Sequence record: ON190024.1
Direction: 5' to 3' (one strand)
Length of the DNA stretch: 64,000 nucleotides
Shown here: piece by piece, positions 1-64,000 of the stretch
Numbering within the stretch: the first letter of the stretch is position 1
How the letters are laid out: every line of letters begins with the position of its first letter
Position numbers and translations under genes: made by a program
The notes under the pieces: model-generated
Told to the model about the DNA's origin: nothing
Databases searched by the model: none
What the model saw: only the letters and a program-made list of their open reading frames with translations

Positions 1-1
1 G

Positions 2-190
2 CTTGCTAATGATCAGTTCAGTACGTTCAAAATCGGACAATCATTCTCTGAATCAATGCTTGACCAAGAAACGCTATACTCTATGATGGAAAGCATTGTT
101 TCTGATGGTGTTGATGTATCAGTGGACGGGACTTTGATTGAATTCAAAGTGAATGCAACCAATTACCTAATCAATATCGACATCAAATAA
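2..190 (+). CDS. 3' end of hypothetical protein (partial, window edge)
   Basis: Open frame from base 2 to TAA at 188-190, followed by GGTGA SD of next gene. Confidence 0.6.
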   Translation, partial: LANDQFSTFKIGQSFSESMLDQETLYSMMESIVSDGVDVSVDGTLIEFKVNATNYLINIDIK

Positions 191-198
191 GGTGAATC

Positions 199-846
199 AT
201 GAAACAATTTTGTAATTTTTTAGCTGAAGTTCAGAAATACAGTTCAGCGGCTACGTCGATTCGCGGTAAAGAAGTTGCTGCATTGGTTAAATTGTTCAAG
301 TCAGGCATGTTCGTGCCTGGCGGAACAGCACTTGACTACGGCGCGGGCAAATACGCTCGTAATGCTGAATTTCTTCGCAGTGAAGGCATTCGCACTTACG
401 CATACGACAAATTCAATGGGACATCGGCTGATGGTTGGAACGCAGTTAGCTTAACTATCCCAAATGGTGAGACATTCGATACCGGCTTCACGTCATACGT
501 ATTGAACGTTGTTCCTGAAGAAATCGAAGCAGAAATCATCCGTGATGTTGAGTCTCGTACACGCGGTAAAGTGTTCCATATTACACGCGGTACTGACATC
601 ACTCAGACTGTATTCAACGTAATCAGCGGTAAGAGCAAGAATGACGTAATGATGCAATTCATTGCTCAAGAATATCCAGAGATTTACGGTCAGATTGTCG
701 CGAACGGTGGGACGAAAGAATTGGCTAAAGAGATTGCAACCCGTGGAGTTGTAACAGCTAAAGACAGTTTCCAACGTATTCCAGACCTATCGAAATACGG
801 TTACAAGAAATCTGGTTCAGGTGCTTCGGTAGTGTGGACAAAATAA
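199..846 (+). CDS. Class I SAM-dependent methyltransferase-like protein
   Basis: Motif I LDYGAGK, YAYDKF, SYVLNVV; substrate unknown. Confidence 0.7.
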   Translation: MKQFCNFLAEVQKYSSAATSIRGKEVAALVKLFKSGMFVPGGTALDYGAGKYARNAEFLRSEGIRTYAYDKFNGTSADGWNAVSLTIPNGETFDTGFTSYVLNVVPEEIEAEIIRDVESRTRGKVFHITRGTDITQTVFNVISGKSKNDVMMQFIAQEYPEIYGQIVANGGTKELAKEIATRGVVTAKDSFQRIPDLSKYGYKKSGSGASVVWTK

Positions 847-863
847 TTTTAATTTATTTGAAT

Positions 864-899
864 AAAAGGGTTGCTTCGGCAACCCTTTTTGCGTATTAT
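864..899 (+). promoter_or_regulatory. Terminator hairpin with embedded early sigma70-type promoter
   Basis: AAAAGGGTTGC-TTCG-GCAACCCTTTTT; TTGCTT-17 nt-TATTAT; leader ATCGAAACGA..AAAGAGAG follows. Confidence 0.75.
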
Positions 900-934
900 A
901 GCTACATCGAAACGAGATACAAAGAGAGAACGTT

Positions 935-1195
935 ATGATGATTACTGAATACCTACGCAATAATACAGTTCGCGAAATGCTAGATTGCCCTGCTACTTCG
1001 CTTGCATTCTGGTCACAAGAATTCATGATCATCCCTGATGAAGATCTAACTTTTGTTGAAAACGATGAAAACGTTCTAATCAAGATGAACGAAATCGAAG
1101 TTGTTGTGCCGTACAATATGACGCTTGAAGATCTTGAGCAAATGTTCGGTGACGCACTAAGTGAACATGTTAGAAAGATTAAAGAACGTGTTTAA
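935..1195 (+). CDS. Hypothetical early protein
   Basis: ORF with GAGAG SD behind early promoter. Confidence 0.7.
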   Translation: MMITEYLRNNTVREMLDCPATSLAFWSQEFMIIPDEDLTFVENDENVLIKMNEIEVVVPYNMTLEDLEQMFGDALSEHVRKIKERV

Positions 1196-1242
1196 CATCG
1201 GTTTATCTCATACTATAATACTCAAACATTGAAGGAAATATT

Positions 1243-1701
1243 ATGATCTACATTGAAACAAGCAACATCCTTTCTGATGACACTCTCGGCTTTGCAATGG
1301 CTGGCGCGCCTCAAGTTGATAAACTTGAGAAAAAAGAGCGTGACAATGTGCTTAACAAAGCTGTTGAAGTCAAGCTCTACGAACGTCTTCCATCGACTGC
1401 TGTACTTGATTTTCTCTTGAATCAAAAAATTCCCTTCATCGCCGTACTGAGCAAAGTAGAAGTTATTGCTGAACAGCAACGTGCATGGTTTGATGCAATT
1501 GGCAAGCACTTGAATATTGATGTGATGTACACAGATTTTCAAGAAGTCGAGCACAATCTCGATACGCTGTTGATTGCTGAAGATCGACATGAACTGAAAC
1601 GTCACGCTCAAAATAACGGTAGAATTCTACCATTCACAACTGAAACACAATTTCAATTCATTATCGATCATCTATCTTCGGTCGACAATAAGGAGCAGTA
1701 A
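1243..1701 (+). CDS. Hypothetical protein
   Basis: ORF with AAGGA SD; TATAAT upstream. Confidence 0.7.
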   Translation: MIYIETSNILSDDTLGFAMAGAPQVDKLEKKERDNVLNKAVEVKLYERLPSTAVLDFLLNQKIPFIAVLSKVEVIAEQQRAWFDAIGKHLNIDVMYTDFQEVEHNLDTLLIAEDRHELKRHAQNNGRILPFTTETQFQFIIDHLSSVDNKEQ

Positions 1702-2051
1702 TGCAAGAGAAGCCAGATTTACTCAAAGACGACGAAATTGTTGATGTAGTCGAAGATCAAGAAGTTCTTGACTATCTTGATGAACTGCAAGCTCAACGTC
1801 GTGTGCTTGTTGAGAAAGAAGCACATCGTCGTATCAAGAAAAACTCGCGTGAGATTAAACGTCTGCGTAAACATGCTGAAAAGTGTCTAATCGAAGGTAA
1901 CAAAGCGGGTTACGTCTACGCAATCGGCAAACTTCGTTCTATTACTGGTCAGACAGTCGGTGACGATGTACTTGAAACGCTATGGGAAACGAGTCGTGAG
2001 CAAGTACTAACAATCGCACGCTCATTTGCAGAAGCGAAAGCAGGTCAATAA
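1701..2051 (+). CDS. T4 a-gt.4-like conserved protein
   Basis: IKKNSREIKRLRKHAE...YVYAIGKLR...LWETSREQV pattern; position upstream of gene 47. Confidence 0.6.
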   Translation: MQEKPDLLKDDEIVDVVEDQEVLDYLDELQAQRRVLVEKEAHRRIKKNSREIKRLRKHAEKCLIEGNKAGYVYAIGKLRSITGQTVGDDVLETLWETSREQVLTIARSFAEAKAGQ

Positions 2052-2515
2052 TGGACATTAAATCAGGCGCTGGTTATCCAGCCAGTGCGCTGTCAAACTT
2101 TGCGCCTCACGCATTCGTTGTGCGTGGTGTTGAGTGTGCTTCTATGGAAGGGTTTCTTCAGTCATTGAAGTTCAAAAACCCGGAAATGCAACGTGAAGTC
2201 TGCAAACTTGTGGGTAAAGTTGCTAAAGCACGCGGTGCGAAGAAAAACTGGCAACGCACTCAGACACTTTATTGGCAAGGTGAGCCGATTCAGCGTGCTT
2301 CGGTTGGGTATCAAACGTTGCTCGATGATGCATACGCTGCATTAGCTCAGAACGTGAAATTTCAAAAGGCACTGCTTGCTACTGGTAAAGCTACCCTTAC
2401 ACATTCAATCGGGCGTAAGAAGCAGGCAGAGACGGTTTTAACTGTACAAGAATTCTGTAGCCGATTGACAGTGATTCGGGAACATTTGCAGAATGAAGCT
2501 GATGAATGTAGTTAA
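2051..2515 (+). CDS. NADAR-family protein (T4 gp30.3-like)
   Basis: YPASALSNFAPHAF, SMEGFLQSLK, TLYWQG, LLATG motifs. Confidence 0.75.
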   Translation: MDIKSGAGYPASALSNFAPHAFVVRGVECASMEGFLQSLKFKNPEMQREVCKLVGKVAKARGAKKNWQRTQTLYWQGEPIQRASVGYQTLLDDAYAALAQNVKFQKALLATGKATLTHSIGRKKQAETVLTVQEFCSRLTVIREHLQNEADECS

Positions 2516-3005
2516 ATTAATGATTCGTGCGATTGCTCGTGCGAAGAAAACAGACAAGCCTATCGTATACATTGACATGGACAACGTGCTGGTTGACTTT
2601 CAGAGTGGGATAGATGCTCTTTCTATCTGGGAAAAGAATCAGTATGAGGGTCGATATGACGAATGTCCGGGTATTTTCGCTCATATGAAGCCGATGAAAG
2701 GTGCGATTGCTGCATTTGAAGTGTTGAACAAACACTTTGATTGCTATATACTGTCTACCGCCCCGTGGGATAATCCCGGGTCATGGCAAGATAAGCGTCT
2801 GTGGGTTGAACGTTACTTGGGCAAGGGTGCTTACAAGCGACTGATCTTGTCACATCACAAGCAGTTAAACTTCGGTCATTATCTCATCGACGACCGCACG
2901 AAAAACGGTGCAGGTGAGTTCATGGGCGAACACATTCACTTTGGCACAGACGAATTCCCTGACTGGTTTTCGGTTGTGACTTATCTTACGAGTGAGAACA
3001 AATGA
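2493..3005 (+). CDS. 5'(3')-deoxyribonucleotidase, HAD/NT5C family
   Basis: YIDMDNVLVDF, ILSTAPW, K..WV, YLIDDR. Confidence 0.85.
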   Translation: MKLMNVVKLMIRAIARAKKTDKPIVYIDMDNVLVDFQSGIDALSIWEKNQYEGRYDECPGIFAHMKPMKGAIAAFEVLNKHFDCYILSTAPWDNPGSWQDKRLWVERYLGKGAYKRLILSHHKQLNFGHYLIDDRTKNGAGEFMGEHIHFGTDEFPDWFSVVTYLTSENK

Positions 3006-4042
3006 AAGTAGCATTGCTAGGTGACTTGCATATCGGCATCAAAGATGACGACATGTGGGTACAAAATTACCAGCGCAAGTTCTTCGACTTTATGTTCGCG
3101 GAACTAGAAGAGCGCGGTGTAAAAGAAATAATTCAACTCGGTGACTGGTTTGACGTACGCCGAGGCGCAACGCAAGAAACACTTATGTTTCAGCGCACGT
3201 ATCTGAATGGCATGTTGAAAGGTCACAATACACACGTTCTAGTGGGTAACCATGACATGCACTTGCGTGAATGCATTGTACCGAATACTCCGTATGAAGT
3301 ATTGAGCGTTGTACCAGACGTTACAATCTACGAGCACCCGACGACTGTTGAGTTTGATGGTGTTAAAATTGACATAATTCCGTGGATTTGTAAAGAAAAT
3401 GCAGTCGAAATCGACGAATTCATTAAAAATTCAACGTCTGAATACTGTGTAGGTCACTTTGAGTTGAACGGGTTTGAATTTCATAAAGGTCAAAAAGCAA
3501 CTGGCTGTCTTGATGCTGGTTTCTTGAAGAAATACAAACAAGTTTGGTCTGGACACTTTCATACTCAGTCTGAAGCGGGTAATATCAAGTATCTCGGTAC
3601 GCCGTATACATTGACTCTTGCAGATGCTGATGATAAACGTGGTTTTTGGTTGTTTGATACTGAAACACACGAAATGGAGTTCATTGAGAACCCCGATTGT
3701 TGGCACACCAAGCTGTATTTTGACGCTGAAACGTTTGACGCGAAAACAATCCCGTCATATGAAAATCGCAACGTCAAGATTATCGTTGAACGTCGTTCAA
3801 GTGACAAGCGTGAAATCTCCTTTGATGTAGTCGAAGATCGCATTGCGCAAATTGCACATGCGTGTCAGACTCTCGATGAGCTAGACATCAAAAAAGACGT
3901 AGCAGATGACATCAAATCTATTAAAGATATTGATGATTATGTTGCTGAATATGCAGATACTCTAGACGAATCGTCTGAAGTCAAGTCAAAAGTCAAAGCA
4001 ATCTTCTCGGCGCTTCGTGCTGAAGCTCAGGAGAATGCGTGA
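3002..4042 (+). CDS. 47: Recombination endonuclease subunit gp47 (Mre11/SbcD-like)
   Basis: GDLHIG, LGDWFD, VGNHD, GHFEL, SGHFH; adjacent to 46. Confidence 0.95.
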   Translation: MKVALLGDLHIGIKDDDMWVQNYQRKFFDFMFAELEERGVKEIIQLGDWFDVRRGATQETLMFQRTYLNGMLKGHNTHVLVGNHDMHLRECIVPNTPYEVLSVVPDVTIYEHPTTVEFDGVKIDIIPWICKENAVEIDEFIKNSTSEYCVGHFELNGFEFHKGQKATGCLDAGFLKKYKQVWSGHFHTQSEAGNIKYLGTPYTLTLADADDKRGFWLFDTETHEMEFIENPDCWHTKLYFDAETFDAKTIPSYENRNVKIIVERRSSDKREISFDVVEDRIAQIAHACQTLDELDIKKDVADDIKSIKDIDDYVAEYADTLDESSEVKSKVKAIFSALRAEAQENA

Positions 4043-4266
4043 TGGAACGTGATTTGGTTAGTCCTTGTAAAATATGCGGTAAACTCCCGTTCATTCATAA
4101 GTCGCCAGTAATGGCGAATGGTTGTTCATTCACAGCTTGGATTGTTGAGTGTGACAATGACGACGATGATCAGCGCACTCCGCCTTTTGTTGAGCATAGT
4201 CTAGTAGTCTATGGTGCTACAAAAGAAGAAGCAATTGACCGATGGGATGAAATAGCGAATGATTAA
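4039..4266 (+). CDS. Small Cys protein, Lar (restriction alleviation)-like
   Basis: SPCKICG...WIVEC...ATKEEAIDRWD; translationally coupled to 47 and 46. Confidence 0.45.
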   Translation: MMERDLVSPCKICGKLPFIHKSPVMANGCSFTAWIVECDNDDDDQRTPPFVEHSLVVYGATKEEAIDRWDEIAND

Positions 4267-6496
4267 GTTCAAAGAAGTGACGTATAGCAATATCATGTCG
4301 GTTGGTAATACGCCGATTACGATTAAGCTAGACGAATTTAACAAAACGTTGATTACTGGCACGAATGGTGCTGGTAAATCAACGTACATCGAGGCAATCT
4401 GTTTCGCACTGTACGGTAAACCATTCCGTAACATCAAGAAAACACAGATTGTTAATGCCGTGAACAAGAAAAAGCTATTGGTTGAAATTACGTTTCAAGA
4501 CAATAAGCACGTGTACAAGATTGTTCGCGGTATCAAACCAAACAAGTTCGAGATTTACAAAGACGATGAACTGATTCCGCAAGAAGCCGCGGTTGCTGAT
4601 TACCAAGACATGCTTGAAAAGAACATCTTGAAGATGAATCTGAGCACGTTTAAGCAAATCGCTGTTCTCGGTACTGCGGGTTACACGCCGTTTATGTTGC
4701 TTCCTGCTGCGAAACGTCGTGAAATCGTCGAAGACTTGCTTGATATTGGTATTTTCAGTGACATGGCAGCGTTAAACAAAGTCGCACTGAAGCAACTCAA
4801 TGAGCAGATCAAAGACACCGAAGCGGATATCGAACGTCGAATGGGCGAATTGAAGTTGCACATTCAGTTCCAAAAAGAACAGCAAGATAATCGCGACGGC
4901 GATTTGGCACAGCTTGAAGCACGTAAATCAGAAGCTGAAGCTGAACTCGCACCACTTTCATTCGAAATTTCTCAACTTGAATCGCAGATCAGCGAAGATA
5001 GCAAGAAATTGCGTGACTTGAAAGAAAAATTGGCATTCGAGTTGTCTGCGGCTGAAGAAGAGCAAGCAACTGAACTGATTGCACTTGATGCTGAACATCA
5101 AGCAAACATTGAAAAGATTGAAGCTGAACAAAAAGCTGAAATCGACGCGCTAAAAGCCAAGCAAACGAGTGAGCAGAACGTCATTGATGAACTCAATGAA
5201 CAGGCGGTGTTAGATCTCGATAAAGATCATTCACAGGCTCTAATTGATTTTGACGCTGAGACTAAACTGAACACGCCGGAAGCACCGGATGCTGATGAAA
5301 TTGCTGCTGACACCTCTACGGTTTTGAGCAACAAGAAAGAAATCACGAAACTCAAAGAGAATAAAGAATTCTTTGAGAAGAACGGTGACTGCGAGTGTTC
5401 GACGTGTAAGCAAACAATCTCGTCTGATTTTGCGCAAAGTGTCATTGATATGGCAGACGCACAGATCGCAACGCTGACTGAAGAAACGAAAGTTCTGGCT
5501 GAGAAGATACGTGCAGCGCAAGCGCAATCTAAAGCACGTAGTGAGTATCTTAGCACTCGCGCTAGTGAACGTTCAGCTTTAGAAGAAAAACAGCGTACAG
5601 AGCGTTCTACGCTCATTAAAACGCAATCAACTGAACGTATGCGAGTCGTAGATGCGCAGCGTGAAGCAATGTCGAGCTTAACAAGCACATTCAATGAGGC
5701 TCTTTCTCTATTGCGCAATACGCAATCGAAAGCTCGTTCTGAACTTGTATCGCAACATGCGACGATTAATGCTGAGTTGACGAAGAAAGGTGCGAGTGAG
5801 CGTGAAACGCTGACTGAAAACATTGGCAAATATCAAGCTGATCTAGCGAAGATTTTGGCTGATGAAAAGAACCTGACGTCCAAGATCGCAACGGTTGAAT
5901 CAGATATTGCTGATGTTAAAGCAAAAGCTGCAACTGAAGATCGTACGGACTTAATCAAGAAATTGACGGCTGAAGTTCGTGATGTTAAGAAAGGCTTACA
6001 AACTGACATGCAGACTAAGCATTGTCGTACCATTGTCGGCACGCTGTTGAAAGATGACGGTGTGAAATCAATGATTGTTCGCCAATACATCCCGATGATC
6101 AACAAGTACATCAATGATTACTTGAAGACCATGAATGCGAACTACAACTTCGTGCTTGATGAAGAATTCAACGAGACTATCAAATCTCGTGGTCGTGATG
6201 ACTTTAGTTACACGTCATTCTCTCAAGGTGAGCGTTGTCGTATCGACTTGGCATTGCTGTTTGCTTTCCGTGATTTGGTTAGCGCACGTACTGGCTCAAT
6301 GACTAACTTGTTGGTTCTTGATGAGGTATTTGATTCAGCGGCTGACTCTGACGGTGTTGATTCTATCAACCAGATTCTAAGCAGCATTAAAGACAACGTG
6401 TTTATTATCTCACACAGCGAGAAGCACGAACAAAGCATGTTTGATAAGCATATTAAATTTGCGAAAAAAGGCAACTTCACAAGAGAGGTCAAATGA
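4259..6496 (+). CDS. 46: Recombination ATPase gp46 (Rad50/SbcC-like), long coiled coil
   Basis: GTNGAGKST Walker A, CSTC zinc hook, FSQGE signature, LVLDE Walker B. Confidence 0.95.
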   Translation: MIKFKEVTYSNIMSVGNTPITIKLDEFNKTLITGTNGAGKSTYIEAICFALYGKPFRNIKKTQIVNAVNKKKLLVEITFQDNKHVYKIVRGIKPNKFEIYKDDELIPQEAAVADYQDMLEKNILKMNLSTFKQIAVLGTAGYTPFMLLPAAKRREIVEDLLDIGIFSDMAALNKVALKQLNEQIKDTEADIERRMGELKLHIQFQKEQQDNRDGDLAQLEARKSEAEAELAPLSFEISQLESQISEDSKKLRDLKEKLAFELSAAEEEQATELIALDAEHQANIEKIEAEQKAEIDALKAKQTSEQNVIDELNEQAVLDLDKDHSQALIDFDAETKLNTPEAPDADEIAADTSTVLSNKKEITKLKENKEFFEKNGDCECSTCKQTISSDFAQSVIDMADAQIATLTEETKVLAEKIRAAQAQSKARSEYLSTRASERSALEEKQRTERSTLIKTQSTERMRVVDAQREAMSSLTSTFNEALSLLRNTQSKARSELVSQHATINAELTKKGASERETLTENIGKYQADLAKILADEKNLTSKIATVESDIADVKAKAATEDRTDLIKKLTAEVRDVKKGLQTDMQTKHCRTIVGTLLKDDGVKSMIVRQYIPMINKYINDYLKTMNANYNFVLDEEFNETIKSRGRDDFSYTSFSQGERCRIDLALLFAFRDLVSARTGSMTNLLVLDEVFDSAADSDGVDSINQILSSIKDNVFIISHSEKHEQSMFDKHIKFAKKGNFTREVK

Positions 6497-6957
6497 AACT
6501 CGTACCGATGACGGTCGATTACAGTGAGGATATTTACACGATGTGTAAGTATCTTCTACTTAACGACGCACACCCAGACTGTCCAGAAACTAAGATCGGG
6601 CGCTTTATGCTCGGTCGTGCAACTGGTCACACAACTTCGATGGTAAAGGCGGCAGAACGTCTACGTCGTGAAGGCTACAACGTCCTTGAAGTCTATTACA
6701 ACGAAGCAAATCGCGCAATGAATCGCCGTGGTTGGAATCATGATATGGCAACGACTTATGATAAGATCGTGCGTGATGGATTCTATCACAACGCATTTGT
6801 AGGTCGTGGCAACGCGAACATGCCAGACATCATCTTGTTTGACACATATTCGTTTGCTGAACAACGCATTCGCGGTGTATCTACGAAAGTAGATGAACTG
6901 ATGCATATTTTGCATCGTGAGTTTAACAAGAAAACTGCGTTTTTCTTCATTCAATAG
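6493..6957 (+). CDS. Hypothetical protein with degenerate P-loop-like motif
   Basis: GRATGHTT and IILFD segments; ATGA overlap with 46. Confidence 0.6.
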   Translation: MKLVPMTVDYSEDIYTMCKYLLLNDAHPDCPETKIGRFMLGRATGHTTSMVKAAERLRREGYNVLEVYYNEANRAMNRRGWNHDMATTYDKIVRDGFYHNAFVGRGNANMPDIILFDTYSFAEQRIRGVSTKVDELMHILHREFNKKTAFFFIQ

Positions 6958-7013
6958 TGTTTAGACCGATAAATAGCTGTGCTAATATGAGCGCAGCTAT
7001 TGAGGAAATACAC

Positions 7014-7223
7014 ATGAACTTAGACAATCACTTATCAATGCCAGAGATAAAGCACTGGGTCATCATTGACAGCTTCACTGGCCAAGAAAAAATTCTCCCT
7101 GAAACTCAACTGCTTGAAGCGTTTGGTCAAGAACGTTGGCAGAAAATCACTTCTGGGATTGACGACTACTTTACAGCTTACGAGTATAACTTTGAATATA
7201 CTGAACGTGGCTTTAAACTGTAA
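7014..7223 (+). CDS. T4 45.2-like conserved small protein
   Basis: GAGG SD at 7002; IDSFTGQ...LLEAFGQE pattern; position before gene 45. Confidence 0.5.
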   Translation: MNLDNHLSMPEIKHWVIIDSFTGQEKILPETQLLEAFGQERWQKITSGIDDYFTAYEYNFEYTERGFKL

Positions 7224-7257
7224 TTGAAGACTATATCATAATTTTGAAGGTAAAAGA

Positions 7258-7923
7258 ATGAAACTTAACAAATCTACAATCGAAGTACTGAAGAACTTTG
7301 CAGGCATCAACAACGGTATGGTTATTCATGCTGGTTCACGTATTCGAACTCAAGACAACTTGAACAAGCAAATCGCTTATGCTGACATCGAAGATTCGTT
7401 CCCTGTAGAATTCGCAGTGTACGATCTAGGTGAGTTTCTGAGCGCATTGAATCTTCTTGACAATGCTGAACTTGATTTCCAAGAAAAATTCGTTGTTGTT
7501 ACCGGCGACGGTGGCACTAAGCTGACTTTCCAATACGCAAACGCTGAGTTCGTGACCGAAGCTCCTGAAAAAGTGAACTTCCCAACTGAACTAGACGGTG
7601 GTGCTGAATTCGACCTTAAAGGCGAAGATCTACAGCGCGTTAAGAAAGCGTCTGCGACTCTTGGTCTGTCTGACATTTGTGTACGCACTGAAGCGGGTAG
7701 CACTGCAATCACGCTGTCAGCTACTGACGCACAAGGTTCAAGCAAGCACACGTTCGAAATCAACGTTGGTGAAGTTGATGCTGACACTGAATTCAAATTC
7801 TTCTTCAAATCAGAGCGTTTGAACATCGTCGACCAAGACTACAAAGTTTCGATTCACCCAGCGGGTATTTCTCGATTCCTTGGTCTTTCACTTGAGTACT
7901 TCATTGCAACTGAAGCACTGTAA
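7258..7923 (+). CDS. 45: Sliding clamp gp45
   Basis: MKLNKSTIEVLKNFAGINNG, FAVYDLGEFL, YFIATE. Confidence 0.95.
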   Translation: MKLNKSTIEVLKNFAGINNGMVIHAGSRIRTQDNLNKQIAYADIEDSFPVEFAVYDLGEFLSALNLLDNAELDFQEKFVVVTGDGGTKLTFQYANAEFVTEAPEKVNFPTELDGGAEFDLKGEDLQRVKKASATLGLSDICVRTEAGSTAITLSATDAQGSSKHTFEINVGEVDADTEFKFFFKSERLNIVDQDYKVSIHPAGISRFLGLSLEYFIATEAL

Positions 7924-7939
7924 GTTTCGACTGTAGTTT

Positions 7940-7947
7940 TATAAATA
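7940..7947 (+). promoter_or_regulatory. T4-type late promoter
   Basis: Exact TATAAATA. Confidence 0.85.
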
Positions 7948-7949
7948 TC

Positions 7950-8037
7950 AATGTAGCTAGGTTTAGCGGCTGAAAAGACGTTGCTCGGTACACGTCCTGC
8001 TACATTATCAAGTACCGCGTCCTTTACCGAGGGATAT
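7950..8037 (+). ncRNA. Candidate structured cis-acting leader RNA (copy 1)
   Basis: Stems AATGTAGC/GCTACATT and GACGT/ACGTC around TTTAGCGGCTGAAAA; same architecture on minus strand at 46394-46484. Confidence 0.6.
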
Positions 8038-8580
8038 ATGAAACTACACGAAATCTTCAACATTTCTGATCTTGAGGATCAGATTGGCGTGTGTGTTATC
8101 GAGAATGCTTTTGACGGAATAGTTGAGGGTGTTGATTACACGCTAGAAAACGTACCTGCTTGTCATGATGATGTAACGCGAACTGTAATTGGCGAAGCAT
8201 TGAAGAAGAATTGGCAAGACAAATCATACCGAGATAAGACGAACAAAGCTCGTGCTGAAGCTCATGCTAAATGTACTTCATGGGGTCAAACAGACGAGGG
8301 TAAACGTTCTATTGCTGATTATCACCGAAAGACACAGAATAGACCATGGAAAGCTAAACGCTTTCAATCGGGAAAGGAGTGTTTAGAAAGGTGGGTAAAT
8401 CTGCGATACTATTACTCGGACTGGCTCAAGCACGATAAGCCATCGCCATACAGATTCTCAAAAATCATGAATCAAAAGTCAGCTTATTACTTTGAAACAG
8501 TAATTAAGTATTTTTATGAACACGGTGATCCATCATCGGACGCCGAATATTTATTATGGGAAACGAACAATGTCATTTAA
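8038..8580 (+). CDS. Inserted hypothetical protein between 45 and 44, possibly a homing-endonuclease relic
   Basis: Own late promoter and GAGGG SD; NUMOD-like basic helix (RTVIGEALKKNWQDKSYRDK); no catalytic motif seen. Confidence 0.6.
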   Translation: MKLHEIFNISDLEDQIGVCVIENAFDGIVEGVDYTLENVPACHDDVTRTVIGEALKKNWQDKSYRDKTNKARAEAHAKCTSWGQTDEGKRSIADYHRKTQNRPWKAKRFQSGKECLERWVNLRYYYSDWLKHDKPSPYRFSKIMNQKSAYYFETVIKYFYEHGDPSSDAEYLLWETNNVI

Positions 8581-9526
8581 TTTCGATCCAAAAGAGCTTC
8601 TATGGGAACAACGCTACCGCCCGCAATCAATCAAAGATTGTGTACTGCCTGAACGTGTTCGTAAACTGTTTCAGAAAATGGTAGACGACAATCAAATCCC
8701 AAACATGCTGCTATGTAGCTCTTCACCAGGTACTGGCAAGACGACTGTTGCTCGTGCAGTGCTTGCAGACATGGGTTACGAAGTTCTATTTGTTAACGCA
8801 TCATCAAGCCGTGGTATTGGTCTTGTTCAAAACGACTTACCGGCATTCTGCTCAACTGTTTCATTCTCTGGTAATCCAAAAGCGGTTATTCTCGATGAGG
8901 CAGACAACTTAACTCCAGACGCTCAAAAAGCTCTACGTGGTTTGATTGAACAGTACAGCAAAAACGTTCGATTCGTTCTAACGTGTAACTATGCTCAGAA
9001 AATCTTGACACCGATTCGTTCACGTCTGCAAGAATTTGAATTCGTGTACAACAAAGAAGAACAGCTATCTTGCGTTAAGCAAATGATTGTTCGCTCTATG
9101 CAAATCTGTAAACAAGAAGGTGTATCGGTTACTAACGCTGCTGTTCTCAAAGAGCTTGTGAAGCGTAACTACCCAGACAATCGCAAAACCATCGTTTCAT
9201 TGCAAAACTACGCACGAAACGGCGTGATTGACGAAGGTATTCTGTCTGAAATCACCGCAAATGACGATATTTCTGAAATGCTCGACGCATTGAAATCGAA
9301 AGACTTCAAAACTGTGCGTAGTTTGATTCCGAAATACTCTGGTGACATTGCATCGTTTCTGCATAATCTTTACAAAGCAGCATACACGCATTTGGACGGC
9401 AATAGCATCCCTGTCTTCATTCAAATTGTCGGTGAAGCGAACAACAACGCGACCACATGTGTCGATACTGAAATTCTACTAGCGTACACATTGGTTCAGA
9501 TCATGCTTGAATGTACTTTCGCATAA
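8570..9526 (+). CDS. 44: Clamp loader large subunit gp44
   Basis: LWEQRYRP, SPGTGKTT, LDEAD, QKALRGLIE, IRSRL. Confidence 0.95.
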   Translation: MSFNFDPKELLWEQRYRPQSIKDCVLPERVRKLFQKMVDDNQIPNMLLCSSSPGTGKTTVARAVLADMGYEVLFVNASSSRGIGLVQNDLPAFCSTVSFSGNPKAVILDEADNLTPDAQKALRGLIEQYSKNVRFVLTCNYAQKILTPIRSRLQEFEFVYNKEEQLSCVKQMIVRSMQICKQEGVSVTNAAVLKELVKRNYPDNRKTIVSLQNYARNGVIDEGILSEITANDDISEMLDALKSKDFKTVRSLIPKYSGDIASFLHNLYKAAYTHLDGNSIPVFIQIVGEANNNATTCVDTEILLAYTLVQIMLECTFA

Positions 9527-9536
9527 GGGGGGTTTG

Positions 9537-10025
9537 ATGGACATTTTTGAACTACTCGCGAAAGGTGAAGAAGCTGAGAAAGCAGCGCAGAACGAACAGG
9601 CTGAGTTCGAAGCTGAAATGAAGGCGGCGAAAGTCAAAAAACTCTCGCCATTTGACTTTCTCAATAGCTTGTACATGAAAGACTACATCATGAACGATGA
9701 TGTGAAGAGTCAATATCAAGCATTCATGGTGAATCGCGGTATGTCGAATGGCATCGACACAGTGGTTCATGCGTACATCATGGATCAAGTCGGTAGTAAA
9801 CTGCCACCTGATATGCAATATGATTACTATTATCATGCAGTTCGAAAAGGTAAGCGATACAACTCGTGGGCGAAAGAAACGAAATACGAAGCAGTTGATA
9901 TGATCATGGAAATCTATCAAATCAACAAGCAAAAAGCTATTGATGTGCTTCATCGTCTGACCGCTGATGAGATTGAGCAGTTGACTACATGGTTTGAATC
10001 CCGAACAGGGGGCTTAACACGCTAA
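9537..10025 (+). CDS. 62: Clamp loader small subunit gp62
   Basis: SPFDFLNS, FMVNRGMS, QYDYYYHAVRKGKRY; follows 44. Confidence 0.9.
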   Translation: MDIFELLAKGEEAEKAAQNEQAEFEAEMKAAKVKKLSPFDFLNSLYMKDYIMNDDVKSQYQAFMVNRGMSNGIDTVVHAYIMDQVGSKLPPDMQYDYYYHAVRKGKRYNSWAKETKYEAVDMIMEIYQINKQKAIDVLHRLTADEIEQLTTWFESRTGGLTR

Positions 10026-10059
10026 TAAATATGTTTTTATTATGCTGTTGAGATTAATC

Positions 10060-10440
10060 ATGGACATTATTAACAAACTTGAAATTCAATTACCAGATGA
10101 CGATGCCTTTCTAAAGATTCGCGAGACTTTAACGCGAATTGGCATCGCCAATAACAAAACAAACACTCTGTATCAGTCATGTCATATTCTTCAGAAGCGT
10201 GGCGTTTACTTTCTGGTACACTTCAAAGAGCTTTTAGCACTTGACGGTCGTTGTGTTGAAATCACTGCTGAAGACATCGAACGACGCAACAACATCGCCA
10301 AGCTACTTGAAGATTGGAACTTGTGTAAGATTGCTCACCCTGAGTCACACGAATTCACAGGTGACAATAAGTTCCGCGTGATTTCGTTCCGCGATTCTAA
10401 AAATTGGAATCTACGTTACAAGTATCGCATAGGCGGCTAA
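10060..10440 (+). CDS. regA: Translational repressor RegA
   Basis: FLKIRETLTRIGIA, LYQSCHILQKRG, VHFKELL. Confidence 0.95.
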   Translation: MDIINKLEIQLPDDDAFLKIRETLTRIGIANNKTNTLYQSCHILQKRGVYFLVHFKELLALDGRCVEITAEDIERRNNIAKLLEDWNLCKIAHPESHEFTGDNKFRVISFRDSKNWNLRYKYRIGG

Positions 10441-10509
10441 TATGCGCAGAGAAGAAGACTGGTTTTAATGAATAAGGGGCATTCGCCCCTTATATTTGAG
10501 GAATACACT

Positions 10510-11028
10510 ATGAACAACGAACGTTTTCAAGAACTACTACAATTCGGCGGCGAATTCGAAGCTGCTGTTGAGCCTAAGATAGCAAGAGTGTTCTGTCACG
10601 CTGACCCAGACGCAATGCTAATCAATACGGCAACATCCAAAACAGATCAGAAACATAAGCGCGGTCAACGCCTCATGTACTGTCAAGACACATCCGCAAG
10701 CTTTATGCTACCTGACGTGTTTGTTTTCACAAAAGGCAAACAATTCTGCGTAGAAATCAAATGCAAGAAACGCTTTTACCGACACACTGATGGTAAATTA
10801 TATGGCGTAATCGACACCTACAAAGTTCAAGAGTATCGCGACGCAGTTCGCCACATGGGATTTGATGGTATTTTCTATGTGTTCGGTGATGAAGAAACAC
10901 GCTCGGTTTATTTTGCAAAAGACGACCCGATTGACATCAAAATACCTGCGTTTCGCGAATACAAAAACAAAAAAGGTGAGTTTAAAGCCTGGCTAATCGA
11001 CGATTTGCACTTTTTAGGGAAATGGTAG
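10510..11028 (+). CDS. Hypothetical protein, PD-(D/E)xK nuclease-like
   Basis: LPDVFVF...VEIKCK motif; GAGG SD. Confidence 0.55.
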   Translation: MNNERFQELLQFGGEFEAAVEPKIARVFCHADPDAMLINTATSKTDQKHKRGQRLMYCQDTSASFMLPDVFVFTKGKQFCVEIKCKKRFYRHTDGKLYGVIDTYKVQEYRDAVRHMGFDGIFYVFGDEETRSVYFAKDDPIDIKIPAFREYKNKKGEFKAWLIDDLHFLGKW

Positions 11029-11062
11029 TTTAGAACTTCATTTTTCTCTGATAGCATAACAG

Positions 11063-11088
11063 CACGTAACAACTTGTGAAGGAATAAC
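11063..11088 (+). promoter_or_regulatory. Possible gp43 autogenous translational operator
   Basis: CACG-TAACAACT-TGTG hairpin directly before AAGGAATAACATG, resembling the T4 operator layout. Confidence 0.35.
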
Positions 11089-12579
11089 ATGACAATCTAT
11101 ACATCAATTGAACGAATCGGCTCTAATCTTTGCGAACGCTACATCGACGACGACGGTTTTGAGCATATGCGCAAAGTGAAATACGAACCGACGTTGTTCA
11201 TTCACTGCAATGAAGAAACTGGATACAAAGACATTTACGGTCGCAACTGTCGCCCTAAGATGTTTGACACAATGGGCGAAGCGAGTAAGTACATCAAAGA
11301 CACGAAGCAGTTCAACGAAGTGCTTGGTATGGATGATTTCATCGTTACGTATATCTCAGATGTGTATAAGCAGCGTGAATTCGATATGTCTCGCATTCGC
11401 ATTGCTAACATAGATATTGAAACTCCGTCTGTGGAGTTCCCTGAAGCAGCACATGCGCCAGTGCCAATCACGTCAATTGGTCACTATGACAATATCGACG
11501 ATAAATTCTACGTTTACGGTATCCCGTCAAACACTGAGTGGAAACGCGAAAGCAGCATCGTTAAGCCAGAGCTTCTAGAAAAGACTGTTTATATTCGCTG
11601 TGCCACAGAAAAAGAGCTACTTGTTAAGTATCTTCAATTCTGGCGTGAGAAAACACCAGCAATCGTAACAGGTTGGAACATTGAATCGTTCGATATGCCG
11701 TACATCGTCAACCGATACAAGAATCTGTTTGGCGAGAAAGTGATGAACAGCTTGTCACCATGGGGTAAAGTTCAAGTATCAACTACAGTCAACGACTACG
11801 GTCAAGAAATCTGTAAAGTGAACATTCTCGGCGTATCTGAACTCGATTATCTTCAACTTTACAAGAAATTCACGTATGTGACACGACCATCATATCGTCT
11901 AGATTACATCGGTGAAGTTGAGCTTGATGAGAAAAAGGTCGAGTTCGAACAAGCGAACTACCTTGAGTTCTATGAGCAAGATTATCAGAACTTCATTGAC
12001 TACCAGATTCAAGACGTTAACTTGGTTAAGCGTCTAGATGAGAAGCTTCAGCTAATGCTTTTGACTATCTCTCTAGCGTACTACGCGGGTATCAACTATC
12101 AAACGGTATTAGGCACAATCAAACCGTGGGATGCAATCATCTTTAACAGCTTGAAAGCTGAGAAGAAGGTTGTTCCGATGATGCGTTCTCACGAAGGTGG
12201 ACGATTCATGGGTGCGTTTGTTAAAGCGCCTCAAGTGGGTTATCATCGTGGAATTGGCTCATTCGACTTGACATCACTATACCCGTCGATTATTCGCGAA
12301 TGTAACATTTCACCAGAAACAATCGTTGGTCAGCTTGACTACGAAGGGTCTCTTGAAGACCGTATCGACAAGATTGTTGAAGGGTTGATCACGTTCCCTG
12401 CTGATGATCTATCAAACAGCGCGAACGGTATGCAGTATCGCAAAGACGTACGCGGCGTGATTCCAGTTGAAATTGAGAAGGTTTTCTTCCAGCGTAAGGA
12501 AGCGAAGAAACTCGCGTTTGCTCATGAACAGAAAGTGATTGATGCAGAGGCTGAAATGAAACGAAGAGGTCTGATGTGA
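11089..12579 (+). CDS. 43: Family B DNA polymerase gp43, N-terminal part (exonuclease, palm motif A, first fingers helix)
   Basis: DIET ExoI, GWNIESFD ExoII, YQIQDV Exo[15 protein letters not shown]; ends at fingers tip with TGA. Confidence 0.95.
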
Positions 12580-12812
12580 AAATTGGGTATTGGCTCTCAG
12601 TAGTAAAGAGAGCCTATTTTCAGAAAAATGAGTTTTTGAAAGATGGGTCATCGACTAATGGCGTAATTGTTCCTGATGATTTCATTGGAACTAAGAGTCG
12701 AGCACGCGAAGAAATAAAACAAACTCTTTGTGCATTGTGGGTGCGGTATAAATGGGTCTTTACGTTGTTAGGTGTGATTGCAACGCTGATGACAGTTTTT
12801 CAAATCCCATGA
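12576..12812 (+). CDS. Small hypothetical protein with C-terminal hydrophobic segment, inside gene 43 insert
   Basis: GTG start overlapping 43A stop; [16 protein letters not shown]. Confidence 0.45.
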
Positions 12813-12952
12813 TATTATCGACGGTCTCTGGGTGAGGTGACGCTATGAAAATAGCGTCCTTTCCTGTCATTATACGATACAGACCGTCTTTGCCGTATAG
12901 CTTGATTGCATTTTCGATTGTTGTCACTGTACCTGACAGTGAACAATGGCGT

Positions 12953-13588
12953 CTAATTAGTAGTTGCATGGTCGATTACCTTCCATTCTGCCCACTTCTT
13001 TGCTTTTGAAAAGCAACGATAGCGTACTTTAGTTTGTGGTATATTGTGTTGTTCGGCTGCTAAACTAGCAACTTTGAATTCACCGAGTGGCGTGATCCAT
13101 GTGTAATCAGTACCAGCTTTCGGTTGATGCTTTTTACTTTCGGACATTCTCTTCTTGGTGTCTTCAGAGTGAGTCTTATCAAGCATACCCCGCGGGTGAT
13201 TGATACGAGCAGGGTTCAAATCGCCAACCCATTTACCTTGTTCGATGTTAATTTGGCGTATTTTCTCTTTAACGTCATCACGCTTAGATGGATTGTTCTC
13301 TGTCATATACTGTGAGTGTCGCTTTCTAGCGTGCTCATATGCGTATGACGGGATTTTCATATTACCTGACATGCGTATGATAGGAAGCCACATTGTACCG
13401 CCGTGAATGCGTGCTAAGAGCATGTGAGCTATATAGTGTTCTTTTGCAGTCAGTGCAATCATATTTTCAGCATCATCCGACCCACCTAAGCTGCGTGGTA
13501 CGATGTGATGCATTTCAGTATACCCGTCGATTGATTCTCGTTCTTTGCGTGTCTCAATTAGACGGTCGTAATGTTTCTGATAATTCAT
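12953..13588 (-). CDS. HNH homing endonuclease (Mob-like) with NUMOD-type tail
   Basis: EMHHIVPRSLGGSDDAENMIALTAKEHYIAH; late promoter TATAAATA at 13619-13626 minus; start placed at second ATG. Confidence 0.9.
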   Translation of the reverse strand: MNYQKHYDRLIETRKERESIDGYTEMHHIVPRSLGGSDDAENMIALTAKEHYIAHMLLARIHGGTMWLPIIRMSGNMKIPSYAYEHARKRHSQYMTENNPSKRDDVKEKIRQINIEQGKWVGDLNPARINHPRGMLDKTHSEDTKKRMSESKKHQPKAGTDYTWITPLGEFKVASLAAEQHNIPQTKVRYRCFSKAKKWAEWKVIDHATTN

Positions 13589-13618
13589 GTTTATCCCTAT
13601 AGATTCTTGAGTTATCAT

Positions 13619-13626
13619 TATTTATA
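13619..13626 (-). promoter_or_regulatory. T4-type late promoter
   Basis: TATAAATA on minus strand. Confidence 0.8.
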
Positions 13627-13655
13627 AAAGTTGATCAGACATTTGCGAGACATAA

Positions 13656-14756
13656 ATGACAATTGATAAAAATATTTCAGAAATGACCGACGAAGAGCTA
13701 ATCGCGTATCGTGATGAGCATAAACAGCAAGCAAAAATCTTCGACGTTCAACAAATGGCGAAAAAAATCCTAATCAACTCACTCTACGGAGCCTTAGGGA
13801 ACGAGTATTTTAGATTCTATGACTTGCGTAACGCTGAAGCAGTAACAGCTTACGGTCAGCTTGCAATCAAGTGGGTAGCGCGTGACGTGAACATTTGGTT
13901 GAACAAAGTTTGTAAGACAACTGACAAAGACTACGTGATTTACGGTGATACCGACTCAATCTACGTTAACTTTGATCCGCTGCTTGAACTGACAGGCATC
14001 AACAAGCTTGAGGGTGACGACTACACAGACAAATTCGCTAAAGTATGTGAGACTGTTGAAACGAAAGTTATCAACCCGTCATACGAAGCACTTCACAAGT
14101 ACATGAACACGTACGAGCGTCAAATGTTCATGGATCGTGAGGTACTAGCACGTACTGGCTTCTTTATCGCGAAAAAGCGTTATGCACTTGACGTACAAGA
14201 TAACGAAGGCATTCGTAAACCGAAGCTGAAAATCATGGGTATTGAGACTCAACGTAGTTCAACACCACCACTTTGCCAAAAAGGTCTTAAAGAAGCAATT
14301 CGTTTGATTCTGCAAGAAGGCGAAGCGAAGCTTCAAGAATTTGTAAAGGGGTATGAGAAAGAGTTCAAGGCAGCTCCATATCAAGAAGTGTCATTTGTAT
14401 CTAGTGCAAACAACATGAACAAATACTCTGATGATAAAGGCAATCCTGGTAAGGGATGTCCAGGTCACGTGAAAGGCGCGCTGTACTACAACAAACTTGC
14501 TGAAGAGCACGGGTTCGACAAGATCAACGAGGGTGACAAAATCGCTGTTGTGTTCTTGACTCGAAACAAGCACGGTATTGACCGTATTGCTTATCCGTCT
14601 GGTGGCAAATTGCCTGAAGCAATCTCATACTTGATTGATCACGTTGATTACAATCGTCTGTATGAAGATAAGTTCATCAAACCGTTGAGCGCGATTTCTG
14701 AAGCAATCAATTTCGACTACAAGAAAACAATCACTTTGGAGAGTTTCTTTGGCTAA
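13656..14756 (+). CDS. 43: Family B DNA polymerase gp43, C-terminal part (second fingers helix, palm, thumb)
   Basis: [25 protein letters not shown], terminal clamp-binding LESFFG. Confidence 0.95.
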
Positions 14757-15015
14757 TGTAGATAAATTTGCAATCGGTGGCGCAGAAATGCGTCCTGAGA
14801 GTGGCGACGTGTGTCGTGACCACTTTCCGAATTCTCGTTTCGGAGTTGGTGAATTTGGTACTGTTACGTTGCAAACCGTATACGTGAATCAAATTGACAT
14901 CACATCGTGGTCAGTTGACCGCAATAATAATAAGCTTTTAGTCACGTCAGGCGATAAGATGGTTGTGCTTGACTTGGACAAGGTAAAACAAATCATCACA
15001 GAAATCTTGAAATAA
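14749..15015 (+). CDS. Hypothetical protein
   Basis: ORF overlapping 43B stop. Confidence 0.55.
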
Positions 15016-15020
15016 GACGT

Positions 15021-15048
15021 TGACAGTGTACATGAACTCGTGTACACT
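15021..15048 (+). promoter_or_regulatory. Early promoter inside an inverted repeat
   Basis: TTGACA-17 nt-TACACT; ACAGTGTACA/TGTACACTGT arms. Confidence 0.55.
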
Positions 15049-15078
15049 GTTAAAAGACTATTTTGAGAGGAAAAAACA

Positions 15079-16224
15079 ATGACTACACAAGAACTATACA
15101 ATCATTTGATGACACTGACCGAAGACGCCGAAGGCAAGTTCTTCTTTGCTGATCACATTTCACCGCTCGGTGAGAAACTTCGTGTGTTTAGCTATCATAT
15201 TGCGTCGTACTCTGACTGGCTGCTGCCGGGTGCTCTTGAAGCGCGTGGTATCATGTTCCAGCTTGACGAACAAGATAAGATGGTTCGTATCGTGTCTCGC
15301 CCGATGGAGAAATTCTTCAATCTGAACGAGAATCCCTTTACGATGGATCTTGACTTGACGACTACTGTTCAGCTAATGGACAAAGCTGATGGTTCTTTAA
15401 TCAGTACGTATCTGACTGGTGAGAACTTCGCGCTGAAGTCAAAAACAAGCATCTTCTCTGAGCAAGCCGTTGCAGCGAATCGCTACATCAAATTGCCAGA
15501 GAATCGCGACTTGTGGGAATTCTGTGACGACTTAACTCAAGCAGGTTGTACAGTCAACATGGAATGGTGCGCGCCAAATAACCGTATTGTTCTTGAGTAT
15601 CCAGAAGCGAAGCTGGTCATCTTGAATATTCGTGACAACGAAACAGGTGATTACGTGAGCTTTGACGACATCCCGCTACCTGCGTTGATGCGTGTCAAGA
15701 AGTGGTTAGTCGATGAGTATGACCCTGAAACTGCACACGTAGACGATTTCGTTGAGAAATTGCGTGCGACTAAAGGCATCGAAGGCATGATCTTGCGACT
15801 TGCAAGCGGTCAATCGGTGAAAATCAAGACTCAGTGGTATGTCGATCTGCACTCGCAAAAAGACTCTGTGAACGTTCCGAAGAAGTTGGTGACAACTATC
15901 TTGAACAATAATCACGATGACCTGTACGCGCTGTTTGCCGACGACAAGCCGACAATCGACCGCATTCGTGAGTTCGATTCTCACGTATCGAAGACTGTAT
16001 CTGCATCGTTCCACGCTGTAAGTCAGTTTTACGTGAAAAATCGACATATGTCGCGCAAAGATTATGCAATCGCAGGTCAGAAAGCACTTAAACCGTGGGA
16101 ATTTGGCGTAGCAATGATCGCGTATCAGAAGAAAACCGTCGAAGGCGTGTACGAAGCTTTAGTCGGTGCGTATCTGAAGCGACCAGAACTACTCATTCCT
16201 GAGAAGTATCTGAATGAGGCATAA
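15079..16224 (+). CDS. rnlA: RNA ligase 1 (gp63-like)
   Basis: EARGIMF, PMEKFFNLNE, DKADGSL, EGMIL, KIKTQWY. Confidence 0.9.
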   Translation: MTTQELYNHLMTLTEDAEGKFFFADHISPLGEKLRVFSYHIASYSDWLLPGALEARGIMFQLDEQDKMVRIVSRPMEKFFNLNENPFTMDLDLTTTVQLMDKADGSLISTYLTGENFALKSKTSIFSEQAVAANRYIKLPENRDLWEFCDDLTQAGCTVNMEWCAPNNRIVLEYPEAKLVILNIRDNETGDYVSFDDIPLPALMRVKKWLVDEYDPETAHVDDFVEKLRATKGIEGMILRLASGQSVKIKTQWYVDLHSQKDSVNVPKKLVTTILNNNHDDLYALFADDKPTIDRIREFDSHVSKTVSASFHAVSQFYVKNRHMSRKDYAIAGQKALKPWEFGVAMIAYQKKTVEGVYEALVGAYLKRPELLIPEKYLNEA

Positions 16225-16497
16225 ATGCACCACTTTGTATTTCAAAACGGGGAGCCGATGCGAGTCGGCAATCCACAAGAGTTCATAGAAAAATTCAACA
16301 AATATTTCCTACCAGAGCTGCAAAAACGATTAGATGACGACCCGAAAACTCGCGGTGGTCGAATCGTGTATGCGGGCCCTTCTAAAACAGACACTATTCA
16401 AGGCATTGATGTTCAAATAATGGACAAAGATGGTATCGTGTCTACGTTTTACGTGAATGTATTCACACAGACGTTCAGTCCTGTCTTCTACCAGTGA
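16225..16497 (+). CDS. Hypothetical protein
   Basis: ORF abutting rnlA stop. Confidence 0.6.
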   Translation: MHHFVFQNGEPMRVGNPQEFIEKFNKYFLPELQKRLDDDPKTRGGRIVYAGPSKTDTIQGIDVQIMDKDGIVSTFYVNVFTQTFSPVFYQ

Positions 16498-16528
16498 TAA
16501 ATACTCCCGTATGAATAATATGGGAGTA
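16496..16528 (+). promoter_or_regulatory. Late-like promoter overlapping an SD-sequestering hairpin
   Basis: GATAAATA 16496-16503; TACTCCC pairs with GGGAGTA containing the SD. Confidence 0.65.
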
Positions 16529-16533
16529 ATATC

Positions 16534-16917
16534 ATGTTCGCACAATACAAAATCTATGTGCTATTGGCTATTGCTGCTGTGTTCATTGGGTCTATTGGTT
16601 ATCTGAAGTATGAGAATGTTAGTCTTGAGAAAGAACTAGTCACTCAAATTGCTGAAGTCGAACGACTGACTGGTGATAATGAACGCTTGCACGCGACTGT
16701 TGAAAGCAAAGACCGCACAATCGAGAACTGGCGTTCAGTTTACAACGAGCAAGAGCAGTATCGAAGCAAACTTCAGAAAGATCTAGACGAACTAACCGCA
16801 ACTATAGACACGTATAAGTCACGTCAAGACATCGTGTTTAAAAAGCCAGGTCTAGTTCAGATTAAAGAGCAGAAGGCTCTTGATAAGTTCTTTGATGAGG
16901 TGCGTAATGGTCAATAA
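16534..16917 (+). CDS. Inner-membrane spanin (Rz/pseT.3-like)
   Basis: N-terminal TM plus coiled coil; synteny near rnlA and pseT. Confidence 0.7.
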   Translation: MFAQYKIYVLLAIAAVFIGSIGYLKYENVSLEKELVTQIAEVERLTGDNERLHATVESKDRTIENWRSVYNEQEQYRSKLQKDLDELTATIDTYKSRQDIVFKKPGLVQIKEQKALDKFFDEVRNGQ

Positions 16918-17236
16918 AATCATAGCTATTGCTCTATGCTTAACGCTGGTTGGGTGTATCGGTACACCAAAAGAGCCAGTACCAGAGCCGCCAAAGAATG
17001 AAATCGTTCATCCGAACATACCGACCCCGCCGCCAAATCCCGGTGTTAAAATATTGGTCATTACGACGGACACTATCAAAGCTAATACAGCTTACGTGGG
17101 GTTTGAGTACGACGAGTGGCTAGATTTCGCGAAATGGATGCACTCGTACAAGTCATATAACCAAGATTTGCTTGAAGTTATTCGACTGTATAAAGAGCAA
17201 GATCCGAACATTCAGAAAAAAGTTGAAAATAATTAA
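16907..17236 (+). CDS. Outer-membrane spanin lipoprotein (Rz1/pseT.2-like)
   Basis: Lipobox LVGC, Pro-rich segment, overlaps i-spanin. Confidence 0.7.
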   Translation: MVNKIIAIALCLTLVGCIGTPKEPVPEPPKNEIVHPNIPTPPPNPGVKILVITTDTIKANTAYVGFEYDEWLDFAKWMHSYKSYNQDLLEVIRLYKEQDPNIQKKVENN

Positions 17237-17238
17237 AG

Positions 17239-17274
17239 AAAAGGGTTGCTTCGGCAGCCCTTTTCTCGTATTAT
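17239..17274 (+). promoter_or_regulatory. Terminator hairpin with embedded early promoter
   Basis: GGGTTGC-TTCG-GCAGCCC-TTTT; TTGCTT-17-TATTAT. Confidence 0.75.
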
Positions 17275-17315
17275 AGCTCTATCGAAACGACATCGACTAA
17301 CAAAGAGAGCATATT

Positions 17316-17615
17316 ATGATTCAATTCAAACGCAGAAATCTTGTACCTGACAATCAATCTCCACTATGGGCATATGATTCAGTTGACGCGCTTAAAAGCG
17401 ACGACTTGAATGAGCGTAACTTTTACAACAACGTAACAGGTGAAACTCACAACAAGCTGCGTATCACTCGCGGTCGATTCGACAAGAAATGGGTTCTTCG
17501 TGCTACGTCTAAAGACAACGACTTCAAATTGTTAGTTGTCGCTGATGACTTCAAAACGAAGAAAGAAGCAATTGAATACGTAAATGACGTTTACTTAAAC
17601 ACAAAAGGGCTGTAA
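17316..17615 (+). CDS. Hypothetical early protein
   Basis: ORF with GAGAG SD. Confidence 0.7.
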   Translation: MIQFKRRNLVPDNQSPLWAYDSVDALKSDDLNERNFYNNVTGETHNKLRITRGRFDKKWVLRATSKDNDFKLLVVADDFKTKKEAIEYVNDVYLNTKGL

Positions 17616-17616
17616 G

Positions 17617-17850
17617 ATGAACGAACTTATTGATGCAACAAACGAAGCGCGTACTCAATACGAACAGTATGGTGCATGTAGTGCTTTTCAAATTGAAAGT
17701 CTACTCGCTGAACTCGAAAAGCACGCTTCTGACAACGCTGTTGTGAAGTCTGCACGCACTGAGTTCGACGATTACGATAATTTGACTGGTACACGTATTG
17801 ATCAACTACTGACAGTCGCTGAAGTCACCATCTTTAAAACAAACAAGTGA
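17617..17850 (+). CDS. Hypothetical protein
   Basis: ORF, phage-like codon use. Confidence 0.65.
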   Translation: MNELIDATNEARTQYEQYGACSAFQIESLLAELEKHASDNAVVKSARTEFDDYDNLTGTRIDQLLTVAEVTIFKTNK

Positions 17851-17860
17851 GAAAAGCTTA

Positions 17861-18778
17861 ATGAAACTGATTGTAACCGTCGGTGTGCCTGCGTCCGGCA
17901 AAACTACGTGGGCTGAGAAATTCTGTGCAAACGGAAAAGCAGTAAATGTCAATCGCGACGACACTCGTCAAGAACTGTTCGGTCCCTTCAAGTGGGGCGA
18001 ATACAGCTTCAAGAAGCAGAACGAAGAACTTGTGACGAAAGTCAACAAAGACAAAGCTATGCTTGCCCTACGTTCTGGTAAAGACGTTGTAATCTCTGAT
18101 ACTAACCTTGTGCCAGAGCGTCGTGAAGAGTGGCGTAATATCGCTAAACAGCTTGGTGCTGAATACGAAGAGAAGTTGTTTCATATCTCTTTCGATGAAG
18201 CATTTGCACGCGATAAAGCTCGTGAAATGTCAGTTGGTGGTAAAGTTCTAACAACTATGTTCCAGAACTACCACAAAAACAACCGCGATTTGATTATCGC
18301 GCACTTCAAATCACTGCTTGAGCCTCTTTGGGAAGCAGGTACTGAGTTGTGCGTATTGTCTGACATCGACGGCACAGTTGCTGAAATGCACAAAGGTGTT
18401 AAAGGTCGTCGTAGCCCATTTGAATGGCTACGTGTTGAAGAAGACTCACCGCGTGACACCGTAATCGAAATGCTAGATCTTCTAAGCGCCCACTATCCAA
18501 TCATTTTCATGAGCGGTCGTGATGGTGTTTGTGAAGAGCATACACGCCGTTGGCTATTGAAGCATATGCCATTCGCGTATTCAAGTGGGTTTGACTTGGT
18601 CATGCGTGGTAAAGGCGATTCACGCCCAGACTGGGTAATCAAACTAGAATTGCTACTAGAATTAGCAAAACGTGGTTATCGTCGTCCTATCGTGATGTTC
18701 GATGATCGTGATCAAGTAGTCAATACTCTACGTGAAGTAGGTGTTGAAGTGTTCCAAGTACAACCAGGTAACTTTTAA
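17861..18778 (+). CDS. pseT: Polynucleotide 5'-kinase/3'-phosphatase
   Basis: GVPASGKT, NRDDTR, SDTNL, DIDGT, FDDRDQV, FQVQPGNF. Confidence 0.95.
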   Translation: MKLIVTVGVPASGKTTWAEKFCANGKAVNVNRDDTRQELFGPFKWGEYSFKKQNEELVTKVNKDKAMLALRSGKDVVISDTNLVPERREEWRNIAKQLGAEYEEKLFHISFDEAFARDKAREMSVGGKVLTTMFQNYHKNNRDLIIAHFKSLLEPLWEAGTELCVLSDIDGTVAEMHKGVKGRRSPFEWLRVEEDSPRDTVIEMLDLLSAHYPIIFMSGRDGVCEEHTRRWLLKHMPFAYSSGFDLVMRGKGDSRPDWVIKLELLLELAKRGYRRPIVMFDDRDQVVNTLREVGVEVFQVQPGNF

Positions 18779-18787
18779 GGCAAAATT

Positions 18788-19333
18788 ATGACTGAAGTAT
18801 TAATCACAATCGCTGCAATTGCATTTGTAGCACTCGTAGTAACACTGATCGTACGTGCTCGTACCAAGCAAAAAGAAGAAGCTGCGAATGCATTGTCAAT
18901 GCGTGAAGCTGCGGCTAATCGCACACGTGAACAACTCGAATCAATCAGCGCAATGAGTAACGGTGCTTCTCGTATGAAGCCTAAAGCTCCATCACGACCT
19001 GCGAGTTCTTCTCGACATAGCGCACCATCACGTTCTCGTACGCGACGTGACGACGATGACATCATCACGAACCCGCTGCACCCGTTAAATCCGATTACTG
19101 ACCCGGTCGGTCTGTATGAACGCGATGAACCGGTACGTGAAACACGCTCAGAACCAAGCTACTCTGCACCTGAGCCGAGTTACAGTGAGCCAGAACGTAG
19201 TCCGAGCGTATCAAGCCCAGGCAGCTACTCATTCGGTGGTAGTTCGGATAGCGGCTCAAGCTACTCAAGCTCAAGTGACAGTGGTTCAAGTTACTCAAGC
19301 AGCGATAGTAGTTCAGGTGGGAGCTTCGACTAA
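18788..19333 (+). CDS. Membrane-anchored protein with Ser/Gly-rich low-complexity tail
   Basis: N-terminal TM; C-terminus SSSSDSGSSYSSSDSSSGGSFD. Confidence 0.7.
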   Translation: MTEVLITIAAIAFVALVVTLIVRARTKQKEEAANALSMREAAANRTREQLESISAMSNGASRMKPKAPSRPASSSRHSAPSRSRTRRDDDDIITNPLHPLNPITDPVGLYERDEPVRETRSEPSYSAPEPSYSEPERSPSVSSPGSYSFGGSSDSGSSYSSSSDSGSSYSSSDSSSGGSFD

Positions 19334-19931
19334 TGATTGTATCTGAAATTCGTGGCGACTTGGTCGCCACCCTTGCTCAAGCAATTGAAAATCCGAATCA
19401 TCAACGTACGTTTATCATGGGGCAGGGTTGTAACTGCTTTATCAGACAAGGTTCTGGCATTGCAGGTCAGCTACGGCGTTTCCCTGAAGTATATCAAGCT
19501 GATATTGACTACGGTCGTGAAGGCGATCCGTTGAAACTTGGTGAATTCTCTGTTGCATTGTTCNNNNNNNNNNNNNNNNNNNNNNNNNNNNNNNNNNNNN
19601 NNNNNNNNNNNNNNNNNNNNNNNNNNNNNNNNNNNNNNNNNNNNNNNNNNNNNNNNNNNNNNNTGTTCCACAAGCTGCTGTGTTCAACCTGTACACGCAG
19701 TTTAGTATGGGGACTCGTGAGCGTCATGCTGAATATTCAGCAATCAAAGAAGGCGTTCGCGCTATGGTTCGCTACCTTGAAGACAATGACGACAAGATCT
19801 ACTTGCCATTAATCGGTGCTGGATTAGCTGGCGGCGATTGGGAAATCATTCGCCATATCATCGACAAATCAAGTGGAAATAAAGAAATTGTCATTGTACA
19901 TTTCGAAGAAGGCACACTAATCGACTGGTGA
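19333..19931 (+). CDS. Macrodomain (Appr-1-p processing, T4 tk.4-like) protein spanning an N gap
   Basis: GCNCF..GSGIA before gap; FNLYTQF and LPLIGAGLAGGDW after gap. Confidence 0.75.
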
Positions 19932-19934
19932 TTT

Positions 19935-20105
19935 ATGTTTACCTCAGCATTTGTGTATAACGCACTGATTTTTCTCGCTATTCTATCTGTTGGTGCTATT
20001 TTTGCATATTTTATCGCGAAAATGCTTGACAAGAGTGAGGAGAAACGTGTTAAACTACGTCACAAGCTCATAAGACAACGAGCGAGAAAGAGACTACCGA
20101 AATGA
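19935..20105 (+). CDS. Small membrane protein (56 aa, not in ORF track)
   Basis: MFTSAFVYNALIFLAILSVGAIFAYFIAK plus basic tail; coupled to next ORF. Confidence 0.55.
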   Translation: MFTSAFVYNALIFLAILSVGAIFAYFIAKMLDKSEEKRVKLRHKLIRQRARKRLPK

Positions 20106-20332
20106 GTTTTGAAACAAACAAAAAGCTTGCCGAAGCATTTGACTCATGGCGTGTAGTGCCTAGAATTTTAGTTGCACTGTACTGTTACTTACTGTATACT
20201 ACAGCAATATGGTTCATGGCACTGCCTGATCCGTCAGCAACTCAATCAGCATTCGTATCGACAATTGTCGGTGCGGGTGCTGCAATCTTCGGCTTATACA
20301 CTAATTCTGGAAAAGGAAAGACTAATGGCTAA
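20102..20332 (+). CDS. Small two-TM membrane protein
   Basis: Two hydrophobic helices flanking LPDPS. Confidence 0.65.
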   Translation: MSFETNKKLAEAFDSWRVVPRILVALYCYLLYTTAIWFMALPDPSATQSAFVSTIVGAGAAIFGLYTNSGKGKTNG

Positions 20333-20516
20333 ACGACTATACCCACATGAAGTTGATCACGAACTACAGCGTCGCGACGTTTGGTTGAAGGCGTGGTGTC
20401 ATACTGCTAACGCTAATGACTGTAAAGAAACATCAACTGCAACAAGCTATGCTGATGCGTGTCTGGCTGCATTTGACCGTCGTTTTGAAGCTATCGAGGT
20501 AATTAAACATGACTGA
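20325..20516 (+). CDS. Hypothetical protein
   Basis: AAGGA SD, overlaps both neighbours. Confidence 0.6.
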   Translation: MAKRLYPHEVDHELQRRDVWLKAWCHTANANDCKETSTATSYADACLAAFDRRFEAIEVIKHD

Positions 20517-20907
20517 TTTTGATATTGCACTACTTAACCCGACTATCATCAAGTCAACTGAAATCGCAGGTCATAACTTCGGTAACAAAGTTATCGAGAT
20601 TGTGAGTGATCACATTGACGGCGATGACATGGATAACTTCATTGAATTCATCGTTGAAGCTGAAGAACGAGAGCGTGAGCACCCGTATGTAGGTCATTTC
20701 TACGGTGATTTGTTAGTCATGAGCTTGTCTGAAGACCGTCATCACTTCGAAGCACGTATGTCTGACGAAGACATTGCGAATCTGACAATCACGATTGATG
20801 ATGCATTTATTCAATACACAAATGAGTTTATTGAATGGTACAAGCAGAAAGCGCGAGAGTTCTTCGATGATGATGAATTGGAATTCATCATTGAAAACGA
20901 AATCTAA
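20509..20907 (+). CDS. Acidic hypothetical protein
   Basis: GAGG SD; followed by hairpin 20911-20937. Confidence 0.7.
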   Translation: MTDFDIALLNPTIIKSTEIAGHNFGNKVIEIVSDHIDGDDMDNFIEFIVEAEEREREHPYVGHFYGDLLVMSLSEDRHHFEARMSDEDIANLTITIDDAFIQYTNEFIEWYKQKAREFFDDDELEFIIENEI

Positions 20908-20980
20908 CAAAATCTCGTCTCTATTGGCGGGATTTTTAGTTTTCATCTAAATAGAAGAAACAACACAAAAAGGTATCATA

Positions 20981-22662
20981 ATGAAACTGTTTACTGAATT
21001 TTATCAAGAAGTTCGACTTGACGAAATCTCAGATCGTGCGAATATCGACATTGATTGGGATTGGGGTCATGAGAACGGTACGGGAGAAACTTCGGCGAGA
21101 TTTGACGCAGCCGGTGAGAAATTCCAAGTTAGCGTTGACGAGAGTAACCCGGGTTATTTCACGATCACATTCCAGAACTCTAGTGGCTATTCTCAGACTG
21201 GTAGAGCGGGACACTCTGCGGCTGCTGTATTCTCTGGAGTATTGACGACTTTACGTGAATTCACCGAAACGTACGAAGAAGAAATGGGCATGAAACCATA
21301 TGAATATGACTTCAGCGCAGCGTACGAACTACCGCGAAATCACGACTATTACTCATTGGTTAACAATCGTCGCGAGGCAACTCGTTTAGATGAAGAAAGC
21401 AAGAAAAAGCTATTGAAAGACTTGATTTCTCGCCCTATGCTTTACTACGCACTATCGTTGACTTTTGGTAAAGAATACGGCTATTCAACTGAAATTAGCG
21501 ACCGTTGGCTTGCTCGTCTTGCAGGGGGCGCGAATGATTTCCGTTCCGTTCGTAAGAACGTGACTCGAAGCATTCTGTCGATGAATGACAGCGACGTTAA
21601 CCAAGCGTTGATGAACATGAGCGGTTCTGTTTCGTTCACTCTTACCAACGAAAACGAACGTCCTAGCAGCTACGACACAGCATTCGGTGGCGGTCCGTCT
21701 CTTGAAGACTACGTTGATGAAGCAGACCAATACCAAATCGAAGCGTGGATCAATGATGGTCGTGAAGATGAAATCATCGAACATGCTGATTGGCAAACTC
21801 TAGTTCGCATTGCGGAATGGGGTCTGATGCACGATGAACTGATTTTCCATGATGATGAAGACGTTCGAAACGCGGTAATTCGCACAGACTACGAAATGGG
21901 CGAGAAACTAGCCGAATCGCCTGAGTGGGAACATCGTAAACAAGCTGCTGAAAATGGTTTTGGCATTTGGGATCTTGTTCTTGACTCTGACGAAGACGTG
22001 CGNNNNNNNNNNNNNNNNNNNNNNNNNNNNNNNNNNNNNNNNNNNNNNNNNNNNNNNNNNNNNNNNNNNNNNNNNNNNNNNNNNNNNNNNNNNNNNNNNN
22101 NNTAATTCGCACAGACTACGAAATGGGCGAGAAACTAGCCGAATCGCCTGAGTGGGAACATCGTAAACAAGCTGCTGAAAATGGTTTTGGCATTTGGGAT
22201 CTTGTTCTTGACTCTGACGAAGACGTGCGCGAAGCTGCATGGGACTGGTCGTTTGAAAATGACGATGCTGATACTCGAATCACATACGCGAAACGCTACG
22301 AAGGCAACTTCGGTCGAGCAATGGCTGAAGACGTGTGGGATCGCATGATCGACGATTCAGATGACTATGAAGAGCGTCAATACGTAGCTGAACAAGGTTA
22401 TCGTCTTGAAGAACTTCTAGCAGACCATGACGAAGACGTGCGTTCTTCTGCAATCAATGCTGTGTTCACAGTAATGGGTCTGGATGGTCGAGAAGCGGCT
22501 GAGTTCTTGATGGAAAACTCTGAACCTTACCAAGAAGAAGTGTTTGAATACGCGATTAACGGTAACTTCGGTCCATCTTTCGATGAAGCACTAATCGAAA
22601 TTGCTGAAGAAAACGGCGTTGATGTTTCTGAGTACAAAGACGAAGAAGACGAAGACGAATAA
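20981..22662 (+). CDS. Acidic protein with HEAT-like repeats, candidate internal head protein (484 aa if the gap duplication is collapsed)
   Basis: CTAAATA upstream; DEDVR repeats; 21876-22002 equals 22103-22229 across the N gap and collapsing restores one frame. Confidence 0.7.
22003..22102. other. 100-N scaffold gap flanked by a 127-nt exact duplication
   Basis: Identical sequence either side of the gap. Confidence 0.9.
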
Positions 22663-22665
22663 TGA

Positions 22666-22703
22666 AAAAAGGGTTGACAGATGTCAGCCCTTTCGTGTAT
22701 TCT
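22666..22703 (+). promoter_or_regulatory. Terminator hairpin with embedded early promoter
   Basis: GGGTTGAC-AGAT-GTCAGCCC-TTT; TTGACA-18-TATTCT. Confidence 0.7.
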
Positions 22704-22730
22704 ACGTATAAGAAATCAACGGAGAGTAAT

Positions 22731-22994
22731 ATGAACATCCAAGACTTAACTGAAATCTTTATCAATTTTCATGACGAAAATTATGAAGTTGATGCAACAC
22801 TTGACCGAATTGAAGATGTAATCGACCGAGAAGACGTACATGGCGTAATGCTGCCATTTTCTCAAGGCGTGAGCATCTTTATTGAAAAGGTCGACAATAC
22901 CGACCTTACCATTGCTGAATATGAAGCATTCGTTGTTGAAAAACTTGAAGAAGAGTTCAACGACGAAATTGGCGAAATCGAATTCATTTACTAA
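22731..22994 (+). CDS. Acidic hypothetical protein
   Basis: GGAGAG SD. Confidence 0.7.
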   Translation: MNIQDLTEIFINFHDENYEVDATLDRIEDVIDREDVHGVMLPFSQGVSIFIEKVDNTDLTIAEYEAFVVEKLEEEFNDEIGEIEFIY

Positions 22995-23004
22995 GAGAGA
23001 AAAC

Positions 23005-23628
23005 ATGCTTCTAGCTGACTACATCAAACACGCAATGCAAGAATATCACACGATTTTCCCGACACGATTTTCCGTGCTTGAACATCTTTTCGCTACGAAC
23101 GGGAATGGAATCACGCTCAAAAACGGTTATATTTATGATCGCGAGACTCGTGACGTAACTCAAAAGCCCTTGCTATCGCGTGAAGACATCATTCTAGAAG
23201 TGAAAGACGCTTCTGAGCATTCTCTAGCCATGTGGGCTCGGTTTGTCAAAGAACTCGGTGATGAACACCCAGAGCTAGTCGAAAAATTCAAGAAGAAGAT
23301 CGACGCACAGCTTGAAGAAGATGAACGCACGGTCGAAAGACTATGTAATATCGACGAAGCATACAAAATTCATCCAGATTTAACCAATCTGCATGTATAT
23401 GCATGGGGCGGGGATCGTCGCTACATTCCAATGTATGACTTCGAAAACTCGAAGTACGATGACACAATCGAGCAACTTGAGTACTTCAGAGATTGCATTG
23501 CCAACGCAACTGTACGTGAAGTCACAGAAGACGACTCACAAACCGATCAGTTCTACGCTCGTGGACTCGTATCGTGGAAAGAAAACATCGGTGAAATCGA
23601 CAAAATCATCGAGAAGCTTCGTAAGTAA
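23005..23628 (+). CDS. Hypothetical protein
   Basis: GAGAG SD. Confidence 0.7.
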   Translation: MLLADYIKHAMQEYHTIFPTRFSVLEHLFATNGNGITLKNGYIYDRETRDVTQKPLLSREDIILEVKDASEHSLAMWARFVKELGDEHPELVEKFKKKIDAQLEEDERTVERLCNIDEAYKIHPDLTNLHVYAWGGDRRYIPMYDFENSKYDDTIEQLEYFRDCIANATVREVTEDDSQTDQFYARGLVSWKENIGEIDKIIEKLRK

Positions 23629-23685
23629 TGTTTAATCTCTATTGTTTATTGACTATAATTTAAGCATAACAAGAGAGGTGAACAA

Positions 23686-23901
23686 ATGGGACATTACGAT
23701 TGCAAAGAATGCGGCACTTTTGGTTGTTTCGGTGAGTGTCAAGAGCCAGCAAACGTCGAGCGAGAAAAGCAACGTGTAGAGCGTCAAGCACGTGCTGACA
23801 AATACGCTGCGATTCTTGAAGCTGAAGAGAGACGAGTACGCGACTTAGAAAAAGCACGCGCATTCTTCTTGGTGCACGATAGAAAAGGGAATCCGATTTA
23901 A
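23686..23901 (+). CDS. Small protein with N-terminal CxxC/CxxxC zinc motif and coiled coil
   Basis: CKECGTFGCFGEC; GAGG SD. Confidence 0.65.
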   Translation: MGHYDCKECGTFGCFGECQEPANVEREKQRVERQARADKYAAILEAEERRVRDLEKARAFFLVHDRKGNPI

Positions 23902-24278
23902 TGCTGCACAAGTATTCAACAAATCGTTTCATGAACATGGTTAATTACATGAGTTCTCAGTTCGTACAAGGTACGATTTTCTTGGGATTCATGCCGATTA
24001 CAGCGCCTGACGATTCTTGGGGAATGAACGTACCTGAGAGTGACCATCGTTGGTGCGCTGTCCATTTATTCGATTCTGAGCAACAAGCTACACGCTCAGA
24101 TGAAGAAGAACGCGAACAGAAGCGAATCAATAAAGGTTATGAGTGGTTGGTCGTGCTTTATGGAACTGACAACACATCGTACATGAAACGCTTTAAACGT
24201 CGCGAAGACGCAATCGCGTGGTTCTTCAATGAAGAATCGGTAAAAACACTAGATGGGCTATTTTTCTACAATAGTTGA
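23901..24278 (+). CDS. Hypothetical protein
   Basis: ORF coupled to previous stop. Confidence 0.6.
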   Translation: MLHKYSTNRFMNMVNYMSSQFVQGTIFLGFMPITAPDDSWGMNVPESDHRWCAVHLFDSEQQATRSDEEEREQKRINKGYEWLVVLYGTDNTSYMKRFKRREDAIAWFFNEESVKTLDGLFFYNS

Positions 24279-24280
24279 AT

Positions 24281-24317
24281 AAAAAGGGTTGCACTGTGCA
24301 GCCCTTTTCTATATCAT
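24281..24317 (+). promoter_or_regulatory. Terminator hairpin with embedded early promoter
   Basis: GGGTTGCAC-TGTGCAGCCC-TTTT; TTGCAC-17-TATCAT. Confidence 0.7.
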
Positions 24318-24346
24318 GAGCACATCAAAACGAAAGAGAGACGATT

Positions 24347-24967
24347 ATGAACGTTGAACAAACACTACGTGAATTGAATATCACCAACAACCAAGTTTAC
24401 ACACGCATCGTAAATGAAGTAATGAAACCGAACATTCTTTCAATTTATGAACACATGAGATTGAAAATCGGATATAATCAAGAAATTTGGTATGGTGATG
24501 CTGATGTGTATGTATCAATCGAGCCTGCATTCGAGAAATACAGAGAACAGCATGACGTTTTGATCATCAACAACGTTGTATCGTGCTTTGATCGAGCAAT
24601 TGTCATTGCAATTATCAACAAAGAGACTGGCGACATACCATTGTGTAAATGTGTCGAGGGTCAAGGTGTGAAACACGAGGGTTGGAATTTCGGTGATCAT
24701 CGTGATTGGAAGATTGAAGGTCTCGATACGCTTCGCGAACACAAGTGGAGATTTGGTTACGAGGATTTGCGCGACGACTCGCTTGTATTTCAGCTAGATT
24801 CGATTTGGGCTGATATTCGACCAGATAAGCCGTATAACGGCTGGCATCGTTCGTCTTATGGTTGTGGGTTTCATGTTGAGAATCTACTGTACGCAGAACG
24901 CGAAATCAGATGGGCATTCAGTTCTGTTGTTGAAGAAGAAGCATATACAATTTGCGAAAAAGAATAA
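24347..24967 (+). CDS. Hypothetical early protein
   Basis: GAGAG SD behind early promoter. Confidence 0.7.
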   Translation: MNVEQTLRELNITNNQVYTRIVNEVMKPNILSIYEHMRLKIGYNQEIWYGDADVYVSIEPAFEKYREQHDVLIINNVVSCFDRAIVIAIINKETGDIPLCKCVEGQGVKHEGWNFGDHRDWKIEGLDTLREHKWRFGYEDLRDDSLVFQLDSIWADIRPDKPYNGWHRSSYGCGFHVENLLYAEREIRWAFSSVVEEEAYTICEKE

Positions 24968-24993
24968 AAAAAGGGGCATTCGCCCCTTTTTTT
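24966..24993. terminator. Bidirectional intrinsic terminator
   Basis: A7-GGGGC-ATTC-GCCCC-T7 between convergent genes. Confidence 0.85.
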
Positions 24994-26047
24994 ATGGTCT
25001 GTAGATCATGTGATTTGAACCCATTCGTTCCCATGTACCTAGATTCATGCGATTTTTCATTTCAACGAAGAATGCGGGGTTTGCTCTAATGTCATCAAGT
25101 GGCAGTGCAACAACACCTTCAGTTTTATGCGCCAATAGCTCTAGTTTATCAAGCAAATCAGACGTTGTACGACCGTCATATTTGAATTGACTGAACCAAT
25201 AACCAATCTTACTGAATTTCGTATCTCTTGTGTATTTCACATCAAAGCCTTTCAGAGCATACGCTAAGTTACTTTCTTTACCGTGAAACGGCTTGCGATA
25301 TGCGCTATGTTCAGCACCAGCACGAGCAAGCAATCTCTTCTTAGCTGCGTCTGGTAGATTGAACCACCCATCAAAGTTTTTCTTGAAGTTCAACATCCAT
25401 GCTTCTGGCGTAGCTGGTGAGCCTTTGAAGTATGCTTTCGTATCAGCAATGGCTTGTGCATAGCGTGCGTTAATCTCATGAGAATAGTTCTGATATTCGT
25501 CGTGAGACGCTTCGTGACCGCTTTTAGCGTGACGGATGAACTCTTTATCAATGTATCCGCGTTTACGCCCTGAGTGTTGATACACGCCCTCTGCGTCGCT
25601 TGTCTCGAAGTCTTCAATGTCACCAGAACGATAGTTGTCGTAAGCGTGTTGCAGTTCATGTAATGCCGTGCTATACAACTGTGGTTTCTGCAATCTGAAT
25701 TTCGCCATGATTTGACTAACTGCTGTTACTCCAGTTATATCCACAACAAGCTTGAGATACCCTGCTTCTGAGATCGAGTCGTCATGTAATTTGCCATTCC
25801 AAACACCGAGTTCGGTTGGGTTATTATTGTCTAACTTCAGATATGCTAGAATACCTTCAGCTAGTAATGCATCGAACTCACTCTCACCAGTTCTGATATT
25901 CAGAGTTTTTGTGTTGATGGATAGTTTATTTGGATCCCATGGTGCTTTACTTAGTGCGCCTTCTAATTGGCGTTCTAATGTATCGACGATGGTTTTTGAC
26001 GCTTGTTCTAATGCGCGTTGTGATTGTACGTTTTCAAAAATAATCAT
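24992..26047 (-). CDS. Putative zincin metallopeptidase, candidate internal head protein
   Basis: ALHELQHAYD (HExxH) plus HEINA; CTAAATA at 26080-26086 minus. Confidence 0.6.
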   Translation of the reverse strand: MIIFENVQSQRALEQASKTIVDTLERQLEGALSKAPWDPNKLSINTKTLNIRTGESEFDALLAEGILAYLKLDNNNPTELGVWNGKLHDDSISEAGYLKLVVDITGVTAVSQIMAKFRLQKPQLYSTALHELQHAYDNYRSGDIEDFETSDAEGVYQHSGRKRGYIDKEFIRHAKSGHEASHDEYQNYSHEINARYAQAIADTKAYFKGSPATPEAWMLNFKKNFDGWFNLPDAAKKRLLARAGAEHSAYRKPFHGKESNLAYALKGFDVKYTRDTKFSKIGYWFSQFKYDGRTTSDLLDKLELLAHKTEGVVALPLDDIRANPAFFVEMKNRMNLGTWERMGSNHMIYRP

Positions 26048-26124
26048 CTTTTTTCTCGAATTCGGTTGACTGTATTACTTATTTAGGTTAATATCTCTCT
26101 CATCGAAACGAAAGAGAGAACATT

Positions 26125-26820
26125 ATGACTAATGCAGCACGCAAATATGTATACGACATCTTCCATGATGAGCTTCAAAAGCCGGTTGTGAATCTAGACG
26201 TATTTAAAATCAAGGGTTCAGATGGTAAGCCAGTGATTAACTATCTATCGAACCCGCACCTACGCAAACAACGCTTTATTATGTTCGTGAATAAACGACA
26301 TGACAACAAGTACGGACGTTCTCTTTGGTCGCATGATATTCGTGATGATTGTGACAAAATCGAAGGTACTTGGTCGAGCGTGGCTAAGGAAATCATCAAA
26401 CGCAAAGCCGAATACGCAAATTACGTGACTAAGACGTATCTTGATTACGACTATGGTGTTGAAGAGCCGACCCTTGCAATCATCGACAAGATGCTGAACA
26501 AGCCGAAGCGTTTTCACGTTGCAAAGTACATCAATAATGAACTGTGTGTCAGTTCGACGAACAATTCAACTGTGCTAATTGATCGTGATACTGGTGTGAA
26601 ATTCGTTGCGAAGATGCAAGATTATCGCCATACTAGTGATATAATGCGACTTGCAACACCTGAAAAAGTGTTTACACCTAACGAAGAAAAAGCACTTTGC
26701 AGTGCAATTACACATCTTGTAAATTCTCGCATCAACGATATTCGTGCTAAGAAACGTGCGAAAGAAGAGAAACGCCGTCAAGCAAAGCGTCAACAACTAA
26801 TCGAAGCATACGGAGCATAA
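26125..26820 (+). CDS. Hypothetical early protein
   Basis: TTGACT-17-TAATAT promoter and ATCGAAACGAAAGAGAG leader. Confidence 0.7.
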   Translation: MTNAARKYVYDIFHDELQKPVVNLDVFKIKGSDGKPVINYLSNPHLRKQRFIMFVNKRHDNKYGRSLWSHDIRDDCDKIEGTWSSVAKEIIKRKAEYANYVTKTYLDYDYGVEEPTLAIIDKMLNKPKRFHVAKYINNELCVSSTNNSTVLIDRDTGVKFVAKMQDYRHTSDIMRLATPEKVFTPNEEKALCSAITHLVNSRINDIRAKKRAKEEKRRQAKRQQLIEAYGA

Positions 26821-26822
26821 TC

Positions 26823-27215
26823 ATGGCCTACGAAGTAATCAATGGCAAATTGCGTAAAGTAAAGAAAAACAAGCCACGCGACTATGATAAAGAATGGTCA
26901 AAGATGCACGAAACTGCCAAGAAGCAAGTTGAAATCATGGATCGTATTCATGAACGTGAGCGCATTGACCGTCTAGGTACTCGTGAGCGTCACGAAGCAA
27001 TGATTGACCTTGCTAAACGCAATGAGCGTAAAGGTAAGAAAGGCGGTGACTGTAACGTAACTCAGTGTCAAAAGCCAGGCGCAAGCTCTTACAACACTGC
27101 AATGAGAGCGTATTACTGCGAGTCTTGTGCTCACGATATTTGGCAAGCAGGTCAACGCGACGGTCGTGACTTCATTCGACCAACACCAGATTACACATAC
27201 AAGTACGAGGGTTAA
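26823..27215 (+). CDS. Basic protein with C-terminal zinc-finger-like Cys pattern
   Basis: CNVTQC...YCESC. Confidence 0.65.
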   Translation: MAYEVINGKLRKVKKNKPRDYDKEWSKMHETAKKQVEIMDRIHERERIDRLGTRERHEAMIDLAKRNERKGKKGGDCNVTQCQKPGASSYNTAMRAYYCESCAHDIWQAGQRDGRDFIRPTPDYTYKYEG

Positions 27216-27219
27216 TCTC

Positions 27220-27459
27220 ATGGGCGAATTTTTATTGGCAATGTTTATCTTCTCATTCGTAATGGCAAACATCGGTTCGATTTTCATTTGCTTGTATGCA
27301 GCATTCAATCGCCAATACAACGTACCGATGATCTTAGTTGCACTGTACGGGTTCATGGGTACGTTTGTTGTCGGCATCGTGTTCTTTCTGCTATTCATCT
27401 TTTCCAAAATCGAAGAAACGAAATTCTGGCAGAAACTGTCTAAAATGAGGGAATTCTAA
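27220..27459 (+). CDS. Two-TM membrane protein
   Basis: Two hydrophobic stretches. Confidence 0.6.
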   Translation: MGEFLLAMFIFSFVMANIGSIFICLYAAFNRQYNVPMILVALYGFMGTFVVGIVFFLLFIFSKIEETKFWQKLSKMREF

Positions 27460-27791
27460 TGCAACAAACTGTATTATTCATCGACTTACGCAACCCACAC
27501 ACTGCGATTGTCGCCAACACGACATTACGAGACAAAAACTTCGATTTGTCGGGTATGGGATTGCGTCGAGCTTGTCAGTCGAACTATATTGCACTTGAGA
27601 AGCAAGGCAAATGGCGTTTAGTGAAATGTCGTTACATGTTTGGATTCGAATCTATGGAATTCAACACGCTCGATGGTGTTGTTGCATTCATCAACGCGAT
27701 TAACATCGACAACAATCAACCATTGATTCGTGAAGTTGTTGTTGAAGAAGTCGCACCCGTGTACACTAACATTAAAGTACGAGGTTTGTAA
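27459..27791 (+). CDS. Hypothetical protein
   Basis: Coupled ORF. Confidence 0.65.
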   Translation: MQQTVLFIDLRNPHTAIVANTTLRDKNFDLSGMGLRRACQSNYIALEKQGKWRLVKCRYMFGFESMEFNTLDGVVAFINAINIDNNQPLIREVVVEEVAPVYTNIKVRGL

Positions 27792-28072
27792 TGAGCTTTG
27801 AAACAAAAATTATCTGCTATGCAGCGCACGTAACTGAATTCGAACCGGGTTGGGGAACTCGACCAGATGGTTACATCATTGCTAAAACTGAAGCTGACGT
27901 TCTGGCAAAAGGCGAGCACATGCGAGAGATCGCTAAACAATCTAAACACGGCTATGAGTATATCGGTGAAGTCTTTAAGTTCGAACCGACTCAGAAAGCT
28001 ATTGATGAACTAACCGACCGTGACTATATCTGGACTGGTCGAAACTTTGACGAATGGGGTACTGTACTATGA
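27791..28072 (+). CDS. Hypothetical protein
   Basis: EFEPGWGTRPDGY; GAGG SD. Confidence 0.65.
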   Translation: MSFETKIICYAAHVTEFEPGWGTRPDGYIIAKTEADVLAKGEHMREIAKQSKHGYEYIGEVFKFEPTQKAIDELTDRDYIWTGRNFDEWGTVL

Positions 28073-28302
28073 CAATCTTTCTGATTGTATCATTCTTTCT
28101 AGGCGCTTATTTTATGAGCGAACTGCCGCCAGAATTACGATACAAAACAACATCGCCTAAGAAACTGTGGGCGGCTGCATCACGACTGCAACAAATTGCA
28201 CTTGTTGTCGGGTTTATTGGCGTGCTGTTCTTCTACTTGCTTCTAGGTCTAGCAGTTGGTTGGACTAAGGTTAAAGAATCCGACTGGAATCGCAAAGCAT
28301 GA
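28069..28302 (+). CDS. Membrane protein
   Basis: Two hydrophobic stretches; ATGA overlap. Confidence 0.55.
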   Translation: MTIFLIVSFFLGAYFMSELPPELRYKTTSPKKLWAAASRLQQIALVVGFIGVLFFYLLLGLAVGWTKVKESDWNRKA

Positions 28303-28469
28303 TAGTTCTTCAGCACGAAACTGATGGTTATGTCGTGCAATTCGGGTGTGACATTTGTTGCACCCCTGACATCGACAAAGCCACTGAGTTTGCATCCATT
28401 GATGTCGCACAAGAATTCAAAGATCAATGGGACTTGTGGGACTGGGAAGTTAGAGAGGTCGGCTTATGA
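28299..28469 (+). CDS. Small hypothetical protein (56 aa, not in ORF track)
   Basis: ATGA overlaps at both ends. Confidence 0.55.
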   Translation: MIVLQHETDGYVVQFGCDICCTPDIDKATEFASIDVAQEFKDQWDLWDWEVREVGL

Positions 28470-28654
28470 TGCGTAGGCATGAAATTCAAGAACTAGTTGA
28501 ACGTCGCGGGTTTGAATTTCGCGAAGCAATCAATGAATACAGCGAATCACGTTGGCAAGTCATCGACAATGGTACAGTGATCTACGAATCATACAATGAA
28601 TACTGCATTGAAGCATTCTTGCTTGGCGTAGATTACATCACAGACGCAATTTAA
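28466..28654 (+). CDS. Hypothetical protein
   Basis: GAGG SD. Confidence 0.6.
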   Translation: MMRRHEIQELVERRGFEFREAINEYSESRWQVIDNGTVIYESYNEYCIEAFLLGVDYITDAI

Positions 28655-28683
28655 GCCGCATTTCGCGGCTTTTTGAGGTTCAT

Positions 28684-28986
28684 ATGAAGAAACAAATCTT
28701 AAACATTCAGCGCGACGATGCGAAATTCGAGCTATATCGTCAAGGTCAAGCTGCTCGCCACGCTCGTGGTGAAATTATTCGACACGTTGCAAAGAATCAC
28801 AACCCATTTCTAGTTGGTCAATACACGCTTTACAAAGAGCACGACGTGAAAATCGTTCGTCAGTTGCTGCGTTATGCTGAGATAGATGCTGATGTGCGAG
28901 TTGTCCCTACGATTGGTCGTTTGCCAGACTGTTTGAACGAAATTCACGGAATCGGATTCGAGGTAACGCTAAATAATGATAGTTAA
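28684..28986 (+). CDS. Hypothetical protein
   Basis: GAGG SD. Confidence 0.65.
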   Translation: MKKQILNIQRDDAKFELYRQGQAARHARGEIIRHVAKNHNPFLVGQYTLYKEHDVKIVRQLLRYAEIDADVRVVPTIGRLPDCLNEIHGIGFEVTLNNDS

Positions 28987-29269
28987 CATTGCTCATCATT
29001 CTTTTGATGTGTACATTGGTCGCGGCACACCGTTCGGAAATCCATTCAAATCAGGGATCGACGGCACTCGGAGCGAAGTTATTGAGCTTTATCGAGAGTG
29101 GTTGCGCATTCAATTACAAGACGACGAATTTAAAAAGCAGTTTATGCAACTAAAAGGAAAGATTCTCGGCTGTCATTGTAAGCCAAAAGCGTGCCATGGC
29201 GATGTAATTCTGGAAGAACTTGATAGATTGAGCAGTCCACTAAACAATTTCATAGGTACCGATATATGA
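28976..29269 (+). CDS. DUF4326-like protein
   Basis: DVYIGRGTPFGNPF, LKGKILGCHCKPKACHGDVI. Confidence 0.75.
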   Translation: MIVNIAHHSFDVYIGRGTPFGNPFKSGIDGTRSEVIELYREWLRIQLQDDEFKKQFMQLKGKILGCHCKPKACHGDVILEELDRLSSPLNNFIGTDI

Positions 29270-30099
29270 TAACCTTTAATGAACATCTAGTCGAAGCGAC
29301 ATACGACATAGATAATGCCGTTGATTACGTATACGATAAGTTTTTTCGTGATTTCATTGAAAATCTAGATTTAAACAATCTACCACCCATGCCAAGCGAC
29401 TTTGGGTGGATTGATGGTGATACATTTGTGGGTGATGTCAACAACAAAATAATCACACGCGCACACGAAATACATCCACTGAGTGAGATCACATCTGATA
29501 CAGGTGCTGGTAATGTGTACCGACCTAGTTCGGGTGTCATAAATGTAACAATCCCTAGCAGTGCATACTCAGCATACAGACAGGGGATTGTCAGACAGTT
29601 AAGCGCAAGCGACCAGCGATTTATCAAAAATGAGTTGACTGAAGCTCGAATCAAAGGGACCATCATGCATGAGATTTCCCACTGGATCAACGATTCGATT
29701 CATAATTTCAACATCTATGACCGCTCAACTAACAAGGGGTTGTCGAATTCTGCGCAATTGAAGAGAATGAACAAAGGCAAAAACAGAACGCATCAATTCC
29801 TGACCGATTACGAGCTTGATGCTCAATTACATGCAATTCTCCAATACATACGTGCAAACAAGAGAAGATGGGATTCGATGACGTTTGGTGAAGCTCTTGC
29901 TGAAATGCCATTTTACAATCCACTTTCACGTACTTTGACACGCGATGAAATGAAAGAATGGAAACGATACATGTACACTCGCATGGCTCGTGAAAATATT
30001 CTTGGCAATCGCATGAAACGAGCACGTTCGCTAGACGAGGCGCAATATGATTATGTCAATCAATGCGTCGATGAAAAAGATTCTGATATTTGGTGTTAA
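29266..30099 (+). CDS. Putative zincin metallopeptidase, candidate internal head protein
   Basis: IMHEISHWIND (HExxH) plus YELDA; N-terminus MITFNEHLVEA. Confidence 0.55.
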   Translation: MITFNEHLVEATYDIDNAVDYVYDKFFRDFIENLDLNNLPPMPSDFGWIDGDTFVGDVNNKIITRAHEIHPLSEITSDTGAGNVYRPSSGVINVTIPSSAYSAYRQGIVRQLSASDQRFIKNELTEARIKGTIMHEISHWINDSIHNFNIYDRSTNKGLSNSAQLKRMNKGKNRTHQFLTDYELDAQLHAILQYIRANKRRWDSMTFGEALAEMPFYNPLSRTLTRDEMKEWKRYMYTRMARENILGNRMKRARSLDEAQYDYVNQCVDEKDSDIWC

Positions 30100-30102
30100 T
30101 GT

Positions 30103-30396
30103 ATGAGAGAAGCAATTGCATTATTAAGCAACACGAGAATGGGATATACTGACATTAGCGCATTTGGCGATCCAGTATTATATGTTCATGCGGGACATGA
30201 GACGGTATTAAAAGTGCAATACACTGAAGATTGCTACTCATTTTACGACTACAGAAGCAAGTATCTTTATACAGAGCAGTCCATCGACGACTTAGAGATA
30301 CATTTGAAATCAATAGATGTCGGGTTAGACGATGATCTACCGTTAAATGGGAACATCGACAAAGACACGATACCAGACGGGGAATTTTTAGAATGA
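30103..30396 (+). CDS. Hypothetical protein
   Basis: ORF between candidate head proteins. Confidence 0.55.
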   Translation: MREAIALLSNTRMGYTDISAFGDPVLYVHAGHETVLKVQYTEDCYSFYDYRSKYLYTEQSIDDLEIHLKSIDVGLDDDLPLNGNIDKDTIPDGEFLE

Positions 30397-31313
30397 AGTT
30401 TAGTGAATATCAAAGAATAAACGAATCTCTGGATCGTCCTGCCAATTATAAACTGGTTAGAGAACTCCCAAACTTAAACGTGTATGCGTTTCAAGTTGAT
30501 GGTGTTTATTATGAAATAGACATTCAGAAATCAAACATACGAGAGCCTAATGGGATGCAGTCAATGAAAGCTGAAGTCTCATTCAAAGCACTCGACGGTA
30601 GTGGTTATCAACTAACCAAAAAAGACGATAAAACGGCACGAATTGTACTATCAACCGTAGTTGATGCTATCTTCAGCTTCGTACGCGAATACAATCCTGC
30701 TCAAATATTATATTCTGCATTCAACGATGCTGATCCGTCAGATGCTGCTAAACGACTTCGTTTATATCAGATCATGACTAAAGCAAAACTGCGTGAATTC
30801 CCCGAATATGATTTCCGAAACGTTGGGCGAGATTTCATCGTATACGATGTCAATTACCAACAACGAGTCGAGGAATTTTCAAGAAGAGCACGTCGACCAG
30901 TGGGGTATGAAGAAAGATCAGACCACGTTGAAGTAAATTTATCACACGCCAACGCTTTTGCGTTTATACGGGCGTTTGGTGTAAATGATGGCGACTCAAA
31001 GAGTGGTGTGCTAGGTAAAGGTCGAGCTTTCGTAGGCGCAACAAACGAAATTAAAGCACGTCTAAGAGTAGATCGTGTGGTGTATGAAATGTCTGATAGA
31101 GAAGGATGGCTTGCGGCTCTTCAGCACCCTATTTTTGACTATGGCGAGGGTCCTGAAGTTGATCGAACATATCTAGTCGGGGCATTTAAAAACTTCTATA
31201 TCGTGTTGACTAGTCAAACAAGTCTAAAAATATACACCGATGATGCTGCGTTTACAAAATATGTGAATGCTTTCGACGCGCCATGGTTAAACCCAGAAAT
31301 AATGGAATCTTAA
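30393..31313 (+). CDS. Hypothetical protein, paralog of 31316-32167, candidate internal head protein
   Basis: MKFSEYQRINESLDRPA; VLSTV..AI..F...I.YSAF...DA.KRLRLY. Confidence 0.7.
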   Translation: MKFSEYQRINESLDRPANYKLVRELPNLNVYAFQVDGVYYEIDIQKSNIREPNGMQSMKAEVSFKALDGSGYQLTKKDDKTARIVLSTVVDAIFSFVREYNPAQILYSAFNDADPSDAAKRLRLYQIMTKAKLREFPEYDFRNVGRDFIVYDVNYQQRVEEFSRRARRPVGYEERSDHVEVNLSHANAFAFIRAFGVNDGDSKSGVLGKGRAFVGATNEIKARLRVDRVVYEMSDREGWLAALQHPIFDYGEGPEVDRTYLVGAFKNFYIVLTSQTSLKIYTDDAAFTKYVNAFDAPWLNPEIMES

Positions 31314-31315
31314 AA

Positions 31316-32167
31316 ATGAAATTTAGCGAATATCAAAACGAGCTAACAGAAGCATTTGATCGACCAGCACCGATCACAGCGCGTCGCGGCAATCAGAGTT
31401 TTTTCATGATTGGTGACACTGAGTACATGGTCGGGTTGTATTACGACGACTCGAAAAAATCACTCGGAGTTGACTTCATGCATAAGCCGGGTGATTCAGC
31501 AACGTACTACTACAGCTTAGCCAAAGGCAACTCAAAAGACGCAATGACTGTTTTTGCCACAGTGATTGCAGAAATCAAGCGGCTTATGAAAGACAACCCG
31601 GTAAATAAAATCAGCTTTAGCGCGTTTCAAGATTCTGATAGCTCAGATGCTAAAAAGCGTTTCCGTTTGTACAAGCGTATGGCAGAACGTTTCAGCAAAG
31701 AGCTTGGGTTCAGGATGACCACGTATGGCGATTCTTTCGTCATGACACGTGTAAATCCTATTGCAGTCAATGTAGAAGAGCCGACTGGTTATGATACAGC
31801 GTGGGGTACTGAAATGCTAGATTTGTATGAAGTCAACGACGCTGCAATTGCCAAAGTAACAGAAGGCGATGGTGAATGGCGTTTGAATAACTGGAACAAG
31901 CTGATTGTTCGCAACGGTAAAGTAACGCTAACATCGGGCCCGATTCGAATGTCAGACGCTTGGTACGATGCGTTTTACGACTTAGAATGGTATCACGATG
32001 AAGAAGGCGAACAATGGTTCGATGATGAACAGAAGATCGCGATCATCAATGGTAAAGTTTGGGTCGTCAATGACATGGAAATTACTATTTGGCCAAGTAT
32101 TGAGAAATTAGAATTGCAAAGTGACTCGGAATTATCAAGCGGGACACGTCAATTGCTTGGATATTAA
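31316..32167 (+). CDS. Hypothetical protein, paralog of 30393-31313, candidate internal head protein
   Basis: MKFSEYQNELTEAFDRPA; VFATV...I.FSAF...DAKKRFRLY. Confidence 0.7.
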   Translation: MKFSEYQNELTEAFDRPAPITARRGNQSFFMIGDTEYMVGLYYDDSKKSLGVDFMHKPGDSATYYYSLAKGNSKDAMTVFATVIAEIKRLMKDNPVNKISFSAFQDSDSSDAKKRFRLYKRMAERFSKELGFRMTTYGDSFVMTRVNPIAVNVEEPTGYDTAWGTEMLDLYEVNDAAIAKVTEGDGEWRLNNWNKLIVRNGKVTLTSGPIRMSDAWYDAFYDLEWYHDEEGEQWFDDEQKIAIINGKVWVVNDMEITIWPSIEKLELQSDSELSSGTRQLLGY

Positions 32168-32170
32168 TCA

Positions 32171-32196
32171 GAAAGGTAGCTTCGGCTACCTTTTTT
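32171..32196 (+). terminator. Intrinsic terminator
   Basis: AGGTAGC-TTCG-GCTACCT-T run. Confidence 0.8.
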
Positions 32197-32276
32197 CGTT
32201 TTCAGAGCAAAAAACGGTTGCATGAAATGCTCAAAACCCCTATTATAGCTTCATCGAAACGAAAGAGGAAAACGAA

Positions 32277-32576
32277 ATGGATGTAACATCAAAACTTGAA
32301 TTGTCGATGAAAGAATTCGTTGACGTTCCATACAACGAGCACAAAACTCATTCTCTTGTTGGTCAAGCAAGTGAGCACATTAACTCGTACTACAATAATC
32401 CGGGTGAAATCGTGACTTCAAACGTCATGTACGTTGAAATCAACGGTGGTATTGTGTATGCTGTAACGCACTCTAAGAGTCGCTACCAGCTAACCAATGT
32501 GTCTCATGATGAGATTGCGCAAATGGTTAAAGCCGCAAGCGAACGCGGGATTAATATTCCGCTTTACAAAAACTAG
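32277..32576 (+). CDS. Hypothetical early protein
   Basis: TTGCAT-17-TATTAT promoter and ATCGAAACGA leader. Confidence 0.7.
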   Translation: MDVTSKLELSMKEFVDVPYNEHKTHSLVGQASEHINSYYNNPGEIVTSNVMYVEINGGIVYAVTHSKSRYQLTNVSHDEIAQMVKAASERGINIPLYKN

Positions 32577-32636
32577 AAAAATTGCTTTAATACAAACTGA
32601 TTCACTACTTTTGATTACTTTTGAGAGAAATATATT

Positions 32637-32951
32637 ATGACTACTATCGTAAACTTCACTGCTGCAATCGAACTAACTACTAAAGCTCTTGTTGAAACTA
32701 ACCGTATCGAGGGTCGTTTCTACAACTCACGCATCGGTCACGAGCAAGGTGAGCAAGCGAAAACTGACGCAGTTCGAGCGTTCAAAGTAATCGACAACAA
32801 AGTATATGCTGAAACTCGCAACTGCGTGTTCCATCTTCGCAATCTGTCTGCTCTTGCACTAGCTGACTTCAACACTATCAACGCACCAGTGTACATGAAG
32901 AAAGCCGATGCTGAGTTCGACGAAATGGTTAAAGCAGCCCTGTTCTCGTAA
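32637..32951 (+). CDS. Hypothetical protein
   Basis: GAGAG SD, highly-expressed-type codons. Confidence 0.7.
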   Translation: MTTIVNFTAAIELTTKALVETNRIEGRFYNSRIGHEQGEQAKTDAVRAFKVIDNKVYAETRNCVFHLRNLSALALADFNTINAPVYMKKADAEFDEMVKAALFS

Positions 32952-33403
32952 TGTACCCGAAGAATAAAAGCTATTATGACTTGGTGTATCTTGACATCGC
33001 CAAGTCATTTGCTAAGAAAAGCACCTGCAAGCAGAAGCAAGTAGGTGCTGTCATCGTCAAGAATGATCGCATTATCTCACACGGTTACAATGGTACGCCG
33101 TCAGGTATGCTTCACTGTAAAGATACCGCTGACTTCGGTGATCTAACCCACCGTCAATGGTCAGAAATTCACGAGATTCATGCTGAACAAAACGCGATTT
33201 GCTACGCTGCACGCGCTGGCATATCTACTGAAGGCGCGACTATGTACGTCACAGCGTCGCCGTGTCATAACTGTGCCAAGCTGATAGTCGCGGCTGGTAT
33301 CAAAATTCTCATTGTAGGTTCGATTTACAGCGGTTCGCAACCCGATTGGTGGCACTGGCTACGTGATCGCGGTGTGAAAGTTATTATGTTCGAAGACGAA
33401 TAA
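32951..33403 (+). CDS. cd: dCMP deaminase
   Basis: GYNGTPSG, HAEQNAI, SPCHNC. Confidence 0.9.
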   Translation: MYPKNKSYYDLVYLDIAKSFAKKSTCKQKQVGAVIVKNDRIISHGYNGTPSGMLHCKDTADFGDLTHRQWSEIHEIHAEQNAICYAARAGISTEGATMYVTASPCHNCAKLIVAAGIKILIVGSIYSGSQPDWWHWLRDRGVKVIMFEDE

Positions 33404-33457
33404 TGTTTAATATAAGTAATTCGGACTTATAATAGAGCTTTAACAAGAGAGAAACAT

Positions 33458-34384
33458 ATGAAAAGTACAATGTTTTTGAACAACATCACATGCATCGACC
33501 ATGCATGGGTTGATGATATGGGTGAAATGAATGGTAATAGCTACAATCTATGTGTAGAAATTACCGGTGAAGTTGACGAGACTGAACAAGTTGTTATTGA
33601 TTTCAGTGGTTGTAAGAAAGCAATCAAACATCTTGTGGATGATTCTGAATTCGCCATTGATCATCGTCTAGTCGTCGTTGACGGGTTTAGTGATGCAGTT
33701 CTTTCTCAAGTCGAAGATCGACTACGCATTCAAATCGACACGCCGGTCTTTCATGCAGTGTCCACGGTTGACGACTGGTATCAAGTCATCAAGCCGAGCG
33801 AATTGATTGAAGCCGACTTTAAAATCCCTAGCGATTCTCTGTACATGTCGTATGTTACTGAGTATCTTGAAGATATGCTGCTTGAACAGCTACGCAAGCA
33901 AGGTTATCCCGTTACACACGTCGCTGTAGAGCTTTCAGAGTCGTTTGACTTACCATCATGGGCAAACAGTCACGTTGAATTCAATTACGCTCACGGACTG
34001 CGTTCAAGCACATCATACGGATGTCAGAACATTGCACACGGTCATCGTTCATTCATTGCAGTAGATCAGCATTTGAACAGTAACGGTCGCAAGGTGCTGA
34101 AGCGCATTGCTAAAGAAATGAGCGGTTATATTGCTTGGTCAGAAAACATTCGCAAAGAAGATGAAGTGTCTTACACTTCAAAACGCGGCAACTTCTACTT
34201 GAGACACAGCAATATCAAAGTAATCCCGACGGAAACTACAGTCGAAAATCTAGCCAATTACATTGCAACTACATACGAAGAAGAGTTCCAACGAATGGGA
34301 GTTCAGCGTGTGTGGGTATCTGAGGGTCTATCAAAAGGCTCGGTTGTAGACATCAAAATCAACAAAGAATTGCTCTATAAGTAA
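33458..34384 (+). CDS. queD: QueD-like (6-carboxytetrahydropterin synthase fold), bimodular
   Basis: CIDHA/IDHRL, GCQNIAHGHRS, ETTVENLA; in que cluster. Confidence 0.75.
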   Translation: MKSTMFLNNITCIDHAWVDDMGEMNGNSYNLCVEITGEVDETEQVVIDFSGCKKAIKHLVDDSEFAIDHRLVVVDGFSDAVLSQVEDRLRIQIDTPVFHAVSTVDDWYQVIKPSELIEADFKIPSDSLYMSYVTEYLEDMLLEQLRKQGYPVTHVAVELSESFDLPSWANSHVEFNYAHGLRSSTSYGCQNIAHGHRSFIAVDQHLNSNGRKVLKRIAKEMSGYIAWSENIRKEDEVSYTSKRGNFYLRHSNIKVIPTETTVENLANYIATTYEEEFQRMGVQRVWVSEGLSKGSVVDIKINKELLYK

Positions 34385-34452
34385 TCAACAAATTAATGTT
34401 TAGTAGCACGTCTCGGCGTGCTATTATTGTTTTCTATCAATGAGGAAATAGA

Positions 34453-35121
34453 ATGTTAGACAAAAATAAAGTAGATCCAGTACTTGGACAAAAAGTTGAA
34501 GCGCATCTTCGTAAAATCGGGATGCACACGCCGACTGTTGAAAACGGTCTAACTGATGATGAAAAGAAAGCTATTCTTGAAGATCGTTTCACTGACATCA
34601 TGCAAGCTCTTGGTCTTGACTTATCAGACGATTCATTAGTTGATACTCCGAAGCGTTGGGCTAAGATGATGGTGAATGAGCTTATGAGCGGTCTATCGCC
34701 AGATATGTTCCCGAAATGTACTGCTGTAGACAACAAGATGAACTACGATCAGATGGTTTGTGAAAAAGGAATTACTGTTCTTTCTCAGTGTGAGCATCAC
34801 ATCGTAACAATCGACGGCTTTGCCACTGTCGCATACATTCCGAAGAACAAAGTTCTTGGTCTGTCGAAAATGAATCGCATCGTTGAGTACTTCGCTCGTC
34901 GTCCGCAGATTCAAGAACGTCTGACTGTTCAAATCGCTGAAGCACTGAAGTTCATTCTTGAAACTGAAGACGTAGCGGTATTGATCGACGCCAAACACTA
35001 TTGTGTGAAAGCGCGTGGTGTTGAAGATAACAACTCAAGCACAGTGACTAGCCACTTATCTGGTGCTTTCCGTAACGAACCAGAGGCTCGCGCTGAGTTT
35101 ATGTCACTTGCACGAGGGTAA
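34453..35121 (+). CDS. folE: GTP cyclohydrolase I
   Basis: DTPKRWAK, SQCEHH, GLSKMNR, RPQIQERLT, HYCVKARG. Confidence 0.95.
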   Translation: MLDKNKVDPVLGQKVEAHLRKIGMHTPTVENGLTDDEKKAILEDRFTDIMQALGLDLSDDSLVDTPKRWAKMMVNELMSGLSPDMFPKCTAVDNKMNYDQMVCEKGITVLSQCEHHIVTIDGFATVAYIPKNKVLGLSKMNRIVEYFARRPQIQERLTVQIAEALKFILETEDVAVLIDAKHYCVKARGVEDNNSSTVTSHLSGAFRNEPEARAEFMSLARG

Positions 35122-35124
35122 TTG

Positions 35125-36501
35125 ATGATAATTGAATACGTTATGTCTGCGACGGGTCATGCTCGTCTTGGTGCAGCACATAAGCTAATGGACGTGGTTG
35201 ACACGTCCTATTTGCGCGACATTCTAAATGCAGCGCAAGATCTCGACGGCGTTCACAAAATCAGTATGCTGTACAATGCATATACTGAAAAGAAAGTCGG
35301 TCATCAAATCAATGACTTGTTCGGTGATTCTGTATACAAGGTACACGTCGATTCGGGTGGTCTACAGATAGTCAACTTGGGTTTAGAGAACACGCCCGAA
35401 CTTCGCAAAGCAGTATACGAGAATCAAGCAGAATCTGGTGATATTGGCATGTGTTTTGACGAAATCCCATTGCACAACGAAGCAAAGGGTGGTGGCGCTG
35501 CTCGTATCAACACGAAAGACAAGGTCTTCATGTATGATCTAGCGTACAAGTACGGCGTCAAAACAGGTAAGAACATTCGCGCACAAATCGAAACTTATAT
35601 CGAGAAGGGTAGCAAATGCAAACCGTATATCATCTTACAAGGCAACTCAGACGACGACTTTAAAGCATTCAGTGACGGGATTATGTCTCAACTCGAAGGC
35701 GTTGAAGATCACATTGCTGGTTGTGCTGCTGCCGATACATGCATTGGTAATGGCGTACGTGAGTCTATCGACATGATGAGCGTCATTCCGAAACTCAACA
35801 TCCCAGAGAAAGCAAAGAAATCAGTGCATATGCTGGGAGTTGGCTCAGTTAAACGTCTATTGCCTGCTGTAGCACTTATCAGAAGTGGTTATTTTGGTGA
35901 TGACTTTCATATCAGCTATGACTCATCAACGCATACTGGATGTCTGACTAACCGAGAATACACAGACAAGCTTGGTCGCCGTCGTAAAATCTCAGGTCAC
36001 GGAATTATGAAAGATGGTAAGAAATTGCCTTCTCGTGAGCTTGATGAAATGCTAGATGAAGTGTGGGGTCGATTCGGTCATACTCTACCGCGTAGCAAAG
36101 AAGAGTTCAAGGAATTCGCGACACGTCTGTGGTTGAAAGAACTCGACAAAGAAACAATGACTGACGAAGATATTGTGTTTGAAGTTGCTTGCAACTTGTG
36201 TATAATCTTATCACAAGTCAACAACTTTCAAGCGATTATCTCTGAAACGTTTGACTTGAATACGCCAAAAGCTGCTGATTTGTCAGCGTTCTTCGGTGGT
36301 TCTATTGAGAAAAAAGAGCCGCAAGAGGGATTCAAGAAGTGGTCAGCGATTCGTCGTCTTGATGTTCTTGATAAACTACTTGACGTTAAAACTATCGAAG
36401 CATATGATCGCTGGCACAGTAGCTATGTTGATAGACTACCGTCAATGCGCATTCGTCGCGGCACAACTGCTGAATTCCCAGCTTTCAAAGAACAAGAATA
36501 G
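35125..36501 (+). CDS. TGT-like deazaguanine transglycosylase (DpdA-like)
   Basis: VDSGGLQ, MCFDEIP, ILQG, HMLGVG, SYDSSTH; inside que cluster. Confidence 0.75.
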   Translation: MIIEYVMSATGHARLGAAHKLMDVVDTSYLRDILNAAQDLDGVHKISMLYNAYTEKKVGHQINDLFGDSVYKVHVDSGGLQIVNLGLENTPELRKAVYENQAESGDIGMCFDEIPLHNEAKGGGAARINTKDKVFMYDLAYKYGVKTGKNIRAQIETYIEKGSKCKPYIILQGNSDDDFKAFSDGIMSQLEGVEDHIAGCAAADTCIGNGVRESIDMMSVIPKLNIPEKAKKSVHMLGVGSVKRLLPAVALIRSGYFGDDFHISYDSSTHTGCLTNREYTDKLGRRRKISGHGIMKDGKKLPSRELDEMLDEVWGRFGHTLPRSKEEFKEFATRLWLKELDKETMTDEDIVFEVACNLCIILSQVNNFQAIISETFDLNTPKAADLSAFFGGSIEKKEPQEGFKKWSAIRRLDVLDKLLDVKTIEAYDRWHSSYVDRLPSMRIRRGTTAEFPAFKEQE

Positions 36502-36530
36502 CGCCTTCGGGCGCTCTTTATGAGGTAAAC

Positions 36531-37439
36531 ATGAGCAATTATGATCAAGTTTCAGCTATTGCTGCTGAACATTTAGGTAAAAAAGCTGGCGATTACAGCG
36601 ATTTCGTTGACATCGTAGAAGTTCGCCCTGATTTACTCGTGCCAATCCCGCGTGAACTGAATCGAACTGACTACGGTATCACAAATGAAGACTTTGCAGG
36701 GTTTGATACGTGGCATGGCTTCGAAGTTTCTGCACTGACTGAACAAGGTCTGCCTGTATCAGGCATGGCTAAAGTAGTGTATCCGAGTGATTCACCGAAC
36801 ATCGTTGAAAGTAAATCAATGAAACTGTACTGGAACAGCTTCAACATGGCTAAAGTCGCTGCGACTCGTGCTGAAGTGAAAGATGCAATAGAAGCAATCG
36901 CGTCGCGTGATCTATCTGAAGTCATCGGTGCGCCTGTTCAAGTAAGTTTCTTCACTGAAAAACTAACTCAACCGCATGGTATGACTGGCTTTGCTGAACT
37001 GGACAAGTACGTTTCTGATTCGACTGTGTTTGACTCTGAGAGTGGGGCTGACGCTGATCTATTGCAAGAGTCGCACATCAAGAAACTGAAAGTGTTCACG
37101 CCTAATCTACGCTCTAACTGTCGCGTTACGCATCAACCCGACTTCGGTGATTTGTACGTATACATGAGCGGCGAAAAGACTCCGACTGTTGATAGTCTGA
37201 TGCAATACATCGTTTCTTTCCGCAAAGAGAATCATTTCCATGAAGAATGCGTTGAAATGATTTACAAAGCGTTGCTTGACAAGTTCGACCCGACTGAACT
37301 GATGGTCACCGCGTTATACACACGTCGCGGTGGTTGGAATATCTGTCCAGCACGAGCGACACACGAAGAGCTATTGCCAGAAGCACTTGGTAGTAAATCT
37401 GTCTCGCACACTAACGGAAGTTGTTTATTCCGTCAGTAA
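36531..37439 (+). CDS. queF: PreQ0 reductase, bimodular
   Basis: ESKSMKLYWNSF, SNCRVTHQPDFG, FHEECVE, YTRRGG. Confidence 0.9.
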   Translation: MSNYDQVSAIAAEHLGKKAGDYSDFVDIVEVRPDLLVPIPRELNRTDYGITNEDFAGFDTWHGFEVSALTEQGLPVSGMAKVVYPSDSPNIVESKSMKLYWNSFNMAKVAATRAEVKDAIEAIASRDLSEVIGAPVQVSFFTEKLTQPHGMTGFAELDKYVSDSTVFDSESGADADLLQESHIKKLKVFTPNLRSNCRVTHQPDFGDLYVYMSGEKTPTVDSLMQYIVSFRKENHFHEECVEMIYKALLDKFDPTELMVTALYTRRGGWNICPARATHEELLPEALGSKSVSHTNGSCLFRQ

Positions 37440-37494
37440 TAAGAGCTATGATGAGTGTTCAATTGTGAGCACTCATATACTTGAGAGGTTAAAA

Positions 37495-38211
37495 ATGAAA
37501 GTAGTATCTGTTCTAAGCGGTGGCTTGGACTCAACAATCCTTACGTACAAACTAGTTGACGAATTCGGCAAAGACAATGTGTTTGCATTATCGTTCTACT
37601 ACGGTCAAAAACAGTCGATTGAGCTAGAAAAGGCTAAATTGACTTGTCAAAAGCTCGGCATCGAGCATCGTCTAATTGACATTTCATTCTTAGGTGAAGT
37701 CGTCGCGCCAGTCTGTGCGAATATCGCTGGTTCAGATGTTGCTATGCCAACTATTCAAGATGTTCTCGGTGACCCTCAGCCACCAACTGAAGTCCCATAT
37801 CGTAACATGCTATTGAACACAATCGCGTTCTCATTCGCACAAGCAAATGGTTGTTCAGCGGTGTTTACGGGTATTCAAGTGCATGACGCATATGGTTATT
37901 GGGACTGCACGCAAGATTTTCTTGACAGTATGAACAAAATTTCAGCACTGAATCGTCAACACGAAATCACATTACATGCGCCATTCGCTCAAATGTCAAA
38001 AGCTGATGAAATCGCTATCGGTGTTCAGCTTGGTGTGCCGTTCGAGGATAGTCTGACGTGTTACGACCCGAACGAAGCTGGCGAAAGCTGTGGTAAATGT
38101 CCGTCATGTGCTGAACGCATCATGAACTTCGGCAAAGCTGGTATCGTCGATCCTGCGCCTTACTCAATTGACATCCCGTGGGAGCAAGTATTTGCTAAGG
38201 CAGGTCATTAA
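37495..38211 (+). CDS. queC: 7-cyano-7-deazaguanine synthase
   Basis: SGGLDST, YGQK, VPYRN, CYDP, CGKCPSC. Confidence 0.93.
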   Translation: MKVVSVLSGGLDSTILTYKLVDEFGKDNVFALSFYYGQKQSIELEKAKLTCQKLGIEHRLIDISFLGEVVAPVCANIAGSDVAMPTIQDVLGDPQPPTEVPYRNMLLNTIAFSFAQANGCSAVFTGIQVHDAYGYWDCTQDFLDSMNKISALNRQHEITLHAPFAQMSKADEIAIGVQLGVPFEDSLTCYDPNEAGESCGKCPSCAERIMNFGKAGIVDPAPYSIDIPWEQVFAKAGH

Positions 38212-38819
38212 TGTGTGGATTATTTGCTGCTAGAAGCAAGCAAGAGCTTATTGAATTGTCAAAAAGCAACATTCATCGTGGTTCGCGTACTCACTCTGTG
38301 AGTACGTTCAAGAACGGTCACGTGACGATTCATAAGTTTACAGGCGCGTTTGACGCGACGAATGTGCCTGATAGTGCAGATTTCTATATCTGTCACGTAC
38401 AAGCACCAACGGGAACAAGTGCTCAAGCACATCCAGCTATTGTGACAATCGAAGAGAATGGTCAGTTACACGATTCACACGTGTGGCACAATGGCATTCT
38501 TAAAGATCATTACATGAAAAAGCAGTCTCAAGATTGGGATACTGCACACATTGCCGAAGCAATTTGCTACGGAAAACTAAACGAACTTGACGGTACATTT
38601 GCTTGTTTTCACTTCATAAACGGTCATTTGCGTGTATTTCGCAATGAAATCAGCCCGCTGTTCACGAGTGAAGACGGGACATCGTTTAGCAGCACGCGAA
38701 CGATTCTCACGCCAGAGCATGTTGAGCCGAATAAAGTGTTTAACATCGACTTGAAGACGTTTAAAATGTCAATCGTAAACGAGTTCAAGACTCTAGAAAA
38801 CCCCTATTTCTTTATGTGA
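38211..38819 (+). CDS. Class II (Ntn) glutamine amidotransferase
   Basis: N-terminal MCG, NIHRG, HVQAPT, WHNGIL, DT, FRN..PLF. Confidence 0.8.
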   Translation: MCGLFAARSKQELIELSKSNIHRGSRTHSVSTFKNGHVTIHKFTGAFDATNVPDSADFYICHVQAPTGTSAQAHPAIVTIEENGQLHDSHVWHNGILKDHYMKKQSQDWDTAHIAEAICYGKLNELDGTFACFHFINGHLRVFRNEISPLFTSEDGTSFSSTRTILTPEHVEPNKVFNIDLKTFKMSIVNEFKTLENPYFFM

Positions 38820-38827
38820 GGTAAAAC

Positions 38828-39103
38828 ATGATTGAAGTGAATATCGACGACTTGCTTAAAAACGGCAAAGTCACATTTGAATTTGAGAAAGCAGACGGTA
38901 CTATCAAGACAGTGACTGGTACGCGCAATCTCGATTTCATCCCTGCTGAGTTTCACCCGAAAGAAAATCCGTTAGCTGAAGGCGAGACGAAGCCAGAGAA
39001 AACAGAAAAGCAAAAAGCAACATGCGGTTACTTCGATCTCGAAGCTAATGGCTGGCGCTCATTCAAACGTGCAAATCTTCGCGAAGTAAAATCGTTTGTA
39101 TAA
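38828..39103 (+). CDS. SH3/WYL-like small protein (T4 61.1-type)
   Basis: FEFEKADGTIK..TGTRN...FDLEANGWRSFK. Confidence 0.6.
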   Translation: MIEVNIDDLLKNGKVTFEFEKADGTIKTVTGTRNLDFIPAEFHPKENPLAEGETKPEKTEKQKATCGYFDLEANGWRSFKRANLREVKSFV

Positions 39104-39296
39104 CGACCCGTTTGCTGAACAATTGCGCGTCGGACAGTGGATTCTTCACAAGAAGACGGGTAATGTGTATATAGTAACGAGTAAAGGCAAACTCAAGTTC
39201 GACGGTAAATGGTATAATTCTGTCACTTACACGAGCGAACTAGGCGACGTATATACAAGAACATACGACGACTTCCGCGGGTTTGAACTAGCATAA
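39096..39296 (+). CDS. Hypothetical protein
   Basis: HKKTGNVY, VTY; overlaps previous. Confidence 0.6.
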   Translation: MYNDPFAEQLRVGQWILHKKTGNVYIVTSKGKLKFDGKWYNSVTYTSELGDVYTRTYDDFRGFELA

Positions 39297-39401
39297 GTCC
39301 GCACTGAGAGACGGTCGCAGTGCGCTGATAAAACAGCGATCAACAAATAGGAGTGATGGGCCCTAACTCATCAATTCATCAACTTTCGTGAGATCTATAT
39401 A

Positions 39402-39608
39402 ATGGCTACAGATAAAGAATTACTCAATGACGTAAACAACTTCTGGATTGGTTGGGATCAACGCGGTCCCGAGAGTCGAGATTACGATGTTGAGCACGGT
39501 AATATGCGCAAGAAATGTCGTGAGTTTGAAGAGCGTAAGAAAGCTACAGACGAACGCATTGCAGCATTTGAAGAAACACGAAACAAATACAAAAGACGAG
39601 AGAAATAA
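39402..39608 (+). CDS. Hypothetical protein
   Basis: ORF coupled to gene 31. Confidence 0.6.
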   Translation: MATDKELLNDVNNFWIGWDQRGPESRDYDVEHGNMRKKCREFEERKKATDERIAAFEETRNKYKRREK

Positions 39609-39946
39609 TGACACTTAAAGCATACGCAATGGGCGAACAAATCATCATCGACACAAAAGCTGTTAAAGAAGGTGAAGAAATCAAATCCGAAGGCGGCATC
39701 GTTCTAGGACGTGCAACACAAGGTGAAGTTCCGCTACACGGTATCGTAATTTCTGTCGGTGAAGACGTTGACCAAAACGTCATCAAAGTCGGTGATAAAG
39801 TTCTATTACCACAAGGCAATATGAAAAACGTTCCAGATCCACGCATTATCGCAGGTATCATGAAGCCAGATGATCAAGACCGCGCACTCTGGGTACACAC
39901 TCACTACAAAAATATCGCGGCTGTGTATCGCGACGACGAGGAATAA
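39608..39946 (+). CDS. 31: Head assembly co-chaperonin gp31 (GroES-like)
   Basis: SEGGIVLG mobile loop, GIVISVG, VGDKVLLP, VPDP, HYK. Confidence 0.9.
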   Translation: MTLKAYAMGEQIIIDTKAVKEGEEIKSEGGIVLGRATQGEVPLHGIVISVGEDVDQNVIKVGDKVLLPQGNMKNVPDPRIIAGIMKPDDQDRALWVHTHYKNIAAVYRDDEE

Positions 39947-39947
39947 G

Positions 39948-40337
39948 ATGAACGACAACTTACGAATGATTGAAGTTTCAGCAACTGGTTACTACAGCAA
40001 CGCTACAGCGGCACATACTTGTTGGGTGACTGCTGAATTCGTTGAGAAGTACGAAGACGAAATCAGAAAGTTCGATTTCTACTTCAGCGACCTTGATGGT
40101 AAGCATTCTGAAACTCATGCTGACATTGAAATCTACTCCGACCAACGTGATATGGCATTGGCGTGGAGCGAATCTCAAGGTGAAGATTGGTCAATTACTG
40201 AAATCATGTTCGACCAAGATGTGTTTGAAGATGCTGATATTGAAGAAATGATCAGCCTGAACGAAGACATGAACAACACAATTGAAGTCAAGACACAAAC
40301 AGTCATCACAATCGGTACTGAAACTATCGTTGTATAA
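39948..40337 (+). CDS. Acidic hypothetical protein
   Basis: GAGG SD; DLDGKHSE. Confidence 0.65.
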   Translation: MNDNLRMIEVSATGYYSNATAAHTCWVTAEFVEKYEDEIRKFDFYFSDLDGKHSETHADIEIYSDQRDMALAWSESQGEDWSITEIMFDQDVFEDADIEEMISLNEDMNNTIEVKTQTVITIGTETIVV

Positions 40338-40366
40338 TTCAGCGAAAAGTGAAAGTATAGTTACAC

Positions 40367-40392
40367 AAAAGGGAGCTAATTGCTCCCTTTTT
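40367..40392. terminator. Bidirectional intrinsic terminator
   Basis: AAAA-GGGAGC-TAATT-GCTCCC-TTTTT between convergent genes. Confidence 0.85.
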
Positions 40393-40393
40393 G

Positions 40394-40903
40394 CTATTCA
40401 TCATCTTCTGCGTAACCATACTTGTTGTTGTCAAAGTCACAACGCGGATTATGCAAGAAACTCTTTCTATAAATCTTCTCTAAATCACTCTTCTTAGCGT
40501 TGTCTGGGTACTTAATACCTAGACTGTCCAAATGTTCCTTTTGCTCTTGCAGCTTCAATCGACTGAAGATCTTAGTTTGGTCTTTCGGATGCTGTGGGTG
40601 ATAATCATTATCTGAGTAATCGGCTTCTAGGTAATCAACGAGATTACGCAACCACTGAACGTAATTTATTCCACGCCCTTTCAAACCAGAGCGAGTGAAC
40701 TTGTGAATAACAACACCCTCGTAAGTGTTGCACGCACGACAAAGAACGCCACGGATATGCCCAGTATTATGGTCATGATCAGTATGCGGTGTGCTCTTCT
40801 CTTCACTCAGTTTCGTCCCACATAACACACAACGGTCAAGTTGGCTCATGATGAGTTCGTTGCGGCATTCGGTCAGTTCTGATTGTTTTAATTGCTTGCT
40901 CAT
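40394..40903 (-). CDS. 49: Endonuclease VII (Holliday junction resolvase)
   Basis: CVLC, DHDH..GHIRGVLCRACN.YEG, YHPQH, C-terminal helical domain. Confidence 0.85.
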   Translation of the reverse strand: MSKQLKQSELTECRNELIMSQLDRCVLCGTKLSEEKSTPHTDHDHNTGHIRGVLCRACNTYEGVVIHKFTRSGLKGRGINYVQWLRNLVDYLEADYSDNDYHPQHPKDQTKIFSRLKLQEQKEHLDSLGIKYPDNAKKSDLEKIYRKSFLHNPRCDFDNNKYGYAEDDE

Positions 40904-40982
40904 GTATTTTTCTCAAAAAGTTATTGACTATACTCTTGTTTATATGTACAATGAGAAGGCAAATTCGTATAAGGAATATAAC

Positions 40983-41237
40983 ATGGCAGCAAGACTATTA
41001 AGACAACGACTTGAAACACTCGCGTTGTGTGAGTTTAGTCAAGTTGAAGTGCGATACTTCGAAAACGGTAGCGAACGCTACAAAACACCCGAACTGACAT
41101 TCGATGTAGATGCGAATTCAGCAATCATTGTAATGTCAGACTCAGCCGGTCGAGTTGAATACTCAGACACTGAGATTGAAAAACAAATCGCGAGTCTTGA
41201 AGAACTCGCACATCGTGAACGCTTTTTAGGAATTTAA
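40983..41237 (+). CDS. Hypothetical protein
   Basis: TTGACT-17-TACAAT promoter, AAGGA SD. Confidence 0.65.
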   Translation: MAARLLRQRLETLALCEFSQVEVRYFENGSERYKTPELTFDVDANSAIIVMSDSAGRVEYSDTEIEKQIASLEELAHRERFLGI

Positions 41238-41246
41238 GGTAAATTT

Positions 41247-42254
41247 ATGAGCTTTGTGAAATACACATCATTAGAAAACAGCTACCGTCAAGCATTCGTA
41301 GACAAATGCGACATGCTTGGCGTTCGCGAGTGGGTAGCACTTGAGAAGATTCATGGTGCAAACTTCAGTTTCATCGTCGAGTTCAAGCCGAATGAAGCAC
41401 AAGACGGCGCAGAATTCACTGTAACGCCCGCTAAACGCACTTCTACTATCGGTGCTAACGTTATGGGCGATTACGACTTCTACGGCTGTACGAGCGTTGT
41501 AGAAGCTCACACAGCGAAGATGGAAGCAATCTCAAACTGGCTGTGGGCGCGTGGGATCATCAATGTAGGTGAAACAATCATCGTCTACGGTGAACTTGCA
41601 GGCAAAGGCGTTCAGAAAGAAGTGAACTACGGTGATAAAGACTTCTGGGCTTACGACATCTTGCTGCCTGAAACAGGCAAGTTTCTAGATTGGGATGTCG
41701 TGCTCGAAGCGTGTGAGTTTGCAAAAGTCAAGACGACTCACGAAATTGCTCGTGGCACACTCGATGAACTACTTCGAATTGACCCCCTCTTCAGAAGCTT
41801 TCACACGCCCGCTGACGTTGACGGTGATAATGTAGCAGAAGGGTTCGTTGTTAAGCAATTACGCAATGAGAAACGCTTACACAACGGTTCTCGTGCAATT
41901 CTGAAGGTCAAGAACGATAAGTTCAAAGAGAAAAAGAACAAAGCAGGTAAAACTCCGCGTGCTGCTGTTGTTCTTACTGAAGAGCAAGAGAAACTACACG
42001 CTGCGTTTAGCTGCTACTTAACGGAAAACCGTTTACGCAACGTGCTAAGTAAGCTTGAGACTGTGACACAAAAGCAGTTCGGGATGATCAGCGGTTTATT
42101 CATCAAAGACGCCAAAGATGAGTTTGAGCGTGACGAACTCAACGAAACGGCAATTGCTCGTGATGATTGGGACGTGATCAAGCGTTCACTGACGAATATC
42201 GCCAATGAAATTTTACGCAAGAACTGGCTGGATATTCTAGACGGGAATTTCTAA
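41247..42254 (+). CDS. rnlB: RNA ligase 2
   Basis: EKIHGANFS, VYGELAG, EGFVVK, ILKVKNDKFKE. Confidence 0.9.
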   Translation: MSFVKYTSLENSYRQAFVDKCDMLGVREWVALEKIHGANFSFIVEFKPNEAQDGAEFTVTPAKRTSTIGANVMGDYDFYGCTSVVEAHTAKMEAISNWLWARGIINVGETIIVYGELAGKGVQKEVNYGDKDFWAYDILLPETGKFLDWDVVLEACEFAKVKTTHEIARGTLDELLRIDPLFRSFHTPADVDGDNVAEGFVVKQLRNEKRLHNGSRAILKVKNDKFKEKKNKAGKTPRAAVVLTEEQEKLHAAFSCYLTENRLRNVLSKLETVTQKQFGMISGLFIKDAKDEFERDELNETAIARDDWDVIKRSLTNIANEILRKNWLDILDGNF

Positions 42255-42256
42255 AC

Positions 42257-42451
42257 TTGAAAAAGCGTGCGTGGTTCTTTGTATTTTGCGGAATCGGTGC
42301 TATAAGCTACTTCGGTGGCTTATTCTTAGCGTCGCTGCTTATCTCGAAGTCAATCGAAGCATCTATAATGTTCATCGGAATCGTGTTTCTAGCCCTCTTA
42401 AATACAATCAGAGCGGGCATCGAAGAAGATGAAAACAACAAAGCCCCTTAA
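42257..42451 (+). CDS. Small two-TM membrane protein
   Basis: Hydrophobic ORF, TTG start, followed by terminator. Confidence 0.5.
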   Translation: MKKRAWFFVFCGIGAISYFGGLFLASLLISKSIEASIMFIGIVFLALLNTIRAGIEEDENNKAP

Positions 42452-42478
42452 TTGGGGCTTTTTTATGGGTGAAAGAAA

Positions 42479-43027
42479 ATGGCATTTATGAAAAAAGAGA
42501 AAGACGCAAAAGACATTACCGAAGCAGATATGCAGTACGCAATTGCAGTACAAAGTGTATGGATTCACAAACGCTACACAGCGATTATTCCAAACTGTTA
42601 CACCAAATGGGATAATGAAGCTGATCTGTTTGCTATCCGTCCAAGTGGTCTTTGTGATGAGATTGAAATCAAAGTATCCAAAGCTGATTTTCGAATTGAT
42701 GAACAAAAATCCGTTAAGGTCATCGACGAAAGTACGCCAAATTTACGTTGGCATCGTTACGAAGACGTTCCAAAACGCACAGCATTGCAAGATGGCAAGA
42801 TGTCGAACTACTTCTGGTATGCATTCCCTAAAGGGCTTGTAGACCATGCTGAAGTCCCAGAATGGGCTGGTATAATTGAAGTGGATGGTTATCTGAACGC
42901 CAGAGAAGTAAGAATGCCAAAGCGATTGCATGGTGGAAAGATGACAATCGAAGAGCAGCTAAAACAAATCAAGAAGCTTGGTTATCGCTTCTGGAATCTG
43001 GTTAAAAAGAACAAAAAGGAAAAATGA
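42479..43027 (+). CDS. PD-(D/E)xK nuclease-like protein (MmcB-like)
   Basis: EADLFAI...EIEIKVSKADF...YFWYAFP...PEWAGII. Confidence 0.6.
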   Translation: MAFMKKEKDAKDITEADMQYAIAVQSVWIHKRYTAIIPNCYTKWDNEADLFAIRPSGLCDEIEIKVSKADFRIDEQKSVKVIDESTPNLRWHRYEDVPKRTALQDGKMSNYFWYAFPKGLVDHAEVPEWAGIIEVDGYLNAREVRMPKRLHGGKMTIEEQLKQIKKLGYRFWNLVKKNKKEK

Positions 43028-43049
43028 GGCCCGAAAATTGGGCATCATC

Positions 43050-43103
43050 TTAGTAGAATTAGTAGTTTTAGTGAACTTAGAGATATTAGTAGTATTAGGG
43101 GAT
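43050..43103. repeat. Six degenerate 9-bp tandem repeats (TTAG-phased)
   Basis: TTAG at 43050, 43059, 43068, 43077, 43086, 43095. Confidence 0.85.
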
Positions 43104-43179
43104 TGAAAATAACTTGAGAAAGTTGTTGACAGTCCCCTTTTTTGATCGTACTATACAGTCCTTGAAGCAATTTATGTGA

Positions 43180-43716
43180 GTGAAGACTATGAACTTGAGT
43201 GAGCGTGAAGAAGAGCTAAAATCATTAGCTATCGACCATGTATATGATGGTGAAGTTGCTGTCACTGTTTCATGTGCTGGTATGAATAATTACTACACTG
43301 TTTGCCCGTCAGAGTTCAAAGACTTTTTGGACAACCATGAGGGTACAGCTTATGTAGCATTTGAATGGCACAACATCCCAGATGATTTACAAGATGAAGA
43401 GCTAGACTTTGACGGTCTACTTGCTTGGTTCAATCTAGATGAATCAGAGCGTGAGCTTTGCGAATTCATCTATGATCAGAATATTTGCATGTCTTTCGAA
43501 GATGCAGCCGAGAAGATTCAAGATTGTTGGGTATTCGAAGGCACTGCTGAAGATTATGCAGAACATGTCACCACTGAACTTATGGGTATCAGTGTAGATG
43601 ATATGCCAGCTATCTTACGCAGCAACATTAACTGGGGTGATGTTTTCATCGACCTTGAAGTAGATGGTAACATCTATGAAATGTCACGAGACAAATACTT
43701 AACAGTAAATGGTTAA
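43180..43716 (+). CDS. ArdA-like antirestriction protein
   Basis: Very acidic; EDYAEH..E...MPAILRSNINWGDVFIDL; behind TTGACA-17-TACTAT. Confidence 0.6.
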   Translation: MKTMNLSEREEELKSLAIDHVYDGEVAVTVSCAGMNNYYTVCPSEFKDFLDNHEGTAYVAFEWHNIPDDLQDEELDFDGLLAWFNLDESERELCEFIYDQNICMSFEDAAEKIQDCWVFEGTAEDYAEHVTTELMGISVDDMPAILRSNINWGDVFIDLEVDGNIYEMSRDKYLTVNG

Positions 43717-44295
43717 ATGAGTAGCACAAAAGGTAATGTTAACAAAGACGATTACTACGCTACGCCAGACTGGATAGTTGAAGAGTTTCTACTAGAGTTT
43801 GAAACTCGCATTCAGCATGAGCATGAGAAGAGCATGGCAGGTATGTACGTGCTCGATCCATCGTGTGGTGGTTGTTCAGAGCACAAAGCAGCTTATCCAG
43901 TAGCATACAAGAGCTTGTATCATGTCGATATAGACACGATGGACATTCGTGAAGACAGTCACGCGCAAATTATAGCTAACTATCTTGAAACGTCTGTTCA
44001 GAAAGACTATTACGACATGATTATGACTAACCCGCCATTCAGTTTATCAGTGGATTTTGCTGAAAAAGCAATGTCTGAGATACGCGACGGTGGTTATGTT
44101 GTCATGCTGCAACGTCTTAACTGGCTAGGTAGTATCAAAAGAAAGCCTTTCTGGGACAGTATGCCCCTGAGAGCAGTGATGGTTCATCATCGACGACCGT
44201 CATTTCACGGTACAAAAGGCACAGACTCAATCGAGTATGCGCACTTTATTTTTCAAAAAGGTTACACAGGAAAAGCGGAGTTGATGGTAATATGA
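43717..44295 (+). CDS. Amino-DNA methyltransferase (N6-adenine type)
   Basis: DYYATP, VLDPSCG, TNPPF. Confidence 0.85.
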   Translation: MSSTKGNVNKDDYYATPDWIVEEFLLEFETRIQHEHEKSMAGMYVLDPSCGGCSEHKAAYPVAYKSLYHVDIDTMDIREDSHAQIIANYLETSVQKDYYDMIMTNPPFSLSVDFAEKAMSEIRDGGYVVMLQRLNWLGSIKRKPFWDSMPLRAVMVHHRRPSFHGTKGTDSIEYAHFIFQKGYTGKAELMVI

Positions 44296-44501
44296 TTACT
44301 TCAGTTGAAACTTATGAGGGTCTGCTAGACACTTTCGAGCGCCCACAACAAATGAAAATCGTATCTGGTGAAGTTCACTATTCGATTTTTGGTATTAAAG
44401 TGCTACGTCGCAAATGCGACCTATTGCTAGAGACTTACTTGGTTTCAACTGACTCTCTTCTTGGCGATGTGTACATGTGGCACGTGGCAAAACGTTTATG
44501 A
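44292..44501 (+). CDS. Hypothetical protein
   Basis: ATGA overlap. Confidence 0.55.
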   Translation: MITSVETYEGLLDTFERPQQMKIVSGEVHYSIFGIKVLRRKCDLLLETYLVSTDSLLGDVYMWHVAKRL

Positions 44502-44521
44502 GAAAATTATTAAGGGAATTT

Positions 44522-44881
44522 ATGTCAAACTTCAAAGCAAATCTAGTATCTCGCAGCACGATTACTGTGAATAACAAGACATATCACGGCACGAGCGTAA
44601 CTATCAAGAATGGCAAAGTTGTCGTTGATGGTCGTGTTCAAGATGATGTATCTGATACTCAGGTGGTGAACGTGAACATTGAAGGCGATTGTACGCTTGT
44701 TCAAAATGAAAACGGCGATATTAACTGTCGTGATGTTCATGGTGATGCATCAACAACAAATGGTGATGTTGAGTGTGATAACGTCAGCGGTTCAGTATCA
44801 TCTACTAATGGCGACATCAAGTGTGGCAATGTCGGTGGTAGTGTTAGTACAAACAACGGGGATATTATCCGAAAATGGTAG
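44522..44881 (+). CDS. Protein with beta-helix-like STNGD repeats
   Basis: NENGDINC, TTNGDVEC, STNGDIKC, TNNGDI. Confidence 0.7.
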   Translation: MSNFKANLVSRSTITVNNKTYHGTSVTIKNGKVVVDGRVQDDVSDTQVVNVNIEGDCTLVQNENGDINCRDVHGDASTTNGDVECDNVSGSVSSTNGDIKCGNVGGSVSTNNGDIIRKW

Positions 44882-45147
44882 ACCAAACTCGAATCAAAGA
44901 AGTAATCGACACTGCGATTGAGAAAATCGAAGCAGGCTCAACGAGTTCATACAGTGTGCAAGAGTTCACGCCTTGCGACGTTGTGAACTACATGCAAGAA
45001 ATCGGTTACGAAGCGCAAGATCTTGAAACAAATGGCTGGCAAGTTGACTTCTGGCAAGAATTCACCAAAGACGGCTGCAAGAAGATCTGCTTTAATGGCA
45101 GTTGGTACTTCGGTGGCGCAAGTCTAAGTGAGGCTTACGATGAATAA
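44875..45147 (+). CDS. Hypothetical protein
   Basis: ETNGWQVDFW. Confidence 0.65.
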   Translation: MVDQTRIKEVIDTAIEKIEAGSTSSYSVQEFTPCDVVNYMQEIGYEAQDLETNGWQVDFWQEFTKDGCKKICFNGSWYFGGASLSEAYDE

Positions 45148-45439
45148 GCAAACTGATTTCTTTGGTCGTGAGATCAAAGACGGTGACTTTGTACTGCGTG
45201 CAAAGAACTCTGGTCGTTCTTATGCAATGAACGTACTACACGTTGTAGATATGCCAGACGGTAAGCGCAAGTATCTTGAACTGACTACTTACGGTAATTA
45301 CATTCGCAGTAATGCCAAATTACCTAGCGGTAGTTCAGCGACGATTGTCGAGCATGAAGTCGTCGAGAAAGCGTATCCTGATGCGTATCGCGCTGCATTG
45401 CAAGAAGCTGAAAACTTTCGCACGCCAATCCCACAATAA
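45140..45439 (+). CDS. Hypothetical protein
   Basis: DFFGREIKDGDFV; GAGG SD. Confidence 0.65.
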   Translation: MNKQTDFFGREIKDGDFVLRAKNSGRSYAMNVLHVVDMPDGKRKYLELTTYGNYIRSNAKLPSGSSATIVEHEVVEKAYPDAYRAALQEAENFRTPIPQ

Positions 45440-45494
45440 TGCTTGACACGTGTTGTCAGTCATGTATAATTCTCTGTAAACATAGGAGAGCAAT

Positions 45495-45632
45495 ATGATT
45501 GACAACATGATAAAAGACATGATTGAATCTGAGACTGAAGTCGAAGACATCATTGACTGTCTTGTTAACCAGTACAACGTACCTCAAGATGAAGCATTAG
45601 AAGCGATTCACGAGGTACTTAACGAAATGTGA
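45495..45632 (+). CDS. Small acidic protein (45 aa, not in ORF track)
   Basis: GGAGAG SD behind TTGACA..TATAAT. Confidence 0.6.
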   Translation: MIDNMIKDMIESETEVEDIIDCLVNQYNVPQDEALEAIHEVLNEM

Positions 45633-45639
45633 GAAATAT

Positions 45640-45786
45640 ATGACTTTGATTGAAGTGATAACGTTCATGCGTGAGAACGAATCATTGAGACAATTGTATG
45701 AAGACCCTGAAACTGGCGTACTTCATACAATCGTACGAAAGGATGATGGTTTTTATGTGAACGATTCTAAGATTTGTGATCTTTAA
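45640..45786 (+). CDS. Small protein (48 aa), paralog of 49606-49761
   Basis: FMREN...ETG..H...DGFY...KICDL shared with paralog. Confidence 0.65.
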   Translation: MTLIEVITFMRENESLRQLYEDPETGVLHTIVRKDDGFYVNDSKICDL

Positions 45787-46393
45787 GTTTGCAATTGTCG
45801 AAATGCCATCTATGCATCGCAGAAGAACCGCCTGATTTATTGCAATGTGGACACTGTACTAATGGCTTTGGTTTGCCTTTTAGTGAGTCTGACACTTTTT
45901 GTTTGTGTTCATCGGTTAACGTTACTCCGGTACGATCAAATGCTTGACGCTGTTTCTCATTCATTGAATCAGCATTGCCTTTGTTCCACGGTGTTCTGCC
46001 TTTCATCTTCTGCTTTGTCTCTTGTGAAAGGGTTCGACCAGTCAGTGTTTTTGATATTTTCTGTCTTGTCTCTTCGGAAACCGAACGATGCGAGTTTTCA
46101 CGTATGACTTGAAACATTCTTGATGTTGTGCGTGTACGTGATTGTTCACTATTTGATATTAACATCATATTCGCAGCGTACCATAACTTACCTCCGTGAA
46201 TCTTAGCAAGCAATAAATGCGCTATGAAGTGTTCGCGTGCAGTCATTGCGACTAGGTTATCGCTGTCGTCAGTTCCGCCTAAGCAGCGTGGGATTATGTG
46301 ATGTACTTCAACGTAGCAAGGAGCTGAAGATTTAGACCAGTTTCTAGATTGACACTTCTCGATTAGAAGTGTATAATGCTTTTCGTAATTCAT
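45767..46393 (-). CDS. HNH homing endonuclease (Mob-like) with NUMOD3 and C-terminal zinc finger
   Basis: EVHHIIPRCLGGTDDSDNLVAMTAREHFIAH; CPHC...RWHFDNCK. Confidence 0.9.
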   Translation of the reverse strand: MNYEKHYTLLIEKCQSRNWSKSSAPCYVEVHHIIPRCLGGTDDSDNLVAMTAREHFIAHLLLAKIHGGKLWYAANMMLISNSEQSRTRTTSRMFQVIRENSHRSVSEETRQKISKTLTGRTLSQETKQKMKGRTPWNKGNADSMNEKQRQAFDRTGVTLTDEHKQKVSDSLKGKPKPLVQCPHCNKSGGSSAMHRWHFDNCKLKDHKS

Positions 46394-46484
46394 TGTTAGT
46401 CCTCAGTGACTAGCAGACTTTTGGTGAAAATGTGACAGGTTGGAGTCTGAGTGAACCAACTTTTCGACCGCTAAATCTAGTCAC
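46394..46484 (-). ncRNA. Candidate structured cis-acting leader RNA (copy 2)
   Basis: GTGAC-T-AG/CT-GTCAC and GTTGG/CCAAC stems around TTTAGCGGTCGAAAA; covaries with copy 1. Confidence 0.6.
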
Positions 46485-46489
46485 GATAT

Positions 46490-46497
46490 TATTTATA
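46490..46497 (-). promoter_or_regulatory. T4-type late promoter
   Basis: TATAAATA on minus strand. Confidence 0.85.
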
Positions 46498-46509
46498 TGA
46501 GAGAAATTT

Positions 46510-48579
46510 ATGATTATTCACACTCCAGATAGTACAGTGCAAACATCTGGTAAGATGCGTACTGCGGGCTTCAACATGAAGGCGAGCGCCAAAGGGTTTA
46601 GGATCATTTCAACTACGCTGTACAAAGATCCAATTCTAGCTATTGTGCGTGAGCTTACGTGTAATGGCTGGGATGCGCACCAAATGAACAAGAATCTCGA
46701 CAAGAACATTGAAGTTCACTTGCCGAATCAGTTCGAGCCGTGGTTCTCAGTTAAAGACTTCGGTTGTGGCATGAGCGACGATGAAATCTTCGGCGTGTAC
46801 ACGACTGTGTTTGACTCGACCAAAGACGACTCGAACGACGTGATCGGTGCTATGGGTCTGGGTTCTAAGACGCCATTTAGCTACAACAACGGTCAGTCGT
46901 TTACTGTGAAGTCAACGAAGAACGGTTTGAAAGCTGTTTACTCTGCGTATCTTGATAAAGGTGAGCCAGCAATCACGTGTATGTCCGAGCCTGCGCCAAC
47001 TGATGAGCCAGACGGTGTTGAAGTAATCGTGCCCGTGCGCAAAGAAGACTTCAATCGCTTCAAAGAAGCTGCAAACAGTGTAATGCCGTACTTCAAATCA
47101 CCTGCTGTTGAGACGAATATCACGCTTTCTGAGCGTAAATTCACTCACATGCAAGGTTATTTCACTGAGAACAAGAAGAATTCTTGGCGTTCTGGTGATG
47201 TTTACGCAGTGATGGGCAATGTCTGCTACCCGCTGAGTGAAAGTCATATCAAAGACATTCATCTTGTGCGTAGCTACTTCAAAAACTCTGATTTGTACAT
47301 TGAGTTCCCTATTGGTGAGCTAGATGTCAGCGCGTCACGTGAAGAGCTTCACTATGATGACTACACGATTGAAAACATCAACAAGCGTGTGAATGCAATT
47401 AATGGTAAGTTCCTTGAAGAGGCGCAGAAGTGGGTTGACGATCAAAACTTCAAGCACATCGGTGATGCGTATCGCGCATGTGATAATCGCTTTAACGATG
47501 CTATCTTGAATAAGATGAAGTTCAACGACCAACTTGTTAAGTCGTATTCAAATGACATGCTGAAAGATTTCGCCATTCTCGGTAAAGTAGTTCAGTTGCG
47601 CCCTGAATACAGCAACAAAGAAGGTGTTCAGCGTCGCACTAACTTCGCTCGTCCATATGATCTCGTGAACCCGCGTAACGAGTACGAGAAAAAGCCGATT
47701 CATATCATTGTTGATGACATGAAATCTGGTGGCGTTGCTATCGCGAAAGAATACGTACGCGAAGAAGGTCAAGTGGTGTTCTATCACCACGATGATAAGC
47801 CGTCTACAACTGCTGCACTTGCATTCTTCAAAGATCGTCTGCGTGATTGTGAATACAAGGTGCTGAAGACATCTGTTCTGAAAGCGAATTACACGCCTCA
47901 GAAGAAGACAGTCAAGAAAAAGCCAGTCTCACCGACTATTCGCTTGTATGAAATGCGAATCAACGAAGACGGCGTTCGTACAGTTCAAGCGTCTGACGTG
48001 AAGCGCGAAGTGCTGAAGAACGACGAACTGTATTACGTGAGTTTGTTCCGTGATTACATCGAGAAAACTCCAGAGTGTGGTCATGGTCTAGATTACCATC
48101 GTTCTCTTGGAATGATCGAAGAGATTATGCGTATCAAAGGTATTGATGTTGTGTACATTGCACGTCGTCCAGAGTACGTACACATCAAAGACAACAAAAA
48201 TGCTGTGAATATCTTCGATATTAAGTTTAACAAGCGTGAGTTGCGTAGTAAAATTGACTGGAAATCTTACACAGTTGATAGTAATCTGTACGGCTATCGC
48301 AGTTCGCTAGAGAACACGTGGGCTAATACTGCTGTTCGTGACCATTTCGGTTACTCACAGTCTCGTAATACGTGCTGTCAGACGATTGATCGTCTATGTG
48401 ATAACTTCCCTGCTGTTCGTGAAATTCGCAAAGCAGAGCAAGAAAAGCACTTGGAAAAGTTACAAACTATCCAAACTGCTCCGAAATACAAGTTGCTGTT
48501 TGATTTGGTAAGTTCAAACACCAACACTGAATCAACGCAAAAACTAATTAAACTCTTGAGAGGAAAACGCAATGGTTAA
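46510..48579 (+). CDS. rIIA: rIIA protein
   Basis: GHKL-type N-terminus (LYKDPILAIVRELTCNGWDAH, DFGCGM, GLGSKTPFSY), VMGNVCYP. Confidence 0.9.
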   Translation: MIIHTPDSTVQTSGKMRTAGFNMKASAKGFRIISTTLYKDPILAIVRELTCNGWDAHQMNKNLDKNIEVHLPNQFEPWFSVKDFGCGMSDDEIFGVYTTVFDSTKDDSNDVIGAMGLGSKTPFSYNNGQSFTVKSTKNGLKAVYSAYLDKGEPAITCMSEPAPTDEPDGVEVIVPVRKEDFNRFKEAANSVMPYFKSPAVETNITLSERKFTHMQGYFTENKKNSWRSGDVYAVMGNVCYPLSESHIKDIHLVRSYFKNSDLYIEFPIGELDVSASREELHYDDYTIENINKRVNAINGKFLEEAQKWVDDQNFKHIGDAYRACDNRFNDAILNKMKFNDQLVKSYSNDMLKDFAILGKVVQLRPEYSNKEGVQRRTNFARPYDLVNPRNEYEKKPIHIIVDDMKSGGVAIAKEYVREEGQVVFYHHDDKPSTTAALAFFKDRLRDCEYKVLKTSVLKANYTPQKKTVKKKPVSPTIRLYEMRINEDGVRTVQASDVKREVLKNDELYYVSLFRDYIEKTPECGHGLDYHRSLGMIEEIMRIKGIDVVYIARRPEYVHIKDNKNAVNIFDIKFNKRELRSKIDWKSYTVDSNLYGYRSSLENTWANTAVRDHFGYSQSRNTCCQTIDRLCDNFPAVREIRKAEQEKHLEKLQTIQTAPKYKLLFDLVSSNTNTESTQKLIKLLRGKRNG

Positions 48580-49609
48580 TTTGCCAATCGAAACAAAACA
48601 GTCAATCGTTAAAGCATCTGCAAACGGCATGACACAGAAAGACAACGCGGCGAAGCATGGGACTTCGCCAACCACCCTGCGCCGTGTGCTTGCTGAACAC
48701 CGTGAAGGCAAATTCAGCTTAAACACTGCGAAGCAAGTAGTTAAGCGCCCATCTAAAGTGAAATCACGTTCGACTGACTTCAAAGCGAATCTAGACGAGT
48801 TGCTAGACGCTACTGGTACTAAAGAAGAGGCAAAGACGAAAGCACCTGAGTCTGAAAAGACTCTTGATCAGAAGCTAGACGAAGCGATTGAAGATTTCGC
48901 TTACGTGATTACGCCAGTTAACGTGTCATTCACGTTCAAAGGTCAGGCATTTTCTGCTGACATCACAGCTCCGAACTACAGCAAAATTGTTGCTGCATTG
49001 CTGGACAACGATGGTGAGCTTGCAGTTTCATTGCTTGATGTTGCGAAAGGCATCGAAGAATTCATGCTTGGTAATGTAGTTGTTAAGGGTGGCGTGGTTA
49101 AGTACAAAGATCTTGACATCGACGGTGGTATGACTGGTCGTATCCTTGAAGCAATGGAAGCAGGTGACAAGTCCCAAGTGACTAAGCTTGTTAAGTTCTT
49201 CGAAAATCTCATTGAGAACCCGTCACGTCGCGCTGTTGAAGAGCTTTACGGCTTCTTGGAAGCTGCTGACATCGAACTTACCGATGACGGTCACTTCCTA
49301 GCGTACAAAAAGATTCGCGACAACTACAAAGACATTCACAGTAACACTATGTGCAACAAGCCAGGCACTCGTGTGTGGATGCTACGTCACCAAGTGAACG
49401 ACGACAAAGATCAAACGTGTTCGGCTGGTCTTCATGTATGTTCGAAAGGCTACTTGCCACACTTTGGTGGTGCAGCGGGTAATCGTGTCGTGCTTTGTAA
49501 AGTGAACCCACGTGATGTTGTGTCGGTACCCTCCGATTACAACAATACAAAATTAAGATGTAGCGAGTATCTAGTCTTGAAAGAACTAGACCGCAATACT
49601 CTAAAATGA
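48572..49609 (+). CDS. rIIB: rIIB protein
   Basis: N-terminal HTH, ENPSRRAV.ELY.FL, DQTCSAGLHVC, KVNPRDVVSVP.DYNN.K.RC. Confidence 0.92.
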   Translation: MVNLPIETKQSIVKASANGMTQKDNAAKHGTSPTTLRRVLAEHREGKFSLNTAKQVVKRPSKVKSRSTDFKANLDELLDATGTKEEAKTKAPESEKTLDQKLDEAIEDFAYVITPVNVSFTFKGQAFSADITAPNYSKIVAALLDNDGELAVSLLDVAKGIEEFMLGNVVVKGGVVKYKDLDIDGGMTGRILEAMEAGDKSQVTKLVKFFENLIENPSRRAVEELYGFLEAADIELTDDGHFLAYKKIRDNYKDIHSNTMCNKPGTRVWMLRHQVNDDKDQTCSAGLHVCSKGYLPHFGGAAGNRVVLCKVNPRDVVSVPSDYNNTKLRCSEYLVLKELDRNTLK

Positions 49610-49761
49610 TTAGTCAAGAACTTATTCGAGTCATTATGTTCATGCGCGAGAACAATAGTAATCGCGCTGGCTATTATAATGATGAGACTGGTGAGATTCA
49701 TGTGGTAACCCGTCGAGAAGACGGGTTCTACATTGGAAGGACTAAGATATGTGAACTATGA
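49606..49761 (+). CDS. Small protein (51 aa), paralog of 45640-45786
   Basis: ATGA-coupled to rIIB; FMREN...ETG.IH...EDGFY...KICEL. Confidence 0.65.
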   Translation: MISQELIRVIMFMRENNSNRAGYYNDETGEIHVVTRREDGFYIGRTKICEL

Positions 49762-50451
49762 TTTATGTTTGCAGTTGTCAAAATGCCAGCGTTTCGATGC
49801 TGGCAATGTTGTTTCTTTGCAACAATGCGGGCACGTTACTTTTATGTTGTTTGGGTTATTTCTCTTCATTCGTTCTCGTTTTTGTTCGCGCTCTTCGTCG
49901 GACATGTTTTCTGCACGTTTTCTACTTGCTTCAGAAATCTTTCGACGTGCTTCCTCACTGTGCGACTTGCCATACATGCCGTGATTCTCGCCTGAGTTGG
50001 CTTGAGATAACTTAGATTTCGTTTCATCTGACATCGCGCCTCTTTTCTTACCACGCTTTGCATCTGCCATCTTTCTGCGAGATTCTAATGATGCCTTCTT
50101 CCCTTTGTTGTGTGGTGTTGTTCCTTTCTTAGCCTCTGACATCTTTCTCTTTGATTCATCTGTGTGCTTATACCCGTTTATTCTCCCTATGCCCCCGGGT
50201 ACTAGATTGTAATTGCTTTCTGATAGTACATACTCTTCAGTTACAATTTTTGATTCAAGTTCGTACATTTCTTCTTCTGTACCCGACGCAATAACTTCCA
50301 TATCTTCAAATGTGATACCATACTTGCGTATTGCTTGACCGATTGCGTAATCTTTACGAGCGTGTTCGTTGAATCGACGCTTCAAGTCGATAGTTACTCC
50401 GATGTACTCTTTACCGTTAACCGGATTTGTTATTTTGTAGAGATAAGCCAT
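49756..50451 (-). CDS. GIY-YIG homing endonuclease (Seg-like) with NUMOD3 repeats and C-terminal zinc finger
   Basis: YLYKITN..NGKEYIGVT..LKRRF.EH, YNL; CPHC...RWHFDNCK; TATAAATA at 50483-50490 minus. Confidence 0.9.
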   Translation of the reverse strand: MAYLYKITNPVNGKEYIGVTIDLKRRFNEHARKDYAIGQAIRKYGITFEDMEVIASGTEEEMYELESKIVTEEYVLSESNYNLVPGGIGRINGYKHTDESKRKMSEAKKGTTPHNKGKKASLESRRKMADAKRGKKRGAMSDETKSKLSQANSGENHGMYGKSHSEEARRKISEASRKRAENMSDEEREQKRERMKRNNPNNIKVTCPHCCKETTLPASKRWHFDNCKHKS

Positions 50452-50534
50452 GTTATGTCCTCTTTCAATTCTTTATACCATGTATTTATAATAAGACGAC
50501 GTGTGTTTGCATACTTATAAACCAAAATAATTGT

Positions 50535-50573
50535 AAAAAAAGGTTGACTACGGTCAGCCCTTTCTTGTATTAT
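50535..50573 (+). promoter_or_regulatory. Hairpin with embedded early promoter
   Basis: GGTTGAC-TACG-GTCAGCC-CTTT; TTGACT-18-TATTAT; ATCGAAACGA leader. Confidence 0.7.
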
Positions 50574-50615
50574 TCTCATATCGAAACGAAACACACACAA
50601 CAAAGAGAGAACACT

Positions 50616-50873
50616 ATGTCTGCACAATCAATTATCGCTGCACTAGAAGCAACTTACGACATCGACTACGCATGTACAACAACTGATGGCGAAGTTCATA
50701 CAATCACTGAGTATCGTGACATCATCGGCTGTCTTGTAGTGTCGCCACGACGTGGTAGTATCGGTGTTGGTTATGTTCATGACGATGCAGAAGACGACGT
50801 ACAGCCATATGACATCACTTGGTTCTCGTCTGACGATCTACACTCAATCGAAGTTCACATTGACTGCTTATAA
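50616..50873 (+). CDS. Hypothetical early protein
   Basis: GAGAG SD. Confidence 0.7.
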   Translation: MSAQSIIAALEATYDIDYACTTTDGEVHTITEYRDIIGCLVVSPRRGSIGVGYVHDDAEDDVQPYDITWFSSDDLHSIEVHIDCL

Positions 50874-50885
50874 GAGGAAAACATT

Positions 50886-51212
50886 ATGAAAACTATGAAC
50901 GCAACTGACCTACGCACTATTCAAACTCTAGTAGAACAAAAAGATGTAGCAATCGTTGTTAAAGAACAGTATCGAAATGCACTTGCATTCGCATACGGCT
51001 GCATGACTGGCGTTCAGCGTCAAGTATACCGAGACTACCACATGAGTGTGCTGGTTGAGAGATTTGACCTTGAATTCTGTGAAGCAAACGAAGTTGTCTT
51101 ACCTTATGGTGAGTTGAAGTCTGCAATCAAATTCATCAAAGATAGCTTGAGCGCGTCTGACTATGACGAACTGAAAGCACTATTTCAATTCAACATTAAA
51201 CTGCCAGAGTAA
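50886..51212 (+). CDS. Hypothetical protein
   Basis: GAGG SD. Confidence 0.7.
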   Translation: MKTMNATDLRTIQTLVEQKDVAIVVKEQYRNALAFAYGCMTGVQRQVYRDYHMSVLVERFDLEFCEANEVVLPYGELKSAIKFIKDSLSASDYDELKALFQFNIKLPE

Positions 51213-51217
51213 GAAGC

Positions 51218-51904
51218 ATGAAAAGACTGAAGAAACACATCAAAAAGTATGACGAACACGGCGTAGTTCAGTATAATATGCTGATGATATTCGCTTTGAT
51301 TGTCACAATATCAATGTCAATCGCACTTGTTGCGTCAAATATTCTGTTTGCATTTGAGCTTTCAGCTAGTGACGCTAACATCAAAACACCTGGCGATGCG
51401 TTCTGGACGGTTTGGATGGCTATGAGCACAATTGGATTTGGTGATCATTATCCCGTAACGACTGGTGGTAGATTTGTTATTGGTTCTATGTTTGTCGTTG
51501 GTGCGTCGCTGATTGGTCTTAACATCGGTATCGCGAATGCGTGGATTACATCTAAGTTCGACAAAAGCATACAGAATCGTGTGTTGAAGAGTCAAAACGA
51601 TGCTCTATTGCAGAAATTAGATCGTCTTGAGACACATCTAGGAATCGGTCAAGAGGTGTTGTTTTCGAAAGATGCTCATGGTATAGATACAATGATTGAC
51701 CAGTATTTTGACAGCAACGACAAAGCAGAGAGATTTGTCACACTCGGTCAAGATGATAGCGGTCGATATGTCGTGGCAATAAATCAGCAAATCATCGAAA
51801 CACAAAAGACATCATTGAAATGGCACACGTTCATTAAAGAAGATGATGCGACGAAATTCTACAAAGACACAAGTGAACTATTCCACACGGAGCTATTCAT
51901 ATGA
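51218..51904 (+). CDS. Two-TM potassium channel (KcsA-like pore domain)
   Basis: TM1, pore helix DAFWTVW, filter TIGFGD, YP.T..GR, TM2. Confidence 0.85.
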   Translation: MKRLKKHIKKYDEHGVVQYNMLMIFALIVTISMSIALVASNILFAFELSASDANIKTPGDAFWTVWMAMSTIGFGDHYPVTTGGRFVIGSMFVVGASLIGLNIGIANAWITSKFDKSIQNRVLKSQNDALLQKLDRLETHLGIGQEVLFSKDAHGIDTMIDQYFDSNDKAERFVTLGQDDSGRYVVAINQQIIETQKTSLKWHTFIKEDDATKFYKDTSELFHTELFI

Positions 51905-52410
51905 TTCGTAATATCTTATTTGCTGCTCTTGCAGCTATGACACTCGCAGCATGTGATAACAATTCTGCGACATTAGACACAAATGCTTACTATGCTGAAC
52001 AAGAACAGCTATCAGTTGAAGCACCGACGACTGAAATGTTTGATACACAGCCATCTGTTGTTCAACCTGTACAACAACTTGTACAACAACCTGTACAACA
52101 ACCGGTGATTATTCAGCAAGACGACGGGTTTGATCTAGGTGACGCAGCGATTGGTTTTGTTGCTGCTGAATTGATAGATGAAGTTGGTGATGCTTTCGAA
52201 TCGAAGCATAAGAAGACTTACGTCGCGCCAGTGAAACAGCCTGTAATTAAGAAAGTTACACCGTATCAATCGCCTAAAAAGCCTGTAGTAGTTAAGCCAA
52301 CTGTAGTCAAACCGACCAAAGTTGAGACGAAGCCTGAGAAAAAAGAGAGTTTTATCAAAAAAGCAGTCAAAAAGGTTAAAAAAGTTAAGCGTAGTAAACG
52401 CAGAAAATAA
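51901..52410 (+). CDS. Lipoprotein with QPVQQ repeats and basic tail
   Basis: Lipobox LAAC; ATGA-coupled to channel. Confidence 0.7.
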   Translation: MIRNILFAALAAMTLAACDNNSATLDTNAYYAEQEQLSVEAPTTEMFDTQPSVVQPVQQLVQQPVQQPVIIQQDDGFDLGDAAIGFVAAELIDEVGDAFESKHKKTYVAPVKQPVIKKVTPYQSPKKPVVVKPTVVKPTKVETKPEKKESFIKKAVKKVKKVKRSKRRK

Positions 52411-52435
52411 AAAAGGGAGCGATTGCTCCCTTTTT
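52411..52435. terminator. Bidirectional intrinsic terminator
   Basis: AAAA-GGGAGC-GATT-GCTCCC-TTTTT. Confidence 0.85.
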
Positions 52436-52436
52436 G

Positions 52437-52979
52437 CTATTTGTTTTTCGATAAAACATCGAGAATTCTAGCTAATTCAGATTCGATGTGCTCAAGCTCC
52501 ATTAGATATTCATCTGATTGCTTGATGTCACTACGTAGAAGACCTTTTGAAGTCGCAATATCAACGTCGCTATCTAGACTACCGCGCAATTTGCGTACCA
52601 AGAACAACGCACGATTCAAATCACGAGTGAATACGTTCACTGTCTTGTCAGTGATCTTTTCTTCTGGCATACTCTGATATTTGTTCAATTTTCTCATGGT
52701 TTTCTTCAGTTCTTTGAAGTCTTTACGCGCTTGACCGCCAGCGAATAACACGCCACCAATCAAACCATTAAGTCCCATTGAGATACCAGCCCATGCCGCT
52801 AATGGCAATGCGATAGAAAGCCCTGCTGTACCCGGTGCTGCTGCAATTGAAGCACTTGCCATACCTACAAAGCCACCCACTGCTGCGCCGATTGCAGCAC
52901 TATTCTTAGCCCATTGACCGATAGTTGCTTCTTTCAACTCATCTGAATTCTTGAATTCATCAAATGTCTTTAGTTCCAT
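52437..52979 (-). CDS. Glycine-zipper membrane protein, candidate internal head protein
   Basis: MELKTFDEF..LKEA N-terminus; long Gly/Ala hydrophobic region then charged helix; GGTG SD. Confidence 0.65.
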   Translation of the reverse strand: MELKTFDEFKNSDELKEATIGQWAKNSAAIGAAVGGFVGMASASIAAAPGTAGLSIALPLAAWAGISMGLNGLIGGVLFAGGQARKDFKELKKTMRKLNKYQSMPEEKITDKTVNVFTRDLNRALFLVRKLRGSLDSDVDIATSKGLLRSDIKQSDEYLMELEHIESELARILDVLSKNK

Positions 52980-53004
52980 TCTGTTCACCTTGATTCATGC
53001 TCAT

Positions 53005-53077
53005 AAAAAACGAGGGAGCGACTATAAGTGGAACCAATACTCGCAGTGACCAATGCGATACATAGTCACTACCCTCG
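53005..53077 (-). ncRNA. Candidate three-way-junction RNA or attenuator
   Basis: CGAGGG/CCCTCG, AGTGAC/GTCACT, GCGA/TCGC stems then U6 on minus strand. Confidence 0.45.
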
Positions 53078-53239
53078 AAACTGAGAAAAATGTTTATATG
53101 TTATATTTAGTGTTAGCTAGACACTCGTATAGCAATTATCTCTAATAAAAGTAGAAAAAAATGTTGACTAAAGTGTAAAATATCCTTATCATAGTGCATA
53201 TTCTAATGAAACGTACAAAAATACAACAAAGAGGTTAAC

Positions 53240-53656
53240 ATGACTCCAAAATCAATCATTCGTGCAGCAAATACTCGCGTGTCAGAGCTTCAAATCTTCA
53301 ATGGCGAGAACAGTACAGTCGTAGTTGGTGCACCGGGCAGTGGCAAAAACGCTATGCTGATGGGAATGCTCATGCAACGTGGTGTTGCTGACTGTACAAT
53401 GATCGTTACAGAAATGCGTGCCGGTGACATGGCAGAGAAGCTAGGTGCTGGCTCGCTTGTCGTCAATGGCGGGGTTGAACTTGAATCTCTTGTTGGCGCA
53501 GTTGCATTTGCATGTACACAACCACGTACTGACATCTTCATCGAACATGTGTCACCGATTCTCGGTCACAACATCGTTGAGATTCTAGAGTCAATCGCTA
53601 AGCCATTCAACAAGCGAATCTACGTCGGTATGCAAGCTTCGCGTGGTGGTCTATGA
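53240..53656 (+). CDS. Small P-loop protein
   Basis: VVVGAPGSGKN; behind TTGACT-17-TATCAT. Confidence 0.65.
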   Translation: MTPKSIIRAANTRVSELQIFNGENSTVVVGAPGSGKNAMLMGMLMQRGVADCTMIVTEMRAGDMAEKLGAGSLVVNGGVELESLVGAVAFACTQPRTDIFIEHVSPILGHNIVEILESIAKPFNKRIYVGMQASRGGL

Positions 53657-53928
53657 ACTTCTTTCAAATAAGCATGAATCTAGCGACTGATTCATCAATT
53701 AATCCAGACGAAGCATGGGCTGATAAGCAATTGATTATTGCTTCTAGTCACGAAATGGCTCGAAAACTTGCCGACGCACGCGAGAAAGGTCGTCATGGTT
53801 GGCATGACCCTAATGTGTGTTCTATCGACTATCTCTATGAGTTGCGCGATAAAGCACTTGAAGACAATGATCATGTCAGTGTGATGAACTACACTGCAAT
53901 GATCGCTATGCGGGAGAGTGTACAATGA
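53653..53928 (+). CDS. Hypothetical protein
   Basis: AREKGRHGW motif; ATGA overlaps. Confidence 0.65.
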   Translation: MNFFQISMNLATDSSINPDEAWADKQLIIASSHEMARKLADAREKGRHGWHDPNVCSIDYLYELRDKALEDNDHVSVMNYTAMIAMRESVQ

Positions 53929-54965
53929 ACGTACTATTCACGAGTCTATTCGGCTCGAAACTATATGGCACAGACACGCCAGAGTCAGACACTGACTATA
54001 AAGCAGTCTATCTACCCGAGTTGCGCACGCTACTTCGTGGTGTTGCAATAAAGAACTCAGTGCATTCCACTGGCAAATCGTTCGAGAAGAACGGCGCAGA
54101 CGATGAAGACTTCGAATACATCCCTGTTCAAGTGTTCATGCGTGACTTTCTCGGCGGTCAGTCATATGCAATCGAGTTAGCATTCAATGCACTACAGAAC
54201 CCTGATGACTGTAAGCCAGAGTTCTACAACATGTGTAAAGAAATGACTCGCAAGTACTTGACATCAAACGTCAAAGCAATGACTGGCTATGCGCTTAACC
54301 AAGCACAGAAGTACGGCATCAAAGGTACTCGACTGAACAGCCTTATGCAATTTGCACGCGCTGTAGAGACGCACAACGTCGATCCTAAAGCGAAGTTGGG
54401 TTCAAGTCCTGAGTTGTGTAAGCAACTATGGGAACTGTGTGCAGAAGACGCTCACGTGCGTTTTCAGTGGTATCATGGGCCCAAGACTAAAGACGCAAGC
54501 GACTTGAAAGACCCTGCGTTCAGTGTGCTTGAGAAAGTATTCGGTCTTGAGATCACGTTTGAAGAAGCTGCCGGTCGTCTTGAGAAGATGATGAGCAAAT
54601 ACGGCGCTCGTGCATATCAAGCGCGTGCTGCAAGCGGCTCAGACTGGAAAGCAATCTCTCATGCTATGCGCGTGATCGATCAAGCAATCGACATACTGAC
54701 AGTTGGTAAGCTTGAGTTTCCGTTGAAGCACGCTGCGTTCTATCGTGACGTGAAACAAGGTAAATACAAGTGGGAATACGTGTCTGAAGTGCTGCAAGAG
54801 CGCCTTGAATTGCTCGAAAAAGCAAAAGATACAACGTCACTTCCACATCACACGCCTGATTTGGTTGCGAGATTTTACACCTGGTACGATGATTACCTTG
54901 ATGAGTTTTATTTCCCTTGTGAAATGACTGATGAAGAAGTCAAACAAATGCTAGGCGCGTACTAG
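53925..54965 (+). CDS. Pol-beta-fold nucleotidyltransferase (T4 nrdC.11-like)
   Basis: FGSKLYGTDTPESDTDYKAVY, WKAISHAMR. Confidence 0.75.
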   Translation: MNVLFTSLFGSKLYGTDTPESDTDYKAVYLPELRTLLRGVAIKNSVHSTGKSFEKNGADDEDFEYIPVQVFMRDFLGGQSYAIELAFNALQNPDDCKPEFYNMCKEMTRKYLTSNVKAMTGYALNQAQKYGIKGTRLNSLMQFARAVETHNVDPKAKLGSSPELCKQLWELCAEDAHVRFQWYHGPKTKDASDLKDPAFSVLEKVFGLEITFEEAAGRLEKMMSKYGARAYQARAASGSDWKAISHAMRVIDQAIDILTVGKLEFPLKHAAFYRDVKQGKYKWEYVSEVLQERLELLEKAKDTTSLPHHTPDLVARFYTWYDDYLDEFYFPCEMTDEEVKQMLGAY

Positions 54966-54966
54966 T

Positions 54967-54974
54967 TATAAATA
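54967..54974 (+). promoter_or_regulatory. T4-type late promoter
   Basis: Exact TATAAATA. Confidence 0.85.
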
Positions 54975-54999
54975 CGTTAAACAAACAAAGAGGTTTAAC

Positions 55000-55251
55000 A
55001 TGCAAGGTTTTAAAGATTATTTCAAGAAAGGTGAAGTCAAGCTGCAAGAAACTGAACAAGAGTTTCACGAGCGCGTTGTCAAGCATCGTAAAGTAGATGA
55101 CAAACGTTATCCAGACTTATCTAAGGCTGGGCTAGAGGGTCCATACACTGATCTTAATGGTAAAGTGTATTACTATGACCCACGTGAAGGCATGTACTAC
55201 GATCCCGACACTGACATTTACATTACTGCAAAAGATTTACGTTTACCGTAA
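55000..55251 (+). CDS. Small late protein, candidate internal head protein
   Basis: Late promoter, GAGG SD, MQGFKDYF..KLQE, YYYDPREGMYYDPDTD; own terminator. Confidence 0.7.
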   Translation: MQGFKDYFKKGEVKLQETEQEFHERVVKHRKVDDKRYPDLSKAGLEGPYTDLNGKVYYYDPREGMYYDPDTDIYITAKDLRLP

Positions 55252-55287
55252 CACAACGAACACAAAGCGCCTACGGGCGCTTTTTTT

Positions 55288-55683
55288 ATGCAAGGAAGGT
55301 TATTAACAATGATGTCACCGAGAGTACTCGTTTGCGGCGGTCGCAAATTTAATGATCGAAAACTTGTTTATGCTGCGCTCGACAAGCTATACAATAGCAA
55401 TTATATCGGTCGAATGACTATTATCGAGGGCGGCGCATTAGGCGCGGATCGACTTGCGCAAGATTGGGCGAATCAAGCGCATATCGACGTTGACTTAATA
55501 ACATGCGAAGCTGAATGGGAAAAGTATGGCGATTCTGCGGGTTATCGACGCAACAAAGACATGGCTGATCTCAAACCAGACATTTGTTTGGCATTTAAAG
55601 GTGGTCGTGGCACTCAGAACATGATAGACATCTGTCGAGAACGTTCAATCAAAGTGCATACAATCAATTGGAAATATAGATGA
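55288..55683 (+). CDS. SLOG-family (YspA/DUF2493-like) protein
   Basis: VLVCGGR.F.D, IIEGGA.GAD, AG..RN, AF.GG.GT..M. Confidence 0.75.
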   Translation: MQGRLLTMMSPRVLVCGGRKFNDRKLVYAALDKLYNSNYIGRMTIIEGGALGADRLAQDWANQAHIDVDLITCEAEWEKYGDSAGYRRNKDMADLKPDICLAFKGGRGTQNMIDICRERSIKVHTINWKYR

Positions 55684-55694
55684 GGAAAAGATAA

Positions 55695-56960
55695 GTGGGT
55701 TTAACTAATTGCCAACAAGGCGCTATGGATGCATTTCTTGAATCAGACGGTCACATGACTATCTCTGGTCCCGCTGGCTCTGGTAAGACATTCTTGATGA
55801 AATCAATTCTCGAAGCTCTTGAGTCGAAAGGGAAGAATGTCACAATGGTGACACCAACTCACCAAGCAAAGAACGTACTGCATAAAGCAACTGGTCAAGA
55901 AGTCTCGACTATTCACAGTTTGCTGAAGATTCACCCAGACACATACGAAGATCAAAAGCACTTCACACAATCAGGCGAGGTTGAAGGTCTAGACGAAATC
56001 GACGTGCTTGTTGTCGAAGAAGCAAGTATGGTTGATGAAGAGCTATTTCAAATCACTGGTAGAACAATGCCGCGCAAGTGTCGCATTCTAGCAGTCGGTG
56101 ACAAATATCAGCTTCAGCCAGTTAAGCACGAGCCTGGTGTTATCTCACCATTCTTCACTAAGTTCAGCACGTTTGAAATGAACGAAGTCGTGCGTCAAGC
56201 GAAAGACAATCCGTTGATTCAAGTCGCAACTGAAGTACGAAACGGTCAATGGCTACGCACTAACTGGTCGAAAGAACGTCGTCAAGGTGTGCTGCACGTG
56301 CCTAACGTGAACAAAATGCTAGACACATACTTGAGCAAAGTGAACAGCCCTGAAGATCTGCTTGACTATCGCATTCTCGCGTACACAAACGATTGTGTTG
56401 ATACGTTCAACGGCATCATTCGTGAACACGTGTACAACACGTCAGAGCCATTCATTCCCGGTGAATATCTCGTGACTCAAATGCCAGTAATGGTTTCAAA
56501 CGGCAAATACCCTGTTTGTGTCATTGAAAATGGTGAAGTTGTTAAGATTCTAGACGTTCGCCAGAAGACTATCGACGGAATGCTACCAAAAGTAGACAAT
56601 GAAGCGTTTGATGTTGCTGTGCTGACTGTTGAGAAAGAAGATGGCAACGTATATGAGTTCACAGTACTGTGGGATGACCTACAGAAAGAGCGTTTTGCTC
56701 GTTACTTGTCTGTTGCTGCTGGTACTTACAAGTCAATGCGTGGTAATACAAAGCGTTACTGGCGTGCTTTCTGGGGTTTGAAAGAGCAAATGATTGAAAC
56801 TAAGTCGCTTGGTGCATCAACTGTTCACAAATCGCAGGGTACAACTGTCAAAGGTGTGTGCTTGTACACTCAAGACATGGGATACGCTGAGCCAGAGATT
56901 CTACAGCAATTGGTCTACGTTGGGTTGACTCGACCTACTGATTGGGCATTATACAATTAA
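55695..56960 (+). CDS. dda: SF1B DNA helicase Dda
   Basis: GPAGSGKT, TPTHQAK, EEASM, GDKYQL, STVHKSQG, YVGLTR. Confidence 0.93.
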   Translation: MGLTNCQQGAMDAFLESDGHMTISGPAGSGKTFLMKSILEALESKGKNVTMVTPTHQAKNVLHKATGQEVSTIHSLLKIHPDTYEDQKHFTQSGEVEGLDEIDVLVVEEASMVDEELFQITGRTMPRKCRILAVGDKYQLQPVKHEPGVISPFFTKFSTFEMNEVVRQAKDNPLIQVATEVRNGQWLRTNWSKERRQGVLHVPNVNKMLDTYLSKVNSPEDLLDYRILAYTNDCVDTFNGIIREHVYNTSEPFIPGEYLVTQMPVMVSNGKYPVCVIENGEVVKILDVRQKTIDGMLPKVDNEAFDVAVLTVEKEDGNVYEFTVLWDDLQKERFARYLSVAAGTYKSMRGNTKRYWRAFWGLKEQMIETKSLGASTVHKSQGTTVKGVCLYTQDMGYAEPEILQQLVYVGLTRPTDWALYN

Positions 56961-57039
56961 TTTCAAAAAGTAGTTGACAGAGCGGTGTGAGTGGCTGTAA
57001 TATGTCACTCAACGCCTAACAAAACAAGAGAACAAAATC

Positions 57040-57369
57040 ATGAAATTTAAACTACCAACGTTTACACGACCTAACTGGCTCGACAACACAATCATTCTTG
57101 CTGAAGAAGCAAAATCACATCCGCGCATCACTGCTGCTGTTCTTGTTGCTGTATTAGCAATGGGTTATGTGACTTACACTCGTGTACCTGCAATTGCATC
57201 ATGTACGTGGACTGCTGTTATCGACCAATCAGTGCCATGGGACTTGTGGCGCCATAACATGTGGAACAACAACTGTCAGTACTACAATGGCACACGTTGG
57301 ATTGCGCTAGAAAAAGTCATGGACGTTGGTGCAGGTCACACTGAAGAGCTTGAGGATCTAGCACAATGA
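57040..57369 (+). CDS. Membrane-anchored hypothetical protein
   Basis: One TM, two Cys; behind early promoter. Confidence 0.65.
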   Translation: MKFKLPTFTRPNWLDNTIILAEEAKSHPRITAAVLVAVLAMGYVTYTRVPAIASCTWTAVIDQSVPWDLWRHNMWNNNCQYYNGTRWIALEKVMDVGAGHTEELEDLAQ

Positions 57370-57545
57370 TCTTAGCAACGGCTGAAGAAGTGCAAGAATA
57401 CTTAGACAAAGCGCGTGCATGGTTATGCACGCGGTCTGGTAGAATGTTCAATGATTGTAAGTCTGTTGCTCGTACTGCATACGCTGAAGCACTAGCAAAT
57501 GTAGACGGTAAAACTATCTACAATCTGAGACAAACAGAAAATTAA
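57366..57545 (+). CDS. Small hypothetical protein (59 aa, not in ORF track)
   Basis: ATGA overlap, GAGG SD. Confidence 0.55.
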   Translation: MILATAEEVQEYLDKARAWLCTRSGRMFNDCKSVARTAYAEALANVDGKTIYNLRQTEN

Positions 57546-57612
57546 CAACATATTCATATTATATTAATGAATATTATATAACATTTCGATAAATACAAGT
57601 GAGTGAAATATA

Positions 57613-58374
57613 ATGAGTATTGCAACTACATCCGGTCATCGCTTTGGTATGCTTGTTGAATCAATTGCAACGGGCTTACGTGGTACTGTAATTGGTATCA
57701 CACAATGTATCGCGGGGTGCGAACTGCTTGAAGTTCAGTCAAAAGACAACAAAGGCATCGCCCGAACACACGTTTTTAGCTCAAAACTGGTTGAAATTAT
57801 CAATTCTGACCGTGTAGATGAGTACGAAGCTATCTTTGCCGAGACTAATACGACTATGCCGATTCGTCTTGGTGATGAAGTAGAAGACACAGTTTCAGAA
57901 GCGAAAGGGATCGTAACTGAAATTCAATACTCAGTGAATGCAGCACCGAATGTGCTTTTGATCAAGCCATACTCAGAGCATGAGACGAATATTTATGCAT
58001 CTGCGCGAGTCATTAGCTGTAAGAAAACGGGTCACTCGATTCACGATAAGATCATCAACAATCGTTTAAAACGTGAGCGTGATGAGCTTAAAGTGGAACT
58101 GCTGCAAAAAGCTCGATGCATGGCAACTGGCGCGACTGGCTTAGTCACTGCCATTTTCAATCAAGCTAGTGGAACAATCTCAGTTGGCATTCAGCCCGTG
58201 AGTAAAGAGGGACGACTACTCGATACTCATTATACTGACATTGAATTAGTCGAAATCATCACTGAAGAAGCAAAGCAAATCGTTCAACCGAAAGAGACAA
58301 AGCTGAAGAAAAGTGGCTCACTGCGCTCTCATGAACTGTCTTCGCTGAAACGCAGTGGTATGCATACAGTGTAA
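57613..58374 (+). CDS. Protein with three internal SH3/KOW-like repeats
   Basis: Three copies of G..V....TG..G.V..I; GATAAATA upstream. Confidence 0.65.
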   Translation: MSIATTSGHRFGMLVESIATGLRGTVIGITQCIAGCELLEVQSKDNKGIARTHVFSSKLVEIINSDRVDEYEAIFAETNTTMPIRLGDEVEDTVSEAKGIVTEIQYSVNAAPNVLLIKPYSEHETNIYASARVISCKKTGHSIHDKIINNRLKRERDELKVELLQKARCMATGATGLVTAIFNQASGTISVGIQPVSKEGRLLDTHYTDIELVEIITEEAKQIVQPKETKLKKSGSLRSHELSSLKRSGMHTV

Positions 58375-58437
58375 GAAAACAAACTCGCGTTACATATGTT
58401 GCACGTGTGCAGGTAATTTAGCACAAGGAAGCACATT

Positions 58438-58905
58438 ATGAAAATCGCATTGTTATTATTGACTGTGGCTTTACTGCCACAAATAGCGAACGCTCACGTT
58501 CATGACGATTGGATGACAGTTCACCGCGTGGATGTTCGCACTCATGAGCTAATACATACAGCAAGTACGACCTCAACCAATCATCTTGCTGTTCTCACCA
58601 TTGACTGTGATAAGTCAGTCACGTTATATGAAGCAAGAGACTATTTGATTGCCTCGAATCCGGATGACGTTTGGTATTCTATCGACGGAAATCCATATGT
58701 GCGAATCAAAAACGATCAGCTTAAACATCAAGCGTCTGTGACTACCTTTGTCGGTAGTATCAAGGCGATTGAGACACTTAAAACAGGAAATGAACTCGAA
58801 TATGTTGTTAACAACAACGTTCGAGGAGTGAAATATTCGTATCACTTCAGTCTGAACGGGATGAATGATGCATACGAAGCATTAGGTGAATTATGTAAGT
58901 GGTAA
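58438..58905 (+). CDS. Secreted/periplasmic protein
   Basis: Signal peptide MKIALLLLTVALLPQIANA. Confidence 0.65.
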   Translation: MKIALLLLTVALLPQIANAHVHDDWMTVHRVDVRTHELIHTASTTSTNHLAVLTIDCDKSVTLYEARDYLIASNPDDVWYSIDGNPYVRIKNDQLKHQASVTTFVGSIKAIETLKTGNELEYVVNNNVRGVKYSYHFSLNGMNDAYEALGELCKW

Positions 58906-58909
58906 CACT

Positions 58910-59428
58910 ATGAAAATTATATTCTTGGATATTGACGGCGTTCTAAACAATGCTTTAGAAGCCGATGAGCACAAGGACGTGCTACTTAATGGTGAGTATC
59001 AAGGGATTTATTCTCCTCGATGCGTAGACCGCTTAAACGATCTCGTTGAAATGACTGACGCACGCATTGTCCTTACCAGTGTGTGGCGTTGTGGTCTGTC
59101 AATTGATGAGATCAACACAGTGCTTCGAGCCATGGGAGTCAACGCTGAATGCATTGGTAAAACAGATATACTCGATCACAAATACTCATGGGCGTTTCGT
59201 GGCAATGAGATTCTTAAATGGATTCATGACAACGAAGAGCTTATTGGTAAACGTAGATACGAGTATCGAAGCTATGTCATCTTAGATGATGACACTGATA
59301 TGCTGTTATGGCAACGTCATAACTATGTAAACTGCGACCCTGAGATTGGCATGACTGATCGCGTGGTCGCAAAAGCTGCTGCAATACTGAATAACGCACC
59401 TTGTACCGATACTGGTCAAGAGTTTTAA
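58910..59428 (+). CDS. HAD phosphatase (Swiss-army-knife RNA repair type)
   Basis: IFLDIDGVLN, VLTSVWR, RGNEI, YVILDDD. Confidence 0.8.
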   Translation: MKIIFLDIDGVLNNALEADEHKDVLLNGEYQGIYSPRCVDRLNDLVEMTDARIVLTSVWRCGLSIDEINTVLRAMGVNAECIGKTDILDHKYSWAFRGNEILKWIHDNEELIGKRRYEYRSYVILDDDTDMLLWQRHNYVNCDPEIGMTDRVVAKAAAILNNAPCTDTGQEF

Positions 59429-59502
59429 AAAGTAGTTGACACGCACAATAAAAGATGTAATAATCTAATCTCAATCAACAATGACAAAATGGGGAGCCCA
59501 AC

Positions 59503-60528
59503 ATGTCACACGCAATCTTTATCGGACGTTTTCGTCCATTCCACAACGGTCATCTATCTGCAATCACTCAAGCATTCGACGCGCTTGATTTAGATAAGAT
59601 GACTATCCTAATCGGTAGCTCTAACCGACATCGTTCAGTTAAAAACCCATTCGTGTTCGAAGAAGTACGCGATATGATGGGTGTTGCATTGCCTGATCAC
59701 ATTCGAAGCAAAGTTCGCTTTGTACCGCTTGGTGATTACGCGAAAGACGACGTTTGGCAGTCAAATGTTCGTTCTCGTGCAAGAGGCGCAACTCACATCG
59801 TTGGTTACGACAAAGACGAAAGCAGCTACTACCTCAAGTTATTCCCTGAGCTAAAGCTATTTCAACCTGAACCAGTGAAGATGTATAACAAAGTTATCTC
59901 TGCAACTGACTTCAGAGAACTGTACTTCAGTGAGATTCTACTGAATCACCCTGTAATGTCTGGTCTTATCCCTAAAGAAACGATGATGTTTCTTGATAAC
60001 TGGAGCAAAACAGAGTTTTTCACTGAAATGAAAGCTGAATACGATAGCTCAGTGCGCGAAATCGAGAAGTTTAAAGACTATCCTTACCAAGGTCACTTGA
60101 ATATCGCGTGTGCTGATAACGTTGTTACGTGTGCAGGTCATGTCCTTCTCGTTGAGCGTAAGTTCAACCCAGGCAAAGGCTGTTTAGCATTACCGGGCGG
60201 GCATAAGCATGAGAAAGAAACATTCTTAGATGCTGCGATTCGTGAACTGCAAGAAGAAACTAATATCAAAGTACCTGAAAAGGTACTGCGTGGCTCGCTT
60301 GTGGGTGAAAAGATGTTCGATAATCCAAATCGCTCTTACCCTCACACTCGCATCACAATGGCATATCACTTGAAAGTGCATCCAAACCCAGACAACACTT
60401 TCCCGAAAGTGAAACCTGCTGATGATGCTGTATCAGCGAAATGGTATCCACTGAGTGAAGTGCGCGACATGCAAGAACGTTTGTATGACGATCACTACCA
60501 AATCATTCAGTATTTCACTGGCATCTAA
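59503..60528 (+). CDS. natV: Bifunctional NMN adenylyltransferase / Nudix ADP-ribose hydrolase (NadM-Nudix)
   Basis: GRFRPFHNGH, ISATDFR, PGG..E..ETFLDAAIRELQEET, ADDA. Confidence 0.9.
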   Translation: MSHAIFIGRFRPFHNGHLSAITQAFDALDLDKMTILIGSSNRHRSVKNPFVFEEVRDMMGVALPDHIRSKVRFVPLGDYAKDDVWQSNVRSRARGATHIVGYDKDESSYYLKLFPELKLFQPEPVKMYNKVISATDFRELYFSEILLNHPVMSGLIPKETMMFLDNWSKTEFFTEMKAEYDSSVREIEKFKDYPYQGHLNIACADNVVTCAGHVLLVERKFNPGKGCLALPGGHKHEKETFLDAAIRELQEETNIKVPEKVLRGSLVGEKMFDNPNRSYPHTRITMAYHLKVHPNPDNTFPKVKPADDAVSAKWYPLSEVRDMQERLYDDHYQIIQYFTGI

Positions 60529-60562
60529 CTAACGGGGCAGCAATGCCCCTTTGAGGAATATT

Positions 60563-60838
60563 ATGAACATCAATCTGCTTATTCGCAATGAAGTGAAGAA
60601 CAACACGAGTCGTTACGCTACTGCATACGACATCATGGACGATATGCTTGAGAAGTTCCCTCAAGCGCGTGCCTCTGCTGCGAAAAACGATGGAACAATG
60701 AAGAACAGCACACTGCGACGTGAAATCGCTCGTGCTCTTGATAACTCAAGCAACTGGAAAGCAATCGGCAAGACCGAGACTGGTCGTAAACTATACGAAC
60801 GCTTACCTAATGGAAATTCACTGGAGAACTTTGTATGA
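60563..60838 (+). CDS. Hypothetical protein
   Basis: GAGG SD after hairpin. Confidence 0.65.
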   Translation: MNINLLIRNEVKNNTSRYATAYDIMDDMLEKFPQARASAAKNDGTMKNSTLRREIARALDNSSNWKAIGKTETGRKLYERLPNGNSLENFV

Positions 60839-61461
60839 ACGCATATGACTTAGTAAGAAAAATGCAAAAGGTTGTTAACTCTTGCGAGACAATTGAACAA
60901 CTACGTAATGCAAGAAAGTATCTCATGCGCTGTCAAGACTATGCACTAGATGGTGGCAATGACAATTACATCACTACTATCATGGTAGAAGTTGATGACT
61001 TAGATGAACGCATTACCAATAAGATCGTTGAGTTGTCTGATACTCGTGGCATGAACGCTATCGAAACTGGCATTATCAAAGTCGGCATTGATATTCATGG
61101 AGTCATTGACCAATCACCAGAGTTCTTCGCGCTGTTAAGCAAACTACCAGTTGAAGTGCATATCATCACTGGCATTAAAGAAGAACTCGACACTGATGTA
61201 CCAGATGACTTAGAGTACGATCACTGGTTCTCGATCCATCAAGAGTGTGAAGATCGCGGCGTTGAAATCAAATACGACGAGAAAGGGCGCCCATGGGTCG
61301 ATGATGAAATCTGGAACAACATGAAAGCTGAATACTGCCAAGAGAACAACATCAATATCATGATCGATGACTCACCAACGTATGCTAAAACATTCGAAGG
61401 TCTTGATACATTCTACTTGCAACTAACCAATACTGTTCGTGATGAATGGAGACGCAAATGA
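60835..61461 (+). CDS. Protein with C-terminal HAD-like domain
   Basis: VGIDIHGVID, IITG, IMIDDS. Confidence 0.6.
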   Translation: MNAYDLVRKMQKVVNSCETIEQLRNARKYLMRCQDYALDGGNDNYITTIMVEVDDLDERITNKIVELSDTRGMNAIETGIIKVGIDIHGVIDQSPEFFALLSKLPVEVHIITGIKEELDTDVPDDLEYDHWFSIHQECEDRGVEIKYDEKGRPWVDDEIWNNMKAEYCQENNINIMIDDSPTYAKTFEGLDTFYLQLTNTVRDEWRRK

Positions 61462-61643
61462 AAAACTTCGGCATTATAGACCGTGAAGGCAAACATCTAC
61501 TTGAACTCGATGTTGACAATGAACTAAAAGTCATGGCAATCTTCTCTGAAATTGAAGATGCTAACCGTGTGCTGTACAAATTTGGCTTTGATAAGCAAGG
61601 CTTTCGCGTAATCGAACTAAAACCACTTGAGAAGAAAGTATGA
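61458..61643 (+). CDS. Hypothetical protein
   Basis: ATGA overlaps. Confidence 0.6.
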   Translation: MKNFGIIDREGKHLLELDVDNELKVMAIFSEIEDANRVLYKFGFDKQGFRVIELKPLEKKV

Positions 61644-61849
61644 ATGTAGCAAATGTAATGTCACAACACGCATCAATCCAATATGCGCTGATTGAATATC
61701 TCAATGCACAATACGACGGCGAAGGTCATATCGAATATGCTGAATACTTCGAAGACATTCAAGCGTGGGAAGTTCAATACTATGATGGTGAGTTCTTACA
61801 TGAGCTAACCGTTACTGCACAAGCAATTGAGACATGGATGAACAAATGA
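61640..61849 (+). CDS. Small acidic protein, tandem paralog 1
   Basis: M..H..I...L.EYL pattern. Confidence 0.65.
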   Translation: MNVANVMSQHASIQYALIEYLNAQYDGEGHIEYAEYFEDIQAWEVQYYDGEFLHELTVTAQAIETWMNK

Positions 61850-62052
61850 TTGACCAAACAATGTCAGACTACAGTCGCATCATGAATGCAATCGAAGAAT
61901 ATTTGGACTTACGTTCTTATCAATACACTGATGTCATTCAATATGATAAAGAACGTAAAGGCTTTGATGTCGCGATTGTTGAAGAAACTGAAAACGGATC
62001 CGAATACCTAGATGTATTCGTGCCAAACGAAAGGCTAGAAACATTCCTATGA
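61846..62052 (+). CDS. Small acidic protein, tandem paralog 2
   Basis: MSDYSRIMNAIEEYL...YDKE. Confidence 0.65.
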   Translation: MIDQTMSDYSRIMNAIEEYLDLRSYQYTDVIQYDKERKGFDVAIVEETENGSEYLDVFVPNERLETFL

Positions 62053-62282
62053 ATATAAACGATGTAATGTTCTCACACGAGCAAATCATGAAGTCATTGC
62101 ATCGTGTCATAGAAAGTCGCACTGATAATCGCATTGTCGAAATCACTTACGATAAAGACAAAATGTATTTCATTGTGACTCTAAGCTCATCCGATGCCGT
62201 CGCCGATGACGTTTATCAATGGACGATGAAAGTCACCAACGAAACAATAGACAATCAAATGCACATGGAGAAGTTCAGATGA
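62049..62282 (+). CDS. Small acidic protein, tandem paralog 3
   Basis: MFSHEQIMKSL...YDKD. Confidence 0.65.
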   Translation: MNINDVMFSHEQIMKSLHRVIESRTDNRIVEITYDKDKMYFIVTLSSSDAVADDVYQWTMKVTNETIDNQMHMEKFR

Positions 62283-62452
62283 AACTACCAGAATACTTGA
62301 GCCACGTTACTGTAAAAGAAAACGTAATCACTATCGACTCAGCAAGAGATAAAGCACTGGTCGTCGAGTATCTAACATCAATAAAAGCACGCTTCCATAT
62401 TGTCCAAACAACTGTTAGCCGATGCGAAATCCACGTGAAGAGAATAGCATGA
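62279..62452 (+). CDS. Hypothetical protein
   Basis: ATGA overlaps. Confidence 0.55.
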   Translation: MKLPEYLSHVTVKENVITIDSARDKALVVEYLTSIKARFHIVQTTVSRCEIHVKRIA

Positions 62453-62778
62453 AAGAACTACTGAACACACTACACAAAACTGAAATCGCAATCGCTAAAC
62501 AGTTCGGTCTCGACCATCTATGGCACGGACTAGTAGACTGTACTAATAGCGTATTCGCTGCCGATAACGAAGATCTACTAAAAGCACGTGAATTCCAATA
62601 CGCTGATACAGAGAAAGCAATCACAGAAGGCGACTGCTATGGCATTGAAGTATACGGCACAAGCGTATGGCTATCAAAAGATGGTCAATACGTATTGACT
62701 GTAGCTGATGACGGCTGTGGCAATCGAGACTTCTATATCTTTGATGCGTCTAAACACTCAGATTGCGAAATGTACTAA
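62449..62778 (+). CDS. Hypothetical protein
   Basis: ATGA overlap; DDGCGN. Confidence 0.65.
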   Translation: MKELLNTLHKTEIAIAKQFGLDHLWHGLVDCTNSVFAADNEDLLKAREFQYADTEKAITEGDCYGIEVYGTSVWLSKDGQYVLTVADDGCGNRDFYIFDASKHSDCEMY

Positions 62779-62786
62779 AAAGTAAT

Positions 62787-62824
62787 AAAAAGGGTTGACA
62801 GATGTCAGCCCTTTCGCGTATTAT
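62787..62824 (+). promoter_or_regulatory. Terminator hairpin with embedded early promoter
   Basis: GGGTTGAC-AGAT-GTCAGCCC-TTT; TTGACA-18-TATTAT. Confidence 0.7.
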
Positions 62825-62854
62825 ACACATATCAAATCAAGAAAGGAAAACATT

Positions 62855-63046
62855 ATGTTCATCGTAACTATGCTAGGCGCAGTAATGTTCATCATTCTAT
62901 TACTCGTGCTCGTAAACGAAATGCGCCCGTTCATGTCAGAAGAAAACAAAACTATGATGCTGACGTTCGGCGTAGCTATCAGCTTAATCAATCTGTCCTT
63001 TATCGTGAAGTACGCAAGCTTCTTCCAATTACTACTGGAGAAATAA
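62855..63046 (+). CDS. Small two-TM membrane protein
   Basis: AAGGA SD; hydrophobic. Confidence 0.6.
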   Translation: MFIVTMLGAVMFIILLLVLVNEMRPFMSEENKTMMLTFGVAISLINLSFIVKYASFFQLLLEK

Positions 63047-63049
63047 ATC

Positions 63050-63205
63050 ATGACACTAACCGCTATGCTATTGACATTACTATGCTGTGCAATACTCACT
63101 GGCATTAGTATCTTCAGCTTCATCAACAAACCCGGATTCTTTAGCTTACTATTCGCATTAGTATTCGGCACTGTCTCTTATGTTATGCTAATGGCTATCG
63201 TATGA
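63050..63205 (+). CDS. Small two-TM membrane protein (not in ORF track)
   Basis: GGAG SD; hydrophobic; ATGA overlap. Confidence 0.55.
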   Translation: MTLTAMLLTLLCCAILTGISIFSFINKPGFFSLLFALVFGTVSYVMLMAIV

Positions 63206-63537
63206 GCGCAATGCTAATGATGAAAATCGGTGTATCTCTAATGATATTCGGCATCGCGCTACTCGTGCTCGGCAATATCACTATATGGTATCTTAAACGT
63301 AGAGAGAAAACTATGAACCAAACAACTCAATCAATCCGCGCTATCTGTGTTGACAATCAATCAACTCGTATCGACAAACCAGAACCACCTACTGGCTTAA
63401 CAGAAGGCAAAGAGTATGTCGTTCACATGTATAACGTAAACGAACATATCAATAAACCACCTATGATTCGTATCACTAACGATCTAGGTCAACGCGCAAG
63501 CTATGTCGCTTCTCGATTCAATCTAATAGTAGGATAA
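63202..63537 (+). CDS. Membrane-anchored protein (possible internal start at 63313)
   Basis: N-terminal TM; GAGAG SD before MNQTTQ. Confidence 0.55.
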   Translation: MSAMLMMKIGVSLMIFGIALLVLGNITIWYLKRREKTMNQTTQSIRAICVDNQSTRIDKPEPPTGLTEGKEYVVHMYNVNEHINKPPMIRITNDLGQRASYVASRFNLIVG

Positions 63538-63540
63538 CTC

Positions 63541-63708
63541 ATGTTTGTACTATCACTCTTAATGCTTATTCTCGTTGTATATCTGTTTGTAACCGATAAA
63601 ACAAACCGCACAATTCCTTTCATGATACTGCTAATAGCAACTGCGTTTAACTCTATCATACACTATTACCTCATGGATATTCTCTCATTGAGCGTTAGTC
63701 TATCGTAA
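63541..63708 (+). CDS. Small two-TM membrane protein (not in ORF track)
   Basis: AGGA SD; hydrophobic. Confidence 0.5.
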   Translation: MFVLSLLMLILVVYLFVTDKTNRTIPFMILLIATAFNSIIHYYLMDILSLSVSLS

Positions 63709-64000
63709 TAGCTTCTATCAGATAGTACCTAAAAACCGCTTAGAATGCGATTCAGAGCGTGTCAGAGCATGGTACAGATACAATGCTTTTTAATATATCG
63801 CACCATGCCTCGTTAAAATCATCTTGGTAAGGAAACCCGTGTAAAAAGCCAGTTGATCAGATACGGTAAGTTGCTGAAAAAACTTCGGAAATACACGATT
63901 TTAATCAGTTGAAAGACTATGCTGCAACACGTGTGTAATATAGTGAAAAATCGGTGAACCCTCATCGGCTCCTGTGTAGTAAAATGCAGTTGCGGATGGT

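What the first reader, a model, noticed from the sequence alone, without database searches (positions are those of the whole stretch)
7940..8040. Covarying pseudoknotted RNA leader shared by two unrelated inserted ORFs (second copy 46394-46497, minus strand)
Seen: both loci read TATAAATA, a few nt, outer stem with one bulged T, a conserved 15-nt junction, an inner 5-bp stem and a loop. Copy 1: AATGTAGC-T-AG-G-TTTAGCGGCTGAAAA-GACGT-tgctcggtac-ACGTC-CT-GCTACATT. Copy 2: GTGAC-T-AG-A-TTTAGCGGTCGAAAA-GTTGG-ttcactcagact-CCAAC-CT-GTCAC. Stem sequences differ but pairing is kept. In both, the loop has two mutually exclusive downstream partners: a proximal one (CGGTAC/GTACCG at 8012-8017; CAGACT/AGTCTG) and a distal one overlapping the SD (CTCGGTA/TACCGAG at 8025-8031; CTCAG/CTGAG in ACTGAGGA). 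The downstream ORFs are an HNH endonuclease and a catalytically unrecognisable ORF. The other two endonuclease genes here lack it. Inference: a translational switch (riboswitch-like or protein-bound), a small ribozyme, or a mobility signal that travels with these elements. I do not recognise it as a named Rfam family.
Basis: partly seen in the sequence, partly recalled or inferred. Interest (0 to 1): 0.85.

Follow-up and report, generated by a model that had tools for sequence, protein, structure and literature searches.

The report
int-alpA RNA leader before phage nucleases
Both loci are real copies, scoring just under threshold, of an already catalogued RNA motif of unknown function (Rfam int-alpA); it sits at the very 5' end of the mRNA of inserted phage genes and looks built to expose or block their ribosome-binding site.

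Summary
The window holds exactly two copies: covariance model scores 62.6 and 59.6 bits, next best 14.6.

The motif is not unnamed. Both copies match Rfam RF02996 (int-alpA RNA, Weinberg 2017) over the full model at 32.0 and 31.0 bits, just under the 35.8 gathering score. All 16 relatives tested pass it, including ones with the identical core.

In 50 viral and 31 bacterial members with distinct loops, the P3 loop matches a proximal site 5-14 nt after P1 (92% vs 10% in swap controls). It also usually matches a distal site in the loop of a small hairpin that holds the Shine-Dalgarno (62-84% vs 17-20%). The start codon lies 28-45 nt after P1, and a -10 box ends just before P1.

Downstream genes are mostly free-standing nucleases (HNH, GIY-YIG, EndoVII, T5orf172), DUF1376 proteins, antirepressors and island cargo.

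Best reading: a portable, cis-acting, two-state translational governor whose input is unknown. It is a new member of a known orphan family, of moderate interest.

The parts
7940..7947 (+). Copy 1: TATAAATA, the T4-type late promoter box. Predicted +1 is G7953, so the late transcript would begin with GUAGC of P1.
   Evidence: The spacing rule (TATAAATA at -13..-6) comes from established T4 knowledge, so +1 is inferred.
7950..8006 (+). Copy 1: int-alpA three-way junction. P1 7950-7957/7999-8006; UA 7958-7959; P2 hairpin 7960-7971; GAAAA 7972-7976; P3 7977-7981/7992-7996 with loop L 7982-7991; CU 7997-7998.
   Evidence: Rfam RF02996 at 32.0 bits, model positions 1-71. Model R1 at 59.6 bits. Family covariation.
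8012..8017 (+). Copy 1: proximal partner P (GTACCG), complementary to loop CGGTAC.
   Evidence: Family statistics.
8019..8035 (+). Copy 1: SD hairpin (GUCCUUU/GAGGGAU, -5.5 kcal/mol) holding distal partner D (TACCGAG 8025-8031) and the SD GAGGGA.
   Evidence: for the fold. for the family statistics on D and its overlap with the SD.
8038..8580 (+). Copy 1 cargo: a 180-aa orphan ORF inserted between gp45 and gp44. Its 3' end overlaps the gp44 start.
   Evidence: No Pfam or PHROG match. Found only in 7 KVP40-like phages. The site is empty in KVP40. The structure model is unusable, pLDDT 40.
46490..46497 (-). Copy 2: TATAAATA late promoter box. Predicted +1 is G46484, the first base of P1.
   Evidence: +1 is inferred from the T4 spacing rule.
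46432..46484 (-). Copy 2: int-alpA three-way junction. P1 46484-46480/46436-46432; UA 46479-46478; P2 46477-46466; GAAAA 46465-46461; P3 46460-46456/46443-46439 with loop L 46455-46444; CU 46438-46437.
   Evidence: Rfam RF02996 at 31.0 bits. Model R1 at 62.6 bits.
46414..46419 (-). Copy 2: proximal partner P (AGTCTG), complementary to loop CAGACT.
46397..46412 (-). Copy 2: SD hairpin (TAGTC/GACTA) whose loop ACTGAG holds distal partner D (CTGAG 46406-46402). The SD is GAGGA.
45767..46393 (-). Copy 2 cargo: HNH + NUMOD3 homing endonuclease next to rIIA.
   Evidence: Pfam HNH and NUMOD3. phrog_655 homing endonuclease, E 4.7e-56.

Best explanation
Each locus is a self-contained expression cassette: own promoter, an int-alpA-class leader RNA, and a cargo gene.

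The leader starts at or within a few bases of the transcription start. It folds into a three-way junction (P1, P2, P3) with near-invariant junction bases.

The P3 loop (L) can pair with either of two downstream sites:
- P, a proximal 'decoy' site 5-14 nt after P1. This forms a pseudoknot and leaves the ribosome-binding hairpin's loop free. Translation is permitted, though damped by the hairpin.
- D, a distal site in the loop of the small hairpin that carries the Shine-Dalgarno. This loop-loop pairing, together with the hairpin stem, buries the SD. Translation is off.

P is transcribed first and is on average slightly more stable. Nascent RNA should therefore start in the permissive state and be shifted, or relax, to the blocked state.

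The net effect is low, gated or pulsed translation of nucleases and other potentially harmful cargo wherever the cassette lands.

Shown here by comparison: the helices, both complementarities, their positions, and the promoter and start-codon spacing.

Inferred: which state is on or off, and what sets the balance. The conserved junction suggests a specific partner (ligand, ion, host protein or ribosome), but a purely kinetic timer is equally open.
For: Structure:
- Three-way junction: 93.8% of pair cells are paired. 269 cells change on both sides against 83 in shuffles (0/500 shuffles reach this). Slid controls score 0.05-0.10 against 0.829.

L-P pairing:
- At least 5 Watson-Crick bp in 92% of 50 distinct-loop viral members against 10% in swap controls (p 2e-41). 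In 31 bacterial members, 90% against 13%.
- P starts 5-14 nt after P1.

L-D pairing, counted strictly after P:
- At least 5 Watson-Crick bp in 62% against 17% (p 1.6e-12) for viral members, and 84% against 20% (p 3e-14) for bacterial members.
- D is enclosed by a hairpin in 42/50.
- D overlaps the SD core in 37/45 viral and 28/28 bacterial members.

Mutual exclusivity and balance:
- P and D use the same loop bases, 84% overlap.
- Their duplex energies are nearly balanced, -8.2 against -7.1 kcal/mol.

Position in the transcript:
- The start codon lies 28-45 nt after P1 in nearly all members, always on the same strand.
- A -10 box matching at least 5/6 is present in 32/50 against 12% of control windows, ending mostly 4-7 nt before P1.

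Cassette behaviour:
- Promoter, leader and ORF are one inserted block relative to KVP40.
- The leader is 100% identical in phage D482 while the gp45 flank has diverged.

Cargo:
- About 30 of 79 distinct downstream proteins are free-standing nuclease families. T4-type phages are known to restrict translation of such genes by RBS-sequestering structures (PMC2988022).
Against: - No experiment exists. No paper on int-alpA function was found.
- Single-sequence folding energies are not exceptional, with z from -0.06 to -0.85. All support is comparative.
- About one third of viral members have a weak D (under 5 Watson-Crick bp), so the blocked state may not be universal.
Junction invariance in my set is therefore circular and the sample is not random.
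- Sequences are not phylogenetically independent.
- Start codons were assigned heuristically.
- Rfam types the family as an sRNA, not a cis element.
Confidence: 0.55

Rival explanations
1. Passive 5' module. The junction plus L-P pseudoknot is only a compact, autonomous 5' cap. It stabilises the mRNA (an obstacle to 5'-end-dependent RNase E attack) and insulates the ribosome-binding site from whatever sequence the cassette lands next to. There is no switching, and the L-D match is secondary.
For: - The RNA begins at the transcription start.
- L-P is nearly universal while D is weaker or absent in about a third of viral members.
- The cassette inserts into varied contexts.
- The topology (three-way junction plus P3-loop-to-3'-tail pseudoknot) resembles exonuclease-resistant RNAs. 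This is from my own knowledge, not tested.
Against: - D complementarity is far above control in two independent sets, uses the same loop bases as P and overlaps the SD.
- Stabilisation alone would not need about 16 conserved junction bases.
Confidence: 0.15
2. Trans-acting small RNA, as in Rfam's typing and similar to the phage P1 c4 RNA. A short RNA ending after P1, made by termination or processing, accumulates. Its free loop L pairs with the D loop of full-length mRNAs, giving dose-dependent negative feedback. P protects each mRNA's own loop in cis.
For: - Rfam type is 'Gene; sRNA', and the Rfam consensus has a U-run after P1.
- The E. coli island copies have a GC-rich P1 followed by UUCUUUUU or similar.
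- Near-consensus -10 boxes are common.
- The three-element L/P/D logic fits this model.
Against: - A U-run of at least 4 within 10 nt of P1 occurs in only 9/50 viral and 6/39 bacterial members.
- Copy 1 in the window has no U-run and copy 2 has only U4.
- The fixed 28-45 nt distance to a start codon in nearly every member marks a cis leader.
Confidence: 0.1
3. Small self-cleaving ribozyme that processes the 5' end of the cargo mRNA.
For: Compact three-way junction with conserved junction bases including GAAAA. Small ribozymes are common in phage DNA (my own knowledge).
Against: - No match to any Rfam ribozyme family, even at E up to 10.
- Junction strand lengths of 2, 5 and 2 nt do not fit a hammerhead.
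- The RNA already sits at the transcript's 5' end, so there is nothing upstream to remove.
Confidence: 0.03
4. DNA-level signal: a recombination or nuclease recognition site, or single-stranded DNA structure, used in mobility.
For: It travels with mobile genes and lies next to integrase genes in bacterial islands.
Against: - The helices contain many G-U pairs that would be A-C on the other strand. P2 alone has U-G at two positions in 19-30 of 50 members.
- The motif is always on the coding strand at a fixed distance from a start codon and SD.
- The nuclease families downstream are unrelated and could not share one site.
Confidence: 0.02

Closest known systems
Rfam RF02996, int-alpA RNA motif (Weinberg et al. 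2017, PMC5737381)
   Same: - Full-length match to the model.
- Same three-way junction and the same conserved CUAG...A..GG.CGAAAAG...CCUG.
- Same 3' tail site complementary to the P3 loop (consensus loop CCuU, tail AgGG).
- E. coli island copies show the same P site and SD hairpin.
   Different: - The two window copies score 32.0 and 31.0, below the 35.8 gathering score, so a standard Rfam scan misses them.
- They sit in a lytic T4-type Vibrio phage behind late promoters, not next to an integrase or alpA gene.
- Rfam types the family as an sRNA, whereas the data here point to a cis leader.
RBS-sequestering hairpins of T-even homing endonuclease genes: I-TevI/II/III, segB, Aeh1 mobE (review PMC2988022)
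   Same: - Late promoter directly upstream of a nuclease gene.
- SD held in an RNA structure.
- Purpose of limiting nuclease translation.
   Different: - Those are simple hairpins, unrelated to each other in sequence.
- Their late promoter lies inside the structure, so late transcripts escape it.
- Here the promoter lies upstream of the whole conserved three-way junction, and the control element is a loop with a decoy partner.
Phage P1/P7 c4 antisense RNA of the immI operon (from my own knowledge; not tested here)
   Same: A structured RNA encoded in the leader of the genes it controls. Its loops match two sets of sites, one of which covers the ribosome-binding site of the next gene.
   Different: - c4 is processed and acts in trans.
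- It uses two loops.
- It has no conserved three-way junction core.
- It is not the family matched here.
Pseudoknot-forming translational riboswitches such as SAM-II and preQ1-II/III (from my own knowledge)
   Same: - Small aptamer-sized RNA.
- A loop-to-3'-tail pseudoknot that involves the SD region.
- Conserved core bases.
   Different: - No ligand is known.
- Downstream genes share no metabolic pathway.
- A built-in decoy site is not a usual riboswitch feature.
Kinetically controlled leaders: the MS2 maturation-gene 5' UTR and hok mRNA (from my own knowledge)
   Same: Translation is possible only before a long-range pairing that covers the SD has formed. They are used for genes needed in tiny amounts or that are toxic.
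   Different: No sequence or structural relation. Those lack a conserved junction core shared across many unrelated genes.

Membership tests
Rfam RF02996 int-alpA RNA | Covariance-model score at or above the curated gathering score (35.8 bits) | tested here: not met
   Window copies score 32.0 bits (7950-8020 +) and 31.0 bits (46487-46417 -), full model 1-71, E about 5e-5 to 9e-5 in 301-nt searches. The whole-window gathering scan gave 0 hits.
Rfam RF02996 int-alpA RNA | Close relatives with the same core are accepted members | tested here: met
   All 16 tested viral loci pass the gathering score (36.7-57.2 bits). They include L014, L017, L022, L001, L003, L009 and L005, which have the same P2 sequences as the window copies.
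Rfam RF02996 int-alpA RNA | Three-way junction P1/P2/P3 supported by covariation | tested here: met
   93.8% paired, 12 of 17 pairs with changes on both sides, covariation score 0.829 against 0.244 in shuffles and at most 0.10 when slid. The alignment was fitted to the model, which favours the structure somewhat.
Rfam RF02996 int-alpA RNA | Conserved junction bases (C)UAG, loop A, GG, (C)GAAAAG, CCUG | tested here: met
   Present in both copies and upper-case in the Rfam consensus. Invariance in my own set is forced by the search pattern.
Rfam RF02996 int-alpA RNA | Location between an integrase gene and an alpA-type regulator | tested here: not met
   The E. coli copies lie right after a tyrosine integrase and before a variable ORF and an HTH regulator. 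The window copies lie between gp45 and gp44 and next to rIIA in a lytic T4-type phage. Context gives the family its name but is not part of the model.
Metabolite riboswitch | Conserved aptamer-like core joined to an expression platform that covers the SD | tested here: met
Metabolite riboswitch | Downstream genes share a pathway or transport theme that points to a ligand | tested here: not met
   Downstream genes are HNH_3 17, DUF1376 15, HNH 4, Endonuclease_7 3, GIY-YIG 2, antirepressors, helicase, and many with no family.
Metabolite riboswitch | Specific ligand binding that changes the structure | not testable with these tools
   Needs in-line or SHAPE probing.
T-even type late-promoter/RBS-hairpin control of homing endonuclease genes | SD sequestered in an RNA hairpin | tested here: met
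   SD hairpins at 8019-8035 and 46412-46397.
T-even type late-promoter/RBS-hairpin control of homing endonuclease genes | Late promoter lies inside the inhibitory structure, so late transcripts lack its 5' arm | tested here: not met
   TATAAATA lies upstream of the whole motif and SD hairpin in both copies. The rule is described in PMC2988022.
Self-cleaving ribozyme | Match to a known ribozyme family | tested here: not met
   Only int-alpA is found at E up to 10.
Self-cleaving ribozyme | Site-specific self-cleavage | not testable with these tools
   Needs an in-vitro transcription and cleavage assay.
Trans-acting sRNA | Own promoter and an intrinsic terminator directly after the structure | tested here: inconclusive
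   Promoter: yes. Terminator-like U-run of at least 4: only 9/50 viral and 6/39 bacterial members, with none in copy 1 and U4 in copy 2.

The most novel reading that the evidence does not exclude
int-alpA is a true sensor class. Its conserved three-way junction binds a signal common to many bacteria (small molecule, ion, or a host component such as the ribosome). Binding flips the P3 loop between its decoy and the SD hairpin. That would make it a portable expression governor that homing endonucleases, antirepressors and island cargo genes carry with them across phages and satellites of several phyla.
Probability: 0.2. Interest if true: 0.8.

Novelty: new member of a known kind. Interest (0 to 1): 0.45.

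Why it matters
The motif has been in Rfam since 2017, but I found no study of its function. The comparison here adds several things:
- It reclassifies the motif from a presumed sRNA to a 5' leader placed at a fixed distance from a start codon.
- It shows a three-element logic (loop, decoy, SD hairpin) kept across dozens of unrelated sequences.
- It shows that free-standing homing endonuclease genes of at least five unrelated families, in lytic phages as well as prophages and islands, carry it as part of their mobile cassette.

If the two-state model is right, this would be a widespread, modular solution to a known problem: how selfish nucleases are kept at harmless levels. It would also be a compact natural part for tight translational control.

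On the practical side, standard Rfam thresholds miss AU-rich members such as these two.

Tried and rejected
- Whole-window Rfam scan at gathering threshold: 0 hits. Only the E-value mode on short pieces revealed int-alpA.
- Weinberg 2017: the main text does not mention int-alpA and no supplement is held. I could not check what the authors said about a pseudoknot or context.
- Literature searches for int-alpA, RF02996, and homing endonuclease leader RNA found no functional study.
- Single-sequence folding: z-scores near zero, and the minimum-energy folds differ from the family structure. Not informative.
- Search for a partner covarying with the two P2 loop forms (UAGC vs GACG): none found.
- Family-wide test of an alternative helix between the P1 5' arm and the leader, which is 8 bp in copy 2: not above control, 1/50.
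- Terminator idea: the linker is pyrimidine-rich, but U-runs are infrequent.
- The idea that island cargo genes are known defence genes: no consistent PADLOC match.
- Identity of ORF 8038-8580: no Pfam or PHROG family, no homologues outside seven KVP40-like phages, and the AlphaFold model is unusable at pLDDT 40. No fold search was run on it.

Full report
OBSERVATION. The two loci read exactly as described.

Copy 1 (+ strand):
- TATAAATA 7940-7947
- outer stem AATGTAGC 7950-7957 with GCTACATT 7999-8006
- inner stem GACGT/ACGTC with loop TGCTCGGTAC 7982-7991
- GTACCG at 8012-8017
- TACCGAG at 8025-8031
- ATG at 8038

Copy 2 (- strand):
- TATAAATA 46497-46490
- GTGAC 46484-46480 with GTCAC 46436-46432
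- loop 46455-46444
- AGTCTG 46419-46414
- CTGAG 46406-46402
- ATG at 46393

The shared 21-nt core occurs twice in the window against 0.02 expected. A covariance model finds only these two sites, at 62.6 and 59.6 bits, with the next best hit at 14.6.

The window is the last 64 kb of Vibrio phage PVA8, a KVP40-like T4-type phage.

The two downstream ORFs are unrelated:
- One is an HNH+NUMOD3 homing endonuclease.
- The other is an orphan found only in seven KVP40-like phages.

The other two inserted nuclease genes are an HNH gene that splits the DNA polymerase gene at 12953-13588(-), and SegD at 49756-50451(-). Both have TATAAATA followed by plain 30-31 nt leaders.

WHAT IT IS. A routine Rfam scan of the window reports nothing. 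E-value-mode scans of the two 301-nt pieces each give one full-length hit: RF02996, int-alpA RNA, at 32.0 and 31.0 bits against a gathering score of 35.8.

The Rfam structure is a three-way junction: P1, UA, a 4-bp hairpin P2, GAAAA, P3, CU, P1'. The differences between the copies (G vs A, CT vs TC) are compensatory changes in P2.

I scanned IMG/VR with the exact core, which gave 23 loci. Of 100 of those loci, 90 are covariance-model hits. All 16 tested with Rfam pass the int-alpA gathering score, including loci whose P2 is identical to the window's.

P2 varies continuously between the U-rich form seen here (GRUUUAGCGGYY) and the GC-rich E. coli form (GCCCGACGGGGC). The window copies are therefore ordinary, slightly sub-threshold members of a known family.

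On a 50-sequence alignment the three helices show strong covariation:
- 93.8% of pair cells are paired.
- 269 cells change on both sides, against 83 in shuffles.
- Slid controls score about 0.1 against 0.83.

FAMILY-WIDE ANATOMY BEYOND THE JUNCTION. This holds across the family with completely different sequences in each member.

I used one representative per distinct loop sequence and took loops swapped between members as the control.

Proximal site (P):
- At least 5 Watson-Crick bp in 92% of 50 viral members against 10% in controls.
- 90% of 31 bacterial members against 13%.
- It starts 5-14 nt after P1.

Second site (D), counted strictly after P:
- At least 5 Watson-Crick bp in 62% against 17% for viral members.
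- 84% against 20% for bacterial members.
- It lies in the loop of a small hairpin in 42 of 50.
- It overlaps the Shine-Dalgarno core in 37/45 viral and 28/28 bacterial members.

P and D use the same loop bases (84% overlap). Their duplex energies are nearly balanced at -8.2 against -7.1 kcal/mol.

Other shared features:
- The SD hairpin follows P within 0-3 nt.
- The start codon lies 28-45 nt after P1 in almost every member, always on the same strand.
- The linker after P1 is pyrimidine-rich.

The canonical E. coli copies were found in 220 of 5426 complete genomes, right after an island integrase gene next to yicC. They have the same layout: loop ..GCCUUA, then UAAGGC, then the hairpin GCGU-aaAGGUg-ACGC, then one base, then AUG.

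CONTEXT. A -10 box matching TATAAT in at least 5 of 6 positions is present in 32/50 members, against 12% of control windows. It ends mostly 4-7 nt before the first P1 base, so the RNA sits at the very 5' end of its own transcript.

In the window the box is the T4 late consensus TATAAATA. With the usual T4 spacing the start would be G7953 and G46484. Both RNAs would then begin with a 5-bp P1 (GUAGC, GUGAC). This is an inference.

Four of the five TATAAATA in the window precede the four inserted genes.

Compared with KVP40, the block from just after the gp45 stop codon to just before the gp44 ribosome site has replaced KVP40's terminator hairpin. That block carries promoter, leader and ORF. In phage D482 the leader is identical base for base while the adjacent gp45 end has several substitutions. 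The leader therefore travels with its gene.

Among 79 distinct downstream proteins from viral contigs:
- 17 are HNH_3 (several with AP2 or NUMOD4).
- 4 are HNH.
- 3 are endonuclease VII.
- 2 are GIY-YIG.
- 3 are T5orf172/DUF723 type.
- 1 is DUF559.
- 15 are DUF1376.
- A few are antirepressors.
- 2 are DUF927.

In bacterial genomes the cargo is mostly unannotated, with no consistent match to known defence proteins.

True hits in bacterial genomes are mostly Pseudomonadota. A few come from metagenome-assembled genomes of other phyla.

MECHANISM. The best-supported reading is a cis-acting, two-state translational governor.
- L-P pairing closes the junction into a pseudoknot and leaves the SD hairpin loop free.
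- L-D pairing, together with the hairpin stem, buries the SD.
- P emerges from the polymerase first and is slightly more stable. Nascent RNA should therefore be permissive and later be driven, or relax, to the blocked form.

This gives low or pulsed synthesis of nucleases and other risky cargo. It fits what is known of T-even homing endonuclease genes, whose translation is limited by RBS-sequestering hairpins combined with late promoters (PMC2988022).

Here, however, the promoter lies upstream of the whole structure, so the T-even trick of starting transcription inside the hairpin does not apply.

What sets the balance is unknown. The conserved junction bases argue for a specific partner. The lack of any metabolic theme among the cargo genes argues against a classical metabolite riboswitch. 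A purely kinetic timer remains possible.

RIVALS.
- A passive 5' stabiliser or insulator would explain L-P and the 5'-terminal position, but not the D statistics.
- A trans-acting sRNA, as Rfam types it, would explain the three-element logic. It is weakened by the rarity of terminator-like U-runs and by the fixed distance to a start codon.
- A ribozyme has no support.
- A DNA-level role is contradicted by the many G-U pairs and the strict strand and spacing relation to the start codon.

NOVELTY AND LIMITS. The motif itself is known (Weinberg et al. 2017; Rfam RF02996). The window adds two sub-threshold members in a new setting.

I could not read the 2017 supplement. I therefore cannot say whether the pseudoknot or the nuclease association was already noted there. 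I found no later functional work.

Limits of my member sets:
- They were collected with a pattern that fixes the junction bases.
- The sequences are related to one another.
- Start codons were assigned by a simple SD-plus-ORF rule.

Thermodynamic folding of the single sequences is unremarkable, so the case rests on comparison alone.

Noticed in passing
window 11089-14756: The DNA polymerase gene is annotated in two pieces (11089-12579 and 13656-14756). They are separated by an oppositely oriented HNH endonuclease gene (12953-13588, -) with its own TATAAATA at 13626-13619. Its N-terminus (MNYQKHYDRL) resembles that of the HNH gene behind copy 2, yet it has a plain 30-nt leader.
   Followed up: partly
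window 7940, 13619, 46490, 50483, 54967: Only five exact TATAAATA occur in 64 kb (1.9 expected). Four of them lie directly in front of the four inserted genes: the orphan ORF, two HNH genes and SegD. These genes sit in an otherwise early/middle replication-gene region.
   Followed up: partly
window 46484-46477 and 46413-46406 (- strand): In copy 2 the P1 5' arm plus junction (GUGACUAG) is perfectly complementary to CUAGUCAC, which forms the 5' arm of the SD hairpin. This 8-bp helix dominates the minimum-energy fold. The feature is not shared by the family, 1/50.
   Followed up: yes
P2 loop, alignment A4 columns 16-21: The P2 hairpin comes in two discrete forms. One is U-G closing pair with loop UAGC (28 of 50). 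The other is C-G closing pair with loop GACG (22 of 50). Three positions change together, and no covarying partner was found elsewhere.
   Followed up: partly
window 8570-8580: The orphan ORF behind copy 1 runs through the gp44 ribosome-binding region and overlaps the gp44 start by 11 nt. In phage V07 the same ORF matches in two pieces, suggesting a frameshift and decay.
   Followed up: no
KVP40 locus L140 about 525-570: The empty gp45/gp44 site in KVP40 carries a terminator-like hairpin (GGGGCGTAACAGCCCC followed by T7). The cassette has replaced it in PVA8, so gp45 transcription may now read into the cassette and gp44.
   Followed up: no
L189 3953-4010 and 5855-5912: A Fuerstiella (Planctomycetota) metagenome-assembled contig carries two near-identical int-alpA leaders, with the same loop, P and D, in front of two different ORFs 1.9 kb apart.
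   Followed up: no
L024-L027 (E. coli islands next to yicC/rph): The ORF directly behind the canonical int-alpA RNA differs between strains: four unrelated 281-317 aa proteins without Pfam or PHROG families. They share an HTH-like N-terminal stretch and are followed by an HTH regulator, Icd-like and AntA/AntB genes.
   Followed up: partly
L039 12407-12491: A DUF3800-VII RNA (RF02967, 50.5 bits) lies about 800 nt downstream of the int-alpA/HNH_3 cassette on the same viral contig.
   Followed up: no
window 19333-19563 and 20981-22002: The public PVA8 record marks two coding regions as disrupted by sequencing gaps, and the record is a partial genome.
   Followed up: no

What the first reader, a model, noticed from the sequence alone, without database searches (positions are those of the whole stretch)
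20981..32167. Family of ORFs with capsid-targeting-like N-termini: a candidate injected effector set
Seen: eight dispersed ORFs begin with M-x(1-4)-F-x-[ED/N]-[FYH] and reach [LI]-x-E within 10-17 residues: 199 MKQFCNFLAE, 20981 MKLFTEFYQEVRLDE, 26047(-) MIIFENVQSQRALE (weakest), 29266 MITFNEHLVE, 30393 MKFSEYQRINE, 31316 MKFSEYQNELTE, 52979(-) MELKTFDEFKNSDELKE, 55000 MQGFKDYFKKGEVKLQE. Four have a late-type box upstream (TATAAATA at 54967; CTAAATA at 20947, 26080-26086, 53104-53110). Established: T4 IPII/IPIII start MKTYQEFIAE, are packaged into the prohead, cleaved by gp21 after L/I-x-E and injected. Inference: these are packaged proteins, but unlike the tiny T4 IPs they carry a methyltransferase, two peptidases, HEAT-like repeats and a membrane zipper, i.e. 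a day-zero anti-defence or takeover arsenal.
Basis: partly seen in the sequence, partly recalled or inferred. Interest (0 to 1): 0.8.

Follow-up and report, generated by a model that had tools for sequence, protein, structure and literature searches.

The report
Capsid-targeting-like leaders on vibriophage accessory proteins
Seven genes of a KVP40-like Vibrio phage begin with a short peptide that closely resembles the tag T4-type phages use to load proteins into the capsid for injection with the DNA, so this phage may deliver enzymes into its host; no virion measurement exists yet.

Summary
The window is the last 64 kb of Vibrio phage PVA8 (KVP40-like, Straboviridae). The flagged assembly gap is an artefact: both pieces belong to one 484-aa gene. 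Three ORFs (20981, 30393, 31316) are paralogues sharing an N-terminal DUF6934 domain, so there are five independent families. Genuine internal-protein leaders were fetched from coliphage PP01. Ranked against them, the five best of 117 window N-termini are all candidates. In orthologues the aromatic core and the [LI]-x-E just before the protein body are kept, while the spacer varies in length. The phage encodes the gp21 protease and gp22 scaffold, and its capsid protein keeps L-N-E|A at the T4 cleavage point. Structure models leave the leaders detached. Conserved late promoters precede 20981, 52979(-), 55000 and 26047(-); 199, 29266, 30393 and 31316 sit in early-type operons. Methyltransferase and HEAT calls are confirmed; the 'peptidases' rest on an invariant HExxH only. 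Packaging and injection remain inference (about 0.55).

The parts
199..846 (+). 215-aa class I SAM-dependent methyltransferase with a 10-residue leader (F4, F7, L8, E10; predicted cut after L-A-E10)
   Evidence: It has 232 homologues, many carrying Pfam Methyltransf_23. Foldseek top hits are all SAM methyltransferases. AF2 pLDDT is 42 for residues 1-10, 55 for 11-20 and at least 88 afterwards. Close orthologues keep positions 4, 7, 8 and 10 while 3, 5, 6 and 9 vary. It has no late box and abuts the upstream gene.
20909..20953 (+). Terminator-like hairpin followed by the late-promoter box TCTAAATA, 28 nt before the 20981 start codon
   Evidence: Genome-wide, 8 of 13 TCTAAATA sites lie 10-50 nt before a gene start, including tail-tube and baseplate genes. 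The box is conserved before the orthologue in 4 of 5 relatives.
20981..22662 (+). One gene (484 aa in the complete record) interrupted once by an assembly gap: a 15-residue leader (L-D-E15), a DUF6934-like N-domain and acidic HEAT/armadillo repeats
   Evidence: The pieces are an exact prefix and an exact suffix of one public ORF. Pfam HEAT scores 29.2 bits against a cut-off of 23.5 in the right piece. hhalign links it to the 30393/31316 family. Orthologue leaders are conserved.
24992..26047 (-). 351-aa conserved late gene with an invariant HELQH; it does NOT carry the leader or [LI]-x-E
   Evidence: One search shows no match to either motif half. HELQH is present in all 6 orthologues. No Pfam or PDB relative was found.
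26080..26087 (-). Late-box variant CCTAAATA, 33 nt before the 26047(-) start
   Evidence: An [ACT]CTAAATA box is conserved at the same place in 5 of 5 relatives.
29266..30099 (+). 277-aa protein with an invariant HExxH (zincin-like, unproven) and a 10-residue leader (F4, H7, L8, E10)
   Evidence: Alignment A2 has H135, E136 and H139 invariant. F4 and [LI]-x-E just before the conserved body are kept in 6 of 6 full-length homologues despite spacer indels. No Pfam, PHROG or PDB hit was found. It has no late box and overlaps the upstream gene.
30393..31313 (+). 306-aa protein with a leader (I-N-E11), a DUF6934-like N-domain and a C-terminal domain of unknown function
31316..32167 (+). 283-aa paralogue with a leader (L-T-E12), a DUF6934-like N-domain and a C-terminal beta-rich domain
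   Evidence: There are 100 distant homologues. E12 is one of four invariant columns. AF2 pLDDT is 54 for residues 1-10, 80 for 11-20 and above 86 afterwards. Foldseek gives only weak GNAT-like hints.
52437..52979 (-). 180-aa protein with a 17-residue leader (M-x-L-K-T-F-D-E-F ... L-K-E17), Gly/Ala-rich hydrophobic segments and a C-terminal helical part
   Evidence: It is the best match in the window to genuine internal-protein leaders (score 22). Orthologue leaders keep the aromatic core and L-x-E|A-T-I with a variable spacer. There is a weak holin-like Pfam hit.
52980..53111 (-). Late box ACTAAATA followed by a conserved 5' leader RNA of about 125 nt with a GTGAC...GTCAC hairpin
   Evidence: The box and the untranslated region are conserved in 4 phages.
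54967..54974 (+). Canonical late promoter TATAAATA, 26 nt before the 55000 start
   Evidence: It is conserved in 3 of 3 relatives. The same box precedes the capsid, scaffold and sheath genes.
55000..55251 (+). 83-aa late protein with a 17-residue leader (F4, Y7 ... L-Q-E17) and a Tyr-rich body domain found in many marine phage proteins
   Evidence: (OCRE, 25.3 bits).

Best explanation
Seven ORFs of this KVP40-like phage, from five unrelated protein families, carry an N-terminal leader of 10-17 residues that works like the T4-type capsid targeting sequence. The proposed mechanism has three steps. An aromatic pair (F-x-[EDN]-[FYH]) near the N-terminus binds the gp22-based scaffolding core, so the protein is enclosed in the prohead. 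The gp21-type prohead protease then cuts after the Glu of the adjacent [LI]-x-E and releases the body inside the capsid. The body leaves with the DNA at the next infection. Shown here: the motif; its conservation pattern; its likeness to genuine internal-protein leaders; the presence of the protease and scaffold; and late promoters for three of the seven. Inferred: binding to the core, cleavage, presence in virions, injection, and any anti-defence role. The late-transcribed members (20981, 52979(-) and 55000) are the most likely to be packaged, as are two small basic proteins beside the tRNA cluster outside the window. The four in early-type operons are less certain.
For: (1) Genuine leaders were fetched by tool from Tequatrovirus PP01: ipIV, ip10 and ip5 read M-K-T-Y-[QK]-E-F-[IA]-[TA]-E. 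Ranking all 117 window N-termini against them puts five candidates on top, with scores 22, 21, 20, 20 and 16 against a next best of 13. Four score 20 or more where 0.33 are expected. Four other PP01 genes match the aromatic half alone and none of them has [LI]-x-E. (3) In orthologues down to 41-47% identity, each family keeps the aromatic core and an invariant [LI]-x-E directly before the conserved start of the body, while the spacer between them changes in length. (4) This matches the published two-part grammar of the T4 leader: residues 4 and 7 target, residues 8 and 10 direct processing (PMC9026906). ORFs 199 and 29266 have exactly that geometry. (5) The phage encodes Peptidase_S77/gp21 (348 bits; 3e-50 to 5jbl) and the T4 scaffold protein (238 bits). 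Its major capsid protein has L-N-E|A where the mature T4 gp23* chains begin. (6) AF2 leaves the leaders as low-confidence helices outside otherwise confident folds. (7) Late boxes are conserved before 20981, 52979(-) and 55000. (8) The leaders share no upstream DNA identity (mean 31%) and only 43% identity in the leader-coding DNA, against 76-85% among the PP01 ip genes. The likeness is therefore kept at peptide level. (9) Two extra genome hits share the 52979(-) leader type: 68 aa with pI 10.2 and 59 aa with pI 9.5. Both have late boxes and lie beside the tRNA cluster, as ip genes do in PP01.
Against: No virion proteome, N-terminal mapping or expression data exist for any KVP40-like phage in the searched literature. 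ORFs 199, 29266, 30393 and 31316 have no late box and sit in sigma-70-type operons. This counts for less because the PP01 ip genes also lack a box within 60 nt. Known head proteins of this phage (gp23, gp22, gp21, gp68-like) have [LI]-x-E near the N-terminus but not the aromatic pair. The strict motif is not enriched in the rest of the genome. Only five families are independent. In DUF6934 the hydrophobic-x-E is also invariant before internal domain copies and the Glu is one of four invariant columns, so there it may be structural. Unrelated N-termini, such as that of a 299-aa ORF I took by eye to be thymidylate synthase, reach similar similarity scores without the [LI]-x-E. Several cargos are large and acidic, unlike classical internal proteins. 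Low pLDDT at a terminus is common in any model.
Confidence: 0.55

Rival explanations
1. Generic N-terminal amphipathic helix plus over-fitting. The pattern (hydrophobic at i, i+3 and i+4, with acidic residues between) is what a first helix looks like in an AT-rich phage. The reader tuned a regex to a handful of such N-termini, and nothing is targeted anywhere.
For: F is the commonest residue at position 4 of all window N-termini (16 of 117), and K, I, N, F and L dominate positions 2-7. Every residue in the motif has AT-rich codons. The strict motif is not enriched outside the window. Unrelated proteins reach similar similarity scores. Both modelled leaders are helices.
Against: Column-preserving shuffles, which keep this composition, expect 0.1 joint matches against 7 observed. 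All 7 motif-bearers have [LI]-x-E, against 15 of 110 others. In PP01 the same rule picks only internal proteins. The Glu and the P3 Leu/Ile are kept across orthologues while the spacer length changes, which a plain helix does not require. The helices are not packed on the folds in the models.
Confidence: 0.2
2. The leader is real and selected but serves another purpose. It might be an intrinsic first element of the DUF6934 domain and of the other folds, needed for folding, oligomerisation or catalysis. Or it might be a recognition tag for a different phage or host factor, for example a degradation or chaperone signal. Under this reading the proteins act in the producing cell.
For: In DUF6934, P1 is Glu in 97 of 97 domain copies, including 59 internal ones, and this Glu is one of four invariant columns. 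Four candidates are in early-type operons. A relative, phi-pp2, is annotated with its own ClpP-like protease (PMC3468402).
Against: Five unrelated folds share the leader. The aromatic pair occurs only at true N-termini (15 of 38) and never before internal DUF6934 copies (0 of 59). That split matches a targeting part plus a processing part. The leader is close to genuine internal-protein leaders. Linkers of variable length separate the leader from the methyltransferase core.
Confidence: 0.15
3. Passive remnant of modular shuffling. The 5' ends of genes, with their ribosome-binding sites and first codons, were copied between loci by recombination, as for promoter-stem-loop cassettes in T4-like phages. 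The shared N-terminus would then have no function.
For: Such shuffling is documented in T4-like phages (PMC2839356 and PMC4122927, listed). T-even ip genes do share near-identical 5' DNA.
Against: The PVA8 candidates share no upstream identity (mean 31%) and only 43% in the leader-coding DNA. Paralogues differ at synonymous sites. The leaders are conserved in orthologues down to 41% identity.
Confidence: 0.05

Closest known systems
Internal proteins of T-even phages (IPI, IPII, IPIII of T4; ip4-ip10 of relatives) with the capsid targeting sequence
   Same: Both have an N-terminal leader of about 10-17 residues with an aromatic pair at about positions 4 and 7 and [LI]-x-E at the end. Otherwise unrelated proteins share only the leader. 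The genes lie on the early strand. The phage has a gp21 protease and a gp22 core. Two extra-window members are small, basic and next to the tRNA cluster.
   Different: Most cargos here are large (180-484 aa), some are acidic, and they carry recognisable enzyme or repeat domains. The genes are dispersed over 55 kb rather than sitting in ip loci. The leaders are diverged at DNA level rather than near-identical cassettes. F replaces Y at position 4, and the spacing to the cleavage motif varies from 10 to 17. No virion evidence exists.
T4 Alt (ADP-ribosyltransferase packaged in the head and injected)
   Same: It is a precedent for a large enzyme that is enclosed in the T4 head, trimmed by gp21 at [LI]-x-E and delivered with the DNA (PMC5694885).
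   Different: Per that paper, Alt loses only six N-terminal residues at I-T-E and is also cut at the C-terminus. Its leader is not of the internal-protein type. No homology to the window proteins was found.
Ejection and inner-body proteins of phiKZ-like giant phages (SPN3US, 201phi2-1)
   Same: They are many head-internal proteins, including paralogue families. A gp21-related protease processes them after Glu, and paralogues share identical N-terminal propeptides (PMC5694885).
   Different: Their propeptides are mostly longer than 100 residues, their cleavage motif is A/S/G-x-E, and they belong to a different phage lineage.
Pfam DUF6934 (PF22028)
   Same: The N-domains of 20981, 30393 and 31316 belong to this family by transitive homology.
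   Different: The window proteins themselves score below Pfam's gathering cut-off (20-22 bits against 27). The family has no known function. The fold search gives only weak GNAT-like hints.

Membership tests
T4-type internal proteins / CTS-bearing head proteins | An N-terminal leader of about 10-19 residues resembling known internal-protein leaders, with aromatic or hydrophobic residues at about positions 4 and 7 | tested here: met
   Compared with the PP01 ipIV, ip10 and ip5 leaders fetched by tool. Five candidates are the five best of 117 N-termini. 55000 is weaker (score 10). 26047(-) fails.
T4-type internal proteins / CTS-bearing head proteins | A gp21-type cleavage motif [LI]-x-E at the end of the leader | tested here: met
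   Met in 7 of 8 ORFs. It is invariant in orthologues directly before the conserved body. It is not met in 26047(-).
T4-type internal proteins / CTS-bearing head proteins | The phage has the gp21 prohead protease and the gp22 scaffolding core, and its own capsid protein keeps the cleavage site | tested here: met
   Peptidase_S77 at 348 bits, T4_CASP at 238 bits, 5jbl at 3e-50, and L-N-E|A aligned to the start of the mature gp23* chains.
T4-type internal proteins / CTS-bearing head proteins | The protein is present in mature virions with the leader removed, and is delivered with the DNA | not testable with these tools
   No proteome of a KVP40-like virion was found in the library.
T4-type internal proteins / CTS-bearing head proteins | The protein is available when proheads assemble (late or persistent expression) | tested here: inconclusive
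   Conserved late boxes precede 20981, 52979(-) and 55000. None precedes 199, 29266, 30393 or 31316. The PP01 ip genes also lack a box within 60 nt.
T4-type internal proteins / CTS-bearing head proteins | Small, mostly basic proteins encoded in ip loci next to the lysozyme or tRNA genes | tested here: not met
   The window ORFs are 83-484 aa with pI about 4.1-9.0 and are dispersed. The feature is met only by two genes outside the window, at 70497(-) and 71530(-) of the complete record.
T4-type internal proteins / CTS-bearing head proteins | Near-identical leader-coding DNA shared between the genes | tested here: not met
   Identity is 43% on average here, against 76-85% among the PP01 ip genes.
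Class I SAM-dependent methyltransferases (ORF 199) | A Rossmann-type methyltransferase fold with a glycine-rich motif I, and homologues recognised by a methyltransferase profile | tested here: met
   D46-x-G48-A-G50 is invariant. Many homologues carry PF13489. The Foldseek top 50 are almost all SAM-dependent methyltransferases. There is no [DNS]PP[YFW] motif, so it is not an obvious amino-DNA methyltransferase.
Zincin metallopeptidases (ORFs 29266 and 26047(-)) | An HExxH zinc site within a recognisable zincin fold or family | tested here: inconclusive
   HExxH is invariant in 8 of 8 and in 6 of 6 homologues. There is no Pfam, PHROG-function or PDB sequence hit. No structure model was made.
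HEAT/armadillo repeat proteins (ORF 20981, C-terminal part) | Repeated helical hairpins matching a HEAT profile | tested here: met
   Pfam HEAT scores 29.2 bits against a cut-off of 23.5. Internal repeats are visible between the two pieces. Relatives are annotated as armadillo-like helical.
DUF6934 (ORFs 20981, 30393, 31316, N-domains) | A match to PF22028 | tested here: inconclusive
   Direct scores of 20-22 bits are below the cut-off of 27. Distant homologues found with 31316 score 41-163 bits. The 20981 domain is linked by hhalign at 80% probability.

The most novel reading that the evidence does not exclude
T4-superfamily phages may use a two-part grammar: an aromatic targeting element only at the true N-terminus, and a hydrophobic-x-Glu processing site at every module boundary. 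In marine T4-like phages this would let single polyproteins of up to about 1,400 residues, with several DUF6934 modules, be loaded into the prohead once and cut into separate injected effectors. KVP40-like vibriophages would deliver a methyltransferase, a zincin-like protein, GNAT-like DUF6934 proteins, a HEAT-repeat protein and a membrane-active protein at time zero. Support: Glu at P1 in 97 of 97 DUF6934 copies; L/I/V at P3 in 87 of 97; the aromatic pair in 15 of 38 N-terminal copies and 0 of 59 internal copies. One carrier contig of the multi-copy DUF6934 proteins holds a T4-type DNA polymerase, and a methyltransferase-homologue contig holds rIIA.
Probability: 0.3. Interest if true: 0.85.

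Novelty: new variant of a known kind. Interest (0 to 1): 0.65.

Why it matters
Injected internal proteins of T-even phages are currently being recognised as specific inhibitors of host restriction systems (PMC12373910). Only small proteins of coliphages have been studied so far. If the leaders found here are functional, the large marine and aquaculture vibriophages of the KVP40 group pre-load enzymes and repeat proteins into the capsid. The same simple sequence rule could then be used to list candidate injected proteins across T4-like phages, including abundant marine ones. It would also give DUF6934, a domain of unknown function, a biological context. The claim can be tested directly with one descriptive experiment: a virion proteome with N-terminal mapping.

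Tried and rejected
(1) One family of eight paralogues: rejected. All-against-all BLASTP finds only 30393/31316 and a leader-only match between 52979(-) and a gene outside the window. hhalign adds 20981 to the 30393/31316 family.
(2) An RNA-level or cassette explanation: rejected on low DNA identity and synonymous differences. Rfam found nothing in the window.
(3) Function of the HExxH proteins: Pfam, PHROGs and PDB sequence or profile searches gave nothing.
(4) Fold of DUF6934: Foldseek gave only weak hits (E at least 0.016), several to GNAT-type acetyltransferase domains. I treat this as a hint only.
(5) Literature: no KVP40-group virion proteome or transcriptome was found. The KVP40 genome paper and the 1994 T-even ip paper are not held.
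(6) The search for related loci for 52979(-) returned only KVP40 itself, and the search for homologous proteins for 30393 returned only close relatives.
(7) PHROGs gives no functional name for any candidate and no hit to an internal-head-protein family.
(8) The internal Met in gene 20509-20907 that matches the leader geometry is not an annotated start and was set aside.
Disclosures: in my private reasoning I once wrote out from memory a ten-letter string that I believed to be a T4 internal-protein leader. My first notebook entry and the printed output of two scripts repeat the position of the assembly gap that the scan's program had given. I built no joined sequence.

Full report
WHAT THE WINDOW IS. 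The window is identical to the last 64,000 bases of ON190024.1, Vibrio phage PVA8. This is a KVP40-like member of the Straboviridae (Schizotequatrovirus), 98% identical to KVP40 over the region. It covers the early/middle arm. That arm includes the gp46/47 recombination nuclease, the clamp and clamp loader, regA, a DNA polymerase encoded in two ORFs around an HNH endonuclease gene, rnlA, pseT, dCMP deaminase and queuosine-pathway genes. It also holds gp31, rnlB, rIIA/B, dda and an NMN adenylyltransferase. Many small ORFs of unknown function lie between them.

THE ASSEMBLY GAP. I tested this first, as asked. The PHROG profile for the gene (483 positions) is matched at positions 1-340 by the piece left of the gap and at 300-483 by the piece right of it. 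In OQ164647.1, the complete genome of the same phage, the gene is one ORF of 484 residues with no stop. The left piece is its exact prefix, the right piece is its exact suffix, and the two overlap by 41 residues. The two sides are therefore continuous and in frame, and the gap is an assembly artefact with redundant ends. I compared the pieces separately and built no joined sequence.

THE OBSERVATION. Seven of the eight fit M-x(1-4)-F-x-[EDN]-[FYH] with [LI]-x-E ending at residues 10-17. ORF 26047(-) fits neither half.

- Among the 117 annotated CDS of the window, exactly these seven match the aromatic half, and all seven have the [LI]-x-E. Only 15 of the other 110 have it.
- Shuffles within each N-terminus, shuffles that keep each column's composition, and the rate in internal 20-mers expect 0.4-0.9 matches to the first half and 0.03-0.1 to both.
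- The motif was fitted after the fact. In the other three-quarters of the genome the strict first half is found at only two gene starts, against about 1.5 expected. The regex statistics alone would not convince.

HOW MANY INDEPENDENT CASES. 30393 and 31316 are tandem paralogues. A profile-profile comparison joins the N-terminal 110 residues of the 20981 protein to them (probability 80%, E 1.4e-5). This shared domain is Pfam DUF6934. The window proteins score just below the cut-off, but distant homologues recovered with 31316 score 41-163 bits, with up to five copies in one protein. The seven ORFs therefore represent five families:

- a class I SAM methyltransferase (199);
- the DUF6934 group (20981 with C-terminal HEAT repeats, 30393 and 31316);
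- an HExxH protein (29266);
- a Gly/Ala-rich hydrophobic protein (52979(-));
- an 83-residue protein with a Tyr-rich domain (55000).

INDEPENDENT TESTS OF THE LIKENESS TO REAL CAPSID TARGETING SEQUENCES. A search with this phage's own gp21 homologue listed Tequatrovirus records. From one of them, PP01 (NC_054930.1), I read three genes annotated as internal head proteins. Their leaders are M-K-T-Y-[QK]-E-F-[IA]-[TA]-E followed by A or S, and one has I-T-E at residue 15.

- When all 117 window N-termini are scored against these three leaders, the top five are 52979(-), 199, 20981, 31316 and 29266, with scores of 22 to 16. The next best scores 13. Four score 20 or more where 0.33 are expected.
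At gene starts it hits only the three annotated internal proteins and gene 61.1, which carries the same leader. Four other PP01 genes match the aromatic half, and none of them has the [LI]-x-E. The joint rule is thus highly specific in a genome where the internal-protein genes are annotated.
- Genome-wide in PVA8, a few unrelated N-termini also score about 20-22 on similarity alone. One is a 299-aa ORF whose N-terminus I took by eye to be thymidylate-synthase-like. These lack the cleavage motif.

CONSERVATION PATTERN. I compared orthologues in ValKK3, nt-1, D481, F86 and 1.081.O, which are 92% down to 41% identical. I also compared metagenomic homologues. Each family keeps the aromatic core and an [LI]-x-E placed directly before the conserved start of the protein body, while the spacer between them gains and loses residues.

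- 20981 family: R-L-D-E|I-S-D-R, or Q-I-F-E|V-S-D-R in the most distant relative.
- 30393/31316 family: [LI]-[NTD]-E|[AS]-[FLM]-[DN]-R.
- 52979(-) family: L-[DHK]-E|A-T-I.
- 55000 family: [IL]-Q-E|T.
- 29266 family: [LI]-[VNT]-E|[AKR]-T-[YF]-D.
- Close methyltransferase orthologues: positions 4, 7, 8 and 10 are fixed while 3, 5, 6 and 9 vary.

This is the published grammar of the T4 leader: residues 4 and 7 for targeting, residues 8 and 10 for processing (PMC9026906). ORFs 199 and 29266 have exactly that geometry. The leaders share no upstream DNA and only 43% identity in the coding DNA, against 76-85% for the PP01 ip genes. The likeness is therefore maintained at peptide level and is not a recent copy.

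MACHINERY AND STRUCTURE. The phage encodes the prohead protease (Peptidase_S77, 348 bits; 3e-50 to the T4 gp21 structure 5jbl) and the T4-type scaffold protein (238 bits). Its major capsid protein has L-N-E|A aligned to the first residue of the deposited mature gp23* chains. AlphaFold models of 199 and 31316 are confident overall (mean pLDDT 89.5 and 92.4). Both leave the first ten residues at pLDDT 42 and 54, as a helix that precedes the fold.

PROMOTERS. TATAAATA lies 10-50 nt before a ribosome-binding site and ORF at 13 of 18 sites, TCTAAATA at 8 of 13 and ACTAAATA at 4 of 6. These sites include the capsid, scaffold, sheath, tube and baseplate genes, so NCTAAATA is a genuine late-box variant here.

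- 55000 has TATAAATA.
- 20981 has a hairpin followed by TCTAAATA.
- 26047(-) has CCTAAATA.
- 52979(-) has ACTAAATA followed by a conserved structured untranslated region of about 125 nt.
- All of these are conserved in relatives.
- 199, 29266, 30393 and 31316 have none. The last three lie at the far end of an operon that starts with a sigma-70-like promoter near 26066 and ends at a terminator at 32170.

This weakens the case for those four, but not decisively. The PP01 ip genes also lack a late box within 60 nt and lie on the early strand.

CARGO. ORF 199 is a methyltransferase, by homologues with PF13489 and by fold. It lacks a [DNS]PP[YFW] motif. HEAT repeats are confirmed in 20981. For 29266 and 26047(-) only an invariant HExxH supports 'peptidase'. 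DUF6934 gives weak GNAT-like fold hints. The body of 55000 recurs in 64 viral contigs, in proteins of 230-430 residues. Many of these are preceded by CTAAATA boxes.

BEYOND THE WINDOW. Two small late genes beside the tRNA cluster of the complete genome share the M-x-x-K-T-F-D-[EK]-[FY] leader of 52979(-). One is 68 aa with pI 10.2 and is Lys/Ala-rich; the other is 59 aa with pI 9.5. The first is the best genome-wide match to the PP01 leaders. They look like classical internal proteins.

In the wider DUF6934 family, Glu precedes the domain in 97 of 97 copies and L/I/V sits at P3 in 87 of 97. The aromatic pair is found only before N-terminal copies (15 of 38) and never before internal ones (0 of 59). 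The 210-kb contig of one multi-copy DUF6934 protein carries a T4-type DNA polymerase, and a contig carrying a methyltransferase homologue carries rIIA. This split can be read two ways. It may reflect polyproteins cut at each junction by the prohead protease, or a domain-intrinsic motif.

VERDICT. The resemblance is real, specific and conserved, and the machinery that would read it is present. Packaging, cleavage and injection are not shown. I put about 0.55 on the targeting-and-cleavage explanation for most of the seven. That figure is higher for 20981, 52979(-) and 55000 and lower for the four early-operon genes. ORF 26047(-) should be removed from the set. The 'anti-defence arsenal' reading is an untested inference.

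DISCLOSURES.

Noticed in passing
window 19333-19931: A second assembly gap interrupts another gene, the tk.4/macro-domain-like gene that starts at 19333. Here the flanks are not redundant. In the complete record of the same phage the gene is one 170-aa ORF, and only 14 bases separate the two flanks, far fewer than the run of N suggests.
   Followed up: partly
window 11089-14756: The DNA polymerase is annotated as two ORFs (11089-12579 and 13656-14756). Between them lie a small ORF and, on the opposite strand, an HNH endonuclease gene (12953-13588) preceded by a canonical TATAAATA box. Relatives nt-1, D481, F86 and ValKK3 have a single polymerase gene of about 850 residues.
   Followed up: partly
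window 13619-13626, 46490-46497, 50483-50490 (minus strand): Each of the three homing-endonuclease-type genes on the minus strand (HNH, mobile endonuclease, SegD) is preceded by an exact TATAAATA late box.
   Followed up: no
whole genome (L003-L007); window 20946, 26080, 53104: NCTAAATA, especially TCTAAATA and ACTAAATA, behaves as a late-promoter variant in this phage. Such sites sit at the right distance before tail-tube, baseplate and other late genes about as often as TATAAATA does.
   Followed up: yes
window 52980-53111 (minus strand): There is a conserved 5' untranslated leader of about 125 nt between the late box and the 52979(-) start. It has a GTGAC...GTCAC hairpin and a conserved GCGAGTATTGGTT stretch in four phages. 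No Rfam family matches it.
   Followed up: partly
L088:17865-18029 (PP01 gene 61.1, minus strand): This 54-aa ORF of coliphage PP01 is annotated only as hypothetical protein 61.1. It starts with the same leader as the annotated internal proteins, including I-K-E at residue 10, so it may be an unrecognised internal protein.
   Followed up: no
L005:20291-20497 and L005:21351-21530 (minus strand; complete PVA8 genome 70291-70497 and 71351-71530): These are two small basic late genes next to the 27-gene tRNA cluster. They have leaders of the 52979(-) type and are the most classical internal-protein candidates of the phage. The 59-aa one matches the interior of PHROG 3684 (profile positions 134-190 of 262).
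   Followed up: partly
P0136, P0144, P0151, P0156 and others; L093:10001-14227: Marine phage proteins of 700-1,470 residues contain up to five DUF6934 copies. Each copy is preceded by hydrophobic-x-Glu and a short polar linker. One of these proteins also has a GNAT domain.
   Followed up: partly
L013-L076: The Tyr-rich body of ORF 55000 (G-L-E-G-P ... Y-Y-D-P ... Y-Y-D-P) occurs in 64 IMG/VR loci inside larger proteins. Those proteins have N-termini of other kinds, and many are preceded by CTAAATA boxes.
   Followed up: partly
window 29266-30099: This HExxH gene seems to be absent from KVP40 itself. Only eight homologues exist in the large protein collection and none is named as KVP40. KVP40 covers only 93% of window 20000-34000.
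   Followed up: partly
window 20509-20907 (internal Met near 20629): An internal Met of this 132-aa ORF is followed by a sequence with perfect leader geometry (F4, F7, I8, E10). It is not an annotated start and has an upstream in-frame ATG.
   Followed up: no
L003:30514-33369 (minus strand; complete genome 130514-133369): A late minus-strand gene block lies next to the head genes. It includes a 162-aa basic ORF matching the aromatic half of the motif (with L-E-E only at residue 22) and a 197-aa ORF with L-T-E at residue 7. These are further possible head-internal proteins.
   Followed up: no

What the first reader, a model, noticed from the sequence alone, without database searches (positions are those of the whole stretch)
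45640..50451. Duplicated small-ORF plus endonuclease-tail unit flanking rIIA-rIIB
Seen: two small plus-strand ORFs missed by the track (45640-45786 LIEVITFMRENESLRQLYEDPETGVLHTIVRKDDGFYVNDSKICDL; 49606-49761 LIRVIMFMRENNSNRAGYYNDETGEIHVVTRREDGFYIGRTKICEL) are clear paralogs. Each overlaps tail-to-tail with a minus-strand homing endonuclease. The two nucleases have different catalytic heads (HNH versus GIY-YIG) but the same C-terminal CPHC...RWHFDNCK zinc finger. So the conserved unit is small ORF + nuclease tail, repeated directly on both sides of rIIAB. Inference: the small protein may be a dedicated partner (inhibitor, immunity or targeting factor) that travels with this zinc-finger tail, or the target locus was duplicated; the repeats could also promote rII exchange.
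Basis: partly seen in the sequence, partly recalled or inferred. Interest (0 to 1): 0.7.

Follow-up and report, generated by a model that had tools for sequence, protein, structure and literature searches.

The report
Two-gene homing-endonuclease cassettes flanking rII
The two small paralogous genes are real and belong to two diverged copies of a mobile, roughly 0.9-kb homing-endonuclease cassette of KVP40-like Vibrio phages, a modest variation on a well-known kind of selfish phage DNA, and what the small protein does is still unknown.

Summary
The window is Vibrio phage PVA8, a KVP40-like Schizotequatrovirus. Two 48/51-aa plus-strand ORFs are paralogs (54% identity, E 6e-19). Each overlaps tail-to-tail with a minus-strand nuclease: HNH+NUMOD3 in one, GIY-YIG+NUMOD3 in the other. 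Both nucleases end in the same zinc-finger motif.

Relatives show that small ORF and nuclease are gained or lost together as 0.87- and 0.92-kb inserts, and the left edge of each insert is the small ORF's start codon. A third locus, on a metagenomic contig, carries the same unit with a GIY-YIG head.

Cassette A sits inside a ~5-kb tract that is 82-86% identical to KVP40, in a backbone that is 98-100% identical. That is a co-conversion signature.

The small protein is under purifying selection. It models confidently as a helix plus four strands, resembling the long-HPF C-terminal dimerisation domain.

It is not an obligatory partner of the nuclease:
- ValKK3 keeps the nuclease without it.
- More than 600 phage records carry the zinc-finger tail without it.
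- D479 has the small ORF with no overlapping nuclease.

Best reading: a two-gene free-standing homing-endonuclease cassette carrying an accessory or cargo protein. The family is tiny, about six phages.

The parts
45640..46509 (.). Cassette A: 870-bp insert relative to KVP40 and phi-pp2, lying between the KVP40.0142 homolog and rIIA
   Evidence: Alignments with KVP40 and phi-pp2. An imperfect ~13-17-nt junction sequence, which is the rIIA translation-initiation region, is present at both ends.
45640..45786 (+). Small ORF A (48 aa, phrog_31987). It starts at the left edge of the cassette, 7 nt after the stop of the upstream gene, and uses the initiation context that precedes rIIA in KVP40.
45767..46393 (-). 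Mob-like nuclease A (208 aa): HNH head, NUMOD3 repeats, C-terminal CxxC...H..C zinc-finger motif
   Evidence: Pfam and phrog_655. The head is 47% identical to a second HNH gene at 12953-13618. The tail is 85% identical to that of the ValKK3/L011 GIY-YIG nuclease.
46349..46377 (+). Perfect sigma-70-type promoter (12/12) lying antisense inside the 5' end of nuclease A and pointing at rIIA. It is part of the insert.
46490..46497 (-). T4-type late-promoter consensus TATAAATA upstream of nuclease A, at the right edge of the cassette
   Evidence: Of 5 matches in the 64-kb window, 3 lie upstream of the three minus-strand nuclease genes.
46510..49609 (+). rIIA (46510-48579) and rIIB (48572-49609): resident genes bracketed by the two cassettes
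49606..50525 (.). Cassette B: ~0.92-kb insert relative to phi-pp2, directly after rIIB, with a 7-nt junction repeat
   Evidence: The deletion in phi-pp2 was already noted in PMC3468402.
49606..49761 (+). Small ORF B (51 aa, homolog of KVP40.0145). Its start overlaps the rIIB stop codon (ATGA).
49756..50451 (-). Seg-like nuclease B (231 aa, annotated SegD): GIY-YIG head, NUMOD3 repeats, same zinc-finger end
50483..50490 (-). TATAAATA late-promoter consensus 32 nt upstream of the start of nuclease B
42700..47900 (.). Divergent tract (about 74-94% identity to KVP40 in 100-200-nt bins, 82-86% per kb) containing cassette A, in a backbone that is 98-100% identical. This is a co-conversion signature. 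Its right breakpoint lies inside rIIA.

Best explanation
The two repeats are the left-hand genes of two long-diverged copies of one kind of mobile element: a ~0.9-kb free-standing homing-endonuclease cassette built from two convergent genes.

Gene 1 is the 48-51-codon ORF.
- It begins exactly at the left edge of the cassette, at or just after the stop codon of the resident upstream gene.
- It is therefore read from the resident plus-strand (early/middle) messages.

Gene 2 lies on the other strand and is a modular nuclease.
- Its catalytic head is exchangeable (HNH or GIY-YIG).
- Its DNA-binding part is shared: NUMOD3 repeats plus a terminal zinc finger.
- A T4-type late promoter sits at the right edge of the cassette.

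Spread (inferred from what is established for T4 seg/mob genes): during mixed infection the nuclease cuts cassette-free relatives, and repair copies the cassette plus flanking DNA.

Shown here: the small ORF is part of the mobile DNA, not of the target. It encodes a real, selected, well-folded small protein (one helix plus a four-stranded sheet, probably a dimer).

Inferred: it is an accessory or cargo gene of the cassette, not an obligatory immunity or targeting partner. Its product acts early and independently of nuclease catalysis, and it gives the phage or the cassette a reason to keep the pair. Its biochemical activity remains unresolved.
For: Joint gain and loss:
- KVP40 lacks ORF A and the HNH gene together, and phi-pp2 lacks both units. 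The empty sites are clean.
- At the rIIB locus, the small ORF and the Seg-like gene co-occur in the same 7 phage records and in none of the other rII-bearing relatives.

Third locus:
- L011 (Logan ERR525595) carries resident gene, small-ORF homolog and GIY-YIG/NUMOD3 nuclease, again with the ORF start at the insert edge, when compared with the cassette-free VH7D.

Head swap:
- The HNH nuclease of PVA8 and the GIY-YIG nuclease of L011 are 50% identical over the C-terminal 104 aa, and about 85% over the last 34. Their heads are unrelated.

Horizontal arrival:
- The 82-86% identity tract around cassette A lies in a backbone that is 98-100% identical.

Coding and selection:
- A versus B: pS 0.81-0.90 (saturated) against pN 0.40.
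- B orthologs: omega 0.24-0.50.
- The C-terminal residues are conserved in D479 too, where no nuclease overlaps them.

Fold:
- AlphaFold pLDDT is 93 and 91 for two members.

Expression signals:
- Both small ORFs start in positions that favour translation (B overlaps the rIIB stop; A takes the rIIA initiation context).
- TATAAATA lies upstream of all three nuclease genes in the window.

Not obligatory:
- ValKK3 and other phages carry zinc-finger-tail nucleases without the ORF.
- D479 carries the ORF with no overlapping nuclease.
Against: - No direct evidence that the small ORF is transcribed or translated, or that either nuclease is active.
- The family is tiny: 4 protein clusters among 5.8 billion, and nothing in JGI metagenomes. 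All distribution arguments therefore rest on about six phages.
- D479 still has a homing-endonuclease gene next to the small ORF (divergent orientation) and a zinc-finger-tail nuclease elsewhere in its genome. A trans-acting partnership is not excluded.
- The loss of the ORF in ValKK3 and its break in L011 could be recent decay of a non-functional cassette. They would then not show that an active nuclease tolerates the loss.
- 'Accessory/cargo' does not name an activity.
Confidence: 0.55

Rival explanations
1. Dedicated partner. The small protein is made early and binds the NUMOD3/zinc-finger tail of its own nuclease. It would act as an inhibitor, timer or self-immunity factor, or as a targeting subunit.
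For: - Linkage at three loci, with overlapping 3' ends.
- The ORF subtype tracks the tail subtype: A-type ORF with A-type tail in PVA8 and L011, B-type with B-type.
- By my own count of the translations, the protein is acidic (net about -5 in A and D479, -1 in B), while the tail is Lys/Arg-rich.
- Predicted expression is plus-strand early/middle messages for the ORF and a late promoter for the nuclease.
Against: - ValKK3 retains an intact nuclease 98.9% identical in DNA to that of L011, with the small ORF deleted. In L011 the ORF carries one frameshift.
- 647 phage records have the tail and only 8 have the ORF.
- The closest other tails (Aes508, CZ01) have no companion ORF.
- D479 has the ORF without an overlapping nuclease.
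- Subtype tracking is expected from physical linkage alone.
Confidence: 0.22
2. Neutral hitch-hiker. The ORF is a leftover neighbour gene from the cassette's ancestral home. It is carried along only because it overlaps the 3' end of the nuclease, and it has no function now.
For: Broken once in L011 and deleted in ValKK3. Homing is known to co-convert flanking DNA (PMC2988022; PMC10448857).
Against: - Synonymous sites between A and B are saturated, while 54% of residues are kept.
- 17 alignment columns are invariant across four lineages.
- The fold prediction is confident even from a 4-sequence alignment.
- The ORF is intact at three different loci.
Confidence: 0.1
3. Ribosome-hibernation mimic. 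The protein is a free-standing copy of the long-HPF C-terminal dimerisation domain and interferes with 100S ribosome formation.
For: - Foldseek top hits for two models are HPF / ribosome-associated factor Y C-terminal domains (3lyv, 3ka5, 6t7o, 5ngm). Probability is up to 0.98 and query-normalised TM-score is 0.55-0.71.
- Weak Pfam PF16321 hit for the B-type members, E 0.013.
Against: - Foldseek E-values are 0.2-2, and the Pfam score of 15.6 bits is below the 25-bit cut-off.
- A profile search of PDB sequences finds nothing.
- From general knowledge, not tested here: gamma-proteobacteria such as Vibrio use short HPF plus RMF, which lack this domain, so there would be no host partner.
Confidence: 0.05
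4. Duplicated target or recombination repeats. The small ORF is resident target DNA duplicated on both sides of rII, and the two copies recombine to exchange or delete rIIA-rIIB.
For: The copies are in direct orientation on both sides of rIIA-rIIB.
Against: - Cassette-free relatives have no small ORF at either site.
- The units are only about 60-74% identical in DNA, and the longest exact shared word is 9 nt.
- None of the 51 related records shows an rII deletion between the two positions.
Confidence: 0.03

Closest known systems
Free-standing homing endonuclease genes of T4-like phages (seg = GIY-YIG, mob = HNH)
   Same: - Same catalytic families, with NUMOD3 DNA-binding repeats.
- Intergenic position between conserved genes, and presence/absence polymorphism among close relatives.
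- A flanking tract of foreign sequence and late-promoter control.
- Antisense orientation, as described for T4 segD (PMC2988022).
   Different: - Here the mobile unit is two genes. A conserved convergent 48-51-codon ORF forms the other end of the cassette at three independent insertion sites.
- The 'SegD' label is by similarity only. The neighbourhood does not match T4 segD (PMC3468402).
HEG-islands of ICP1-like vibriophages (Barth et al. 2023, PMC10448857)
   Same: Nuclease genes at the boundaries of exchanged DNA, with cargo genes that benefit from homing. In PVA8 two nuclease genes bracket rIIA-rIIB, and an exchange breakpoint lies inside rIIA.
   Different: - Only PVA8 has both flanking nucleases.
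- No evidence that rIIA-rIIB is conserved at >90% across distant phages as an island.
- The cargo proposed here is a tiny ORF inside the cassette, not an essential operon.
Modular homing endonucleases with shuffled catalytic and DNA-binding modules (I-TevI / NUMOD concept, Sitbon and Pietrokovski 2003, as cited in PMC5107563)
   Same: An HNH and a GIY-YIG head are joined to one NUMOD3 + zinc-finger DNA-binding part.
   Different: The swapped module extends beyond the nuclease gene into a second gene on the opposite strand.
Nuclease-immunity pairs (colicin DNase-Im, toxin-antitoxin nucleases)
   Same: A small, mostly acidic protein is encoded next to a nuclease and is predicted to be made earlier.
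   Different: - Convergent genes, not co-transcribed.
- Co-occurrence is not strict.
- No sequence or fold relation to Im proteins.
C-terminal dimerisation domain of long hibernation-promoting factor (Pfam PF16321)
   Same: Best structural match of two models, and a weak profile hit.
   Different: Below every significance threshold. No ribosome-binding N-terminal domain. Membership is not established.

Membership tests
Free-standing homing endonuclease cassette (T4 seg/mob type) | Nuclease with a GIY-YIG or HNH catalytic domain plus a DNA-binding module | tested here: met
   Pfam HNH + NUMOD3 and GIY-YIG + NUMOD3. phrog_655 and phrog_314, both 'homing endonuclease'.
Free-standing homing endonuclease cassette (T4 seg/mob type) | Lies between resident genes, not in an intron or intein, with precise cassette-free sites in close relatives | tested here: met
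   KVP40, phi-pp2 and VH7D empty sites
Free-standing homing endonuclease cassette (T4 seg/mob type) | Flanking co-conversion tract of donor sequence | tested here: met
   For cassette A: an 82-86% tract from ~42.7 to 47.9 kb in a 98-100% backbone. For cassette B only a mild dip to 96-97%.
Free-standing homing endonuclease cassette (T4 seg/mob type) | Site-specific cleavage of the cassette-free allele and preferential inheritance | not testable with these tools
   No biochemical or genetic data found for these two enzymes.
T4 SegD ortholog | Same genomic neighbourhood as T4 segD | tested here: not met
   The gene lies after rIIB. PMC3468402 also reports that the neighbours do not match T4 segD. 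It is best called Seg-like.
Nuclease-immunity / toxin-antitoxin pair | Strict co-occurrence of nuclease and small protein | tested here: not met
   ValKK3 has the nuclease without the ORF. 647 records carry the tail and 8 carry the ORF. D479 has the ORF without an overlapping nuclease.
Nuclease-immunity / toxin-antitoxin pair | Direct binding of the small protein to the nuclease | not testable with these tools
   Only single-chain structure prediction was available.
Long-HPF C-terminal domain (PF16321) | Profile score at or above Pfam's gathering cut-off | tested here: not met
   15.6 bits against a 25-bit cut-off. 3 of 5 members match weakly, all of the B type.
Long-HPF C-terminal domain (PF16321) | Same fold | tested here: inconclusive
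   Top Foldseek hits for two models have query-normalised TM-scores of 0.55-0.71 and probability up to 0.98, but E-values of 0.2-2.
HEG-island (Barth et al. 2023) | Two or more nuclease genes flanking cargo that is conserved at the nucleotide level across otherwise divergent phages | tested here: inconclusive
   The bracket is present in PVA8 only. There is an exchange breakpoint inside rIIA. Cross-phage conservation of rII as an island was not seen.
PeSL-bounded shuffling module (PMC4122927) | Promoter-stem-loop motifs at both ends of the inserted module | tested here: not met
   A perfect promoter lies near the right end of cassette A only (46349-46377). The left edge is a start codon, and cassette B uses the resident promoter-hairpin outside the insert.

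The most novel reading that the evidence does not exclude
The small protein is a cassette-encoded, early-made regulator that binds the NUMOD3/zinc-finger tail of homing endonucleases. It would hold the nuclease off the phage's own or replicating DNA until late, or blunt related nucleases of co-infecting phages. That would be the first dedicated protein partner of a phage homing endonuclease, moving with the DNA-binding module while the catalytic heads are swapped.
Probability: 0.2. Interest if true: 0.65.

Novelty: new variant of a known kind. Interest (0 to 1): 0.38.

Why it matters
Free-standing homing endonuclease genes are usually described as single-gene selfish inserts. Here the unit that moves is a compact two-gene module, and its second gene is conserved across three insertion sites and across a swap of the catalytic head.

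If the small protein pays for the cassette's upkeep or tunes the nuclease, that would help explain how such cassettes persist in phage genomes. It would also give one ORFan family (phrog_31987) a context.

The locus is a clean natural example of three things:
- head/tail domain shuffling between HNH and GIY-YIG enzymes;
- a co-conversion tract that has replaced two-thirds of rIIA;
- two nuclease genes bracketing a resident operon.

The scope is narrow, because only about six phages carry the small ORF.

Tried and rejected
- **Distant homologs of the small ORF.** The word-index search gave 4 clusters. The full HMM search gave only the window's own two ORFs, a short fragment that turned out to be one piece of the broken L011 copy, and spurious multi-repeat beta proteins (RCC1, FG-GAP, SdrD). 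IMG/VR returned only KVP40. JGI metagenomes returned nothing. GTDB genomes returned two chance hairpin-motif matches, inside an FHA-type protein and a shikimate dehydrogenase.
- **Resident gene at the ValKK3 locus (VH7D gp247).** I tested whether it is a relative of the small ORF because the C-termini look alike. BLASTP finds nothing and hhalign gives probability 1%. Rejected.
- **Vestige of a nuclease tail after the D479 copy.** Only a short, register-ambiguous resemblance. Not claimed.
- **Polarising the D479 arrangement with relatives.** No close relatives of that locus exist in the phage collection.
- **RNA structure.** There is no significant structure in either nuclease leader, and none after ORF A. 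Only cassette B has a hairpin after the small ORF (z -2.1), so it is not a shared feature.
- **Shared target motif.** A possible short shared motif upstream of insertion sites A and the ValKK3 locus was seen by eye only and is not claimed.
- **Published expression data for KVP40.0145.** None found.
- **Structure of the protein pair.** Not possible with the single-chain tool.

- While reasoning I once read the two pieces through as one.
All comparisons used the sequences as they stand.
Full report
**Identity of the window.** The region is 100% identical to Vibrio phage PVA8 (ON190024.1; also PC-Liy1 and vB_ValM_PVA8), a KVP40-like Schizotequatrovirus. Fifty-one related records exist. They provide natural presence/absence comparisons.

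**Check of the observation.**
- The small ORFs (45640-45786 and 49606-49761, plus strand) align at 25/46 identities, E 6e-19.
- The minus-strand genes are an HNH + NUMOD3 protein (45767-46393) and a GIY-YIG + NUMOD3 protein (49756-50451).
- These two proteins resemble each other only over the C-terminal ~116 residues, including the CxxC...RWHFDNC end.
- The tail-to-tail overlaps are 20 and 6 nt.
- The WHFDNC codon pattern occurs only at these two places in the window.
- DNA similarity runs without interruption from the zinc-finger codons into the small ORF. A short indel in unit B makes its nuclease stop a few codons earlier than in unit A.
- Both small ORFs are annotated in the public record as hypothetical proteins and form phrog_31987.

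**The small ORF belongs to the mobile DNA, not to the target.**
- KVP40 has the KVP40.0142 gene followed 7 nt later by rIIA. PVA8 has 870 extra bases there, consisting exactly of small ORF A, the HNH gene and its upstream region.
- The short sequence that precedes and includes the rIIA start is present at both ends of the insert. Small ORF A therefore sits in the initiation context that serves rIIA in KVP40, and rIIA receives a second copy.
- phi-pp2 lacks small ORF B and the Seg-like gene together, a ~0.92-kb difference with a 7-nt junction repeat. In cassette-bearing phages the rIIB stop overlaps the small ORF start. That deletion had been noted in the phi-pp2 genome paper (PMC3468402).
- Across the phage collection, the small ORF at this locus and the >90%-identical Seg-like gene occur in the same seven records: KVP40 twice, VH1_2019, phi-ST2, and PVA8 three times.

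**A third locus.**
- The closest relative of the HNH protein's last 34 residues (85% identity) is not an HNH enzyme. It is a GIY-YIG nuclease of ValKK3, at a different site between a small resident gene and a PTH2-like hydrolase.
- A 40.7-kb Logan contig (L011, ERR525595) carries the same nuclease at the same site. Its DNA is 98.9% identical to ValKK3 over 755 nt.
- Tail-to-tail with that nuclease, L011 carries a small-ORF homolog of the A type (L011:5001-5145), broken by one frameshift.
- The cassette-free relative VH7D shows that the insert again begins at the small ORF's start codon.
- In ValKK3 one deletion has removed almost the whole small ORF. The nuclease reading frame remains open, and the resident gene is three codons longer.
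- The PVA8 HNH enzyme and the L011 GIY-YIG enzyme share 50% identity over the C-terminal 104 residues and nothing in the heads.
- The HNH head is 47% identical to another mob-like gene in the same window, at 12953-13618.
- The unit 'small ORF + NUMOD3/zinc-finger tail' has therefore been combined with at least three heads.

**Evidence of horizontal arrival.**
- PVA8 and KVP40 are 98-100% identical over about 50 kb.
- Identity falls to 82-86% between roughly 42.7 and 47.9 kb. That tract contains cassette A and ends inside rIIA.
- This is the pattern expected when a homing-endonuclease gene is copied in together with donor flanks (PMC2988022; PMC10448857).
- It also shows how rII sequence is really exchanged here: by repair tracts around the nuclease genes, not by recombination between the two repeats. 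The repeats share no exact word longer than 9 nt.

**Is the small ORF a gene?**
- Between A and B, synonymous sites are saturated (pS 0.81-0.90), while the non-synonymous difference is 0.40.
- Among B orthologs omega is 0.24-0.50, though on few changes.
- Seventeen alignment columns are invariant across four lineages.
- The C-terminal residues that overlap the nuclease in PVA8 are also conserved in D479, where nothing overlaps them.
- AlphaFold models of two members are confident (pLDDT 93 and 91) and agree: one helix and a four-stranded sheet.
- For both models the best PDB matches are C-terminal dimerisation domains of long HPF / ribosome-associated factor Y (query-normalised TM-score 0.55-0.71, probability up to 0.98, E 0.2-2).
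- The B-type members give a weak PF16321 hit, E 0.013, below the cut-off.
- I take this as a fold resemblance that suggests a dimer, not as membership. Sequence searches of the PDB and the viral fold library give nothing significant.

**Expression signals.**
- Only five TATAAATA sites exist in the 64 kb. Three lie on the minus strand directly upstream of the three minus-strand nuclease genes. The nucleases are therefore probably late genes.
- The small ORFs lie in the plus-strand units driven by sigma-70-type promoters.
- Cassette A also carries a perfect promoter pointing at rIIA, embedded antisense in the first codons of the HNH gene.
- No shared RNA structure was found.

**How tight is the partnership?** Not tight.
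- The zinc-finger tail occurs in 647 phage records, and the small ORF in 8.
- The next-closest tails lie beside DNA-polymerase fragments (Aes508) or regA (CZ01), with no companion ORF.
- ValKK3 has lost the ORF while the nuclease reading frame stays open.
- D479 and a related Logan contig have an intact small ORF followed by another plus-strand gene. A Seg-like gene without the zinc-finger end lies divergently upstream.
- D479 also has a zinc-finger-tail Seg-like gene elsewhere in its genome, so action in trans cannot be excluded.
- The family was not found beyond these phages: 4 clusters among 5.8 billion proteins, and no true distant relatives in a full HMM scan of 1.84 billion representatives.

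**Conclusion.**
It can be sharpened: these are two-gene free-standing homing-endonuclease cassettes bounded by the small ORF's start codon and the nuclease's late promoter.
- The functional part, a dedicated inhibitor, immunity or targeting partner, is possible but weakened. I put it at about 0.2.
- I favour a cassette-borne accessory or cargo protein with its own activity, still unknown, at about 0.55.
- Target duplication and repeat-mediated rII exchange are rejected.
- The finding is a new variant of a well-known kind of element. It has a narrow distribution and moderate interest.

Noticed in passing
window 12953-13618 (-), 13619-13626 (-), 13656-14756 (+): A third homing-endonuclease gene (HNH, mob-like, 221 aa, no zinc-finger end) with its own TATAAATA motif sits immediately upstream of an ORF encoding the C-terminal part of DNA polymerase gp43. 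KVP40 lacks about 1.2 kb here (window ~12510-13721) and has one continuous polymerase gene, so in PVA8 the polymerase gene appears split by the insert.
   Followed up: partly
window 46349-46377 (+): A perfect TTGACA-17-TATAAT promoter with an internal inverted repeat lies antisense inside the first codons of the HNH gene and points at rIIA. The cassette seems to bring a replacement promoter for the gene it displaces.
   Followed up: partly
window 42700-47900: Mosaic tract: identity to KVP40 is about 74-94% in 100-200-nt bins (82-86% per kb) here, against 98-100% elsewhere. The right breakpoint is inside rIIA near 47.9 kb, so PVA8 rIIA is a chimera of two lineages.
   Followed up: yes
window 50616-50873 (+): An 85-aa gene (PVA8_364) just right of cassette B is absent from KVP40 and phi-pp2 but present in phi-ST2. 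This is a second indel adjacent to the Seg-like cassette.
   Followed up: no
window 45495-45632 (+): The 45-aa KVP40.0142 homolog just upstream of cassette A scores above Pfam's cut-off for PqqD (26 bits against 23.4, E 1.2e-5). It may be a tiny stand-alone peptide-binding domain of the RiPP-recognition type.
   Followed up: no
window 49784-49805 (+): A perfect 9-bp hairpin followed by a weak T-run lies just after small ORF B, inside the zinc-finger codons of the Seg-like gene (fold z-score -2.1). It is conserved in phi-ST2 but absent from unit A and from L011.
   Followed up: partly
L011:5001-5145 and L007 (ValKK3) 2586-2840: At the third locus the small ORF is decaying while the nuclease reading frame stays open: one frameshift in the Logan contig and one deletion in ValKK3. 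The ValKK3 deletion also lengthens both the resident gene and the nuclease by a few codons.
   Followed up: yes
window 51218-51904 (+): A 228-aa protein annotated in phi-pp2 as a putative potassium channel (weak Ion_trans_2 hit in the phi-ST2 ortholog) lies two genes to the right of cassette B.
   Followed up: no
L004 (D479) 2159-2887 (-) and 976-2181 (+): The Seg-like gene next to the D479 small ORF overlaps tail-to-tail with a 401-aa gene that has a Cys-rich motif reminiscent of radical-SAM enzymes. Megablast reports 8 matching places for this 6-kb stretch within the D479 genome, so part of it is repeated.
   Followed up: no
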